Notes under the pieces: model-generated
The model's database searches: none
The model's input: the letters and a program-made list of their open reading frames with translations, nothing else
What the model was told of the DNA's origin: nothing
UHGV virus genome: UHGV-0128318
Length of the DNA stretch: 19,979 bases
Source of the DNA: a virus
Reading direction: 5' to 3' (one strand)
In this document: in pieces, positions 1-19,979 of the stretch
How the letters are laid out: each line of letters opens with the position of its first letter
Numbering within the stretch: the first letter of the stretch is position 1
Translations under genes and position numbers: made by a program

Positions 1-1
1 T

Positions 2-1732
2 ACAGCCAACACATTCAATGCCTATATGAGCAGGGCCAGAAAACGGTTTGATGATAAACTTCATCATAGCTTTGAAAAAAATATACATCGCCTATCTGAA
101 AAGTATCCTTTATATAATGAGGAGCTATTGTCATGGCTTTCTCTACCTGCTGCCGATATTCGCCAGAGAATGTCAGCTTTACAGGCAAAATTAAAATTAA
201 TTCTCCCTCTATCAGAAGATTTATCTAATATCAGAATTGGCGATAACAAAAGTCATAACAAGTTATTGAAATTATCAAATAAATATAAAGAGTGGCAATT
301 CGCCATTTCTGATTTAACTAGCGATAACTGGAAAGATAAGCGCGATTATTTATATAAATTACTACAGCAAGGATCTGCCTTACTTGAGGAGTTGAATCAG
401 CTAAAAGTTAACCATGAGATTCTCTATCATCTTCAACTAAGCCCTGCCGAACGTGCATCTATCCAGCAACGATGGGCGGACGTTCTGCACAATAAAAAAC
501 GTAACGTGGTGGTCATTGATTACCCTAAATATATGCAAGCTATTTACGATATTATAAATAGCCCTGCTACATTAAATAATCTAAACACTCGTTCAGGTAT
601 GGCTCCTTTGGCATTTGCACTTGCTGCATTGTCAGGAAGACGAATGATTGAGATTATGTATCAAGGTACATTTACTGTTTCTGGTAAGTATACCGTTGAT
701 TTTTTAGGCCAAGCTAAAAAAAGAACTTCTGATGATATAACCAGAAAAATATATACATTATGCGAAGCAAAAACATTTGTTTATTTAATAAATGTACTTC
801 GCTCATGCCCAGCAGCATCTGATTTTGATGATGTCGTTAAAGGTTATGGAGATAACGACACACGCTCTGAAAACGGACGTATTAATGCCATATTAGCAAA
901 GGCTTTTAACCCGTGGGTTAAATCATTTTTCAAAGATGACCGCCGTGTTTATAAAGATAGTCGTGCTATTTATGCCCGTATTGCGTATGAAATGTTTTTC
1001 CGCGTAGATCCTCGTTGGAAAAACGTAGATGAAGATGTTTTCTTTATGGAAATTTTAGGCCATGACGATGAAAACACTCAATTACACTATAAGCAATTCA
1101 AGCTGGCCAACTTCTCAAAGACATGGAGGCCAAATACTGGAAACGAAAATACCAGGCTGGAAGCATTGCAGCAGCTTGATGACGAAATGCCTGGATTCGC
1201 CAGAGGAGATGCCGGGATTCGTCTGCATAACACAGTTAAGCAGCTGGTAGAGCAGGACCCCTCTATAAAAATCACGAACAGCACTCTAAGAGCGTTCAAA
1301 TTTAGCCCAACAATGATTAGTCGATACCTGGAATTTGCTGCTGATGCTCTGGGGCAATTTGTTGGCGAAAACGGACAATGGCAACTGAAAATAGATACTC
1401 CAGAAATCGTTATGCCTGACGAAGAAGAACTGGAAGCAATACCTGAACTGGCGGATGAATTATCAGAGGATGACGATCTGGATGACGACGAAATTGAGAT
1501 AGAGGAAGAGGAGGAGGAAGAGGAAGAGGAAGAGGAAGAGAGCGTAGAAGAACAGCAACCGCCTGCACCTTCTTCGCCTGTATCTAAGCCGGTATTTAAG
1601 CCGGTGAGAAATATTGGTGATGGCTCATACGTTGTTGAGTTTCATTATAATGGCCAGAATTATGCGTGGTCCGGCAGTGCAAACAGCCCCATGTCAGCAA
1701 TGCAGTTAGCATGGCTGACATATTTCGGTTAA
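2..1732 (+). CDS. telN: Protelomerase (telomere resolvase) TelN-like, 5'-truncated by the window edge. The frame is open from position 2 (TANTFNAYMSRARKRFDDKL...) and carries the tyrosine-recombinase-like catalytic region (...DSRAIYARIAYEMFF...) plus an acidic poly-Glu C-terminal tract.
   Basis: Translation matches my recollection of N15 TelN / phiKO2 TelK over most of its length. The ORF-track start at 26 is an internal Met; there is no stop upstream in frame. Position matches N15 synteny (telN ... repA-cB-cro). Confidence 0.9.
   Translation, partial: TANTFNAYMSRARKRFDDKLHHSFEKNIHRLSEKYPLYNEELLSWLSLPAADIRQRMSALQAKLKLILPLSEDLSNIRIGDNKSHNKLLKLSNKYKEWQFAISDLTSDNWKDKRDYLYKLLQQGSALLEELNQLKVNHEILYHLQLSPAERASIQQRWADVLHNKKRNVVVIDYPKYMQAIYDIINSPATLNNLNTRSGMAPLAFALAALSGRRMIEIMYQGTFTVSGKYTVDFLGQAKKRTSDDITRKIYTLCEAKTFVYLINVLRSCPAASDFDDVVKGYGDNDTRSENGRINAILAKAFNPWVKSFFKDDRRVYKDSRAIYARIAYEMFFRVDPRWKNVDEDVFFMEILGHDDENTQLHYKQFKLANFSKTWRPNTGNENTRLEALQQLDDEMPGFARGDAGIRLHNTVKQLVEQDPSIKITNSTLRAFKFSPTMISRYLEFAADALGQFVGENGQWQLKIDTPEIVMPDEEELEAIPELADELSEDDDLDDDEIEIEEEEEEEEEEEEESVEEQQPPAPSSPVSKPVFKPVRNIGDGSYVVEFHYNGQNYAWSGSANSPMSAMQLAWLTYFG
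1502..1550 (+). repeat. Uninterrupted GAG/GAA codon run encoding about 13 consecutive Glu inside telN
   Basis: Direct reading: gaggaagaggaggaggaagaggaagaggaagaggaagag. Confidence 0.9.
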
Positions 1733-1743
1733 AGCATACAGTA

Positions 1744-1767
1744 AAGGCACCGAATTAACGGTGCCTT
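1744..1767. terminator. 9-bp stem hairpin (aaggcaccg-aattaa-cggtgcctt) between convergent telN and the antirepressor operon; possible terminator but with a weak U-tract
   Basis: Perfect inverted repeat seen in sequence, followed by gttgtgtg on the + strand; further short hairpins at about 1788-1807 and 1874-1890. Confidence 0.3.
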
Positions 1768-1903
1768 GTTGTGTGACCTACCTCGCCTGCCCCCTGCAAA
1801 GGGCAGAAGTAACGGAGGAAACGCGGCTGCAACCACAGACATCACCGCCCCGACTGCGAGGCTTCCCTTCTCTAAGAAGGGCATAAATTCGGGCTGGTCA
1901 ACC

Positions 1904-2677
1904 CTATTTATTGGTGATTTCTGCTGGCTTTAGCTGCGCGGATAACTGCTCAAGTTTTTGAACTGCCAGTTCAAAATGCGCGGGTAACGCCTTTTCCAGA
2001 TCAGAGTTAATATCGGTGATGGGTAAATCACCACACGACATACTCCGCCTACCCCCACGAACAACATCACGCAACAACTCTCGTTCATACGTGCGCATGT
2101 TCCCCAATGCCGACTCAGCAGCCGTCAAAATCCGGCGCAGTTCTGCCGTAATTGCTGGCAAATCATCAACCGTTATGGGGTTCGGGGATGGATTACGACA
2201 CGCCCGACGCAAAGCTAACCATACACCGCTAATCCAGGCATTTCGGTACTGAAAACTTTGTGCTATATCGTTAATCAGCCCTCGCAGATACTCTTTCTGC
2301 CTCCAGTTCAACGGCTCCGCTGCTCGCATTGGCTCAGGCTCGATGTAAACGTACTCTCCATTTTTACGAATAGAGGGCAAGACTTCGTTCGTTACCCATT
2401 TGCGAAACCGCCAAGCTGTTGTGCCTTGCTTCACCGCGTCACGGCAGCGGAGAATGAGCGTGTAAAGACCTGATTCACTGATGATATTGGCTTGACCTTG
2501 ACGGCCTATGTTAAACATAGATCGCTCATCTTCATCTAATCGAGCGATAGCTTGTGTGACATTCTGGATGCTTAAAGCATTGCAAATATCATTCGCCACA
2601 AACCACGGATCGCCGTTAATCATCACTACACGTACCTGATGCTCTTCCTGAAAGGAAAAGACTGCTAACGCGCTCAT
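1904..2677 (-). CDS. Bro-N domain antirepressor (AntB-like), 257 aa
   Basis: N-terminus FSFQEEHQVRVVMINGDPWFVANDICNALSIQN...ISESGLYTLILRCRD...WVTNEVLPSIRKNGEYV is a typical Bro-N signature. Its ATG overlaps the stop of the upstream ORF (ATGA coupling). Confidence 0.75.
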   Translation of the reverse strand: MSALAVFSFQEEHQVRVVMINGDPWFVANDICNALSIQNVTQAIARLDEDERSMFNIGRQGQANIISESGLYTLILRCRDAVKQGTTAWRFRKWVTNEVLPSIRKNGEYVYIEPEPMRAAEPLNWRQKEYLRGLINDIAQSFQYRNAWISGVWLALRRACRNPSPNPITVDDLPAITAELRRILTAAESALGNMRTYERELLRDVVRGGRRSMSCGDLPITDINSDLEKALPAHFELAVQKLEQLSAQLKPAEITNK

Positions 2678-2907
2678 TCAGCCTCCTTACCGTGCAGCAA
2701 TTGCGACGAGAGCGATGCTGAATATCCCTGTGCTTCGTGTGTTAACTCACACGCAATTTGAAGGAGTTTCCCTGCTTCTGAGAGATAAATCGACGCCTCA
2801 CAGCTGGAGACTGTCCGATGGGCTGATGATACGAGCGCATAGACCTGAGCCAGACGTTCATCCAACGATTCCAGCAGGCCAACAGTGTTCATTTTTACCT
2901 GATTCAT
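2674..2907 (-). CDS. Small protein (77 aa) in the antA position of a P1/N15-type icd-ant operon
   Basis: ORF translationally coupled on both sides (ATGA overlaps with icd-like stop and with the Bro-N gene start); no recognisable domain. Confidence 0.45.
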   Translation of the reverse strand: MNQVKMNTVGLLESLDERLAQVYALVSSAHRTVSSCEASIYLSEAGKLLQIACELTHEAQGYSASLSSQLLHGKEAE

Positions 2908-3068
2908 GCAGCCACCTCGCGCACCGGAATACGGGCAGACAATACCAGGACAAACCGGCTGGCGAACTGGCGACGAGCTTCCCGTTCAGATGACGCGATG
3001 GTGGAAAGATGATGGATGTGTGACTTTTTGTCTGTGCGAACGACTGCCGCAAATTTGAATTTGAACAT
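2904..3068 (-). CDS. icd: Icd/Ash-like small protein (54 aa: MFKFKFAAVVRTDKKSHIHHLSTIASSEREARRQFASRFVLVLSARIPVREVAA). It is absent from the ORF track (shorter than the track's apparent cutoff) and conflicts with the spurious track ORF 2858..3052.
   Basis: ATG at 3068-3066 preceded by GGAG at about 8 nt; stop overlaps the next gene's ATG. The FKFAA...RRTD...EARRQ...ARIPV pattern resembles Icd/Ash-family proteins of P1/P4-type immunity operons (from memory, unverified). Confidence 0.5.
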   Translation of the reverse strand: MFKFKFAAVVRTDKKSHIHHLSTIASSEREARRQFASRFVLVLSARIPVREVAA

Positions 3069-3106
3069 GGTATGCACTCCGTTTAATTGGTCGTGCTACC
3101 ACCAGA

Positions 3107-3151
3107 GTTCTCACGCTCTTGAATGGTGGTAGCCCAAGCGGGGGTGAGAAT
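3107..3151 (-). promoter_or_regulatory. Leader target elements upstream of the icd-like RBS: a second copy of the 10-mer gttctcacgc (3107-3116, identical to the RNA loop at 3277-3286) and its partial complement gtgagaa (3144-3150)
   Basis: Exact 10-nt direct repeat 170 bp apart plus a 7-nt inverted copy. This allows either an intramolecular hairpin in the mRNA leader or pairing of the upstream small-RNA loop with the leader. Confidence 0.45.
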
Positions 3152-3234
3152 ACCGGCAAACGAAGAAACCGGCCTGACCGAAGTCAGCCCCGCCTGAGCC
3201 ACCATAAATCGGATATGCGCAGGTATATACACAC

Positions 3235-3256
3235 AAAAAAACACGCTGGCGCGTGT
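3235..3256 (-). terminator. Intrinsic terminator on the minus strand (acacgc-gcca-gcgtgt followed by T7), inside the leader of the antirepressor operon
   Basis: 6-bp GC-rich stem, 4-nt loop, immediate run of 7 T on the minus strand. Confidence 0.6.
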
Positions 3257-3309
3257 TGTGCGCTTCGTTTATCCGGGTTCTCACGCCCGGCTGCGGAATT
3301 TGCCGCAGC
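3235..3309 (-). ncRNA. Candidate c4/CA-type small regulatory RNA of about 75 nt: two stem-loops (3291-3308 ctgcgg/ccgcag; 3273-3290 ccggg/cccgg with loop cgugagaa) followed by the terminator
   Basis: Promoter-like TTGACG-18-TAAAGT on the minus strand (3345-3316) placed about 7 nt before the first stem-loop; loop sequence repeated and complemented in the downstream leader. Matches the known architecture of P1 c4 / P4 CI / N15 CA immunity RNAs. Confidence 0.45.
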
Positions 3310-3315
3310 GGAGTA

Positions 3316-3345
3316 ACTTTACCGTTAAAACGACGCACACGTCAA
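3316..3345 (-). promoter_or_regulatory. Putative sigma70 promoter of the anti-immunity operon (TTGACG-18-TAAAGT)
   Basis: Hexamer match and spacing read from the sequence; no other support. Confidence 0.3.
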
Positions 3346-3365
3346 TAATTTGCAAAGACATTTTA

Positions 3366-3385
3366 CCCCGTGACCAGTCACGGGG
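3366..3385. repeat. 20-bp palindrome ccccgtgaccagtcacgggg (family 2: CGTGAC-YR-GTCACG), about 20 bp upstream of the putative operon promoter
   Basis: Inverted repeat with 9-bp arms; near-identical core at 8049-8062 and 14369-14382. Confidence 0.6.
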
Positions 3386-3446
3386 ACAGGTGTTTTTATA
3401 GTTTGCTTGAACGAGTGATCAGAAGTTGATCGTTAATCAAAGGCCA

Positions 3447-3734
3447 TTACGGATTAAGAGAGTGGAAATACCTAACTAACTTACCGGCATCATCACATTT
3501 TTCTTTATCTTCTTCCTTAACATAGCCGCGACAGAAGGCTGAATAAAATTTCGCATTTTCAGAAGCAAAAGCAGCCGTCGAAAGGAGCAGTTCTTTGCAT
3601 GATTCTTTTGATGCAGCATCGGGATTATTTTTACATGCAAGCTCCGCTGATGAGTTAATAACAGAAATGCTATCTTCCTGGGCATAAACCGCAGCAGAAA
3701 AGGCAAAACATAAAACCAAAATAAAACTCTTCAC
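3447..3734 (-). CDS. Small secreted protein, about 95 aa, with a signal peptide (KSFILVLCFAFSAAVYA|QE) and four Cys in the mature part; function unknown
   Basis: GTG start at 3734-3732 with AGGAG at 5-nt spacing (the track's longer start at 3758 lacks an RBS); classic n-h-c signal peptide with AxA site; locally AT-rich. Confidence 0.5.
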   Translation of the reverse strand: MKSFILVLCFAFSAAVYAQEDSISVINSSAELACKNNPDAASKESCKELLLSTAAFASENAKFYSAFCRGYVKEEDKEKCDDAGKLVRYFHSLNP

Positions 3735-3761
3735 TTTATCTCCTGTAACAGTTATCACAAC

Positions 3762-4157
3762 TCAATCAACTTTTTTAGCATCAGCCATACGCTTCAACCA
3801 GTAATCAACAATCGGCTGCTCATCCACAGAATGTTTACCAGGTATAACTCGCCAGCTATCTTGCGAAAATCTGCCGTACTTACGCGGGAATAGGCCTTTC
3901 TTTATCTCCCGCCATGTACTAGGAAAACCATCCACAAAAGTACCAATTAACAGGAGAGGGACAAAAATCAGAGCTACAAACCATCGTGCAAGAAAGTGTT
4001 CAACAACAACATTTTCACCGTTGTAGTAATACGCATACGCATCCAATATGCGAATTTTCCTTACCTTAAAAATAGCCTTATGCTGAGAACGACTTAACTT
4101 GATACGAATGTATCCCTTATCCAAAGGGGATTCGTATTTGTATGATTGAACAGCCAT
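3762..4157 (-). CDS. Single-pass membrane protein, about 131 aa (TM segment FVALIFVPLLLIGTFV); function unknown
   Basis: ATG at 4157-4155 with GGGG at 6-nt spacing; hydrophobic helix in the middle; AT-rich like its downstream neighbour. Confidence 0.5.
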   Translation of the reverse strand: MAVQSYKYESPLDKGYIRIKLSRSQHKAIFKVRKIRILDAYAYYYNGENVVVEHFLARWFVALIFVPLLLIGTFVDGFPSTWREIKKGLFPRKYGRFSQDSWRVIPGKHSVDEQPIVDYWLKRMADAKKVD

Positions 4158-4159
4158 TT

Positions 4160-4486
4160 TTAACCCCACTCACCATCAGCAAACAAAGCGTTATACTCTG
4201 ACAATGGTAGATGGTTGCCCTCGATGTAGAGATTCAGTTCATACTTCGTCTCCGGGTTTTCCTTGTCGGCTCGTTCCCAACGCTCAGCAGCCTCACGCGC
4301 CAATAACTCCACTGCTTTCAGATAATCCTCCGTACGGAACCAGCCAAAGATAAGGCCACGATCTGTTACAGCCCAGGCAACCTTTTTTTCTTCCTCCTGG
4401 ATAGCCTTAATGCGTCGATCGCATTCATCCCGGCAAAACTGCAGCTGACGGTAATCAAGTTTGTCCAAAAATGCAGTAGTAGACAT
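4160..4486 (-). CDS. Hypothetical cytoplasmic protein, 108 aa (MSTTAFLDKLDYRQLQFCRDECDRR...)
   Basis: ATG at 4486 preceded by GGGGAG; the track start at 4564 is an upstream extension without an RBS. Confidence 0.5.
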   Translation of the reverse strand: MSTTAFLDKLDYRQLQFCRDECDRRIKAIQEEEKKVAWAVTDRGLIFGWFRTEDYLKAVELLAREAAERWERADKENPETKYELNLYIEGNHLPLSEYNALFADGEWG

Positions 4487-4490
4487 ATTT

Positions 4491-4589
4491 TTACTCCCCG
4501 TTAACCGAAAAATCACGATAGAAACGTTTCCACATACGATAAGTCTGCGCGAGTTGTTCACCACGAAACATCGCCTTCCTGGCCTTCAT
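4491..4589 (-). CDS. Possible 32-aa micro-ORF (MKARKAMFRGEQLAQTYRMWKRFYRDFSVNGE) between repA and the next gene
   Basis: AAGGAAAA then ATG; its stop overlaps the RBS of the downstream gene. Too short to judge further. Confidence 0.25.
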   Translation of the reverse strand: MKARKAMFRGEQLAQTYRMWKRFYRDFSVNGE

Positions 4590-4674
4590 GTTTTCCTTGT
4601 GAGACTTTCGATCTATGAACCAAAACCATTGCTGGAACACACAAAGCAAGAGACACAAAGATAATATCCACTGA

Positions 4675-7600
4675 TTACCCATAGAAAGCGCCCTGCTCTT
4701 CGTAGCTGCATGGGCTATTCCCGGTAATGTATTCACGTAACCGCCGCAGTTCATTGCTGGATAAGTGATCCATGAACTCTGTGAGGTACAGAGAGGCAAA
4801 CGTCATAGCTATGCTGGCTGATGACCATGATGACATAGTGGCCAGCTCCTCACCGGAAAGCGCACTCATCGCCCAGGACTCAGGTACAACCACTGGCAAC
4901 ACAGCCAAAGCCTCAGAAATTACTGAATGAGGGGCGTTTTGAACCTGCTCGTTTGTGGATCGCGTTTTATCATCCATATATATATTGAGATCCAAATCGC
5001 GATCCATTTCGATGGCGGTCTTCTCGGCTTTACGCGTTTTCAGGGTTAGGCCATCTTTCTGACGCTGAGCAAGAATATCCAGCATAAATGCCGCTGATTC
5101 AGGCTCAACAAAACGCAAGGTTGGACGCTTATCGCCGTCTCTGCCGCGACGTTTACCTGTTTTAAGGCCAAGAGAGTCGCAAATGTTTTTAAACAACGCT
5201 TCCGGCACTTTAGGCTTCCCTTTTGGCGTCATAAAACCACCAATGTGCAGAACGTTATTCAACAGGTCACGGCGTTCGGCTGTCATGAGGTTATCTCGAG
5301 CGAATTTGAGACGCTCCTGAGTCGCCTCGCCGGTCATAGTCTCAGGGTTGATACCGCAGTCGATAAAGTACTGCCGGAGAGTTGCTGATTTAAGCGCATA
5401 GAAACCGCGCGCCCCGACTTCAACAGTAGGAGTAGCTTTTACCTTGTGATCGATTATTCCAGGGAATTTAGTTTTAAAGACATCATCAGCCTGCTCGCGA
5501 GTCATCGCGGTCACTACAAAATATTGCCACTGTCCCGCCTGACGGTATGCGTAGGTAAAATTGATGGCTGCTTCTTCCCGGTCGTAACGACGAGCTGTTA
5601 CCTCATCTAAAAGCATTGTTTCATAGCGGCGAACTTTGTCTCGAGCACCATCGAAATAGAATTTCAGCGTGCCTTCTTCAACCGGTAGTTTCAGTTCGTT
5701 TTCAATATCCCAGCGGACAAGTTTTGCCTGTTCTTCAAGCGTCAGCGCGCGTTTTTTTAGCAGTTCTTCACGCTCTGATTCTTGTGGAGTTTCTGTATTG
5801 AGGTGCAGATCCAGTGTCTGTTCCCACACAATATCCCGCGCTTCTTTACGCAGATCTTTACCGATATCATTCGCAGCATAATCGGTGGCCAGCGGTGATA
5901 CCTTATAACCGTCGCTGTGCATGATGCAGATCATGTTGCTGGCGTAGTCGTTACGCGCAGTCGCTTCAATTGCGGCTGCTTTAATTTTCATCCTGGTAAA
6001 GTCGGTATTGGCCACCCCCATTGATATACGGTCGCCATCGAAAACGACATCCGTAAGTTCACCGTTCATACCTGCGGTAGCAAGCAATGCCTGGGCGAAT
6101 GCTCGTTCTATTTTTTGCGGGTCAGTTTCACGTTTTGCACGAGCTTTATCAAAGCCGATAATAAATTCTTTTGCTGTACGGTCGCGGCGTAGCATTTGCA
6201 CTGCGTCGCTGGGTACAACTTCACCACAGAACATGCCGAAATGACGGTCAAAATGTTTTTGCTCAATCGACACGCCGGATGAAATAGACGGGCTATAAAT
6301 CAGGCCGTCGTATTTTTTGACCATCTTTTTCGGTTGATTGGTAAATGCTTCAACTTCTGGCTCTGGTTTGTTTTTCTGGTTTACACACAGAAATTTCTTA
6401 CCAGGAAAATGCATTCTCAGGGTGGCTGTCACATCTTCTGCAAAGGTGGAGCTGTCGGTGGCCAACATGATTTTTTCGCCATCCGATACAGCTTTCACCA
6501 CCTCGGTCATGATGCGATCTTTTTCTGTATAAAAAACCCGGATTGGCTCACCTGTTTCGCGGTTGCGAACATCAACAGGTAATTCAATTACGTGGATCTG
6601 CAGCCATGCCGGTAAACCTAGTTCTTCACGGCGTTTCATAGCCAGTTCAGCCAGGTCAACCAGTAGATCGTTCGCATCAGCATCCACCATGATTGGGTGT
6701 TGTTCCGTTCTGGCCAGCGCGTCAATTAGCGTATTGAATACAGCAACCGGGTTTTCCATAGCCCGACCGGAAAGAACGGCACGTAGCCCTTGCGTGGCCT
6801 CGTCAAAGCCAAAATAGTCGTGCTGGCGCATCAACGGTTGCCAGCAGTTTTTAACAATCGAGTTTATGCAGATGGTCAGTTTACTGGCGTATGGAGCCAT
6901 TTCCTGATAGCCAGGGTCCTGATAGTGCAGGATATCGGCTTTTACACCTTTTCCTTCTGTCATCATTTCCCACAGGCCACCAATAAGGGAGACACGGTGA
7001 GCAACAGAGATACCACGTTCTGAGCTATGCATTAACGGTCGTAACAATCCAGTAGATTTGCCGGAACCCATACCAGCACGGACGATGACTATCCCCTGTA
7101 GTGATTGCACGTACTTCAGGACATCATCGGTCATTACCGAAGTTTCAAAACGCTTATAGGTGATATGTTGAGGGCGTTTATTGGGATCAGTTATGCGTTC
7201 GCTGAAAGAGCGCGGAGCCTGGGCAATACGGCACTTTTTATTCAGGCGACGGGCAATGTGGTCTTTTACCGTAGCGCGATAGATATTTTCCAGTCCCATT
7301 TCACGCAGAACGATGCAGAACATGTTAAATAAATCTGACGGACTGTTAGGAACCGGGCAGGTTAGCATGCCAATATCCACCGCTCTCAGCAGCTCTTTGG
7401 CAAAAGTACGACGGTTATCCCGCTTAATTGTCTTCAGGCGGTTGAGCGTCAGAGATAGCAAATCAGTGCCAGTTTTCAGGCGGTTTGCAGTTGCAAACAG
7501 TTGACGTGCTGTTTCACGAAGTCCACGTAGTTTGTGCAGGTCGTTGAAGTCACTGCACTCCATTTGCGGATCGTCTTCAAAAGTTGGATAGACGCAGCGG

Positions 7601-8664
7601 ACATCGTTGAATTTCGATAAGATTTCATAGCCAGTCCGCAGGCCGGTATTCCCTTTTCCTTCTGTAGCTGATTTCCGGTCATTATCCAGTGCGCAGGTGA
7701 TTTTTGCCGCCGGGTACATGTTTACCAGTTGTTCCACAACATGAACCATGTTGTTAGCGGATACAGCGACAACCACAGCGTCAAAGCGTTTATCTTTTTT
7801 CGTGGCAAGCCAGATGGATGCACCAGTAGCAAAACCTTCTGTAACAGCGATGTTTTGCGCCCCTTTCAGCTCACCGATAACAAAGCAGGCACCGACGAAA
7901 TCGCCGCTGGTTACGGCGCTGGTCTGGTATTTTCCACCTTGTTTGTCGATTCGCTGCCAACCAACAATACGACCATCGTAACGACCGTCCAGGTGAGCCA
8001 GAGGGATAGCCATATACGTGGTTGGCCCCCTGCTCCATTTTGCGCTGTCGTGACTGGTCACGCGACGCACATCACACGAATTAAAAACGTCACGAATACC
8101 TTTTTTAATCGCATATGGCCATGAGCCGTCTTCTGCAGGAGCATGTTCCCAAGCACTGTGGAATGCCAGCCATCCCAGCAAACGTTCATGGTCCATTTGG
8201 TTGTTTTTCAGGTCATTAATTCGTTTTTGTTCTTCACGGCGACGACGTGCTTCACGTTCTATTCTTGCCCGTTCTTCTTCCGGTTGTGCGACCACGGTCG
8301 CATTATTCCGTTGTTGCTCACGGCGATATTCAGAAAACAGGAAGGAGAAACCGCTCCATGAGCCAGCATCGCTGCCTTTATGGACGAAGTTAATGAACGG
8401 GTAATCAATCCCTTTGCTGTGTTCCAGTCGGGAGTAAATTTCTACGCGTCCTTTGAGGCTCTTCTCGAGAGCTTCTGGAGATGTTTTATTGTATGAAGAG
8501 TAACGCTCAACACCCCCGCGAGGGTTGAGTTGGATGTTGTCGGAACAGGCAGACCAGTTGATACCAGCCATCTGTGCCAGCTCGGTTAGTTCATCCCGTG
8601 CTGCTTCAATTAGCGAGAACGGATCGCTGCCAAAGCGATCCGCATAGAAATCGTTTAATGTCAT
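4675..8664 (-). CDS. repA: RepA-type multidomain replication protein (primase-helicase), 1329 aa, with a Walker A motif (GMGSGKST)
   Basis: Size and position (next to cB, transcribed away from cro) match N15 repA, which is about 1.3 kaa; NTP-binding motif seen. All + strand track ORFs between 5616 and 8404 are antisense artefacts of this gene. Confidence 0.9.
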   Translation of the reverse strand: MTLNDFYADRFGSDPFSLIEAARDELTELAQMAGINWSACSDNIQLNPRGGVERYSSYNKTSPEALEKSLKGRVEIYSRLEHSKGIDYPFINFVHKGSDAGSWSGFSFLFSEYRREQQRNNATVVAQPEEERARIEREARRRREEQKRINDLKNNQMDHERLLGWLAFHSAWEHAPAEDGSWPYAIKKGIRDVFNSCDVRRVTSHDSAKWSRGPTTYMAIPLAHLDGRYDGRIVGWQRIDKQGGKYQTSAVTSGDFVGACFVIGELKGAQNIAVTEGFATGASIWLATKKDKRFDAVVVAVSANNMVHVVEQLVNMYPAAKITCALDNDRKSATEGKGNTGLRTGYEILSKFNDVRCVYPTFEDDPQMECSDFNDLHKLRGLRETARQLFATANRLKTGTDLLSLTLNRLKTIKRDNRRTFAKELLRAVDIGMLTCPVPNSPSDLFNMFCIVLREMGLENIYRATVKDHIARRLNKKCRIAQAPRSFSERITDPNKRPQHITYKRFETSVMTDDVLKYVQSLQGIVIVRAGMGSGKSTGLLRPLMHSSERGISVAHRVSLIGGLWEMMTEGKGVKADILHYQDPGYQEMAPYASKLTICINSIVKNCWQPLMRQHDYFGFDEATQGLRAVLSGRAMENPVAVFNTLIDALARTEQHPIMVDADANDLLVDLAELAMKRREELGLPAWLQIHVIELPVDVRNRETGEPIRVFYTEKDRIMTEVVKAVSDGEKIMLATDSSTFAEDVTATLRMHFPGKKFLCVNQKNKPEPEVEAFTNQPKKMVKKYDGLIYSPSISSGVSIEQKHFDRHFGMFCGEVVPSDAVQMLRRDRTAKEFIIGFDKARAKRETDPQKIERAFAQALLATAGMNGELTDVVFDGDRISMGVANTDFTRMKIKAAAIEATARNDYASNMICIMHSDGYKVSPLATDYAANDIGKDLRKEARDIVWEQTLDLHLNTETPQESEREELLKKRALTLEEQAKLVRWDIENELKLPVEEGTLKFYFDGARDKVRRYETMLLDEVTARRYDREEAAINFTYAYRQAGQWQYFVVTAMTREQADDVFKTKFPGIIDHKVKATPTVEVGARGFYALKSATLRQYFIDCGINPETMTGEATQERLKFARDNLMTAERRDLLNNVLHIGGFMTPKGKPKVPEALFKNICDSLGLKTGKRRGRDGDKRPTLRFVEPESAAFMLDILAQRQKDGLTLKTRKAEKTAIEMDRDLDLNIYMDDKTRSTNEQVQNAPHSVISEALAVLPVVVPESWAMSALSGEELATMSSWSSASIAMTFASLYLTEFMDHLSSNELRRLREYITGNSPCSYEEQGAFYG
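4950..5010. other. Candidate internal replication origin element: AT-rich stretch (catatatatatt) with three GATC sites within about 50 bp, inside the 3' end of repA
   Basis: Seen in sequence; N15 ori is known to lie within the 3' part of repA. Confidence 0.3.
8049..8062. repeat. Family-2 palindrome cgtgactggtcacg inside the repA 5' coding region
   Basis: Perfect 6-bp arms around a 2-bp centre; same core as 3366-3385 and 14369-14382. Confidence 0.6.
8287..8302. repeat. SopB-type centromere-like palindrome tgcgacc-ac-ggtcgca (family 1), inside repA coding sequence
   Basis: 7-bp perfect arms; core GACCACGGTC resembles the F sopC binding site TGGGACCACGGTCCCA; four more copies in the window. 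Confidence 0.5.
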
Positions 8665-8718
8665 TTTTTAGCCATTCCATGCGAATTATGTTTTTTCGGG
8701 TTGAAAAAATCCGCAGGA

Positions 8719-8774
8719 GCAGCCACAATAAACGCATCTTGAATTGACGGAATCCGTCGCGTTGTTGTGGCTGC
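8719..8774. promoter_or_regulatory. Long imperfect inverted repeat (gcagccacaataaacgc ... gcgttgttgtggctgc) enclosing a small hairpin (gacgg-aat-ccgtc), in the repA 5' leader
   Basis: About 14 of 17 arm positions complementary; lies between the repA ATG (8664) and the cB stop (8910). Confidence 0.4.
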
Positions 8775-8787
8775 TTCCTGAAAAGGA

Positions 8788-8815
8788 CCCGAGTTTGCCG
8801 ACTCGGGTTTTTTTT
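8788..8815 (+). terminator. Strong intrinsic terminator on the + strand (cccgagt-ttgccg-actcggg then T8); in the minus orientation the same hairpin is followed by only ccuuuu
   Basis: 7-bp stem and 8 T read directly; there is no + strand gene upstream, so it may end an antisense or leader transcript, or act weakly and bidirectionally after cB. Confidence 0.5.
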
Positions 8816-8909
8816 CGTCTTTTTTCTGCTGCTGTAACCTGAGTCAACCCACAGAACATATGCCCTGCATTAAACCAGATTTACAGTAAACAATAAACCC
8901 CATATTAAG

Positions 8910-9506
8910 TCATCTACCCTCAACCATGAATGATTTGATCGTTCCGACTATTTGGTGAACAAATTCAAGATCGCTTTTCCTGAAGATGGCGCGTTGTGAG
9001 TTTGTTCCATCCAGATAGTAATTTTCATCATCAAAACGGGCCAGGCGCTGGATAGTGATATTTCCTGCAGTATCACGAACCAGAACATCCTCGCCGGGGA
9101 CCAGTTCCAGCGCAGAATCGACCAGGAGAAAATCGCCTGGCTGATAGTTTCCCTGCGTAAGATTGCTGATAGTTAACGCATACACAGTATTGCGCTGGCT
9201 GATGAATGGCAGGAATCGCTCAGTATTTGGAACCTGTCCCGGCTTCCACTCTTCATCCGGCCCACTTTCAGTTGTGCCAATAACAGGAATGCGATCAGGG
9301 TCATATTCTGTCCCATATAGCACCCAATGCACTGGCTTGCGTAAGCACTTAGCCAGGGCAATACCTATCTCCAGTGACGGCATTACGTCGCCACGTTCTA
9401 AGTTTTGGACGCCTGCTATAGAGATATCGACAGCCTCAGCAACTTCTCGCAACGTCAGCTTCATCTCTAAACGGCGTGCTTTCAGTCGTTCGCCTCGTGT
9501 TTTCAT
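8910..9506 (-). CDS. cB: Prophage repressor CB (lambda CI-like: N-terminal HTH, C-terminal S24/LexA-like domain), 198 aa
   Basis: HTH region LTLREVAEAVDISIAGVQNLERG at the N-terminus and a C-terminal domain of repressor size; divergent from cro across an operator region. Confidence 0.85.
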   Translation of the reverse strand: MKTRGERLKARRLEMKLTLREVAEAVDISIAGVQNLERGDVMPSLEIGIALAKCLRKPVHWVLYGTEYDPDRIPVIGTTESGPDEEWKPGQVPNTERFLPFISQRNTVYALTISNLTQGNYQPGDFLLVDSALELVPGEDVLVRDTAGNITIQRLARFDDENYYLDGTNSQRAIFRKSDLEFVHQIVGTIKSFMVEGR

Positions 9507-9528
9507 AGCTTAATCATAAATGATCTTC

Positions 9529-9544
9529 TTATAGCTGGCTATAA
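9529..9544. promoter_or_regulatory. Operator palindrome ttatagc-tg-gctataa (candidate CB/Cro operator 1)
   Basis: 16-bp inverted repeat in the cB-cro intergenic region; second copy 26 bp away. Confidence 0.6.
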
Positions 9545-9554
9545 AATTTATTTA

Positions 9555-9570
9555 TTATAGCTGGCTTTAA
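9555..9570. promoter_or_regulatory. Operator palindrome ttatagctggctttaa (candidate operator 2, one mismatch to operator 1)
   Basis: Near-identical direct copy of the 16-mer at 9529-9544. Confidence 0.6.
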
Positions 9571-9597
9571 TTGTTGTTTATTGTTTATAATAACAAC

Positions 9598-9819
9598 ATG
9601 AAACCAGAAGAACTTATTCGCCATTTTGGCAGTGTAGAAAAAGCAGCGGCAGGGGTAGGTGTAACACCCGGAGCTGTTTACCAATGGTTAACCGCTGGAG
9701 AGATTCCTTCATTGCGGCAAAGCGATATTGAAGTTCGTACTGCTTATAAGCTGAAGAGTGACTTTACAACTCGGCGGGTAAAGCAGTCGATTAAGGAGAG
9801 TCGTAAGCGTGGAGCTTGA
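9598..9819 (+). CDS. cro: Cro-like small HTH regulator, 73 aa (MKPEELIRHFGSVEKAAAGVGVTPGAVYQWL...)
   Basis: Divergent from cB; HTH motif; ATG at 9598 preferred over the track's TTG at 9571. A TATAAT hexamer sits at 9586-9591 only 6 nt upstream, so the mRNA may be leaderless. Confidence 0.7.
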   Translation: MKPEELIRHFGSVEKAAAGVGVTPGAVYQWLTAGEIPSLRQSDIEVRTAYKLKSDFTTRRVKQSIKESRKRGA

Positions 9820-10519
9820 GTATATACGCAGCTGCGTCTCTACGGCATTGGCTGATGTTCATTATCTCCAGCGTGGCATTCTGGAGGTCCAGCTTGAGCA
9901 GATGCGTCTCGGTAGATCAGGACGGTTTAACAATAAACCAGTCCGGTCAATCAGTGTGGGGGATGATAACTCATACGAAGTGTCCGTTTCTGCTGAGCCG
10001 GTTAGATTCCATCAGGGGAAAACATTTAAACAATCATCAATGTTGCTCACTGATATTGATTTTCAGAGCGCCAGCTGGCGCAGGGCTATTGGTCAGTTGA
10101 ATAACGAGGAATCAGCCTGGCTTTATTATTGCTACGGATGCAAGCCTGATTACAACAATGATGTGATTGTTTGTCAGTGGTTATGGCTTGATTTTCTGGT
10201 TGCTCATTCGGGGGGCGGCTTTAAAAAAATGAAGGCCTCCACGAAAAAAGCTATGCGAAAATTGATTTATTACGCGGCACAACAGGTTAAATCAGAACTT
10301 ACGTGTGCTGAGGCAGTTGATGAGAGAGAACAGGACAGGCATCTGAGTTTTCTACTGAATATATCTATTGATAGCTGGAGACAAGATTATAAAGAACGCT
10401 GGCTTTTAATTAAGTCGCGATGTCTGAGCTTAAATCGAACTGCATTATTAAATGCGGCGGAGAAGCGCAGTGAAATCATCAAACGCCATCGGGCAGGAAG
10501 TGCCATTCTGCCTTTGTAA
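9809..10519 (+). CDS. Putative late-gene antiterminator (Q-like by position), 236 aa with CxxC (CYGC)
   Basis: Immediately downstream of and overlapping cro, as Q is in N15/lambdoid phages; the family assignment is positional only. Confidence 0.45.
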   Translation: MELEYIRSCVSTALADVHYLQRGILEVQLEQMRLGRSGRFNNKPVRSISVGDDNSYEVSVSAEPVRFHQGKTFKQSSMLLTDIDFQSASWRRAIGQLNNEESAWLYYCYGCKPDYNNDVIVCQWLWLDFLVAHSGGGFKKMKASTKKAMRKLIYYAAQQVKSELTCAEAVDEREQDRHLSFLLNISIDSWRQDYKERWLLIKSRCLSLNRTALLNAAEKRSEIIKRHRAGSAILPL

Positions 10520-10772
10520 ACAAGTTATGTTCAGGAAACCGTCGAAGCCAGAATTAAGGTATTCGGGGGTAAGAAATGAATATGTTATCTGGTGTCCAAC
10601 TTGTGGTTATAGGACACGACCAGATAGTAATAAGCAGTCTGTAATTGCCGATTGGTATTTATCAAATCAGCCAGGTAATAAGCATATAGAAAATCTTTGG
10701 ATTAAGCGTTACTTGGAAATCAGAGAGGGTGCGACCGTGGTCGCACAAGAAAATGAAAATAACGCCATTTAA
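10470..10772 (+). CDS. Zinc-ribbon small protein, possibly Lar-family (restriction alleviation-like): PFCLC ... WCPTCGY ... SVIADWY
   Basis: GTG at 10470 with GGAG at 7-nt spacing, overlapping the Q-like 3' end by 50 nt; an alternative ATG at 10527 loses the first Cys pair. Confidence 0.35.
   Translation: MKSSNAIGQEVPFCLCKQVMFRKPSKPELRYSGVRNEYVIWCPTCGYRTRPDSNKQSVIADWYLSNQPGNKHIENLWIKRYLEIREGATVVAQENENNAI
10729..10746. repeat. SopB-type centromere-like palindrome gtgcgacc-gt-ggtcgcac (family 1), within coding sequence
   Basis: 8-bp perfect arms. Confidence 0.5.
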
Positions 10773-10782
10773 GCAGGGGCCG

Positions 10783-10956
10783 ATGACGCATGATGAAGCA
10801 GAGCGTCTTTCAGATACTTATCGGCGGCGTGGTAAGAAAGTTCTGGTTGTTCGTTCTGATTTTTTAGGTGATGGATATTGTGTTTATGTTCATTTACCTG
10901 AATCAGAAAGAACGCCAAAACCATCCAGAACATATCAACAGAAAATTTGGGTATAG
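10783..10956 (+). CDS. Hypothetical small protein, about 57 aa (MTHDEAERLSDTYRRRGKKVLVVRSDFLGDGYCVYVHLPE...)
   Basis: ATG preceded by AGGGG; the track ORF 10729..10956 extends upstream across the palindrome and the preceding gene. Confidence 0.3.
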   Translation: MTHDEAERLSDTYRRRGKKVLVVRSDFLGDGYCVYVHLPESERTPKPSRTYQQKIWV

Positions 10957-10979
10957 ATAAACGTTGAGGAGAATTATTC

Positions 10980-11579
10980 GTGACTAATCAGATTATTTAC
11001 GACAGGAAACGGTCTGATGTAATGATTGACCTTGAAACAATGGGTACTAACACATGTGCTCCAATTGTTTCTATCGGGGCAGTGTTTTTTTCTCCAGAAA
11101 GTGAGGAATTAGGTCCTACTTTTTATGTGCCAGTGAATCTCAGAAGCTCGATGTTGAATGGTGGTATCGCCGATGGTGATACCATTTTATGGTGGTTGAA
11201 ACAGAGCAAGGAAGCCAGAGCCGCTATTTGTACTAATGATGCCCTTGATATTAATGATGCACTTTTTGAATTATCACACTTTATTACTTGCCATGCATGT
11301 AATTTAAAAAAGTTGAAAGTATGGGGAAATGGAGCAACGTTCGATAATGTAATTTTACGCGGTGCTTATGAGCGCGTTGGCTTAGCCTGTCCGTGGGAAT
11401 ATTTTAATGATCAGGATGTTCGAACAATCGTTAATCTTGGTCAGTTTATTGGTTTTAATCCTAAAAAAGATATGCCATTTGATGGCGAACGACACAATGC
11501 CTTGGCTGATGCTATTCATCAGGCTAAATATGTATCCGCAATTTTCTCCCGTCTTGTAAAAGGGCAAGGAGAATCGTAA
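10980..11579 (+). CDS. DEDDh-type 3'-5' exonuclease (DnaQ/RNase T-like fold), 199 aa
   Basis: Motifs MIDLETMG (Exo I, D-x-E) and HNALADA (Exo III, H-x4-D); GTG start with GAGGAG at 8 nt. Confidence 0.7.
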   Translation: MTNQIIYDRKRSDVMIDLETMGTNTCAPIVSIGAVFFSPESEELGPTFYVPVNLRSSMLNGGIADGDTILWWLKQSKEARAAICTNDALDINDALFELSHFITCHACNLKKLKVWGNGATFDNVILRGAYERVGLACPWEYFNDQDVRTIVNLGQFIGFNPKKDMPFDGERHNALADAIHQAKYVSAIFSRLVKGQGES

Positions 11580-11998
11580 TGGCAAAGGCTTTTACACCAG
11601 AACAGAGGGAAGAACTGAATAAACAAATTGTGGAACTCGTGCGCCTGAATGGACGAGGAACGGTTAGGCAACTTGCGGATGAAACTGGTATTAGCCGGTG
11701 TGCTGTTAGTCGTTTATCAAGAGAGCTTGCTGCCAGTGGTGATTTGTATATCTCTGGCTCCGGGATATTTCTGTCTGCACAAGCACGCAAGGACTGGCAA
11801 AACGCCCGTAAAAAACTATCAAGAGTAAAGCCGAAGAAATCGGTAGTGGTTGATCCAGACCTTATCTGGTCATTACCTGACGGAGAAATACGTCGTTACG
11901 ACAGGCGCTTGAACATGATTTGTCACGATTGCCGGAAAAGTGAAGTTATGCAGCGTGTGCTGGCTTTTTATCAGGGAAATTTACAGGAGGTGGCGTAG
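11579..11998 (+). CDS. Putative HTH DNA-binding protein, 139 aa
   Basis: Helix-turn-helix-like segment TVRQLADETGISRCAVSRLSREL; start overlaps the upstream stop. Confidence 0.5.
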   Translation: MAKAFTPEQREELNKQIVELVRLNGRGTVRQLADETGISRCAVSRLSRELAASGDLYISGSGIFLSAQARKDWQNARKKLSRVKPKKSVVVDPDLIWSLPDGEIRRYDRRLNMICHDCRKSEVMQRVLAFYQGNLQEVA

Positions 11999-12288
11999 TG
12001 AATATCGACACCACGATAACGATCGATACGGCCCTAAATATCGGTCTGGCACTTCTCGGTTGGTTTTACATCATGTTCAGTGCGGGGAAGTGGGCGGCCT
12101 CTGTTTTTCTAAAGCAGTGGGGAAAGCACCGCAAACAGGAAAGACGCCAGAAAGTGTTAGAGGCGTTCTATGACGCATTTGAACTTAGCCGCATTGAGCC
12201 AGGCACAACAGCCAAGATAGCGACAAAAGGCGACCTGATGATAGTGATGTTCCGACAGGAGAGAGCAGAGAAAGGGGAATCAGCATGA
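11998..12288 (+). CDS. Small membrane protein, 96 aa (hydrophobic segment ALNIGLALLGWFYIMF)
   Basis: GTG start after GGAGGTGG; one predicted TM segment. Confidence 0.4.
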   Translation: MNIDTTITIDTALNIGLALLGWFYIMFSAGKWAASVFLKQWGKHRKQERRQKVLEAFYDAFELSRIEPGTTAKIATKGDLMIVMFRQERAEKGESA

Positions 12289-12974
12289 AATTTTCCAAAT
12301 TTTCTGAGTTGGTGAATCGTATTTTGTCCAACAACCACAGCCATCGTCGCGATATGGATGTAACAATCGTTATTCATTCGCCTGGCAGCATTGGTTCAAC
12401 ACCCTCAGTTGAGGTTCAGTCAATTCACGCTGGTTTTGATTGGGATTCCGGGAAAGTGCTGATTTTCCCAGCACAGCCACTGACCACGCTAACACCAGAA
12501 CAGATTACTGATATTACTGATAGTGTGCGCAAAGGTCAGTCCTGGCACGCATATCAGGAATACAAGAAGCATAAAGAGCAGTTGGAAAAATTATCGATTG
12601 AACTTGATACCGCAAAACAGCGCATTGCAGAGCTGGAGAGCAATCGCGCGGCGCTGGCGGCGGAGCCTGTAGCGTGGCGATATCGCTACGTGAAAAAAGG
12701 CGTTACGGACTCTCAGGGGGAGCCGTGGGTTGGTGACTGGAAATATGTACCGACAACAGAGGATTGCAACGACAGGCCGAGCTATGAGATTCAGGCCTTA
12801 TTCACTGCCCCGCCAGTCCCGGTGACATCAGAAGGACTGGTTAAAGCCGTGCGTTTCTATGAACAAGTTAAGCGTGAAAATCCGCCAGTCGAAACCGGAG
12901 CATGGAAAGACGCGATTGACTGGGTGCTCAAAGAGGCCTGCCAGGTTGTAAACACTGGCATCAAAGGAGAATGA
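12285..12974 (+). CDS. Hypothetical protein, 229 aa, with a central coiled-coil (KEQLEKLSIELDTAKQRIAELESNRAALAA)
   Basis: ORF with overlapping start/stop junctions in the operon; no recognisable domain. Confidence 0.5.
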   Translation: MKFSKFSELVNRILSNNHSHRRDMDVTIVIHSPGSIGSTPSVEVQSIHAGFDWDSGKVLIFPAQPLTTLTPEQITDITDSVRKGQSWHAYQEYKKHKEQLEKLSIELDTAKQRIAELESNRAALAAEPVAWRYRYVKKGVTDSQGEPWVGDWKYVPTTEDCNDRPSYEIQALFTAPPVPVTSEGLVKAVRFYEQVKRENPPVETGAWKDAIDWVLKEACQVVNTGIKGE

Positions 12975-12975
12975 T

Positions 12976-13185
12976 ATGGCTATTGCCGCAAGTTACACCA
13001 TGCATCTCTATTGTGACTGCCGTCAGTGCACGGAAGGTGTATATCCAGTGCCAGACTTCGGTGAGTATATAGGTACGTCATGGGCTGGCTGTGCAAAAGA
13101 GGCGCGCAAGGATGGCTGGCGAATAAGCAAAGACAAAACGCGTGCTTTTGCGCCAGGGCATAAAGTTTTGAGGATTAACAAATGA
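12976..13185 (+). CDS. Hypothetical small Cys-containing protein, 69 aa
   Basis: Tightly packed within the operon; contains CDCRQC. Confidence 0.4.
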   Translation: MAIAASYTMHLYCDCRQCTEGVYPVPDFGEYIGTSWAGCAKEARKDGWRISKDKTRAFAPGHKVLRINK

Positions 13186-13577
13186 CCACTATTACCAAAG
13201 AGCGACTGCTGACAATCAAGCAGTGGCGCGAAACATACGGACCGGGTAGCAACGTTGTACTGCCAGCAGAAGAAGCGGAAGAACTGGCACGAATTGCGCT
13301 GGCATCGCTGGAAGCAGATCCAGTTAAACGAGTTAACTCAGATCAGATGCGCCGAGTCTGCTTAGAAGCTAATCGCCATTTAGATAAATATGACGCGATG
13401 GCGAAAGAGGTAAATAAGTTGCTTGGACGCATCGCCCCGCCAGCGCCGGTAGTGCCGGAAGAAATCAGTACGACCCACACAATGCTGCCCGCCATGAGTG
13501 ATCAGTTGATGGCGTTCGGTTATGTGAAGGGGTGGAATGCCTGCCGTGCCGCTATGCTTCAGGGAAAAGGAGAGTGA
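13182..13577 (+). CDS. Hypothetical protein, 131 aa (MTTITKERLL...)
   Basis: ATGA overlap with the upstream gene; shares its first five residues with the next gene. Confidence 0.5.
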   Translation: MTTITKERLLTIKQWRETYGPGSNVVLPAEEAEELARIALASLEADPVKRVNSDQMRRVCLEANRHLDKYDAMAKEVNKLLGRIAPPAPVVPEEISTTHTMLPAMSDQLMAFGYVKGWNACRAAMLQGKGE

Positions 13578-13578
13578 T

Positions 13579-14031
13579 ATGACCACTATAACCGATAAGA
13601 AACAGTATCCAGGCGAGCAATATCTTAATGAGCTGATCACCAACATAGAGTTTGCTGCAAGGGCACCAGTTGAAGTCGTGAGAGCGATGGCAGCAGAGCT
13701 ACAGAAGCGGCGCGAAGCTGATAGTGCAGAACCTGTAAGCCAAACTTACAAGTTAACTTTTGAGCAATGGCTGGAACAGCAGCACGGCAAAATTGATGTT
13801 GATTGCGGCTGTGTGAGCACTGAAATGCTTCTGCACTGGATGCGTGTGGCGTATGAGGCTGGCAACTCTCCGGTAACTCCGGATGGTCATGTTCAGTTTT
13901 CTGTTTCACTTCCTGCAGCGTTTGGTGGAGATAAATATTTTATTGATGGTGTATTTCAACCTTTGAGATATGAGCGTGACTGTGAAAGGGCGGTTGTGGC
14001 CGCTGGCGGTGTAGTTAATTGGGTTAAGTAA
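13579..14031 (+). CDS. Hypothetical protein, 150 aa (MTTITDKKQY...)
   Basis: ATG one nt after the upstream stop, RBS GGAGAG; the track start at 13537 is an extension. Confidence 0.5.
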   Translation: MTTITDKKQYPGEQYLNELITNIEFAARAPVEVVRAMAAELQKRREADSAEPVSQTYKLTFEQWLEQQHGKIDVDCGCVSTEMLLHWMRVAYEAGNSPVTPDGHVQFSVSLPAAFGGDKYFIDGVFQPLRYERDCERAVVAAGGVVNWVK

Positions 14032-14046
14032 TTTTCAGGAGGATTT

Positions 14047-14373
14047 ATGGCGCTGACACCGGCAGAACGGCAAAGGAGACGCAGGGAACGGTTGAAGAAG
14101 GAAGGCACATCAAGACGGGACTGGATTCTAGAACCTGACGAGTTACGTATGTTGGGGGAAATTTGTGTATTGCGTAGACCAGGGCGAGTTCCATATTCGG
14201 AGAACGAAGTCATTGGTTTGCTGATCAGGAAAAACTATAAGGAGCTGCAGAAGCAGCTATCTACTACTTGCCCGCGATGTGGTCAAAAAATGCCTGTTTC
14301 AGAATGCATTTTTGATGGCGAAGGGTCATGCCACCTTACAACCACGAGGCTGAAACTTGCGCTCAAAGCGTGA
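14047..14373 (+). CDS. Small basic DNA-binding-like protein with a C-terminal Cys cluster (TPAERQRRRRERLKKEG ... CPRCG ... C), 108 aa
   Basis: ORF with RBS AGGAGG; N-terminal Arg-rich stretch resembles a ribbon-helix-helix or basic DNA-binding region. Confidence 0.45.
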   Translation: MALTPAERQRRRRERLKKEGTSRRDWILEPDELRMLGEICVLRRPGRVPYSENEVIGLLIRKNYKELQKQLSTTCPRCGQKMPVSECIFDGEGSCHLTTTRLKLALKA

Positions 14374-14382
14374 CTGGTCACG
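14369..14382. repeat. Family-2 palindrome cgtgactggtcacg spanning the stop codon of the upstream gene and immediately before the next RBS
   Basis: Perfect 6-bp arms around a 2-bp centre. Confidence 0.6.
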
Positions 14383-14391
14383 GAGGGATAA

Positions 14392-14634
14392 ATGGATAAA
14401 AAGGCATTGCTTTTTGAAATGATACGAAAACGGAGCGAAAAGAGCTTTTCTGATGGTGGTGATGGGTTTGTTTTCGCTTCGATGCTTGCTTTTGATGTTG
14501 GGTTAAATAGCAGAATTGTTAAAAGGATGCTTGATTCTGCTGTCCGTACTGGACTTCTTGAGAAAGTTGATCGTGGCATAGGGAGAGAGCATAAGTATCG
14601 GGCCACACAGCAGTTTACGCAGTTAATTCATTGA
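14392..14634 (+). CDS. Hypothetical small protein, 80 aa
   Basis: ATG with GGAGGG RBS. Confidence 0.45.
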   Translation: MDKKALLFEMIRKRSEKSFSDGGDGFVFASMLAFDVGLNSRIVKRMLDSAVRTGLLEKVDRGIGREHKYRATQQFTQLIH

Positions 14635-14662
14635 AAATTGACCGTAAAGTTTGAGTTTTACC

Positions 14663-14678
14663 CTGTAATTTTATACAG
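14663..14678. promoter_or_regulatory. LexA (SOS) box CTGT-aattttat-ACAG overlapping a candidate promoter (TTGAGT-17-TACAGT)
   Basis: Matches the CTGT-N8-ACAG consensus with an AT-rich spacer; the only such site found in the window. Confidence 0.55.
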
Positions 14679-14716
14679 TACAAACAACCTTTTTTAGTTA
14701 AATGGTATGAGATTTA

Positions 14717-14920
14717 ATGTCTGAAGCAGCCGTATCAACTCTTGAACAACTCGATTCAAATTTAAGAGATATTGACGCCATTCTGGATCTGGTTAGCGTC
14801 ACCCTGGCTTCTCCAGAAGCCAGCCTACATATTGGTGAGGTTTCACGACTCATCAACATGTCGCGAGAGATTGCCCAGCATTGTCAGAAAACTATCGCTG
14901 TTGAGCGTTCACATCATTGA
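14717..14920 (+). CDS. Small SOS-controlled protein, 67 aa; candidate LexA-regulated antirepressor (AntC/Tum-like by regulation and position)
   Basis: First ORF downstream of the LexA box; N15 is known to have a LexA-controlled small antirepressor. No sequence-level identification was possible. Confidence 0.4.
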   Translation: MSEAAVSTLEQLDSNLRDIDAILDLVSVTLASPEASLHIGEVSRLINMSREIAQHCQKTIAVERSHH

Positions 14921-14962
14921 TGCACACCCCGCCCTTCTGGACGGGGTAGTAAAAGAGTCTAA

Positions 14963-15250
14963 TTAATAAACAGCGCGAATATCGATGGCTGCGCCGCAGG
15001 CATGAGCATATTTAGCCAAAGTTTTCATACTTGCCCCTAAAGGATTGCTTTCCAGGCGGCTGATGGCTGACGGTCGTAACCCCATTCGTTCAGCCAGAGC
15101 TGATTTCGTTAAACCTGCTCTTTCCCTCATTTCGTATAACATTTCGACCATCTCCAGCTCTTTGTCGGCCTCTTCATATCCTTTGACGGCTTCTGGAGTG
15201 TTGAGGAGTTTTTCTTTTACTTCGTTAAACGGGATGCCTTTCGCTTTCAT
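14963..15250 (-). CDS. HTH (XRE-family) antitoxin, HigA-like, 95 aa
   Basis: HTH segment LTKSALAERMGLRPSAISRLES; translationally coupled (ATGA) to the upstream toxin gene. Confidence 0.75.
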   Translation of the reverse strand: MKAKGIPFNEVKEKLLNTPEAVKGYEEADKELEMVEMLYEMRERAGLTKSALAERMGLRPSAISRLESNPLGASMKTLAKYAHACGAAIDIRAVY

Positions 15251-15561
15251 CAGTTCATCTCCTTCAGGCGAGTTCTGGCGATTTCGATAGCCTTCACCGG
15301 TGTTTTCTGTGTCTTTTTTACAAATGCATGCAATAGATAAATTTCGTTACCAGTCGCGTAGGCGTACAGCGTTCTTGCGATGTTTTTATCCCCTACTCGT
15401 AGTTCAAAAAGCCCTCCACCTATTACACGGCTATGGGGCATCTTCAGTTTGTTGCCTTCTTTCTCCAGTCGCTCAATTAATCTGGCCATGCGACCTCGCA
15501 AATCATCTGGTAGTTCAAGCAGTTCATCCAGTGCTGCAGGGTGGGTTATCACGTTAAACAT
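15250..15561 (-). CDS. Gp49-like (RelE/HigB-fold) toxin, about 103 aa (MFNVITHPAALDEL...LLHAFVKKTQKTP...)
   Basis: Hallmark LLHAFVKKTQKTP motif of the Gp49-like family; ATG at 15561 with GGAGG at about 8 nt; the track's longer start lacks an RBS. Confidence 0.8.
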   Translation of the reverse strand: MFNVITHPAALDELLELPDDLRGRMARLIERLEKEGNKLKMPHSRVIGGGLFELRVGDKNIARTLYAYATGNEIYLLHAFVKKTQKTPVKAIEIARTRLKEMN

Positions 15562-15726
15562 ATTATAGCCTCCACATCCATAAAATACACCAAAACAAGA
15601 AAACAACGCAAATTAAAAATTTCATTAAAAAGCGAAAAATAACACTGGATGTGTTCGTTTGGCAGAGTTACAGTTCGTGTCATTGAGGGGCAATAACCCA
15701 CTAACTATATGAATTTGGAGGATATT

Positions 15727-15948
15727 ATGAATTATCAAGGTAACGAAAAAATGCGCGGCGACGTTGCGGAGATAGCTAACGAACTGTATGAGTTGTGGCA
15801 GAAGGTTGAACGTTTCGAAAAGGAATATGGTTTCAACAGTACCAACCTAACAGACCGACTGGCTGGTCGCTTAGTTGGGACTATGGGGCCAAAACTGGCT
15901 GAGTTGAACAGCTTTATGGCTGATGTTGATTTCCAGTTTCAAGATTGA
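15727..15948 (+). CDS. Hypothetical small protein, 73 aa
   Basis: ATG at 15727 with GGAGG at 8 nt. Confidence 0.45.
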   Translation: MNYQGNEKMRGDVAEIANELYELWQKVERFEKEYGFNSTNLTDRLAGRLVGTMGPKLAELNSFMADVDFQFQD

Positions 15949-15961
15949 TTAGAGAGGCGTT

Positions 15962-16189
15962 ATGAATATTAATGAAATTCGTGGAAATATGACTGAAGCG
16001 GCCCTGAGTGTGGAATGTGTTATGCGTGGATACCCACACATTTCCCTGAAAGAGTTAAGCGAAGCCTGTTTTTTGAGTCAAGCTGCCGTTGAATTTATCA
16101 TCGAACAGATGATCTGTTTTGGGGTTGCAAAGCGTAGCGGATCTGGTCGATATTCTTTGACCGATGAATATAAGCAGGCAACTTTCTAA
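15962..16189 (+). CDS. Hypothetical small protein, 75 aa, possibly winged-helix
   Basis: ORF with RBS GAGAGG. Confidence 0.45.
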   Translation: MNINEIRGNMTEAALSVECVMRGYPHISLKELSEACFLSQAAVEFIIEQMICFGVAKRSGSGRYSLTDEYKQATF

Positions 16190-16193
16190 AAGC

Positions 16194-16213
16194 TGTGCGA
16201 CCACGGTCGCACA
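16194..16213. repeat. SopB-type centromere-like palindrome tgtgcgacc-ac-ggtcgcaca (family 1), intergenic
   Basis: 9-bp perfect arms, 5 nt after the stop of the preceding gene. Confidence 0.5.
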
Positions 16214-16298
16214 GCACAAAAACGAAAAAGCTTGGCAAAATGACGGTTTTTAGTTATTGTTTTGTTAAGTTGGGTTTTTTGTACCCAACAGCCAACAA

Positions 16299-16321
16299 GC
16301 CGCCTTTATGGCGGTTTTTTT
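16299..16321 (+). terminator. Intrinsic terminator (gccgcc-tttat-ggcgg then T7)
   Basis: GC stem with a U-tract; preceded by a second hairpin gttgggt-ttttttgt-acccaac. Confidence 0.7.
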
Positions 16322-16338
16322 GTGCCTGAAAAGTGGGC

Positions 16339-16364
16339 GCAGGACAAGTTGCAGCTTGTCCTGC
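16339..16364. promoter_or_regulatory. Perfect 10-bp inverted repeat gcaggacaag-ttgcag-cttgtcctgc upstream of the methyltransferase gene
   Basis: Seen directly; no U-tract follows, so more likely an operator or RNA structure than a terminator. Confidence 0.4.
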
Positions 16365-16408
16365 GGTCAACCCATGCCAGAGCTATAGGCTGAACCTAAA
16401 GCCCACCC

Positions 16409-16422
16409 GCGATGCGCATCGC
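16409..16422. promoter_or_regulatory. Perfect 14-bp palindrome gcgatgcgcatcgc overlapping the first in-frame ATG of the methyltransferase ORF
   Basis: Seen directly. Confidence 0.4.
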
Positions 16423-17533
16423 CGGGTTAGCTTACCCAGGCAAAAAAATAATAGCTATGTTCAAAACCACTAATATTCATGGCGCACAACTCGTTTGCGC
16501 AGATTCTCTGCAATTTATCAAAACCATCCCTGATAACTCGGTCAATTTGATTGCAACAGACCCACCATACTTCGGCGTAAAGGCTAACGCATGGGATAAC
16601 CAGTGGGATAGCGATGCTGACTTTTTGGGGTGGATTGACGAATTTTTGGCAGAATTTTGGCGGATATTGGCCCCTAATGGCAGCCTGTATATGTTTACCG
16701 GCTCTCGCCTTGCGTCAAAAATTGAATTATTAACTCGCGACCGTTTCAATGTTCTGAACCATATCATTTGGGCTAAACCCAGTGGTATGTGGCGCGGTTG
16801 TCATAAAGAAAGTTTAAGGGCTTATTTTCCTGCTACTGAAAGAATATTATTTGCAGAGCATTACGGCGCGTCAGGTTATGCTAAAGGTCAGTCAGGTTAT
16901 GCTTCAAAATGTGCAGATTTAAGAAAAAATATTTTTTCTCCACTAATTGATGCTTTTTCGCTGGCTCGCCGTCAGTTAGATATATCAGCCGCAGACATTA
17001 ATTCAGCGACAGGAAAGCAGATGTGTTCACACTGGTTTTCTTATTCGCAGTGGCGGCTTCCATCATTAATTGATTTTAATAAACTATGCGAATTATTTCG
17101 CAGGAAGGCAGATTCACTCGGTGTCCCGTGTCCATATCCTTTTAATGTTGATTATTCAGAACATGAAAAGCGTTATAGCGATCTGAAATTGCATTATGAG
17201 GAAGTAAAGAAGCAGTATGATGATTTGAAGGCTCAGTATGAAAATTTACGCCGTCCATTTCATGTTACTGCTGATGTACCTTATACCGATGTATGGGAGT
17301 TTCCTCCTGTGCAATATTATCCTGGCAAGCACCCATGTGAAAAACCTGCAGCGATGATGGAACATATTATAAAGAGTAGTTCACGCCCCGGAGATATCGT
17401 TGCCGATTTCTTTATGGGATCAGGCTCAACTATTAAAGCTGCGCTGAAGTTAGGACGTCAGGCAATAGGTATTGAGATTGAGGGCGAACGTTATCTTCAG
17501 ACAGTTGATGAAGTGAAAAAGTTATTTGAGTAA
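16412..17533 (+). CDS. Orphan DNA methyltransferase of the N6-adenine/N4-cytosine amino-MTase family (beta-class: DPPY motif N-terminal, FxGxG motif C-terminal)
   Basis: Motifs IATDPPYF and DFFMGSGST; no adjacent restriction endonuclease gene. The true start may be the ATG at 16457 (MFKTTNIHG...). Confidence 0.85.
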   Translation: MRIAGLAYPGKKIIAMFKTTNIHGAQLVCADSLQFIKTIPDNSVNLIATDPPYFGVKANAWDNQWDSDADFLGWIDEFLAEFWRILAPNGSLYMFTGSRLASKIELLTRDRFNVLNHIIWAKPSGMWRGCHKESLRAYFPATERILFAEHYGASGYAKGQSGYASKCADLRKNIFSPLIDAFSLARRQLDISAADINSATGKQMCSHWFSYSQWRLPSLIDFNKLCELFRRKADSLGVPCPYPFNVDYSEHEKRYSDLKLHYEEVKKQYDDLKAQYENLRRPFHVTADVPYTDVWEFPPVQYYPGKHPCEKPAAMMEHIIKSSSRPGDIVADFFMGSGSTIKAALKLGRQAIGIEIEGERYLQTVDEVKKLFE

Positions 17534-17628
17534 CTGGAGAATATATTCCCCTGCCGTTTTTGGTAGGGGTTATTTTCGCCATATAGTTTCCAAGCCGAAA
17601 CCTCAGCAACTATTGCGAGGTAAGAGAT

Positions 17629-17901
17629 ATGAAGATGGATGAACGATACAGCAGTGCATCTTATGGTAGCGCCGGTCTTGCTGCGTTCTTTGCCAGCCTG
17701 TCATTGCAGGATTGGGGCTTCATTATCGGTGTCGCGTTCAGCATTATCCTCGGTGTGCTTACATACCGGCTCAATAAACGCGAGCAGATGAAGCGCACGA
17801 AGATATTGCAGGAGATATTGGATAAAACTAATACCAATAATCTTTCTGCTACAGCGATGGTTATTGGAGAGCTGGGGAAGAGAGCACCGAAGGAAATATG
17901 A
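17629..17901 (+). CDS. Class II holin (pinholin-like, two TM segments), 90 aa
   Basis: Two hydrophobic helices followed by a charged C-terminus; immediately upstream of and overlapping the endolysin start. Confidence 0.7.
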
Positions 17902-18398
17902 TGCAGTCATCATTACGCAAAGCTGTTACAGCTGCTATTGGTGGCGGGGCTATTGCCATAGCGTCTATGCTCATCACTGGCCCAAGTGGTAACGATGGTC
18001 TGGAAGGTGTCAGTTACATACCATACAAAGATATTGTTGGCGTATGGACTGTATGTTACGGACACACTGGAAAAGACATCATGCTAGGTAAAACGTATAC
18101 CGAAGCAGAATGCAAAGCTCTCCTGAATAAAGACCTTGCCACTGTCGCCAGACAAATTAACCCGTACATCAAAGTCGATATACCGGAAACAACGCGCGGC
18201 GCTCTTTACTCGTTCGTTTACAACGTGGGCGCTGGTAATTTCAGAACATCGACGCTTCTTCGCAAAATAAACCAGGGCGATATCAAAGGCGCATGTGATC
18301 AGCTACGTCGCTGGATATCTGCTGGCGGTAAGCAATGGAAAGGCCTGATGACTCGTCGTGAGATTGAGCGTGAAGTCTGTTTGTGGGGTCAACAATGA
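17898..18398 (+). CDS. SAR endolysin (phage lysozyme, T4-lysozyme/GH24-like, with N-terminal signal-anchor-release domain)
   Basis: Gly/Ala-rich N-terminal TM ([20 protein letters not shown]) and catalytic region [14 protein letters not shown]; ATGA overlap with the holin. Confidence 0.85.
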
Positions 18399-18862
18399 GC
18401 AGAGTAACCGCAATTATCTCCGCACTGGTTATCTGCATCATCGTCTGCCTGTCGTGGGCTGTTAATCATTACCGTGATAACGCCATCGCCTACAAAGAAC
18501 AGCGTGATAAAAAAGTCAGTGAGCTGAAGCAGGCGACCGCCACCATCGCTGACATGCAGCAGCGTCAGCGTGATGTTGCTGCGCTCGATGCAAAATACAC
18601 GAAGGAGTTGGCTGATGCGAAAGCTGAAAATGATGCTCTTCGGCGCAAGCTTGATAATGGTGGTCGGGTGCTCGTCAAAGGAAAATGCTCTGTGCCATCC
18701 TCAGCCGAAACCTCCAGCGCCTCCGGCATGGGCAATGATGCCACCGTCGAACTCTCTCCAGTTGCTGGACGAAACGTTCTCGGTATCCGGGACGGAATCA
18801 TCAGAGACCAGACAGCACTGAGAACGCTTCAGGAATACATCAAGACGCAATGCCCGAATTAA
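18395..18862 (+). CDS. Rz-like i-spanin (N-terminal TM, coiled-coil periplasmic domain)
   Basis: ATG overlaps the endolysin stop (ATGA); TM segment [14 protein letters not shown]; contains the embedded Rz1 frame. Confidence 0.75.
18615..18821 (+). CDS. Rz1-like o-spanin lipoprotein embedded in the +1 frame of Rz (lipobox ...IMVVGC, Pro-rich mature part)
   Basis: ATG at 18615 with GAAGGAG at 7 nt; signal peptide with lipobox Cys; [10 protein letters not shown] typical of Rz1. Confidence 0.7.
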
Positions 18863-18903
18863 TCCCTCTGTATCAAAAACGAACTCAATTTGTTGGATAG
18901 TGA

Positions 18904-19215
18904 ATGAAAATTTATATTGCCGGGCCAATGACTGGATATGAGAACTTTAATCGTGACGCCTTTAATAAAGAGGCAGATCGTTTGTCACGACATGGTCACT
19001 CTGTCTTGAATCCAGCCACTTTGCCTAATGGTCTGACACAACGTGAATACATGGATATTTGCTTTGCAATGCTTCGTTGTGCTGATGCTATTTTGATGCT
19101 TCCTGGCTGGAAAGCGTCTGCTGGAGCAACTGCTGAGTATCATTACGCATACAAGATGGAGATGCCGGTATTCACTACGCTGAATTACCCGCCAGCTTGT
19201 TCCTCTGTAGCATAA
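18904..19215 (+). CDS. DUF4406-like protein (nucleoside 2-deoxyribosyltransferase-like fold), 103 aa
   Basis: MKIYIAGPMTG ... NPA ... CDAILMLPGWKASAGA pattern recalled for this family. Confidence 0.55.
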   Translation: MKIYIAGPMTGYENFNRDAFNKEADRLSRHGHSVLNPATLPNGLTQREYMDICFAMLRCADAILMLPGWKASAGATAEYHYAYKMEMPVFTTLNYPPACSSVA

Positions 19216-19233
19216 AAATCTCTTTGTTTCTCG

Positions 19234-19253
19234 TGTGCGACCGTGGTCGCACA
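19234..19253. repeat. SopB-type centromere-like palindrome tgtgcgacc-gt-ggtcgcaca (family 1)
   Basis: 9-bp perfect arms. Confidence 0.5.
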
Positions 19254-19453
19254 TTAAATACCGCGCTGCATCGTCGCCGTATTTCCGCATTAACCATGAC
19301 CGTAGCCCGACGGGGAACTCCTCTGCGCGAGTGTGCGGAAATAATCAAAAACGATGCACACCGGGTTTTTACCGCGCTAATGATTCGCGGGTTTGTCCCT
19401 CATGCTCGCCAGTCCTGTGCGAGGGTGGAAGAAACAGGGCATGTATTCAGGAG

Positions 19454-19473
19454 CGTGCGACCGTGGTCGCACG
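19454..19473. repeat. SopB-type centromere-like palindrome cgtgcgacc-gt-ggtcgcacg (family 1)
   Basis: 9-bp perfect arms; 200 bp downstream of the previous copy. Confidence 0.5.
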
Positions 19474-19495
19474 GTATCTTTGTCAGGAGGTTTTG

Positions 19496-19810
19496 ATGAA
19501 AGAGTTGCAAAAAATTAATTCAATAATGGAAAGATTAAGTGCTCTTGAGCGTAAGCTGGACGATTGTGGAAAGCTGTGTGTTGAAAAGCAAAATGAGCTT
19601 TACCGGGAATTTTTTACAATCGTAAGTGAGCTGATGCCAATTGTTAATAACTGCCTGATGACATCCAGATTTTTTAATGTCGATGCTACTACATCCAGAA
19701 AATTTTCTGTGAAAATTCAAGAAAGAGTTTCTGGTAGTGTGACAAGAGAGATGGCTGAACAGTTGGTGGCAATGAGCAATAAAACAAAAAGAAAAAAGCA
19801 TTGCTTGTAA
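19496..19810 (+). CDS. AT-rich moron-like gene, 104 aa, unknown function (N-terminal coiled-coil, basic C-terminus)
   Basis: ATG with AGGAGG at 6 nt; by eye about 35% GC against a roughly 50% GC background; located between the lysis cassette and cos. Confidence 0.5.
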   Translation: MKELQKINSIMERLSALERKLDDCGKLCVEKQNELYREFFTIVSELMPIVNNCLMTSRFFNVDATTSRKFSVKIQERVSGSVTREMAEQLVAMSNKTKRKKHCL

Positions 19811-19843
19811 CAGCAAATCAGCTTTCAGGGCGCGTTGACTTTC

Positions 19844-19979
19844 AGGTGTTGTGATATGCAGATGATAATTATTATCATTTGCGGGTCCTTTCCAGTGATC
19901 CGACAGGTTACGGGGCGTCAGGCGCGCGGGTTTTCGCTATTTATGAAAATTTTCCGGTTTAAGGCGTTTCCGTTCTTCT
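19844..19979 (+). other. Lambda-like cos region: cosQ-like segment, cosN-equivalent 12-mer at 19913-19924 (gggcgtcaggcg), and the start of cosB; the window ends inside cosB
   Basis: Near-identity to the phage lambda genome ends as I recall them: ...gatgataattattatcatttgcgggtcctttcc.gtgatccgacaggttacg upstream and cgcgggttttcgctatttatgaaaattttccggtttaaggcgtttccgttcttct downstream; the 12-mer differs from lambda GGGCGGCGACCT at about 5 positions. Confidence 0.8.

What the first reader, a model, noticed from the sequence alone, without database searches (positions are those of the whole stretch)
14637..14920. Consensus LexA box driving a 67-aa ORF: candidate SOS-inducible antirepressor
CTGT-aattttat-ACAG (14663-14678) overlaps a promoter-like TTGAGT-17-TACAGT and is followed by a small acidic ORF. 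N15 and several other temperate phages link SOS to induction through a LexA-repressed small antirepressor rather than repressor autocleavage. This would be the second antirepressor route in the window, alongside the RNA-controlled Bro-N operon.
Basis: partly seen in the sequence, partly recalled or inferred. Interest (0 to 1): 0.6.

Follow-up and report, generated by a model that had tools for sequence, protein, structure and literature searches.

The report
SOS-controlled antirepressor gene antC orthologue
This is the counterpart, in an N15-like linear plasmid prophage of E. coli, of the small antirepressor gene antC that the host DNA-damage repressor LexA keeps silent in phage N15, so the finding is real but is an already described induction mechanism.

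Summary
CTGTAATTTTATACAG (14663-14678) is the only exact CTGT-N8-ACAG in the window. It is the best LexA-like 20-mer there, scores like working E. coli SOS boxes, and overlaps TTGAGT-17-TACAGT. A 67-aa acidic ORF (14717-14920) follows.

The window is an N15-like (Ravinvirus) linear plasmid prophage. The ORF is 54% identical to an unannotated N15 ORF in the same position, between gene 47 and the convergent gp48/gp49 toxin-antitoxin pair. That N15 ORF follows one of only two strong LexA boxes in the N15 genome; the other precedes the umuD-like gene. It is therefore N15 antC, the LexA-repressed antirepressor of repressor CB (Mardanov and Ravin 2007).

Of 31 distinct homologous upstream regions, 29 keep CTGT-N8-ACAG 36-40 nt before the start codon. 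The ORF is under purifying selection (dN/dS 0.12-0.40) and models as a confident two-helix hairpin. The window's CB is 78% identical to N15 CB and lacks the self-cleavage Ser, Lys and Ala-Gly.

LexA binding and the AntC-CB contact are inferred, not shown, for this phage.

The parts
14651..14656 (+). -35-like hexamer TTGAGT of the antC promoter
   Evidence: Read directly from the sequence. It matches TTGACA at 4 of 6 positions. The TTTG at 14650-14653 is invariant in all 29 distinct homologous upstream regions. N15 has TTGCGG at the same place.
14661..14680 (.). LexA (SOS) box CCCTGTAATTTTATACAGTA, core CTGT-N8-ACAG at 14663-14678, covering the promoter spacer and the -10 hexamer
   Evidence: It is the only exact core match in the window. 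Its heterology index is about 6.0, the best in the window and better than every one of 100 shuffles. The core is kept in 29 of 31 distinct homologous upstream regions at 36-40 nt from the start codon, while the 8-nt spacer varies.
14674..14679 (+). -10-like hexamer TACAGT, 17 nt after the -35 and inside the right half of the LexA box
   Evidence: Read directly from the sequence. TATACAGTA is invariant in all homologues.
14702..14710 (+). Conserved leader block. The conserved ATG-GTA is followed here by TGA, giving a two-codon mini-ORF. The invariant GGTA (14704-14707) is a possible ribosome-binding element 10 nt before the start codon.
   Evidence: GGTA is invariant in 29 distinct upstream regions. 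In N15 the same ATG is in frame with antC (MVYDSM...). In the window it stops after two codons, so translation must start at 14717.
14717..14920 (+). antC orthologue: a 67-aa acidic protein that models as a two-helix hairpin, the inferred antirepressor of CB
   Evidence: It is 54% identical to the N15 ORF at NC_001901 39619-39831. It matches PHROG 6301 at 3.7e-35 and PHROG 10889 'anti-repressor' at 4.5e-8. dN/dS against seven homologues is 0.12-0.40. The AlphaFold2 model has pLDDT 93.9 with helices 3-31 and 33-66.
14924..14950 (.). G+C-rich hairpin between antC and the convergent toxin-antitoxin operon. It lacks a U-tract on either strand, so it is at best a weak terminator.
   Evidence: Folding gives -14.6 kcal/mol on the plus strand (z -2.1) and -19.4 kcal/mol on the minus strand (z -3.6). 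The terminator scan did not list it. N15 has a canonical bidirectional terminator of -30.6 kcal/mol at the same place.
8910..9506 (-). cB, the prophage repressor and inferred target of AntC
   Evidence: It is 78% identical to N15 CB over 198 aa. It has an HTH_3 domain plus a degenerate S24-like C-terminal domain that scores below the Pfam cut-off. The LexA K156 equivalent is Gln, the GxSM serine motif is absent, and Ala-Gly is replaced by Asp-Pro.

Best explanation
The region is the antC locus of an N15-like linear plasmid prophage.

In the lysogen, host LexA dimers bind the SOS box at 14661-14680. The box covers the spacer and the -10 hexamer of a weak sigma-70 promoter (TTGAGT-17-TACAGT), so bound LexA keeps RNA polymerase off. 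DNA damage activates RecA, LexA cleaves itself, and the promoter opens. A short monocistronic transcript is then made and translated from the ATG at 14717 into a 67-aa acidic two-helix protein, AntC.

AntC binds the prophage repressor CB (gene at 8910-9506). CB cannot cleave itself because its S24-like domain has lost the catalytic Ser and Lys and the Ala-Gly site. CB is thereby removed from its operators. That derepresses cro, Q and repA and starts lytic growth.

Shown here: the box, the promoter elements and the ORF; their conservation; orthology to the N15 locus; coding selection; and the degenerate CB peptidase domain. Taken from the literature on N15: AntC acts against CB and is LexA-controlled, and N15 CB is non-proteolytic. 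Inferred for this phage: LexA occupancy, damage inducibility and the AntC-CB contact.
For: - **Identity of the element.** The window is 98-99% identical to the Ravinvirus phages PhiR46_1 and YDC107_1 and about 72% identical to N15. It has the same gene order: telN, immA, repA, cB, cro, Q ... gp46, gp47, this ORF, then the convergent gp48/gp49 pair.
- **Orthology.** tblastn finds the ORF in N15, phiKO2 (Gp47) and Klebsiella and Enterobacter telomere phages at 52-55% identity and in the same position.
- **Which N15 ORF is antC.** N15 has only two strong LexA-like boxes. One is at 21658 before the umuD-like gene 26. The other is at 39562-39581, 37 nt before the homologous ORF. This identifies that ORF as the LexA-regulated antC of Mardanov and Ravin 2007, as cited in PMC4488713, PMC3121763 and PMC11652158.
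- **Family annotation.** The ORF matches PHROG 10889, annotated 'anti-repressor', at 4.5e-8.
- **LexA box quality.** The box is the best LexA-like site in the window.
- **Conservation.** The box is kept in 29 of 31 distinct upstream regions at a fixed distance, and the left half-site lies in the promoter spacer, where promoter function imposes no constraint.
- **Coding.** dN/dS is 0.12-0.40, and the model is a confident helical hairpin.
- **Repressor.** CB is 78% identical to N15 CB and lacks Ser, Lys and Ala-Gly. Published work finds N15 and phiKO2 CB lacking these sites (PMC4997575) and N15 repressor not cleaved after SOS induction (PMC10432266).
- **Inducibility of a relative.** Phage NAR688, which carries a homologue, is induced with mitomycin C (PMC12042878; hit H10).
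Against: - No experiment exists for this phage.
- The primary N15 paper could not be read. The assignment of the N15 ORF as antC therefore rests on the LexA-box scan, its position, secondary citations and my memory of the paper.
- The promoter matches consensus at only 8 of 12 positions and was not called by the scan.
- AntC is only 51-54% identical to N15 AntC while CB is 78% identical, so binding specificity could have shifted.
- The right half of the LexA box coincides with the -10 hexamer, so its invariance cannot be credited to LexA alone.
- Two relatives, phiKO2 and Kpn74, carry a damaged left half-site, which shows that the box is not absolutely required.
Confidence: 0.87

Rival explanations
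1. The gene is LexA-controlled, but its product is not an antirepressor of CB in this phage. It could be another small SOS-induced effector, for example a modulator of RecA or LexA, of cell division, or of the neighbouring toxin-antitoxin pair.
For: The protein has no Pfam or NCBIfam family and no structural neighbour. It is only 51-54% identical to N15 AntC. It lies 43 nt from a convergent HigB/HigA-like operon.
Against: It is the positional orthologue of the N15 gene, with the same conserved motif set (D13, L16, D18, SPE-SL, R50). It matches the PHROG annotated anti-repressor. Its presumed partner CB is conserved at 78% identity and is non-cleavable, so the phage needs some antirepressor for SOS induction. 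In a Citrobacter relative the adjacent toxin-antitoxin pair is replaced by a HicA-type module while antC stays, which argues against a functional tie to the toxin-antitoxin pair.
Confidence: 0.07
2. The LexA-like box is mainly a promoter element (the -10 and spacer), with little LexA control. The ORF is expressed chiefly by read-through from the upstream early operon (gp46-gp47) once lytic growth has begun by another route.
For: The invariant TATACAGTA includes the -10 hexamer. No terminator-like site was found between the gp47-like gene and the ORF, which lie on the same strand 82 nt apart. phiKO2 and Kpn74 have imperfect left half-sites.
Against: The left CTGT lies in the spacer, where a promoter imposes no sequence constraint, yet it is kept in 29 of 31 distinct sequences while neighbouring spacer bases vary. 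The site scores like genuine SOS boxes and better than any shuffle. N15 antC is reported to be under direct LexA control (PMC3121763, PMC11652158).
Confidence: 0.04
3. The box and the ORF are chance features of an intergenic region, and there is no gene.
For: The core pattern alone occurs by chance in 37 of 200 shuffles. Many database records leave the ORF unannotated.
Against: Homologues occur in 213 plasmid records, 40 viral contigs and 37 protein clusters. dN/dS is 0.12-0.40, with synonymous change saturated against the most distant relatives. The model has pLDDT 93.9. The box position is fixed relative to the start codon.
Confidence: 0.01

Closest known systems
AntC of coliphage N15 (Mardanov and Ravin 2007, J Bacteriol 189:6333), the LexA-repressed antirepressor of repressor CB
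   Same: - Same genus of phage, and the same genomic slot between gp47 and the convergent gp48/gp49 toxin-antitoxin pair.
- Homologous protein: 54% identity, and the same PHROG 6301.
- Same promoter architecture, with a CTGT-N8-ACAG box over the spacer and the TACAGT -10, 36-37 nt before the ATG.
- The cognate CB repressor is 78% identical and likewise lacks the autocleavage residues.
   Different: - The LexA-box spacer is AATTTTAT rather than GTTTATAT.
- The -35 is TTGAGT rather than TTGCGG.
- The C-terminus diverges after residue 63.
- No in-frame upstream ATG is available, because it is stopped by TGA.
- The strong bidirectional terminator of N15 is replaced by a weaker hairpin without a U-tract.
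- No experimental data exist for this variant.
Tum of coliphage 186 and GfoA/GftA of the Salmonella Gifsy prophages, which are LexA-controlled antirepressors
   Same: The logic is the same. A non-cleavable repressor is inactivated by binding a small protein whose gene lies outside the immunity region and is repressed directly by LexA (PMC3121763).
   Different: No sequence relationship was detected. The Pfam scan of the 67-aa protein gave no hits, and Tum is 146 aa with a DinI-like half (PMC3121763). The phage lineages also differ: P2-like and lambdoid rather than N15-like.
N15 immA anti-immunity operon (antA, icd, antB, with control by the CA RNA). The homologous operon is in the window near 1900-3100 on the minus strand and includes a BRO-N protein.
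   Same: It also counteracts CB immunity in N15-like phages and is present in the same window.
   Different: The proteins are unrelated, with a BRO-N domain rather than a helical hairpin. The operon is controlled by a processed small RNA and transcription termination, not by LexA, and it is not the SOS route (PMC4488713).

Membership tests
N15 AntC-type LexA-controlled antirepressor locus | Protein homologous to N15 AntC | tested here: met
   BLASTP gives 54% identity over 63 aa at E 8e-25. Both proteins match PHROG 6301 (3.7e-35 and 1.5e-25) and PHROG 10889 'anti-repressor'. Caveat: the N15 ORF is unannotated in the record. I identified it as antC from its LexA box and position and from memory of the paper.
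N15 AntC-type LexA-controlled antirepressor locus | Same genomic position, after the gp46/gp47 homologues and before the convergent gp48/gp49 toxin-antitoxin pair | tested here: met
   Shown by the annotated regions of N15, phiKO2, YDC107_1, PhiR46_1 and plasmids together with the window ORF list.
N15 AntC-type LexA-controlled antirepressor locus | LexA box overlapping the promoter of the gene | tested here: met
   The box at 14661-14680 overlaps the spacer and the -10 hexamer. Its heterology index is about 6.0, and it is conserved in 29 of 31 distinct upstream regions.
N15 AntC-type LexA-controlled antirepressor locus | LexA actually binds, and transcription is induced by DNA damage in a RecA- and LexA-dependent way | not testable with these tools
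   This needs an EMSA or footprint and reporter assays. The only indirect support is that the related phage NAR688 is induced by mitomycin C (PMC12042878).
N15 AntC-type LexA-controlled antirepressor locus | The cognate repressor CB is not self-cleaving | tested here: met
   In an alignment with LexA, lambda cI and UmuD, K156 aligns with Gln, the Ser of GxSM is absent, and Ala-Gly aligns with Asp-Pro, identically to N15 CB. The S24 match is below the Pfam cut-off. The literature on N15 and phiKO2 CB agrees.
N15 AntC-type LexA-controlled antirepressor locus | The product binds CB and relieves repression | not testable with these tools
   No complex prediction was possible under the tool restrictions. 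This is inferred from orthology only.
Tum (phage 186) / DinI-fusion antirepressors | DinI-like domain or sequence similarity to Tum | tested here: not met
   The 67-aa protein has no Pfam family at E<=0.1 and no NCBIfam family.
BRO-N / ANT / KilAC-type phage antirepressors (P22 Ant-like) | BRO-N, ANT or KilA-C domain | tested here: not met
   No Pfam hit was found. The protein is a 67-aa two-helix hairpin.

The most novel reading that the evidence does not exclude
AntC in this E. coli lineage is only 51-54% identical to N15 AntC, while its partner CB is 78% identical. This may mark a shifted AntC-CB specificity pair. Co-resident or superinfecting N15-like prophages would then be induced either independently or by cross-talk.

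In addition, the N15 bidirectional terminator has been lost here. Transcription of the convergent toxin-antitoxin operon could therefore run antisense into antC and add a second, LexA-independent brake on induction.
Probability: 0.15. Interest if true: 0.35.

Novelty: new member of a known kind. Interest (0 to 1): 0.15.

Why it matters
It explains how this family of linear plasmid prophages senses DNA damage even though its repressor cannot cleave itself. The family occurs in 213 plasmid records in the collection searched, mostly from Klebsiella and E. coli isolates, many of them clinical.

The practical value is for annotation. The gene is missing from the N15 reference record and from most plasmid records, and elsewhere it is called 'hypothetical protein'. 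No Pfam or NCBIfam model exists for it. Naming it antC and marking its SOS box would improve predictions of which telomere phages are inducible by DNA-damaging antibiotics.

Scientifically it adds no new principle.

Tried and rejected
- **Primary paper.** I tried to read Mardanov and Ravin 2007 by PMC id and by DOI, and it is not held. Literature searches for a statement of antC's coordinates found only secondary citations.
- **Family libraries.** Pfam and NCBIfam gave nothing for the 67-aa protein.
- **Fold searches.** Foldseek of the model against the PDB and BFVD returned no matches. This is uninformative for a helical hairpin.
- **Source names.** Two large protein searches gave 11 and 37 clusters, all unnamed or 'hypothetical protein', so they offered no independent naming.
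- **Genome scan.** The species-representative genome scan gave only three loci. One, the Vibrio locus L010, was a false positive inside a 604-aa lipoprotein and was discarded.
- **Promoter and terminator scan.** It listed neither the promoter nor the downstream hairpin.
- **Other promoters.** I considered an alternative -35, TTGACC at 14638-14643, and rejected it because no -10 lies at the right spacing. I also rejected TTTGAG-16-TATACA, whose -35 matches at only 2 of 6 positions.

Full report
**What the window is**

The 1.7 kb around the finding is 98.8-98.9% identical to two Escherichia phages, PhiR46_1 and YDC107_1. YDC107_1 is classified in the genus Ravinvirus. Their annotation and the window's ORFs show the N15 layout: protelomerase, a Bro-N (immA) operon, repA, cB, cro, Q, a run of small early genes, a convergent toxin-antitoxin pair, a methylase and lysis genes. 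Against N15 itself the window aligns at about 72% DNA identity in collinear blocks. In complete E. coli genomes the 361 bases around the finding occur in 16 of 5,426 genomes, always on plasmids of about 36-75 kb.

**Check of the observation**

- CTGTAATTTTATACAG lies at 14663-14678. It is the only exact CTGT-N8-ACAG in the window.
- That core pattern alone is expected 0.2 times per window and appears in 37 of 200 shuffles, so it is weak evidence by itself.
The site scores 6.0 when read as TACTGTATAAAATTACAGGG. The known boxes have a median of 5.8 and a maximum of 9.8.
- It is the best site in the window (next best 10.1) and better than the best site in each of 100 shuffled windows.
- TTGAGT (14651-14656), 17 nt and TACAGT (14674-14679) are as described. 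They match consensus at only 8 of 12 positions, and the promoter scan did not list them.
- The ORF 14717-14920 encodes 67 aa with pI 5.1 and net charge -5.

**What it is**

- tblastn with the 67-aa product finds the same small ORF in N15, phiKO2 (annotated Gp47), several Klebsiella telomere phages and an Enterobacter Ravinvirus, at 52-55% identity.
- In N15 the match lies at 39619-39807, in the unannotated gap between gene 47 and the convergent gene 48. The ORF there runs to 39831 and is preceded by CCCTGTGTTTATATACAGTA.
- A scan of the whole N15 genome finds only two strong LexA-like sites. One is at 21658, in front of the umuD-like gene 26. The other is at 39562-39581, 37 nt before the homologous ORF. 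The next best site scores above 12.
[quoted passage not shown] It also states that AntC is a LexA-controlled antirepressor (PMC3121763; PMC11652158).
- The N15 ORF is therefore antC, and the window ORF is its orthologue. I could not open the primary paper. My memory that it places antC between genes 47 and 48 is consistent with this but is not a tool result.
- Both proteins match PHROG 6301 (no function given) and, more weakly, PHROG 10889, annotated 'anti-repressor'. Neither Pfam nor NCBIfam has a model.

**Comparative evidence for the regulatory elements**

I collected 52 homologous loci from phages, plasmids, viral contigs and genomes.

- Among 31 distinct 140-nt upstream regions, 29 have CTGT-N8-ACAG ending 36-40 nt before the start codon, with heterology indices of 1.8-6.6. 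The exceptions are phiKO2 (ATGT) and Kpn74 (CTTT).
- In an alignment of 29 distinct upstream regions the invariant blocks are TTTG at the -35, most of the LexA box including TATACAGTA, and GGTA in the leader. The surrounding bases vary freely.
- The right half-site coincides with the -10 hexamer, so its invariance is ambiguous. The left CTGT lies in the promoter spacer, where only LexA binding explains its conservation.

**Evidence that the ORF is a gene**

- dN/dS against seven homologues is 0.12-0.40, and synonymous sites are saturated against the most distant relatives.
- A 28-sequence alignment has invariant D13, L16, D18, S32-P33-E34, S36-L37 and R50.
- AlphaFold2 gives a two-helix hairpin (helices 3-31 and 33-66, turn at the SPE motif) with mean pLDDT 93.9.
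- Foldseek found no neighbours in the PDB or BFVD, which is unsurprising for such a fold.
- The upstream ATG used as the start in many database entries for relatives (MVYDSM..., MVDNSM...) is followed here by GTA-TGA, and the Klebsiella group lacks it. The conserved ATG at 14717 is therefore the start.

**The target**

The window's CB (8910-9506, minus strand) is 78% identical to N15 CB. Aligned with LexA, lambda cI and UmuD, it has Gln in place of the catalytic Lys, no GxSM serine motif, and Asp-Pro where the Ala-Gly cleavage site would be. N15 CB is identical at these positions. Its S24 match falls below the Pfam cut-off. Published work reports the same absence for N15 and phiKO2 CB (PMC4997575) and shows that the N15 repressor is not proteolysed after SOS induction (PMC10432266). 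A non-cleavable repressor needs an antirepressor for SOS induction. A related phage that carries the homologue, NAR688, is induced with mitomycin C (PMC12042878).

**Mechanism**

LexA bound at 14661-14680 occludes the spacer and -10 of PantC. RecA-stimulated LexA cleavage frees the promoter. AntC is then made and binds CB, so CB leaves its operators and lytic genes switch on. The sequence anatomy and the orthology are shown here. The biochemical steps are taken from N15 and inferred for this phage.

**Differences from N15**

- The box spacer, the -35 hexamer and the C-terminal residues differ.
- The strong bidirectional terminator of N15 (-30.6 kcal/mol) is replaced by a shorter hairpin without a U-tract. 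It folds at -14.6 kcal/mol on the plus strand and -19.4 kcal/mol on the minus strand. It lies between antC and the convergent HigB/HigA-like operon, whose toxin matches Pfam Gp49 and whose antitoxin matches HTH_3.
- Whether antisense read-through from that operon matters is speculation.

**Rivals**

- A LexA-controlled protein with some other function is possible but unlikely, given orthology, conserved motifs and a conserved non-cleavable partner.
- A promoter-only reading of the box does not explain the conserved left half-site.
- A chance ORF is excluded by the comparative data.

**Verdict**

The element is the known N15-type antC locus in a close relative of N15, so it is a new member of a known kind and of low interest. 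The main practical point is that the gene is systematically unannotated or unnamed. It is absent from the N15 RefSeq record, has no annotated feature under the match in most of the 213 plasmid records, and is called 'hypothetical protein' in all named clusters.

Noticed in passing
window 12638-13729: About 1.1 kb present in the window is absent from the two closest phages, PhiR46_1 and YDC107_1, which are otherwise collinear at about 98% identity. It carries the small ORFs 12976-13185 and 13182-13577 and the start of 13537-14031. This is a mosaic insertion in the early operon.
   Followed up: partly
window 14963-15606 (- strand): A convergent two-gene toxin-antitoxin module, homologous to N15 gp49/gp48. 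The toxin is Gp49/HigB-RelE-like (PF05973, 5e-29) and the antitoxin has an HTH_3 domain. It ends 43 nt from the antC stop codon. A Citrobacter relative has a HicA-type module at the same place.
   Followed up: partly
window 14924-14950: The hairpin between antC and the toxin-antitoxin operon has no U-tract on either strand and is much weaker than the canonical bidirectional terminator at the same spot in N15 (-30.6 kcal/mol). Antisense read-through into antC is conceivable.
   Followed up: partly
window 14702-14710: The upstream ATG that is in frame with antC in N15 and its Enterobacter relatives, and that many database entries use as the start, forms only an ATG-GTA-TGA mini-ORF here. The Klebsiella group lacks it. 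GGTA is invariant and may serve as the ribosome-binding element.
   Followed up: partly
L056 (N15 NC_001901) 39619-39831; plasmid hits: The antC homologue is not annotated in the N15 reference record, and most of the listed plasmid records have no annotated feature under the match. Where it is annotated it is called 'hypothetical protein'. No Pfam or NCBIfam model exists.
   Followed up: yes
L004 (phiKO2) about 1445-1464; L007 (Kpn74) about 1441-1460: Two relatives have a damaged left LexA half-site, ATGT in phiKO2 and CTTT in Kpn74, with the right half intact. Their antC may be less tightly repressed or differently controlled.
   Followed up: no
L056 (N15) 21658-21677: The second strong LexA box of N15 (TACTGTATAAAAAAACAGTT, heterology index 2.1) lies just upstream of the umuD-like gene 26. 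The corresponding region is outside this window.
   Followed up: no
window 6523-6542: The next-best LexA-like 20-mer in the window is TTCTGTATAAAAAACCCGGA, with a heterology index of 10.1. It lies inside repA on the opposite strand and has a broken right half-site, so it is probably chance.
   Followed up: no
window 1904-3052 (- strand): The Bro-N protein gene (1904-2677) and the small ORFs upstream of it correspond to the N15 immA anti-immunity operon (genes 30-32). YDC107_1 annotates a 'putative secondary immunity repressor' there. This region was not examined further.
   Followed up: no

Follow-up and report, generated by a model that had tools for sequence, protein, structure and literature searches.

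An orthologue of the N15 gp49–gp48 toxin–antitoxin pair in an N15-like linear phage-plasmid

Gp49-type toxins and their antitoxins

Phage N15 carries a gene pair, gp49–gp48, whose first product is the namesake and founding member of the Pfam family Gp49. The pair reportedly stabilised a heterologous replicon, its overexpressed toxin is said to be bactericidal and to be neutralised by the partner antitoxin, and cassettes of this kind are reported to express the antitoxin from an additional, weaker promoter as well. The N15 pair has been described as a toxin–antitoxin (TA) stabilising system of the Tad–Ata group (Dziewit et al. 2007, J Bacteriol 189:1983). Makarova et al. (2009) assigned Tad toxins to COG4679/DUF891, with N15 gp49 as an example, and linked them to RelE RNases. 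GP49-domain toxins in validated TA modules are named Tad, and all of the modules studied are toxin-first (Armalyte et al. 2018, PMC5906591, with reference to Dziewit et al. and others). Published Tad toxins are only about 20% identical to other Gp49-domain toxins, which as a group share little sequence similarity with classical HigBs (PMC5906591). In the survey table of Gerdes (2025), PF05973 is entered with ribosome-dependent mRNA degradation and a T/A gene order.

The catalytic pocket of one Gp49-like toxin, Mycobacterium tuberculosis HigB1, comprises K58, E66, R68, N73, R77, F93, K95, Q98 and K99, while K113, on the long C-terminal helix, touches the P-site tRNA (Mansour et al. 2022). Two further Gp49-family proteins of that species, HigB2 and HigB3, lack K58, N73, F93 and K99 and were non-toxic when tested (Mansour et al. 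2022). On the antitoxin side, HigA of Streptococcus pneumoniae binds its toxin through an N-terminal strand and helices, and dimerises through a helix–turn–helix (HTH; alpha3-alpha4) and a C-terminal beta-strand; toxin and antitoxin form a T2A2 heterotetramer, whose affinity for promoter palindromes exceeds that of HigA by itself (6AF3/6AF4 study). Recent phage-plasmid surveys and a telomere-phage paper give no specific data on the module described here.

The gene pair and its genomic setting

We analysed a 19,979-nucleotide stretch of viral DNA (UHGV-0128318), referred to throughout, at its full length, as the window. Escherichia phages PhiR46_1 and YDC107_1, of which YDC107_1 is assigned to Ravinvirus, match it at 97–98% identity, and patches of it show about 75% identity to N15, phiKO2 and N15-like phages of Klebsiella. 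Encoded in it are a protelomerase, a large RepA primase/origin-binding protein, the cB repressor, cro, Q, a DNA methylase and lysis genes. The protelomerase, RepA, cB, cro and Q, taken with the similarity to these phages and the N15 gene order, mark the window as an N15-type linear plasmid prophage, and an earlier note on this DNA had already read it as a linear plasmid prophage; judged by gene content, it is an N15-like linear phage-plasmid. The pair studied here occupies a slot in which gp46, gp47 and a small antC-like gene lie on one strand, gp48–gp49 on the opposite strand, and gp50, gp51, a methylase and a holin follow, an order common to N15, phiKO2, KpLi5, PhiR46_1, YDC107_1 and the window. 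The features of the pair itself are as follows.

15250-15561, minus strand: toxin gene, orthologue of N15 gene 49; Gp49/Tad/HigB-like, RelE superfamily (ORF, Pfam, orthology)
15569-15573, minus strand: GGAGG Shine–Dalgarno sequence of the toxin gene, 7 nt upstream of its ATG (five-phage alignment)
14963-15250, minus strand: antitoxin gene, orthologue of N15 gene 48; Ata/HigA-like Xre-HTH protein (ORF, Pfam, orthology)
15248-15252, minus strand: TGATG junction, in which the toxin stop and the antitoxin start share one base (read from the sequence)
About 15259-15264, minus strand: AAGGAG Shine–Dalgarno sequence for the antitoxin gene, inside the last toxin codons

Both reading frames lie on the minus strand exactly within 14963-15561, the extent given by the earlier note, toxin first and antitoxin directly downstream. 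The toxin frame (15561 to 15250; 103 aa) starts with ATG and ends with TGA at 15252-15250, and the antitoxin frame (15250 to 14963; 95 aa) ends with TAA at 14965-14963. Amino acid identity to N15 is 91% for the toxin against gp49 and 85% for the antitoxin against gp48, and by sequence and position the pair is an intact orthologous copy of N15 gp49–gp48.

We set the toxin start at ATG 15561, and not at TTG 15606, because an invariant GGAGG precedes the ATG and indels break the extended frame. The GGAGG is unchanged in the window, N15, phiKO2, KpLi5 and PhiR46_1 in an alignment of the upstream region. The longer toxin ORF from TTG 15606, which came from a program-made ORF list, was rejected: its extension is not conserved, and single-base indels break the upstream frame in relatives.

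At the gene junction the sequence reads AAC-TGA-TGA-AAG, with the toxin TGA at 15252-15250 and the antitoxin ATG at 15250-15248. The antitoxin gene appears to be translationally coupled to the toxin gene through this TGATG. Coupling had been proposed before on the strength of an ATGA; that string is present, but the overlap is the single nucleotide of TGATG and not a 4-nt ATGA. N15 gp49–gp48 has the same 1-nt overlap as the window, and phiKO2 has a 4-nt overlap. The toxin-first order was kept in all homologues inspected, including those at 44–47% identity.

The toxin matched the Pfam family Gp49 (PF05973) over the complete profile (positions 1-90 of 90; E=3.4e-29; 101.2 bits, against a curated gathering threshold of 23.9 bits), and this was its sole match among Pfam families listed at E<=0.01. 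In PHROGs it fell into phrog_2523 (E=5e-43); a search of NCBIfam returned no model match for it. The antitoxin matched HTH_3 (E=8e-12) along with related Xre-type HTH models, and a transcriptional-regulator family in PHROGs (E=5e-36), while its NCBIfam matches were sub-threshold and generic to HTH proteins (for example, HipB and MqsA).

To relate both proteins to solved structures, we used small profiles built from seven homologues. The toxin profile matched S. pneumoniae HigB (6AF3_A, E=1.4e-8) and the antitoxin profile matched HigA of the same complex (6AF3_B, E=2.4e-6). The toxin profile also matched M. tuberculosis HigB1, both free (7AWK) and ribosome-bound (7NBU), at E of about 6e-4, and that of the antitoxin matched M. 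tuberculosis HigA3 (6LTY) and HigA2 (7EWC). A single-sequence AlphaFold model of the toxin had a mean pLDDT of 48, too low for a fold search. The PF05973 and 6AF3_A matches bear out the earlier assignment of the toxin to a Gp49-like, RelE/HigB lineage, and HTH_3 and the HigA match do the same for an XRE-type HTH partner. Of the families that the earlier note had put forward for checking, Gp49-like/HigB with HigA, Gp49 and the HTH/HigA relatives were matched; the classical HigB profiles PF05015 and PF09907 did not match the toxin at E<=0.01. The toxin is thus HigB-like by functional analogy, outside the PF05015 and PF09907 families.

Close copies of the pair (>93% nucleotide identity) occurred in 16 of 5426 complete E. 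coli genomes, always plasmid-borne and never chromosomal, on plasmids of about 36-75 kb, mostly about 46 kb; CP088379.1 contains a copy at 100% identity. In E. coli and Shigella, plasmids of the IncFII type carry copies about 83% identical, right beside repA. The plasmid-only distribution and the adjacency to repA fit a replicon-maintenance cassette. Homologues at 44–47% identity, followed by an HTH gene, were found in Stx-type lambdoid phages. At the nucleotide level, the TA genes are 73–83% identical to those of N15, phiKO2 and an IncFII plasmid copy. Both genes are under strong purifying selection: dN/dS was 0.03–0.06 against these three wherever dS could be estimated, with 0.03–0.04 for the toxin and, against the IncFII copy, 0.06 for the antitoxin, whose synonymous sites were saturated in two comparisons.

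The module is already known from N15 and already annotated publicly, and is nothing new in kind. PGAP labels the genes of close copies, including those in CP088379.1, as a 'type II toxin-antitoxin system RelE/ParE family toxin' and a 'helix-turn-helix' protein. In the PhiR46_1 and YDC107_1 records, which are 98% identical, the toxin still stands as 'hypothetical protein', and the YDC107_1 antitoxin as a helix-turn-helix family protein; both toxin entries could be re-annotated. The value of the present analysis lies mostly in correct annotation, which gives one expected maintenance function of an N15-type linear plasmid prophage, beside partition and protelomerase.

Proposed role and control of the operon

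We consider it very probable that the pair is a type II TA operon, orthologous to N15 gp49–gp48 (the Tad–Ata or Gp49–HigA group), and that it works by the mechanism of that group. As judged from its homologues, HigB1 of M. tuberculosis and HigB of S. pneumoniae, the toxin would enter the ribosomal A site and cleave mRNA, so that translation stops. The N-terminal part of the Xre-HTH antitoxin would wrap around the toxin and neutralise it; the HTH, dimeric in a T2A2 complex, would repress the promoter of its own operon. We presume that the antitoxin is labile, with a shorter lifetime than the toxin. Loss of the low-copy plasmid prophage would then leave the cell poisoned (post-segregational killing), and the prophage would be stabilised. 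The 'plausible addiction module' of the earlier note is the published reading of the N15 pair.

With less assurance than the mechanism itself, we favour stabilisation as the main selected role in this element. When a homologous pair (s044-45), one also studied by Dziewit et al. (2007), was deleted from the native SXT element, SXT loss was not increased (Wozniak & Waldor 2009). Stabilisation of a test plasmid is therefore no proof of a maintenance role in situ. N15-type prophages are, moreover, partitioned actively, and post-segregational killing may add little to that.

The same machine could instead have been selected for anti-phage defence or superinfection exclusion by abortive infection, the other role offered by the earlier note and one we regard as rather unlikely. 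If an incoming phage stopped transcription in the host or broke down the antitoxin, the toxin would be freed, and the infection would be aborted to the benefit of lysogens and prophage. Prophage-borne TA modules of type II are frequently discussed, as in one review, as abortive-infection systems, RelE/ParE-superfamily domains recur in defence proteins (Gerdes 2025), and integrated lambdoid Stx phages, where plasmid addiction is unneeded, have related modules in their early regions. Toxin residues 43-95, in its C-terminal half, also match a Gp49-like domain of the candidate defence protein NsnC (positions 229-282 of 293, E=2.7e-7; PADLOC-DB v2), but this match spans 53 residues of a 293-position model, and PADLOC-DB v2 yielded no full-length match for the toxin and generic HTH matches only for the antitoxin. 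All close copies are, moreover, plasmid-borne, often beside replication genes, and the literature searched contained no test of the module against phages.

Expression of the operon would depend on the region upstream of the toxin gene, where the following features were found.

15611-15606 (-35, TTGCGT) and 15589-15582 (-10, TGTATT/TATTTT), minus strand: candidate sigma-70 operon promoter (alignment)
15620-15637, no strand: short A/T-rich palindrome, candidate operator, just upstream of the candidate -35 (alignment)

The positions of promoter and operator are ones that we infer from the alignment. Across the five phages aligned, the -35 keeps its TTG throughout and the -10 is unchanged at most positions, and the aligned N15 sequence is TTGTGT-17 nt-TATATT; a stringent consensus promoter scan did not call the candidate. 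The 147-nt region from the toxin ATG to the divergent gp50 has a mean column identity of 85%, against 73–80% for the TA genes, in comparison with N15 and phiKO2. The sole conserved palindrome found near the candidate promoter is that at 15620-15637, which is a perfect TTTCACT-N4-AGTGAAA in PhiR46_1, N15 and phiKO2 and is degenerate in the window (TTTCGCT-TTTT-AATGAAA, two mismatches). In the N15 record it carries a stem_loop annotation as a putative terminator; it might equally be an operator. Otherwise, an operator search over 15540-15740 gave only short repeats that are not conserved between phages, none of them overlapping the -35 or -10. An 8-nt inverted repeat, CACATCCA/TGGATGTG, was rejected as an unreliable operator candidate; it corresponds to a direct repeat in N15. 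A relaxed -35/-10 consensus scan of the minus strand found no internal antitoxin promoter inside the toxin ORF.

At its other end, the operon converges on a small gene, with these features in and around the spacer.

14923-14951, no strand: G+C-rich hairpin filling the 42 nt that separate the stop codons of the antitoxin gene and the convergent antC-like gene (RNA fold)
14717-14920, plus strand: antC-like ORF, 67 aa (phrog_6301 match; weaker anti-repressor PHROG match)
14663-14678, before the antC-like ORF: LexA-type box CTGT-N8-ACAG (pattern search)

The box is the only perfect CTGT-N8-ACAG in the window (0.2 expected by chance) and overlaps a promoter-like site, TTGAGT-17 nt-TACAGT. It was found by this core, whereas the full 20-nt LexA consensus, allowing up to 3 mismatches, had no match. 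Box and ORF are kept in N15 and KpLi5, and in phiKO2 with one mismatch; in the N15 record the corresponding ORF, which falls between genes 47 and 48, has no annotation. The antC gene of N15 reportedly encodes an SOS-regulated antirepressor (Mardanov & Ravin 2007), and the 67-aa ORF fits this gene. The earlier description of an SOS-controlled neighbour is borne out by this ORF and its box. Antitoxin and antC-like genes converge in N15, phiKO2, KpLi5 and the window, with spacers of 42-89 nt. The hairpin in the spacer folds at -19.4 kcal/mol on the minus strand (z=-3.8) and -14.6 kcal/mol on the plus strand (z=-2.0) and has no U-tract on either strand; it is a probable transcript end or stabiliser for both convergent genes.

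This arrangement allows a second alternative, to which we assign a very low probability: on DNA damage, with the antC-like gene relieved of SOS repression, transcription from it would enter the 3' end of the operon, in the promoter-distal antitoxin gene, lower the antitoxin:toxin ratio and throttle translation at the onset of the lytic cycle. Both the convergent layout and the LexA-type box are conserved, and a hairpin that lacks a U-tract makes read-through conceivable. The argument is nevertheless purely positional, the stable hairpin (-19 kcal/mol) may terminate or stall transcription anyway, and IncFII plasmids and Stx phages carry the module with no antC beside it. If such coupling were true, the Gp49 RNase would join host shut-off or lytic commitment, and the module would be more than a passive addiction cassette.

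Active-site residues and comparison with known systems

The preferred reading, a TA operon with an active toxin, draws on the residues that the toxin keeps. Residues 76-88, LLHAFVKKTQKTP, had been singled out from the sequence as a hallmark of the Gp49-like family. They fit the Gp49 C-terminal signature hLHxFxKK/RTQKTP, which holds the F, K, Q and K proposed to be catalytic, and the motif aligns as claimed: with LLHHFMKRTQKTP of S. pneumoniae HigB, with MLHSFIKKTQKTP of the Stx-phage homologues and with FYANQQKTP of M. tuberculosis HigB1 (K95A mutant chain). Four proposed active-site residues fall inside it.

In the HMMER alignment, K58, E66, R68, N73 and F93 of HigB1 correspond to R45, E53, R55, N60 and F80 of the toxin, and K95, Q98, K99 and K113 to K82, Q85, K86 and K100. 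Eight of the nine HigB1 pocket positions are identical or conservatively replaced, the mismatch being R77, which aligns with T64 next to R63. Among homologues down to 44% identity, E53, R55, R63, F80, K82 and K86 are unchanged. R45, N60, F80 and K86 are present here and their equivalents are missing from the non-toxic HigB2 and HigB3; this retention therefore argues, at the level of sequence, for an active toxin. The mapping of R55, K82 and K86 also supplies toxin-dead controls. That the toxin is instead catalytically dead or non-toxic, and the pair a transcriptional regulator with a co-factor for neighbouring phage genes, seems to us highly improbable: non-toxic members of the Gp49 family do exist (M. 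tuberculosis HigB2 and HigB3), and the unusual conservation of the intergenic region shared with the divergent gp50–gp51 (85% versus 73–80%) could reflect regulatory sites, but the four residues absent from HigB2/HigB3 are kept, purifying selection on the toxin gene is very strong and the literature treats the N15 orthologue as a functional toxin.

Of the described systems, gp49–gp48 of Ravinvirus N15 (NC_001901, 39896-40494) is closest to the window pair, with equal gene lengths, the TGATG junction and the same genomic slot. Its intergenic region is likewise conserved, including the GGAGG and the candidate -35/-10. The two differ by about 20–24% nucleotide divergence, nearly all of it synonymous, and by the palindrome, which is perfect in N15; no functional difference is evident from the sequences. 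[quoted passage not shown] 2007), is placed in one family with the N15 pair in the literature: a COG4679/DUF891/Gp49 toxin comes first and an Xre-HTH protein second, and the module is plasmid-stabilising. It is a distant member of the group, from another host and replicon than the window.

HigBA of S. pneumoniae (6AF3/6AF4) is the closest solved complex for both partners. SpHigB combines a RelE-like beta-sheet with a long C-terminal helix, and its E66, R68, F90 and K92 align with E53, R55, F80 and K82 of the window toxin, whereas D61 and R73 are unmatched (G48 and N60). This system is chromosomal and Gram-positive, and its sequence similarity to the window pair is weak. HigB1, the toxin of the M. 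tuberculosis TAC system (7AWK, 7NBU), is a Gp49-like ribosome-bound mRNase, and nearly all of its pocket residues are kept in the window toxin, although sequence similarity between the two is weak (E=6e-4 with the profile). TAC is tripartite, with a SecB-like chaperone for the antitoxin; the window is without a chaperone gene. Rts1 HigBA and Vibrio cholerae HigB1 (PF05015, PF09907) belong to other Pfam families than the window toxin. They resemble the window pair in being toxin-first, with an RelE-superfamily, ribosome-dependent mRNase and an Xre-HTH antitoxin, an activity that we ascribe to the window toxin by homology.

Intergenic sequences flanking the toxin–antitoxin genes

Between the toxin gene and gp50, the minus strand carries a block at 15641-15695 (...CTCAATGACACGAACTGTAACTCTG...ACATCCAG...) that is almost unchanged in an alignment of the window, PhiR46_1, N15, phiKO2 and KpLi5. 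Its conservation exceeds that of the toxin–antitoxin (TA) genes themselves, which compare with those of N15 and phiKO2 at 73-80% nucleotide identity. The block is presumably a candidate promoter/operator, either of the divergent gp50-gp51 genes or of the TA operon. A palindrome, TTTCACT-N4-AGTGAAA, labelled a putative terminator in the N15 record, lies beside it at 15620-15637; the copies in PhiR46_1, N15 and phiKO2 are perfect, and the window reads TTTCGCT-TTTT-AATGAAA, with two non-compensating substitutions.

Convergent with the antitoxin gene is a small ORF with a LexA-type box upstream of it:

14663-14678, plus strand: LexA-type box CTGTAATTTTATACAG, upstream of the antC-like ORF
14717-14920, plus strand: antC-like ORF of 67 aa, with a match to phrog_6301 and a weaker one to an anti-repressor PHROG

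In the window, the box overlaps a promoter-like site, TTGAGT-17 nt-TACAGT. Both box and ORF are kept in N15 and KpLi5, and likewise, with one mismatch, in phiKO2. The N15 RefSeq record leaves the homologous ORF, between genes 47 and 48, unannotated.

Annotation of the module in related phages

Annotation of the TA locus varies among phage records. Both genes are named 'hypothetical protein' in PhiR46_1, and only the toxin is so named in YDC107_1, where the antitoxin is called a helix-turn-helix family protein. Two records also contain a small ORF near the toxin gene:

PhiR46_1 (L002), 2379-2513: annotated ORF of 44 aa, upstream of the toxin gene and overlapping its start
KpLi5 (L004), 2319-2435: annotated ORF of 38 aa, intergenic, upstream of the toxin gene

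Because frame-breaking indels separate the relatives in this intergenic region, both ORFs are probably spurious gene calls.

In Helicobacter prophage BK070149.1 (L009, 1135-1734), the Gp49-like match falls within one annotated 200-aa ORF that extends to the end of the record. Gp49-HTH fusion proteins are listed in a 2025 survey of RelE/ParE (Gerdes), and this ORF may be one of them.

Copies and remnants on plasmids

The TA region of plasmid pF16EC0617-5 from E. coli F16EC0617 (CP088379.1, L005) is 100% identical to that of the window, and the part of the record that was examined carries the genes of an N15-type phage-plasmid. The record was deposited as a circular plasmid of 36.6 kb; its relatives are linear and ~46 kb. 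Possibly the assembly is incomplete or was wrongly circularised, or the plasmid is a deletion derivative.

PLSDB hits H59-H63 and H74-H82 include both full-length modules and a shorter fragment. The full-length module, with ~83% identity, adjoins repA in E. coli and Shigella plasmids of the IncFII type (L006, 3999-4597). Many F-type plasmids among the PLSDB matches carry an unannotated 231-bp fragment (~84% identity). This fragment (query 78-308) spans only the toxin gene's final 20 nt and two-thirds of the antitoxin gene, counted from the 5' end, an extent that suggests a decayed module or orphan antitoxin remnant.

C4 RNA and the immunity locus

Elsewhere in the window, three RNA elements matched Rfam, all at gathering level:

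3122-3209, minus strand: C4 antisense RNA (82 bits)
3236-3309, minus strand: isrK (68 bits)
3270-3322, minus strand: c4 a1/b1 target element (49 bits)

The immA-type secondary-immunity (anti-immunity) locus of N15 is controlled by a small processed RNA, and we take 3122-3322 on the minus strand to be its counterpart.

Follow-up and report, generated by a model that had tools for sequence, protein, structure and literature searches.

Why should a methyltransferase gene that stands alone in a phage genome be preceded by a centromere-like site, an intrinsic terminator and two perfect palindromes? The question was raised by a 19,979-nucleotide stretch of DNA (hereafter, the window), whose initial annotation had deduced from these features an insulated, probably regulated expression of an anti-restriction or epigenetic enzyme. 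Each of the features it listed was recovered in the sequence where it had been placed. The methyltransferase and the late-operon switch in front of it are known biology and explain the first finding; the new part is the element that lies before the gene.

The methyltransferase gene and the late-operon switch

The open reading frame 16412-17533 matched the Pfam family PF01555 (N6_N4_Mtase) with 159.8 bits (E = 1.2e-46; curated cut-off, 26.7 bits), and its motifs follow the beta-class order, with DPPY at 16559-16570 and FxGxG (FFMGSG) near 17408-17425, in agreement with the beta-class amino-methyltransferase called initially. Two start codons had been left to choose from, ATG 16412 within the 14-bp palindrome and ATG 16457. 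The equivalent of 16457 is the start in all seven aligned orthologues, and phiKO2-type relatives have no ATG in the palindrome, which ruled out 16412; the comparison thus places the true start codon at 16457, giving a 358-aa protein with DPPY at residues 35-38 and FFMGSG at residues 318-323, both aligned with M.RsrI and M.EcoGII. By Pfam and orthologue evidence the gene (16457-17533, plus strand) encodes an orphan beta-class N6-adenine DNA methyltransferase of the M.EcoGII family, orthologous to N15 gp52 (83.8% identity). The identity with SUPREM/Anc284, a reconstructed nonspecific ancestor, was 61%, and that with M.EcoGII was 56% over 359 aligned positions, taking in the full length, the aligned N-termini and the central recognition domain (M.EcoGII residues 160-237) with a single 9-residue gap, small errors being possible in a reference sequence read by machine from a supplement.

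M.EcoGII and M.EcoGI are prophage-encoded nonspecific adenine methyltransferases of E. coli O104:H4 (PMC5778455; PMC11551740). The window enzyme resembles both in the order of its beta-class motifs, in full-length homology that includes the central target-recognition region, and in being prophage-borne, without a nuclease partner and encoded just after the late-gene switch. It differs from M.EcoGII at 44% of its residues, by a 9-residue insertion in the linker that follows the recognition domain, and in its replicon, a linear plasmid-prophage instead of an integrated lambdoid prophage. Methylation is probably nonspecific, falling on adenines in most or all sequence contexts, on the strength of a 56% identity within a family whose specificity can change. 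The target had been described as unknown, which is not entirely so given the resemblance to M.EcoGII and to the nonspecific ancestor, even if a nonspecific target is here only a likely one. M.EcoGII is silent in lysogens and harmful when its expression is uncontrolled, and anti-restriction, the role suggested at the outset, is the accepted one for the family (PMC5778455); judged by its sequence, the gene would encode an ordinary anti-restriction DNA methylase of phages, of a kind that is already known.

That the enzyme might instead be one half of a restriction-modification system, with a nuclease nearby or unrecognised, is highly improbable. Profile searches found no nuclease family in any scanned open reading frame of the window, as had been claimed, and a nonspecific adenine methyltransferase would have no meaningful cognate nuclease. 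The orthologues are also solitary in eight other phages; in N15, phiKO2, PY54, Stx2-type, Hafnia, Providencia and Morganella phages the gene stands by itself, with Q or the late promoter on one side and the lysis genes on the other. Room for such a partner is left by several small open reading frames of the window to which no function was assigned.

The window is an N15-like linear plasmid-prophage, 97.5% identical to the N15-like phages YDC107_1 and PhiR46_1. Ahead of the methyltransferase lies a small gp51-like gene (15962-16189, plus strand; phrog_331, E = 2.9e-32) with weak winged-helix similarity, a kind of gene that precedes the element in every phage group examined; its counterparts are gp51 of N15, gp51 of phiKO2, 3155-3352 of the Stx2 phage L003, with weak TrmB/HTH_24 matches below the Pfam cut-offs, and genes of Hafnia, Providencia and Morganella phages. 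The centromere-like site is an N15-type SopB-binding repeat (16192-16215), a perfect 11/11 inverted repeat whose core at 16195-16212, GTGCGACCACGGTCGCAC, is identical to the N15 centromere site IR4 (sequence in the oligonucleotide table of PMC7205306). Five copies of the site are present in the window, against a chance expectation of 0, and this one sits about 20 bp upstream of the -35 of the late promoter; in phiKO2 the equivalent site is annotated as a "putative plasmid partitioning site".

The late promoter, equivalent to lambda pR', was located by promoter scan at 16232-16260 (plus strand; TTGGCA-17-TATTGT), where its -35 and -10 line up with those annotated for the late promoters of N15 and phiKO2. 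The first transcribed bases hold a -10-like sequence at 16266-16274 (plus strand), TAAGTTGGG, of which TAAGTTGG is invariant in 7/7 aligned relatives, including PY54. At lambdoid pR' promoters a -10-like sequence has an established role as a pause for Q loading, and by analogy TAAGTTGGG would be a sigma70-dependent pause site of this kind. The short transcript would end at an intrinsic terminator equivalent to lambda tR' at 16297-16321 (plus strand; initially placed at 16299-16321), which the terminator scan reported at 16297-16317; it consists of GCCGCC-TTTAT-GGCGG followed by seven T and has annotated orthologues in N15 and phiKO2. The same scan reported a terminator-like hairpin at 17548-17576 (plus strand), between the methyltransferase gene and the holin gene (17629-17901), and N15 and phiKO2 have an annotated terminator at the matching position. 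A Q-like antiterminator gene (9809-10519, plus strand; phrog_304 "anti-termination protein Q-like", E = 1.5e-71) adjoins a repressor-like open reading frame (8910-9506), and its product would let RNA polymerase pass the terminator before the methyltransferase.

All the parts of an N15-type late-operon switch are thus present: the SopB repeat by the promoter, the orthologous promoter and terminator, and the Q-family gene. The insulation deduced initially would then be the known N15 late-operon layout of SopB site, late promoter and terminator overcome by Q, and given these parts it is a well supported expectation, and known biology, that the methyltransferase is silent in the prophage and expressed only in lytic growth. 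The window has the same type of SopB site as N15 (NC_001901), whose late-operon control region is the subject of Ravin, Rech and Lane 2008 (J Bacteriol 190:3538, cited in PMC11652158). The order of parts is also that of N15, running from gp50-gp51 through the SopB inverted repeat, the late promoter and a terminator to the methyltransferase, a second terminator and the holin. It shares with the lambda pR'/6S RNA/tR' and Q system the constitutive late promoter, the -10-like pause sequence, the short terminated transcript and a Q-family protein from the early region. Unlike in lambda, Q of the N15 type is encoded 6 kb from the promoter, a partition site abuts that promoter, and the late operon opens with a methyltransferase gene that has the conserved element before it. 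The methyltransferase homologues of Stx2, Hafnia, Providencia and Morganella phages also lie just after Q.

A conserved element linked to the methyltransferase gene

Covariance models demonstrated a conserved structured element at 16320-16456, with the comparative evidence favoring the minus strand; the minus-sense model (R2) matched with 40.4 bits (E = 2.6e-7), and the plus-sense model (R1) with 43.5 bits at 16329-16459. The element, of about 110-135 nt, consists of a three-way junction (P1, P2 and P3) and a hairpin (P4). In plus-strand coordinates, P1 is formed by 16333-16338 pairing with 16401-16406, P2 spans 16339-16364, P3 spans 16365-16396 and P4 spans 16406-16426. Both palindromes singled out initially proved perfect and fall within it: P2 is the 10-bp inverted repeat (arms 16339-16348 and 16355-16364), which extends to 14 nt at 93% complementarity over 16338-16365, and P4 holds the 14-bp palindrome GCGATGCGCATCGC at 16409-16422, which contains ATG 16412. 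About 1.2 perfect 14-bp palindromes are expected in 20 kb (20,000 x 4^-7), so that this one alone is not significant, and about 0.02 occurrences of a 10-bp stem are expected by chance at one given spacing; what marks the repeats as real is their conservation, with compensatory change, in relatives.

The covariation was extensive. Among 89 distinct sequences read in the minus sense, 93.6% of the cells were paired, compared with 80.3% after shuffling and 29-57% in slid controls. Double changes were seen in 29/34 pairs, in alignments that were fitted by the covariance models and lean towards the modelled structure. A MAFFT alignment analyzed with RNAalifold on the plus strand recovered P1 only, with the helices misaligned, and covariance models were therefore needed. 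The sequence of P2 is not conserved but its complementarity is kept, with double changes in 11/12 pairs; its loops are asymmetric and it has no dyad symmetry through its centre. The flanking arms of P4 covary too, and the arms of both stems differ between clades yet stay complementary. The apex of P4 is self-complementary, being a perfect even palindrome in 29/29 distinct variants (among them TGCGCA, TGTGCACA, TACGCGTA, GCGCGC and CCGATCGG), and its two innermost positions change in step although the hairpin cannot pair them. By these patterns the two palindromes are the P2 and P4 stems of a folded RNA element that is conserved and apparently undescribed.

The behavior of the P4 apex, together with the small winged-helix-like gene that always lies upstream and the dimeric state in which beta-class methyltransferases function (PMC7544214), would also suit DNA operators bound by a dimeric regulator, either the gp51-like protein or the methyltransferase itself. 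This is unlikely, since the free sequence, kept complementarity and asymmetric loops of P2 are RNA-like, the flanking arms of P4 covary, and half-sites are not conserved among relatives. Identical winged-helix proteins occur with different P4 cores, and the same core occurs with different winged-helix proteins and target-recognition domains; a search for covariation of the core with either the winged-helix protein or the methyltransferase recognition domain gave no pattern. The self-complementary loop is explained equally well by RNA kissing-loop dimerisation. The earlier suggestion that the palindromes are regulator sites failed for P2, in which pairing and not sequence is kept, and may apply to P4, whose self-complementary centre would also suit a dimeric binder.

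Linkage to the methyltransferase was demonstrated in two ways. Among 80 loci centred on the methyltransferase, 44 distinct sequences carried the element, and a DNA-pattern search blind to protein returned 120 instances, in 114 of which the methyltransferase starts exactly 22 nt after AGCCTA, with only one apparent chance match; an M.EcoGII-family gene lies directly downstream in 118/119 interpretable instances. Among complete E. coli genomes, about 40% (n = 2104/5426) carry the element, in up to 7 copies each, and the E. coli copies number 3,666. It occurs in N15-like, phiKO2/PY54-like and Stx/lambdoid phages, among which compensatory change is heavy, and also in phages of Klebsiella, Yersinia, Hafnia, Providencia, Morganella and Vibrio. 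In Shiga-toxin phages it lies between Q and stx, and a Stx2-phage gene 94% identical to M.EcoGII has the same element upstream.

Searches of Rfam 15 with both strands of the window element gave no family at the gathering score and, up to E = 10, only hairpin matches at chance level; both strands of the Stx2, L049 and phiKO2 versions gave no relevant match. A SAM/SAH riboswitch was rejected, as no Rfam family matched, and a tRNA-like or ribozyme reading, prompted by the three-way junction, was dropped for want of Rfam support. A literature search by element sequence returned only a PCR primer, and no description of the element was found in the papers searched. The parts of the Sakai prophages Sp3, Sp4, Sp11 and Sp15 that were searched carry neither the element nor a methyltransferase at this position, and published Hfq data therefore have no bearing on it; the Hfq-bound sRNAs of E. 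coli O157 Sakai map elsewhere (PMC4104026), and the prophage sRNAs reported by Tree et al. (2014) are located 3' of moron genes and not at the methyltransferase leader.

Strand of the element

The strands differed most in P3, which was 96.5% paired on the minus strand, compared with 77.7% on the plus strand (all helices, 93.6% vs. 88.8%). Two P3 positions form U.G or G.U pairs in 52-56 sequences on the minus strand and are unpaired in 52-58 sequences on the plus strand, where the P3 mismatches are almost all A.C (n = 74) and not G.U (n = 4), the signature of an RNA read from the opposite strand. The RNAalifold consensus energy was -40.8 kcal/mol for the minus strand and -23.1 kcal/mol for the plus strand. 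Nearly all of 20 representatives, drawn from every clade, folded on the minus strand into the same three-way junction at minimum energy, as did 3/3 sequences folded separately, whereas the minimum-energy folds of the plus strand varied by clade. The leader of the window is about 90% identical to that of N15, and the substitutions in P2 leave one C.A on the plus strand that is a G.U on the minus strand. P2 as a whole is strand-neutral (90.4% vs. 91.6% paired), single-sequence folding z-scores did not separate the strands, and some pairings favor the plus strand, namely a U.G in AUGGGCG:CGCCCGU, a G.U in ARGC:GCYU and a G.U in P2 of the Stx2 and L049 clades. The asymmetry of the wobble pairs favors the minus strand as the probable one, pointing to a putative antisense RNA across the methylase leader.

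A candidate -10 for such an RNA is the near-invariant hexamer at 16429-16434, AGCTTA on the plus strand and TAAGCT on the minus strand. The form TARGCT occurs in 42/43 distinct sequences, at a constant distance of 22 nt from the methyltransferase ATG, and is preceded by TGn in all groups except the N15 group, so that TGn is absent in the window. As a promoter it is a poor consensus match, with TAnnnT and TGn only, and the standard promoter scan did not report it; a sigma70 consensus scan of the minus strand likewise found no consistent strong promoter, only the weak conserved TGnTARGCT. Other minus-strand promoter candidates fall within conserved coding sequence. The run of U that follows P1 is 4-6 residues long in some clades and only 2-3 in the L039 and Stx2 types.

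Transcription of the plus strand in lytic growth is certain, and an additional sense-strand role is possible. A rival reading holds that on this strand the element is a cis-acting leader with alternative folds, a three-way junction or an extended P2 hairpin plus a second domain that occludes the sequence ahead of the AUG, and that switching between them governs translation from a start codon with no Shine-Dalgarno sequence. It is a rather doubtful reading, although the late operon necessarily transcribes this strand, no canonical Shine-Dalgarno sequence precedes the methyltransferase ATG, the AGCYTA-to-ATG spacing is invariant at 22 nt, and AUGGGCG:CGCCCGU and ARGC:GCYU are mutually exclusive pairings with plus-strand wobbles. 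A different class of leader, in Vibrio-type relatives, clearly folds on the plus strand, and two phages have an open reading frame for a zinc ribbon like that of Mu Com, a translational activator, between element and methyltransferase. Against a plus-strand leader are the pairing of P3 (about 78%, compared with about 96% on the minus strand), its 74 A.C mismatches against 4 G.U, and minimum-energy folds that differ by clade.

In phage Mu, the zinc-finger protein Com activates translation of the DNA-modification gene mom. The Mu case has in common with the present locus a late, potentially toxic DNA-modification gene under putative post-transcriptional control, and in the Vibrio phage ST2-1pr a Com-like open reading frame (PF10122, 26.2 bits) separates the element from the methyltransferase. 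It differs in that com is absent from the window, Mom is no methyltransferase and the Mu leader is unrelated.

Proposed control of the late operon

The best explanation, to which we assign a probability of roughly 55% for both layers jointly, combines a nonspecific methyltransferase switched by Q with a minus-strand antisense RNA over its leader. As the first gene of the late operon, the methyltransferase would remain untranscribed in the prophage, where transcripts from the promoter at 16232-16260 would stop at the terminator at 16297-16321. In lytic growth the Q-like protein would render the polymerase terminator-resistant, the enzyme would be made together with the lysis and virion proteins, and broad methylation of progeny DNA would protect it from many restriction systems. 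The SopB site by the promoter would couple the late switch to the partition system; Ravin, Rech and Lane are said to have found in 2008 that the Sop system of N15 aids Q-dependent late expression.

In the second layer, an RNA of about 105-115 nt, starting a few bases past TAAGCT and ending after P1 at the short U run, would be fully complementary to the 5' leader of the methyltransferase. By forming duplexes with leaky read-through transcripts of the toxic methyltransferase and the downstream late operon, which would then be cleaved or prematurely terminated, it would neutralise these transcripts until Q-driven transcription floods the locus and outruns it. Five components of this scheme we infer: the nonspecific target and, for the RNA, its strand, promoter, 3' end and regulatory effect. 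The arrangement recalls cis-antisense RNAs such as lambda OOP, the paQ RNAs, hok/sok, symE/SymR and the antisense RNAs of restriction-modification genes, in that a putative small structured RNA lies opposite the 5' part of a gene that is harmful if mistimed, with stem-loops mirrored on both strands. It differs from them in having no sequence or Rfam relationship to them and in its architecture, which combines a three-way junction with a hairpin whose apex is self-complementary. More tentatively, the element may be a widespread RNA gene that acts as an antitoxin-like antisense guard, silencing a toxic nonspecific DNA/RNA methyltransferase and the head of the late operon in lysogens, maybe through a kissing loop at P4 like that of a retroviral dimerisation site.

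The element matters because it adjoins a family that includes M.EcoGII, an enzyme in wide use for chromatin footprinting and in tools for RNA methylation. Should the element prove to exert control as an antisense RNA or as a leader, it would account for the tolerance of lysogens to a methyltransferase gene that is harmful when uncontrolled, and it would add a regulatory step at the start of a late operon that drives toxin production and lysis.

An N15-like linear plasmid-prophage

By sequence comparison, the window can be assigned to an N15-like linear plasmid-prophage, on account of its relatives, its gene content and five SopB repeats. Positions 15600-18000 shared 97.5% identity with Escherichia phages YDC107_1 and PhiR46_1 and about 74% with Klebsiella phage phiKO2, and the exact region was found 16 times in complete E. 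coli genomes, every time on plasmids of 36-63 kb. The window contains a primase/helicase-like replication gene (1329 aa), a repressor-like gene, a Q-like antiterminator gene (9809-10519) and holin, lysozyme and Rz genes. The N15-type SopB sites (GTGCGACCNNGGTCGCAC; 8286-8303, 10729-10746, 16195-16212, 19235-19252 and 19455-19472), of which one deviates at a single position, compare with a chance expectation of none; two lie within an ORF at 19235-19810 and one directly follows the Q-like gene.

On the minus strand, positions 3122-3322 matched the Rfam families C4 antisense RNA, isrK and c4-a1b1 (82, 68 and 49 bits, above the gathering score) and constitute a P1/N15-type anti-immunity RNA locus. 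A toxin-antitoxin-like pair on the same strand (14963-15606) comprises a Gp49/HigB-like ORF (15250-15606) and an HTH_3 ORF (14963-15250), which correspond to N15 genes 49 and 48. A Lar-like restriction-alleviation ORF (10452-10772, plus strand; phrog_6795, E 1.5e-45), overlapping the end of the Q-like gene, would give the phage another anti-restriction function besides the methyltransferase.

The methyltransferase gene and its late promoter

The methyltransferase ORF (16457-17533, plus strand) matched PF01555 with 159.8 bits, with DPPY preceding FxGxG, in agreement with the class proposed in the initial annotation; the ORF and the other features listed there, namely a terminator (16299-16321), two repeats (16192-16215 and 16339-16364) and a palindrome (16409-16422), were all recovered. 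Identities to the window protein by tblastn were 83.8% for N15 gp52, 61% for phiKO2 gp52, 58% for PY54 gp60 and 57% for the "DNA methylase" of Stx2 phages. M.EcoGII, its sequence taken from Supplementary Table S1 of PMC11551740 (machine-read, with small errors possible), aligned over its full length with 56% identity, residue 1 falling on ATG 16457, and SUPREM, a reconstructed ancestor that is nonspecific by experiment, showed 61%. According to PMC5778455, M.EcoGII acts on adenines whatever the surrounding sequence, stays silent in its native lysogen and retards growth if overexpressed. At 56% identity to M.EcoGII, we infer as the best reading that the window enzyme methylates adenines broadly, probably without sequence specificity, and serves against restriction, which would partly fill in the target left blank in the initial annotation. 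Seven orthologues share the start codon at 16457, so that ATG 16412, the other start considered, is ruled out.

None of the window's ORFs matched a nuclease family, and the gene is solitary in N15, phiKO2 and PY54, and likewise in Stx2, Hafnia, Providencia, Morganella and Vibrio phages, which upholds the view that it has no recognizable restriction partner. At the N15 locus (L001, 4046-5134), gene 52 is annotated with position 4280 as its start; both the homology and the shared start codon set in at 4046, so the deposited gp52 probably lacks about 78 N-terminal codons. A CACTGT...ACAGTG inverted repeat, conserved in codons 4-12, within the first ~30 nt of the methyltransferase coding region, of many relatives (e.g. 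viral loci L029 and L049), is absent from the window's own gene.

Aligning the upstream region with N15, phiKO2, Kpn74, PY54 and others revealed the order gp51 stop codon, SopB repeat, -35, -10, invariant TAAGTTGGG, small hairpin and terminator. The SopB repeat (16192-16215), previously described as centromere-like, indeed has a core, GTGCGACCACGGTCGCAC, that matches exactly the N15 centromere site IR4 given in PMC7205306, and phiKO2 annotates the equivalent repeat as a partition site. The -35 (TTGGCA, 16232-16237), the -10 (TATTGT, 16255-16260) and the terminator (GCCGCC-TTTAT-GGCGG plus seven T, 16299-16321) coincide with the annotated late promoter and terminator of N15 and phiKO2. This orthology, together with the Q-like gene, points to lambdoid pR'/tR' logic; the insulated, regulated expression suggested earlier was right, and these elements already explain it. 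On the model of lambdoid late promoters, we take TAAGTTGGG to be a putative Q-loading pause. The N15 Sop system reportedly facilitates late gene expression, going by the title of a 2008 paper cited in PMC11652158. The short late-promoter transcript (16250-16323, plus strand) resembles Rfam AgrB (RF02891) below threshold, with 27.3 bits where the gathering score is 40 (E 0.016), probably just through a shared hairpin-plus-terminator shape. To this extent the module is a known one: an N15 gp52-type, M.EcoGII-family methyltransferase behind a probably Q-controlled late promoter and terminator, beside a SopB site.

A conserved folded element before the methyltransferase

Between the terminator and the ATG (16320-16456), pairing rather than sequence was conserved in the alignment with N15, phiKO2, Kpn74, PY54 and others, and a near-identical arrangement precedes the Stx2-phage homologue, whose protein is 94% identical to M.EcoGII. 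Four helices were recognized: P1 (UGGGC:GCCCA); P2, a long variable hairpin (16339-16364) that corresponds to the 10-bp inverted repeat of the initial annotation; P3, a second hairpin (16365-16396); and P4, a separate hairpin (16406-26) holding the perfect 14-bp palindrome (16409-16422). A near-invariant AGCYTA lies 3' of P4 and is followed by the methyltransferase ATG.

The element was present in 44 distinct sequences among 80 methyltransferase-centred viral loci, and covariance models, one per strand, found exactly one copy per locus (E down to 1e-39). A protein-independent DNA pattern search yielded 120 further instances, 114 of them with the methyltransferase start exactly 22 nt past AGCCTA; the remaining six comprised four alignment-offset cases or probable pseudogenes, one contig end and one apparent chance match. 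Named phages of Hafnia, Providencia, Morganella and Vibrio also carry it. Among the 5426 complete E. coli genomes, the lambdoid version turned up in 2104, as many as seven times in a single genome, and was annotated only as methyltransferase and hypothetical protein. About one quarter of the loci had other upstream regions, and hence the element does not precede every methyltransferase homologue.

In the Stx2 phage (locus L003, 2559-4562) and in loci L092-L094, a conserved module runs from Q through a small winged-helix-like gene and the element to the methyltransferase, and then to tRNAs and stx2 or lysis genes, so that the Stx2 phage has the element downstream of Q and upstream of the toxin genes; the Q-to-methyltransferase module spans lambdoid phages of several genera. 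At two loci of E. coli O157:H7 Sakai, L089 (part of Sp11, 5433-6020) and L091 (Sp4, 18804-19391), Q and the small gene are followed by a 195-aa 'regulatory protein' in place of the methyltransferase, and these prophages lack the element; other O157 strains have 4-7 copies of it.

A perfect LexA box (CTGTATAAAAATACAG), some 175 nt ahead of the methyltransferase ATG, marks a second upstream-region type, seen at loci L041, L043-L047, L058, L060, L064, L068, L070 and L079. The conserved leader that follows it, different from the main element, is closed by GCCUUGAGUAC/GUAUUCAAGGC and contains CCUGAGACCC...GGAGAGGAAGC along with an ordinary GGAG ribosome site; its fold lies on the plus strand (-42.2 versus -28.2 kcal/mol), and it had no Rfam match. 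The core motif of this second leader type, UUGAGUACCNGAGACCC...GGAGAGGA, is also present in L095 (Vibrio phage ST2-1pr, 1143-1192) and in locus L084 (1172-1215), where a tR'-like terminator precedes it and the main element comes after it, so the two conserved leader motifs can occur in tandem. Both loci carry a Mu Com-like zinc-ribbon ORF of 36-38 aa between element and methyltransferase (1331-1441 and 1355-1471; PF10122 at 26.2 bits, above the cut-off, and 16.6 bits, below it, respectively), and their hexamer-to-ATG spacing is 16-17 nt, not 22.

No Rfam family matched the element on either strand in the window or three relatives, a full-text literature search for its sequence returned only a PCR primer, and the M.EcoGII papers make no mention of it; the prophage sRNAs of Tree et al. 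map elsewhere, and the Sakai prophage regions checked lack the element. Within the searchable literature and Rfam it is apparently undescribed, and the palindromes first noticed mark a conserved, widespread and apparently unreported structured element tightly linked to M.EcoGII-family methyltransferases.

Covariation, strand and a candidate antisense gene

By our own arithmetic, chance would yield roughly one 14-bp palindrome in every 20 kb, and the case for its function therefore rests on conservation. Among 43-44 distinct sequences, 91.2% of cells paired when read on plus and 94.8% when read on minus, compared with 70-74% in shuffles and 28-55% in slid controls; with 89-90 distinct sequences the values were 88.8% and 93.6%, with changes on both sides in 26-29 pairs, and no shuffle reached the observed values. 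The alignments were model-fitted and so favour the modelled structure; even so, the variety of pair types and the slid controls make a chance origin of the pairing very unlikely.

The strands differed in P3, which paired in 77.7% on plus versus 96.5% on minus, the plus mismatches being A.C (74 times) and G.U (4 times). Two P3 positions formed U.G or G.U wobbles in 52-56 of the 89 sequences read on minus; read on plus, they failed to pair in 52-58 of 90. In one subgroup all ten P3 pairs were canonical on minus in 24/24 sequences. Two further P1 pairs were gained on minus only, and the RNAalifold consensus energy was -40.8 kcal/mol on minus and -23.1 on plus. The same three-way junction was the minus-strand minimum-energy fold in nearly all of 20 representatives drawn from every clade, and in all three sequences folded in a second analysis; plus-strand folds differed among sequences. 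Counted against the minus strand were the alternative pairings AUGGGCG:CGCCCGU and ARGC:GCYU, with wobbles on plus, and the G.U pairs on plus in P2 of the Stx2 and L049 clades. P2 was strand-neutral overall (90.4% versus 91.6%), and single-sequence z-scores were similar for both strands. In our estimate, selection on the three-way junction acts mainly through the minus strand with a likelihood of about 65%; the plus-strand leader, certainly transcribed in lytic growth, may have constraints of its own.

The P4 apex was a perfect even palindrome in 29/29 distinct variants (TGCGCA, TGTGCACA, TACGCGTA, GCGCGC or CCGATCGG), its innermost positions, unpairable within the hairpin, changing in step (e.g. 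TGTGCACA to TACGCGTA). This points to either loop-loop pairing of two RNA copies or a dimeric protein on double-stranded DNA. Across loci, identical winged-helix proteins occurred with differing P4 cores, and a shared core with differing winged-helix proteins and methyltransferase recognition domains; thus no protein-site co-variation was seen. Regulator binding, suggested for both palindromes, does not fit the 10-bp repeat and may apply to the one in P4.

Read on the minus strand, the near-invariant hexamer is TARGCT, preceded by TGn in all groups but the N15 group and lying exactly 22 nt from the ATG in 43/43 distinct sequences; it would set a start site directly before P4. After P1, the N15, phiKO2 and L049 types have a run of 4-6 U, the L039 and Stx2 types one of just 2-3. 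A standard promoter scan of the window did not report the candidate promoter, which, like the U run, is weak by consensus. The resulting RNA, of about 105-115 nt, would be complementary to the methyltransferase leader, and we propose a candidate antisense gene opposite it. By analogy with other antisense controls, such an RNA might suppress leakage, both of the harmful methyltransferase and of the late operon.

Follow-up and report, generated by a model that had tools for sequence, protein, structure and literature searches.

Phage N15 reportedly has dispersed centromere sites, IR1-IR4, said to have been described by Ravin and Lane in 1999 and by Grigoriev and Lobocka in 2001, and morons near the right end of lambdoid phages, e.g. 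bor and lom, are likewise said to have been described by Juhala et al. in 2000 (cited in PMC4104026). The core sequences of N15 IR1 and IR4 are given in Table 4 of PMC7205306, and N15 SopB binds each of IR1-4 (PMC7205306). In plasmid F the centromere, sopC, consists of tandem 43-bp repeats, each with a 16-bp inverted repeat that is bound by SopB (PMC7205306, PMC3177203), and the F SopB does not use the N15 sites (PMC7205306).

We analyzed the right end of a window (the whole stretch of DNA under study, 19,979 nucleotides of the virus genome UHGV-0128318), which spans the arm from telN to cos in an N15-like (Ravinvirus) linear plasmid-prophage. It encodes a TelN that is 76% identical to that of N15, as well as a RepA-sized ORF. 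The sopA and sopB genes of this phage would lie outside the telN-to-cos window; we infer their presence from a near-identical relative, PhiR46_1, which has ParA, a ParB 74% identical to N15 SopB, and the same five IR sites that are detailed below. A scan of the whole window at the Rfam gathering threshold also placed C4, isrK and c4-a1b1 at 3122-3322. We lean towards reading the region at the right end as a recombination mosaic of three separate things, namely centromere sites, a lambdoid element and a truncated cargo gene. The mosaic is mostly ordinary and of known kinds, and the RNA-like element is the sole part of it that may be new.

N15-type palindromes near cos

A sequence-only reading of this DNA had pointed to two centromere-like palindromes, at 19234 and 19454. 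A search of the whole window with the core GTGCGACCGTGGTCGCAC, permitting up to 3 mismatches, returned 10 strand-matches corresponding to 5 sites, whereas 0.00 are expected by chance (200 dinucleotide shuffles). These sites, and the gene at the left border of the module, are:

8286-8303, no strand: IR1-equivalent site, inside the repA 5' region; its flank matches the N15 IR1 oligonucleotide
10729-10746, no strand: IR2-equivalent site; its flank aaatcagagagg is the counterpart of aaatcaaagagg at N15 position 35930
16195-16212, no strand: IR3-equivalent site, lying after the gp51 homologue and ahead of the methylase and lysis genes
18904-19215, + strand: DUF4406 (nucleoside 2-deoxyribosyltransferase-like) gene, left border of the module; Pfam PF14359, E=3.7e-34, PHROG 355
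19234-19253, no strand: IR-a, N15-type SopB-site palindrome; exact match to the core GTGCGACCGTGGTCGCAC at 19235-19252
19454-19473, no strand: IR-b, second N15-type SopB-site palindrome; exact match to the core GTGCGACCGTGGTCGCAC at 19455-19472

In both IR-a and IR-b the 18-bp core is extended by one complementary base per side to give a 20-bp palindrome, and the two are separated by 220 bp from center to center. Read on the other strand, their core is GTGCGACCACGGTCGCAC, the core of N15 IR1/IR4, so that the 18 bp, GTGCGACC-NN-GGTCGCAC, are identical to those bound by N15 SopB (PMC7205306), and the centromere-like character that had been claimed for the palindromes is borne out. The placement of the sites is also the same as in N15, i.e. 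at the 5' end of repA, after Q, before the late/lysis genes and near cos. The three single sites are positional homologues of N15 IR1-IR3, with similar flanks and gene context. IR-a is the counterpart of IR4 by position, as it lies just 3' of the DUF4406 gene, the homologue of gene 57 in N15 (77% identical at the nucleotide level to that region of N15), and has a left flank like that of N15 IR4. Judging from sequence and position, the IR-a/IR-b pair is a doubled IR4 near cos, in which IR-a appears native and IR-b appears to have been brought in with the neighboring element. The long form of that element runs directly into IR-b at its 3' end, and other lambdoid contigs show the same element-IR junction, with the IR ~55 bp ahead of cosQ.

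We predict that in the UHGV-0128318 phage these palindromes are SopB-binding centromere sites of the N15 Sop type. A SopB (ParB-family) dimer would bind each 18-bp inverted repeat, and the SopB complexes at the pair and at the three dispersed sites would be pulled apart by SopA, such that daughter cells each keep the low-copy linear prophage. The arrangement differs from that of N15 in having five sites rather than four, with the cos-proximal site doubled, and N15 is without the lambdoid element that the pair brackets here. The F system belongs to the same partition family, and there too a ParB-type protein reads a short inverted repeat. However, its sites have another sequence and form a tandem array at one locus beside sopAB, whereas in the window the sites stand singly, dispersed along ~11 kb of the arm.

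The palindromes could alternatively be mainly RNA hairpins (intrinsic terminators, attenuators or mRNA-stabilizing stem-loops) rather than protein sites. The N15 record indeed labels IR4 as a putative rho-independent terminator, IR-b is terminator-like in our consensus scan, with a hairpin dG of about -14 kcal/mol, and phage 2B8, which is not of the N15 type given its classification in Alegriavirus, keeps the palindrome via a change on both arms (GTGCAACC..GGTTGCAC). Yet five identical 18-mers stand where N15 has its experimentally used SopB sites, including one within the coding part of repA, and the asymmetric center occurs in opposite orientations in copies elsewhere in the genome. Moreover, IR-a has no T-tract, and a terminator ahead of the terminase genes would oppose late expression. 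We consider this explanation highly improbable.

A lambdoid element between the palindromes

The 200 bp between the palindromes (19254-19453) have 54.0% GC, which is in the top 3.5% of 202-bp windows, in agreement with the GC-rich segment proposed earlier. Most of this segment is occupied by a single unit:

19263-19445, + strand: conserved non-coding lambdoid element; core at 19263-19369, long form extending to about 19454

Of 149 HSPs, 148 have 19263 as the precise start of homology, in 7 distinct upstream contexts, and what precedes this 5' edge is wholly different from phage to phage. The 3' boundary is variable, and in some phages the homology ends inside the core, at the equivalent of 19331 or 19349; the full fold described below is therefore not indispensable. 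Lambdoid phages of Escherichia have the element between their lysis module and their terminase module, among them lambda itself (46869-46974), 434, and the K-12 prophage DLP12 (about 579010-579116, between borD and ybcV), and it is also carried by Stx Sepvirinae with a different terminase. It is present in 3181 of 5426 complete E. coli genomes (~59%), and 4890 of its 4932 places are chromosomal, mostly without palindromes, i.e. in integrated prophages. We found no annotation at these places, and a literature search on the borD/ybcV place retrieved Bordetella papers only. A species-level genome scan gave nine matches, all to Escherichia or to short contaminant-looking contigs. The copies are thus from one genus, 75-100% identical, and this confinement leaves no deep phylogenetic depth for covariation. 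A covariance model (R1) recovered no further copies of the element in the window and none in N15.

The view that the segment between the palindromes holds no credible ORF was upheld. Codon 3-periodicity of substitutions is absent among 64 unique homologues, and 1-nt indels are common; compared with the window, 53 of 63 homologues have a +1 insertion at 19321. Mechanically, the ORFs 19197..19496 and 19235..19810 do exist, but their frames are not conserved and they show the same lack of 3-periodicity and frequent 1-nt indels, on which grounds we rejected them. A 66-aa ORF at 19296-19493 has no Pfam or PHROG match.

The spread of the element bears on the suggestion, made on the letters of this DNA, that the segment is a partition-complex nucleation zone. 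Under this proposal the paired SopB sites act as a unit and build an enlarged SopB complex, resulting in stronger partition and/or silencing of the cargo and cos-proximal DNA. The spacer, however, is a general lambdoid element that nearly always occurs without IRs; IR4 is single in N15 itself; and some relatives carry just one of the two, IR-a in L088 and IR-b in L149, L129 and L043-like. Further, the full IR-element-IR-gene module is also seen in integrated chromosomal prophages with no other IR within 12 kb; therefore neither IR is needed there, and the doubling may lack function. The proposal does draw on the presence of two perfect sites at a spacing of 220 bp (~21 helical turns), on the SopB foci of N15 on IR arrays, with silencing of nearby genes (PMC7205306), and on the retention of the pair in PhiR46_1, YDC107_1 and ~17 E. 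coli plasmids. On this evidence we regard a partition-specific zone as unlikely, and as regards partition the ~190 bp between the palindromes would be a passenger.

A DNA-level role, at least in one lineage, is suggested by the lambda-type variants, which have a consensus sigma-70 promoter (TGGACA-N15-TACAAT) on the opposite strand. The HK629 record has a promoter annotated in the element on the minus strand. We rejected the HK629-type promoter as a shared feature of the element because the window variant reads GGTCAT/TACGGC.

A candidate structured RNA in the late transcript

The + strand of the element is that of the lysis and terminase genes, and for this late-transcript strand we propose an eight-helix fold with 48 pairs, in which 98.9% of cells are kept across 30 unique variants. 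Its principal parts are:

19268-19357, + strand: long 5' stem-loop domain, from RNAalifold and pair counts
19405-19438, + strand: candidate H-type pseudoknot, proposed after viewing the alignment and then counted

The 5' domain is closed by helix 1 (19268-19274 with 19351-19357; 100% paired), followed by helix 2 (19280-19291 with 19330-19343; 99.4% paired), and also contains the inner helices. The candidate pseudoknot consists of S1 (19405-19409 with 19419-19423) and S2 (19414-19418 with 19434-19438), whose helices are 98.0-98.5% paired. Variation that preserves pairing was seen in column 7/95 (C-G/U-G/U-A) and column 22/78 (C-G<->U-A), while S1 column 145/163 is split into GU:15, CG:14 and UG:1, and S2 column 156/176 into GC:13, UA:13, GU:2 and other:2. 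In all, five pairs in four separate helices are compensated, probably representing ~5-7 independent events as the sequences are closely related. Changes on both sides of a pair were counted in 36 cells versus 15.9+-2.2 in shuffles that ignore relatedness (0/500), and the covariation score was 0.126 versus 0.083, with slid controls at <=0.046. Given the frequency of G-U pairs the fold is strand-specific, with 98.9% of cells pairing on the + strand compared to 83.8% on the - strand. Conservation is higher in paired than in unpaired columns (0.949 versus 0.889; p=0.004), and variation is concentrated in the loops. The MFE z-scores of the window sequence are unremarkable at -0.74 (+) and -1.65 (-).

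We tentatively suggest that the element, starting at 19263 and spanning ~180 nt, is an undescribed structured RNA within the late transcript, acting in cis either on the processing or stability of the mRNA or on expression of the terminase. It would be read within the Q-dependent late transcript and there fold into the long 5' stem-loop, two hairpins and possibly a pseudoknot. Our best guess would be a cis effect on the late mRNA, for instance through processing, stability, or insulation of the lysis and packaging cistrons from each other.

The same observations may also be read as a neutral mosaic scar, i.e. a functionless element spread by homologous recombination, whose apparent structure stems from GC-richness and shared ancestry. 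Its restriction to one genus and the 75-100% identity are typical of shared lambdoid modules, and the variable 3' boundary with truncation of the core in some phages, the ordinary MFE z-score and the few independent compensatory events all fit such an origin. It accounts less well for a 5' boundary that is invariant in 7 unrelated contexts, including a different terminase type, for the concentration of variation in loops and the strand-specificity of the fold, and for compensated pairs in four separate helices. We treat this explanation as possible, if rather doubtful.

The earlier reading had also raised the possibility of a non-coding RNA locus. This has real though limited backing in the conserved, strand-specific fold; an independent trans-acting sRNA gene with its own promoter and terminator, comparable to the prophage anti-sRNAs, is in our estimate very unlikely. 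The element resembles prophage sRNAs (AgvB/AsxR, Pas, STnc100, IsrK/C4) in being a discrete, conserved, structured, phage-borne non-coding unit at a mosaic junction, and lambdoid prophages do encode sRNAs at conserved positions (PMC4104026). However, known sRNAs of this kind are downstream of pR' or in the immunity region, the anti-sRNAs lying downstream of pR' and not at the lysis-terminase junction (PMC4104026), and the positions described in the literature on AgvB/AsxR and the Pas sRNAs differ from that of the element. Our consensus scan detected no + strand sigma-70-like site upstream of or inside the element, the upstream sequence differs completely between phages, and the end of the core is without a T-tract terminator. 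No Rfam 15 family, AgvB, AsxR, STnc100, IsrK and C4 included, reached the gathering score in 18800-19979, and at E<=5 the only matches in this interval were chance ones, to models of eukaryotic lncRNAs and miRNAs. With its ~180 nt and no evident promoter or terminator, the element is likelier to belong to the late mRNA as a cis element than to be an sRNA gene.

A truncated cargo gene at a mosaic breakpoint

The gene between IR-b and cos had been taken for an AT-rich moron. The relevant features are:

19485-19490 (RBS AGGAGG) and 19496-19810 (104-aa ORF), + strand: short allele of phrog_2571
19847-19848, no strand: mosaic breakpoint; phrog_2571 of relatives on the left, lambda/434-like cos-proximal sequence on the right
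19883-19924, + strand: cos, with the cosQ-like GGGTCCT at 19883-19889 and the probable cosN 12-nt cohesive end GGGCGTCAGGCG at 19913-19924

The low GC and strong RBS of the gene were confirmed: it has 35.6% GC as opposed to a window mean of 45.7% (sd 4.5%), placing it in the lowest 2% of 315-bp windows, and AGGAGG sits 5 nt before the ATG at 19496. Its position next to cos likewise agrees with our alignments, the cos positions being assigned purely by homology, both to cosQ as annotated in phage 434 and to the ends of lambda, 434, 2B8 and N15.

The 104-aa ORF matches positions 1-102 of the 291 of phrog_2571 (E=1.9e-61), whereas a full-length relative matches positions 1-291. By this alignment the ORF is the N-terminal third of a 286-aa phage ORFan and not a complete gene. 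It is short because of a 1-nt deletion and the breakpoint at 19847/19848. The deletion, which causes a frameshift, falls in the A6-G run at 19792-19798; relatives read GG at this place (alignment of YDC107_1, PhiR46_1 and L006). A chromosomal prophage has the identical 104-aa protein in its annotation (WP_001555424.1), encoded with only 2 synonymous differences, and the exact short-allele sequence is present on 242 contigs; we therefore rejected a sequencing error as the cause of the frameshift. To the left of the breakpoint the window shares 99.9% identity with phrog_2571 as found in relatives, and beyond it the rest of phrog_2571, a downstream 149-aa gene and a second copy of the element are missing. 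In full-length relatives the phrog_2571 gene is followed by that 149-aa protein (phrog_3054), a putative membrane protein by its sequence, and then by the second element copy. The junction at 19847/19848 also occurs in three chromosomal prophages.

Among relatives the locus is found in a full form (L002, L129, L130), a 198-aa form (L001, L006), the short form (the window and L149) and an empty form (L088), the element of the last being an E1/E2 chimera. Recombination between the two element copies, or inside the cassette, could have generated these full, shortened and empty forms. Presence or absence in related phages had been put forward as a check, and the gene proved variable: it is absent from the close relative L088 and from N15, which has the unrelated gp59 where the phrog_2571 remnant sits here. 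Neither outcome that had been named as refuting, a GC no different from the backbone or universal conservation in N15-like phages with a known function, was observed. The phrog_2571 family is found only in Escherichia/Shigella, and our homologue search yielded 15 clusters, all from Escherichia. Neither Pfam nor PADLOC has matches for the 104-aa, 286-aa, 198-aa or 149-aa proteins. The AlphaFold2 model of the 286-aa protein has a pLDDT of 59.9 and a pTM of 0.38, and a Foldseek search of the PDB with it gave nothing at E<=0.001. A lectin-like beta-sandwich was considered for this protein and discarded, the Foldseek matches being weak and not credible.

The designation as a moron is hence partly apt. 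Like the lambdoid morons, this is an AT-rich extra gene with a strong RBS, present or absent among relatives, in a variable lysis-to-cos slot; in lambda, 434 and DLP12 this slot, directly to the left of the element, is taken by bor. The copy in the window differs from them in being a truncated allele of the 286-aa gene, on the late-transcript strand, and our consensus scan found neither an own promoter (+ strand sigma-70-like, 18800-19496) nor a terminator after 19810, the sole hairpin with a T-tract being IR-b, upstream of the gene.

Implications

The cargo gene adds little, being a truncated, Escherichia-only ORFan. The doubled cos-proximal centromere site represents a small variation on the dispersed-centromere design of N15. 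IRs carried as passengers into integrated prophages would constitute orphan SopB targets, which could matter in cells with a co-resident N15-like plasmid-prophage. The more useful by-product of this analysis is the element, an unannotated, sharp-edged non-coding unit in ~59% of complete E. coli genomes, in lambda and in K-12. If the structured-RNA reading is true, its constant 5' edge marks a functional unit that is shuffled intact by recombination. The element is directly testable in lambda and K-12 and, if functional, it would be a missing feature of the lambda late operon, which is among the best-studied transcription units.

Genomic setting of the region

The window represents the right arm of a linear, N15-like plasmid-prophage (Ravinvirus), and its closest records are the Escherichia phages YDC107_1 (98%) and PhiR46_1 (99.9% over 18800-19847). 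It ends in a lambda-like cos sequence, and its other landmarks are as follows:

26-1732, TelN homologue with 76% identity to the N15 protelomerase TelN
4675-8664, RepA-sized ORF of 1329 aa
17629-18862, holin, lysozyme and Rz-like genes

Rfam matches above the gathering score cluster on the minus strand at 3122-3322, namely C4 antisense RNA (3122-3209, 82 bits), isrK (3236-3309, 68 bits) and the c4 a1/b1 target (3270-3322); we take this to resemble the antisense-RNA-controlled antirepressor (secondary immunity) regions of the P1/P7/N15 type. A +1-frame plus-strand ORF (18570-18821) with a lipobox-like LIMVVGC motif, nested in the Rz-like gene (18383-18862), fits the usual nested Rz/Rz1 (i-spanin/o-spanin) arrangement. 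Alignment with lambda places a putative 12-nt cohesive end at 19913-19924; it reads GGGCGTCAGGCG, differing at 5 positions from GGGCGGCGACCT of lambda, while the related contigs L041, L088 and L149 have GGGCGGAAGGCG. Given these differences, cos overhangs vary inside otherwise very similar cos regions.

Palindromes of the N15 centromere kind

The sequence features listed in the sequence-only reading, i.e. palindromes, GC contrasts, a ribosome-binding site and ORFs running through the palindromes, are all present in the window. GTGCGACCGTGGTCGCAC occurs at 19235-19252 and 19455-19472, and one further complementary base on each side extends these copies to 20-bp palindromes at 19234-19253 (IR-a) and 19454-19473 (IR-b). 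Three additional copies are located at 8286, 10729 and 16195; the count expected from 200 shuffles is 0.00. The four natural centromere sites of N15, IR1-IR4, are bound by N15 SopB (PMC7205306, text) and share the core GTGCGACC-NN-GGTCGCAC, with AC as the centre in IR1 and IR4 (PMC7205306, Table 4). The window 18-mer is exactly this core, its GT centre being the reverse complement of AC. Of the N15 sites, IR1 is inside gene 37, two others follow gene 40 (35930) and gene 51 (41124), and one, near cos, falls between genes 58 and 59 (45561). The gene contexts match and the flanks are similar at 8286, 10729 and 16195, which are therefore the equivalents of IR1-3, and the pair 19235/19455 sits at the IR4 position. 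PhiR46_1 has all five sites, along with ParA and a ParB with 74% identity to N15 SopB; sopAB lie outside the window. Thus, the description of the palindromes as centromere-like holds: they belong to a known kind of site, and their sequence suggests binding of an N15-type SopB and activity in partition. N15 IR1-4 are the closest known sites, from which the window pair differs by the doubling of the cos-proximal IR4. The further proposal that the intervening 200 bp itself acts as a partition-complex nucleation zone was not supported.

A widespread non-coding element between the palindromes

The GC content of the 200 bp between the palindromes is 54%, which ranks in the top 3.5% of windows. A search with 18800-19979 as the query recovered, for the stretch from 19263 to ~19445, a segment with 82-96% identity in hundreds of lambdoid phages outside the N15-like group. 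This element was detected in 3181 of 5426 complete E. coli assemblies, at 4932 places (4890 chromosomal and 42 on plasmids); PGAP provides no annotation at these copies, and no Rfam family matches the element. Representative copies are:

lambda, 46869-46974, between bor and lambdap78
434, between bor and a DUF3950 gene
K-12 DLP12, ~579010-579116, between borD and ybcV

Copies in Stx Sepvirinae have Rz, Rha or bor on one side and, on the other, a small terminase subunit of another type, which argues that the element marks the lysis-to-packaging junction rather than cos. Of 149 HSPs, 148 share a 5' edge at precisely 19263, across seven unrelated upstream contexts, and the 3' limit differs among HSPs (19331, 19349, 19368, 19399, 19433-19449 or 19471-19473). 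A species-level scan confined it to Escherichia, save for contaminant-like contigs. These short contigs (L140, L141 and L144), from assemblies labelled Candidatus Nanosynbacter (MAG), Pseudomonas yangonensis and Thiomicrorhabdus heinhorstiae, contain the Escherichia lambdoid element at ~90% identity, in L140 together with cos sequence, and most likely represent lambda-like DNA contamination.

Substitutions fall evenly on first, second and third codon positions, and indels of 1 nt are frequent (e.g. 53 of 63 variants have +1 at 19321), indicating that the element is non-coding. The reading frames of the two long ORFs through the palindromes are likewise not conserved, in agreement with the earlier view that no credible ORF lies here. 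The lambda/HK629 variant (lambda 46869-46974, equal to L126 570-675) has TGGACA-N15-TACAAT on its minus strand, labelled in the HK629 record (L131 914-940, minus strand) as a promoter directed towards bor; the window variant is devoid of these hexamers.

A candidate RNA structure

Folding of the window sequence alone was uninformative (z -0.74 and -1.65). RNAalifold, applied to 33 unique core variants, recovered a long stem-loop, and one candidate pseudoknot, with stems S1 and S2, was proposed after inspection of the alignment:

19268-19274 with 19351-19357, helix 1 (RNAalifold)
19280-19291 with 19330-19343, helix 2 (RNAalifold)
19405-19409 with 19419-19423, stem S1 of the candidate pseudoknot (alignment inspection)
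19414-19418 with 19434-19438, stem S2 of the candidate pseudoknot (alignment inspection)

An eight-helix structure that takes in the pseudoknot, counted on 30 unique long variants (19263-19445), comprises 48 pairs; 98.9% of its cells are paired, and five pairs show changes on both sides. Among these variants, which are close relatives from one genus, and against a shuffle control that ignores relatedness, 36 cells were changed on both sides versus 15.9+-2.2 in shuffles (0/500), and the covariation score was 0.126 versus 0.083 shuffled (0/500), with slid controls at <=0.046. The independent compensatory events are few, probably 5-7. As many pairs are G-U, the fold is strand-biased, with 98.9% standard pairs on the plus strand versus 83.8% on the minus strand. 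Paired columns are also more conserved than unpaired ones (0.949 versus 0.889, p=0.004), and the plus strand is that of the lysis and terminase genes, i.e. of the late transcript. The suggestion of a non-coding RNA locus is plausible for a cis element within the late mRNA, and we consider a functional sense-strand RNA a serious possibility, if somewhat short of an even chance. Points that weaken the RNA reading are that the core ends early in some phages, at 19331 or 19349, and that lambda-type variants have the consensus promoter on the opposite strand. The main alternative is that the element is a neutral recombination module. Known prophage sRNAs sit at a different position and show no family match to the element.

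The 104-aa gene and its full-length cassette

The ORF at 19496-19810 has 35.6% GC where the mean is 45.7% (lowest 2% of windows), and AGGAGG lies 5 nt before its ATG; the earlier description of an AT-rich acquired gene holds. Elsewhere in the window only 1-750, the 5' part of telN, matches this AT content (315-bp windows with <=35.6% GC). The gene resembles lambdoid morons in composition and in its presence/absence pattern, but a consensus scan found no promoter or terminator of its own around it. On the 291-position profile phrog_2571 its product covers 1-102 (E=1.9e-61), and the 286-aa protein of PhiR46_1 covers the entire profile. Up to 19847 the window is 99.9% identical to YDC107_1, PhiR46_1 and the contig L006, minus one G after an A6 run (19792-19798), resulting in a frameshift to the stop at 19808-19810; at 19847/19848 the homology changes to lambda/434-like cos-proximal sequence. 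Without the frameshift, the ORF from 19496 would still stop at ~117 aa. The form in YDC107_1 and L006 has 198 aa. An identical protein (WP_001555424.1, two synonymous differences only) from a chromosomal prophage with other neighbours, and 242 contigs with the exact short-allele sequence, rule out sequencing error as the source of the short allele. The family is known only from Escherichia/Shigella and has no Pfam or PADLOC match; an AlphaFold2 prediction was of low quality (pLDDT 59.9), and no credible match came from fold comparison. The short form retains only a predicted N-terminal helical hairpin. N15 lacks the element and has the unrelated gp59 in place of this gene.

Relatives with the full-length gene, two of them integrated chromosomal prophages, show the order DUF4406, IR-a, element copy 1, IR-b, 286-aa gene, 149-aa protein, element copy 2 and cos. 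The 149-aa partner, lost from the window (phrog_3054; L002 4681-5130 in PhiR46_1, with equivalents in L129 and L130), appears from its sequence to be a membrane protein and has no PADLOC match; the two genes form an AT-rich cassette between direct repeats of the element. Contig L088 has IR-a, an element chimeric for copies 1 and 2, and then cos with the cargo absent, which is the product expected of recombination between the copies. The module DUF4406-IR-element-IR-phrog_2571-phrog_3054 is present in the E. coli MS1657 chromosome (L130 5689-8263) and likewise in L129 and L149, its IR-element-IR part being 100% identical. The hosts of this module are integrated lambdoid prophages with nin genes and Q, in which the IRs would be orphan N15-type SopB sites.

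Origin of the doubled site

In other lambdoid contigs, IR-b and its left flank gtattcaggagc directly adjoin the element's long form, and the IR there lies ~55 bp before cosQ with no further IR for several kb; the left flank of IR-a resembles that of N15 IR4. In the simplest history, an exchange in the shared cos region would have attached an N15-type IR4 to a lambdoid element, and a subsequent exchange would have set this element-IR unit next to the resident IR4. Only ~36 of ~4900 E. coli element copies have an IR, suggesting that it is a rare addition. In phage 2B8 (Alegriavirus, not N15-type) both arms are altered (GTGCAACC..GGTTGCAC), and the palindrome after the element (L005 1692-1709), GTGCAACCGTGGTTGCAC, preserves the symmetry. 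This single case is a hint that selection may maintain the palindrome even where no Sop system is present, for a role as a hairpin or some other binding site. Contig L117 has a half-changed palindrome, GTGCAACCGTGGTCGCAC.

Taken together, the region is a recombination mosaic built from parts of known kinds, and the sequence-only reading was borne out in part. The sole lead worth pursuing is the unannotated, very widespread RNA-like element, which could be easily tested in lambda or K-12.

Follow-up and report, generated by a model that had tools for sequence, protein, structure and literature searches.

A rare, recurrent natural cosN allele at a predicted lambda-type cos site of an N15-like phage-plasmid

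The cosN site of lambda (NC_001416) is functionally asymmetric: a G2C change lowers the yield ~10-fold, while the symmetric C11G change has no effect (Feiss et al., 2015, PMC4669245). Mutations at bp 7–12 have minimal effects on lambda TerL because the enzyme is anchored via Nu1 at R3, and with lambda TerL the yield is the same whether the cosN is that of lambda or that of N15 (PMC4669245). Several natural variants have been described: relative to lambda, N15 and phiD326 have changes at bp 9 and 12, and Gifsy-1 has changes at bp 8, 9, and 11. Neither cosQ nor the CG dinucleotides that flank cosN vary in natural variants (PMC4669245). According to PMC9303873, Vahanian et al. (2017, Virology 509:140) found conservation of the first 4 bp and of two bp on either flank. 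The allele of mEp213 and LLS is given as GGGCGGCGCGCT in PMC12315714, where that of mEp213 is credited to Vahanian et al. (2017), and satellite alleles have been listed as GGGCGGCAGACG for PICI-B and PICI-C and GGGCGACGACCT for PICI-G (Table S1, PMC9026076). Chromosomes with a 2-nt mismatch between lambda and N15 ends are viable, at a ~4-fold lower yield, and mismatched ends can cyclize, giving progeny of both alleles (PMC4669245).

Two other described systems are close to the locus reported here. N15 (NC_001901; cohesive end GGGCGGCGTCCG) resembles our genome in its protelomerase, its RepA, and its plasmid prophage with an internal cos, while lambda is an integrating phage. N15 also carries, like our genome, a natural cosN variant with G12, and it is the precedent for cleavage of a variant cosN by lambda TerL. 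The cosB of N15 consists of a single R3-N15 element (GAGGTTGTTGTT, bp 48–59) without an IHF site, and its TerS gene begins at bp 89. The EcCICFT073-type PICIs (Fillol-Salom 2018, 2019; PMC10111431) have cosQ and cosN conserved with lambda, but most of them differ in cosB, encode a Nu1-family or Rpp-type protein of their own, and lack TerL.

The locus lies at the end of a 19,979-nucleotide stretch of virus genome UHGV-0128318, hereafter called the window. Positions 1–19847 are 97.9% identical to phage PhiR46_1, and the window is 96.8% identical to Ravinvirus YDC107_1. Encoded in the window are a protelomerase (26–1729, TelK/ResT domains), an N15 RepA-like protein of 1329 aa (4678–8664, minus strand, Toprim/ori-binding domains), a CB-like HTH/S24 repressor, a DNA methylase, a lysozyme, and Rz. 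A C4 antisense RNA locus at 3122–3322 on the minus strand (Rfam: C4 82 bits, isrK 68 bits, a1/b1 C4 targets 49 bits) corresponds to the P1/N15-type antisense-RNA immunity locus, which controls the antirepressor. The protelomerase, the RepA-type primase-helicase, and the N15-like immunity region that mark Ravinvirus are thus all found here, and the window belongs to a linear, N15-like (Ravinvirus) telomere phage-plasmid.

Two small overlapping ORFs are present at 14963–15606 on the minus strand; their equivalents in relatives (L214, 8552–9150) are annotated as HTH and Gp49/HigB-like proteins, a probable toxin-antitoxin pair. The 373-aa methylase of the window occurs in 1,909 blocks of the assembly collection, and the PhiR46-like phage-plasmid lineage therefore appears to be common. 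Among the methylase matches listed (L214–L223), 10/10 lie in PhiR46-like Ravinvirus contigs, of which seven belong to ENA metagenome assemblies.

The lysis-to-cos module (17908–19979, plus strand), comprising lysozyme, Rz, DUF4406, a 104-aa ORF, and cos, matches a chromosomal lambdoid prophage of CP088374.1, referred to below as L132, at 99.8% identity, with 4 mismatches in 2,072 bases, indicating that this module is a mosaic piece common to ordinary lambdoid prophages. The mosaic joint is at 17908, where the N15-like (Ravinvirus) left 17.9 kb (1–17907) meets the lambdoid-prophage-like right part. The 104-aa ORF (19496–19810, plus strand), which has no Pfam match, is located directly upstream of cos, both here and in many lambdoid prophages. 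Between this ORF and cosQ, at 19847/19848, there is an insertion slot whose content varies among relatives. PhiR46_1 has ~1.4 kb extra there (L006, 2407–3790) with two ORFs (286 and 149 aa), the 104-aa ORF being fused into the longer 286-aa ORF, and YDC107_1 (L002) has an insert of a different size, so that its match to the window is split in two around the slot. The slot is empty in the window, in an E. fergusonii plasmid (CP055603), and in lambdoid prophages.

The last 132 nt of the window (19848–19979, plus strand) match many lambda-like phage records (92.5% identity, E = 5e-46) and could be anchored on NC_001416 as a lambda-homologous cos segment with cosQ, cosN, spacer, and R3 in the order and at the distances found in lambda; an Rfam scan of this region gave no match. 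The cosQ heptamer GGGTCCT is located at 19883–19889 (plus strand), that is, at -30 to -24 from the predicted top-strand nick, which is the lambda distance; cosQ is the packaging-termination element, and its identity here is taken from Table S1 of PMC9026076. Directly 5' of cosQ there is an imperfect palindrome with a 12-nt inverted repeat (GCAGATGATAAT / ATTATCATTTGC, 19858–19882); a similar sequence is present at the same site in lambda and its lambda-type relatives, and absent from the left flank of PICIs. The cosN core, a 12-mer between two CG dinucleotides, both of which are kept, occupies 19911–19926 (plus strand). It is followed by the cosN-to-R3 spacer (19925–19961, plus strand, lambda bp 13–49), identical to lambda in both sequence and length, the spacing between cosN and R3 being critical (PMC9026076). 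R3, the first binding site for Nu1 (TerS) in cosB, is complete and identical to lambda (19962–19977, plus strand, lambda bp 50–65), including the functionally defined bp 56, 58, and 59 (coordinates and contacts of R3 as given in PMC9026076). The window ends at lambda bp 67, inside cosB, 3' of R3 and 5' of I1, R2, and R1, and packaging would run rightwards, to Nu1 and A past the window end. An initial annotation had proposed a lambda-type cos with a divergent 12-mer, a retained Nu1-binding element, and a window ending inside cosB, and the anchored comparison agrees with it on all three, the flanks matching lambda at 34/36 positions on the left (-36 to -1) and at 55/55 on the right (+13 to +67). 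We therefore regard 19848–19979 as a genuine lambda-type cos site as far as its sequence elements tell, and it almost certainly would function as one.

The divergence from lambda is concentrated in the 12 bp of the predicted 5' cohesive end. The left end would read GGGCGTCAGGCG (19913–19924, plus strand, nick positions placed by homology) and the right end would be its complement, 5'-CGCCTGACGCCC-3'. Compared with lambda (GGGCGGCGACCT), the window 12-mer differs at bp 6, 8, 9, 10, and 12, whereas bp 1–5, 7, and 11 are identical; compared with N15, it differs at bp 6, 8, 9, and 10. The two-fold symmetry of cosN is 8/16 bp in the window vs 10/16 in lambda, the symmetric pairs G3:C10 and G6:C7 having been lost and the pair C4:G9 gained. 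In spite of these changes, every element reported to be important is kept (the CG flanks, bp 1–5 including G2, cosQ, R3, and the spacing), and the sole change outside the tolerant bp 7–12 is G6T, at the centre of the site.

The closest relatives carry yet another allele, GGGCGGAAGGCG, which is found in PhiR46_1, YDC107_1, and many lambdoid prophages together with the same flanks and terminase genes as the window. It has G6 and A7 where the window has T6 and C7, the two alleles differing at these two positions, and, with 51 IMG/VR contigs, no other non-lambda allele is as frequent in this context. While GGGCGGAAGGCG is mostly found in phages, the window allele is mostly found in PICIs.

A cos site of the N15 type was also considered for this phage-plasmid, and was rejected, because bp 48–59 of the window are lambda sequence (TAAGGCGTTTCC) and only the cosQ-cosN part is N15-like. 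In agreement, R3 of the window is lambda-type (AGGCGTTTCCGTTCTT) rather than N15-type (GAGGTTGTTGTT), and the relatives of the window encode lambda Nu1 and not an N15 gp1-type TerS.

The terminase genes were expected by the initial annotation to follow directly, and relatives that continue past this point bear this out by proxy. In L132, the cos region is identical to that of the window and is followed by I1, R2, R1, Nu1 from bp 190, and a 641-aa gpA. Contig L225, from a human-gut metagenome, matches 18646–19979 at 99.9% identity and continues with I1-R2-R1 and Nu1, which again starts at bp 190 (with MEVNKKQLADIFGASIRTIQNWQEQGMPVLRGGGKGNEVLYDSAAVI). In the closest Ravinvirus relatives, including PhiR46_1 and YDC107_1, cos is followed by Nu1, A, W, and the portal gene. 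By this homology, Nu1 and A almost certainly follow the cos site of the window too.

The window 12-mer is a rare but recurrent natural cosN allele. With conserved flanks, GGGCGTCAGGCG was found in 15 IMG/VR contigs, and an allele-specific 52-nt query detected it in 69/5,426 complete E. coli genomes, all matches being chromosomal; it is also present in two metagenome contigs and in L132 (CP088374). These counts include many occurrences in prophages or satellites of uncertain viability that may be clonally related, and the IMG/VR contigs are not independent samples. The identity of the 12-mer in many independent assemblies nonetheless shows that it is due neither to chance nor to artefact. When IMG/VR was scanned with conserved flanks and all 12 cosN positions free, the first 121 sites comprised 116 copies of the lambda allele, 4 of the window allele, and 1 of GGGCGACGACCT, all beginning with GGGCG. 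A second scan, with conserved flanks and bp 1–5 fixed in the search pattern, covered the alleles not ending in T and returned GGAAGGCG 51 times and GTCAGGCG, the window allele, 15 times, together with the singletons GGCAGGCG, GTCAGACG, GGCAGACG, GGCTGACG, and GGCGACCG; these non-T-ending alleles form a network joined by single-base steps. Across our data and the literature the variable positions of cosN are 6–10 and 12, with 11 varying also in Gifsy-1 (PMC4669245). At bp 6, the IMG/VR sequences surveyed have T6 in 16 cases and A6 in 1, and it is this natural occurrence, and nothing besides, that speaks for the tolerance of a change at bp 6. None of the INPHARED phage genomes had the window allele by allele-specific BLAST, and PLSDB plasmids and complete RefSeq E. 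coli genomes contained no 100% match to the window cos, their best matches carrying GGAAGGCG. A literature search for the window 12-mer, its complement, and GGGCGGAAGGCG, to which the allele survey of Vahanian et al. (2017) was out of reach, returned unrelated matches only.

On the basis of these comparisons, we consider it quite probable that the site is a functional cos of a Ravinvirus phage-plasmid with ordinary lambda-type packaging, and that the variant is a natural cosN allele. Nu1 dimers would bind R3, and also R2 and R1 past the window, while IHF would bend the DNA at I1. So positioned, gpA (TerL) would nick the top strand at 19912/19913 (-1/1) and the bottom strand at 19924/19925 (12/13), producing a virion chromosome with 12-nt 5' overhangs of GGGCGTCAGGCG and its complement, and cosQ would serve termination. 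The terminase would be an ordinary lambda-type enzyme, and the change would lie only in which other genomes' ends can anneal. Because the two ends derive from opposite strands of a single duplex, a cosN mutation that is tolerated keeps the genome's own ends complementary, and alleles can for this reason drift in single-base steps; they may also move by recombination across the conserved cos flanks.

Predicted DNA nearest-neighbour duplex energies are -18.7 kcal/mol for the window ends with themselves, about -9.2 kcal/mol for window with lambda ends, and -15.2 kcal/mol for lambda with N15 ends, the pairing whose mismatch lowers the yield ~4-fold, the window-by-lambda duplex thus having about half the predicted stability of the self-duplex. 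From sequence we infer the nick positions, the function of the window copy, and weaker annealing to lambda ends, and chromosomes with one lambda and one window-allele end would be expected to cyclize more poorly. It is thus plausible, as had been suggested at the outset, that cohesive-end compatibility with lambda is altered, to the point that window and lambda ends may be incompatible.

The window allele is found mostly in EcCICFT073-type PICIs, many of which carry the exact 12-mer. A PICI-type left flank accompanies 11/15 IMG/VR copies of the window allele but 4/51 copies of GGAAGGCG, and the three E. coli genome matches inspected were all (3/3) EcCICFT073-type PICIs. These elements encode int, alpA, a D5-type primase, a gpE-family capsid protein, a gpD-family decoration protein, and cos, often with a 180-aa Nu1-family protein. 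The experimentally mobilised EcCICFT073 itself was checked and has the lambda allele instead. Unlike the PICIs, the window has lambda R3 and is part of a complete phage, so that its cos is not of the Rpp-dependent PICI kind; in the PICIs sharing the 12-mer, the right flank diverges from bp 35 onwards.

Some PICIs have mosaic flanks, a PICI-type left flank being joined to a lambda-type right flank in L142, L144, and L147. In L147 (8040–8280), and also in L142 and L144, a complete lambda-type cosB (R3-I1-R2-R1) accompanies the window allele, and no Nu1, TerS, or Rpp gene follows; these elements are presumably packaged directly by the Nu1 and gpA of a helper. The sister PICIs of the L147 family differ in cosB and encode a 180-aa Nu1-family protein of their own. 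In L154 (NZ_AP022222.1, 3535400–3546112), a PICI is located inside gene E of a lambdoid prophage, and similar cases are L127, L128, and L129; this helper-embedded arrangement has already been published (PMC10111431). The genes of the L154 PICI are those for an integrase, HTH, TIR-domain, Icd-like, DUF4222, D5-primase, SSB, gpE-like, gpD-like, and AlpA proteins, followed by cos, a 180-aa Nu1-family protein, and an Abi gene. The cos of this PICI has the window allele, and that of the host prophage has the lambda allele. Taken together, the distribution of alleles and flanks suggests an exchange of cosN alleles between satellites and phages by way of the conserved flanks.

This distribution would also fit a more far-reaching explanation, which we consider unlikely. 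The cosN alleles would be cohesive-end compatibility groups, and the window allele, characteristic of EcCICFT073-type and helper-embedded PICIs, would have originated in these satellites and been captured by the phage-plasmid through recombination in the cos flanks or through end-mismatch conversion after mixed packaging. Divergence from resident lambda-allele prophages would have been selected as a compatibility barrier between satellites, helpers, and competitors; if this were true, it would prevent the formation of dead-end hybrid chromosomes or keep the genomes of satellites, helpers, and competing phages from joining at their ends. The prevalence of the PICI-type left flank (11/15 vs 4/51) and the 3/3 inspected matches, the mosaic flank combinations, and the window-allele PICI that sits inside a lambda-allele prophage are in its favour, as are the cyclization of mismatched ends into progeny of both alleles (PMC4669245) and the halved stability predicted for the window-by-lambda duplex. 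However, these data, in which the IMG/VR contigs are non-independent samples, do not reveal the direction of transfer, and the immediate flanks of the window are lambda-type rather than PICI-type. There is also no evidence that encounters between the ends of different genomes are frequent enough for selection to act on, and neutral drift together with recombination accounts for the pattern just as well.

That the window cos is a decayed, non-functional site in a defective element, its 12-mer changes being inactivating, is quite unlikely. The absence of the allele from INPHARED isolates and its many occurrences in prophages and islands would agree with decay, but decay would scatter mutations, whereas dozens of sequences with differing flanks share the identical five changes. 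Moreover, cosQ, the CG flanks, bp 1–5, the spacer, and R3 are all intact, L132 and L146 encode full-length Nu1 and gpA next to the allele, and the other genes of the window are intact and 97.9% identical to PhiR46_1, a deposited phage with a recorded propagation host. Decay was rejected on the recurrence of the identical allele and the intact functional elements.

Ordinary lambda-type packaging with a natural cosN allele is likewise what the terminase sequences point to. Eighty-three full-length gpA sequences adjoining typed cos sites were compared. Those beside GGAAGGCG (n = 37) are 98.9–99.8% identical to lambda gpA, and the two beside the window allele, GTCAGGCG, are 98.9% (L132) and 99.4% (L146) identical. 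No gpA residue among the 83 is diagnostic of GGAAGGCG (n = 37) or of the window allele (n = 2); S21A is the sole difference common to both window-allele gpAs, and A21 also occurs in 12% of lambda-allele phages. Among the matches listed, PhiR46-like Ravinvirus contigs with the same methylase carry GGAAGGCG in 9/10 cases and the lambda allele in 1/10, while the window carries GTCAGGCG, so that three cosN alleles exist in one closely related phage lineage.

The altered nicking specificity suggested by the initial annotation, taken here as that of a terminase co-evolved with its variant cosN, is accordingly very improbable and was rejected: although 5/12 positions differ from lambda and the shifts in symmetric pairs (G3:C10 and G6:C7 lost, C4:G9 gained) could in principle fit a changed recognition, gpA beside the variants is 98.9–99.8% lambda-identical without any allele-specific substitution, close relatives with near-identical packaging genes carry three alleles, and lambda TerL cuts N15 cosN equally well, with right-half mutations (bp 7–12) tolerated (PMC4669245). 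The window allele is an ordinary polymorphism that brings no new packaging specificity.

Natural variation of cosN was already known, and this allele is absent from INPHARED phages and from the literature searched; the present case adds to the known polymorphism a well-sampled natural allele with five changes, including one at bp 6, and its practical value is modest. Annotation of cos sites and genome termini in lambda-like prophages and PICIs should rely on cosQ, the CG flanks, and R3 instead of the canonical GGGCGGCGACCT. In cosmid or packaging tools, a putative use of such alleles would be as orthogonal sticky ends that the standard lambda terminase could cut. For the biology of these phages, the allele lends support to a model in which lambda TerL recognizes only bp 1–5 and the CG on either side of cosN, its placement being set by Nu1 at R3, and it indicates that one phage lineage can swap cohesive-end alleles freely.
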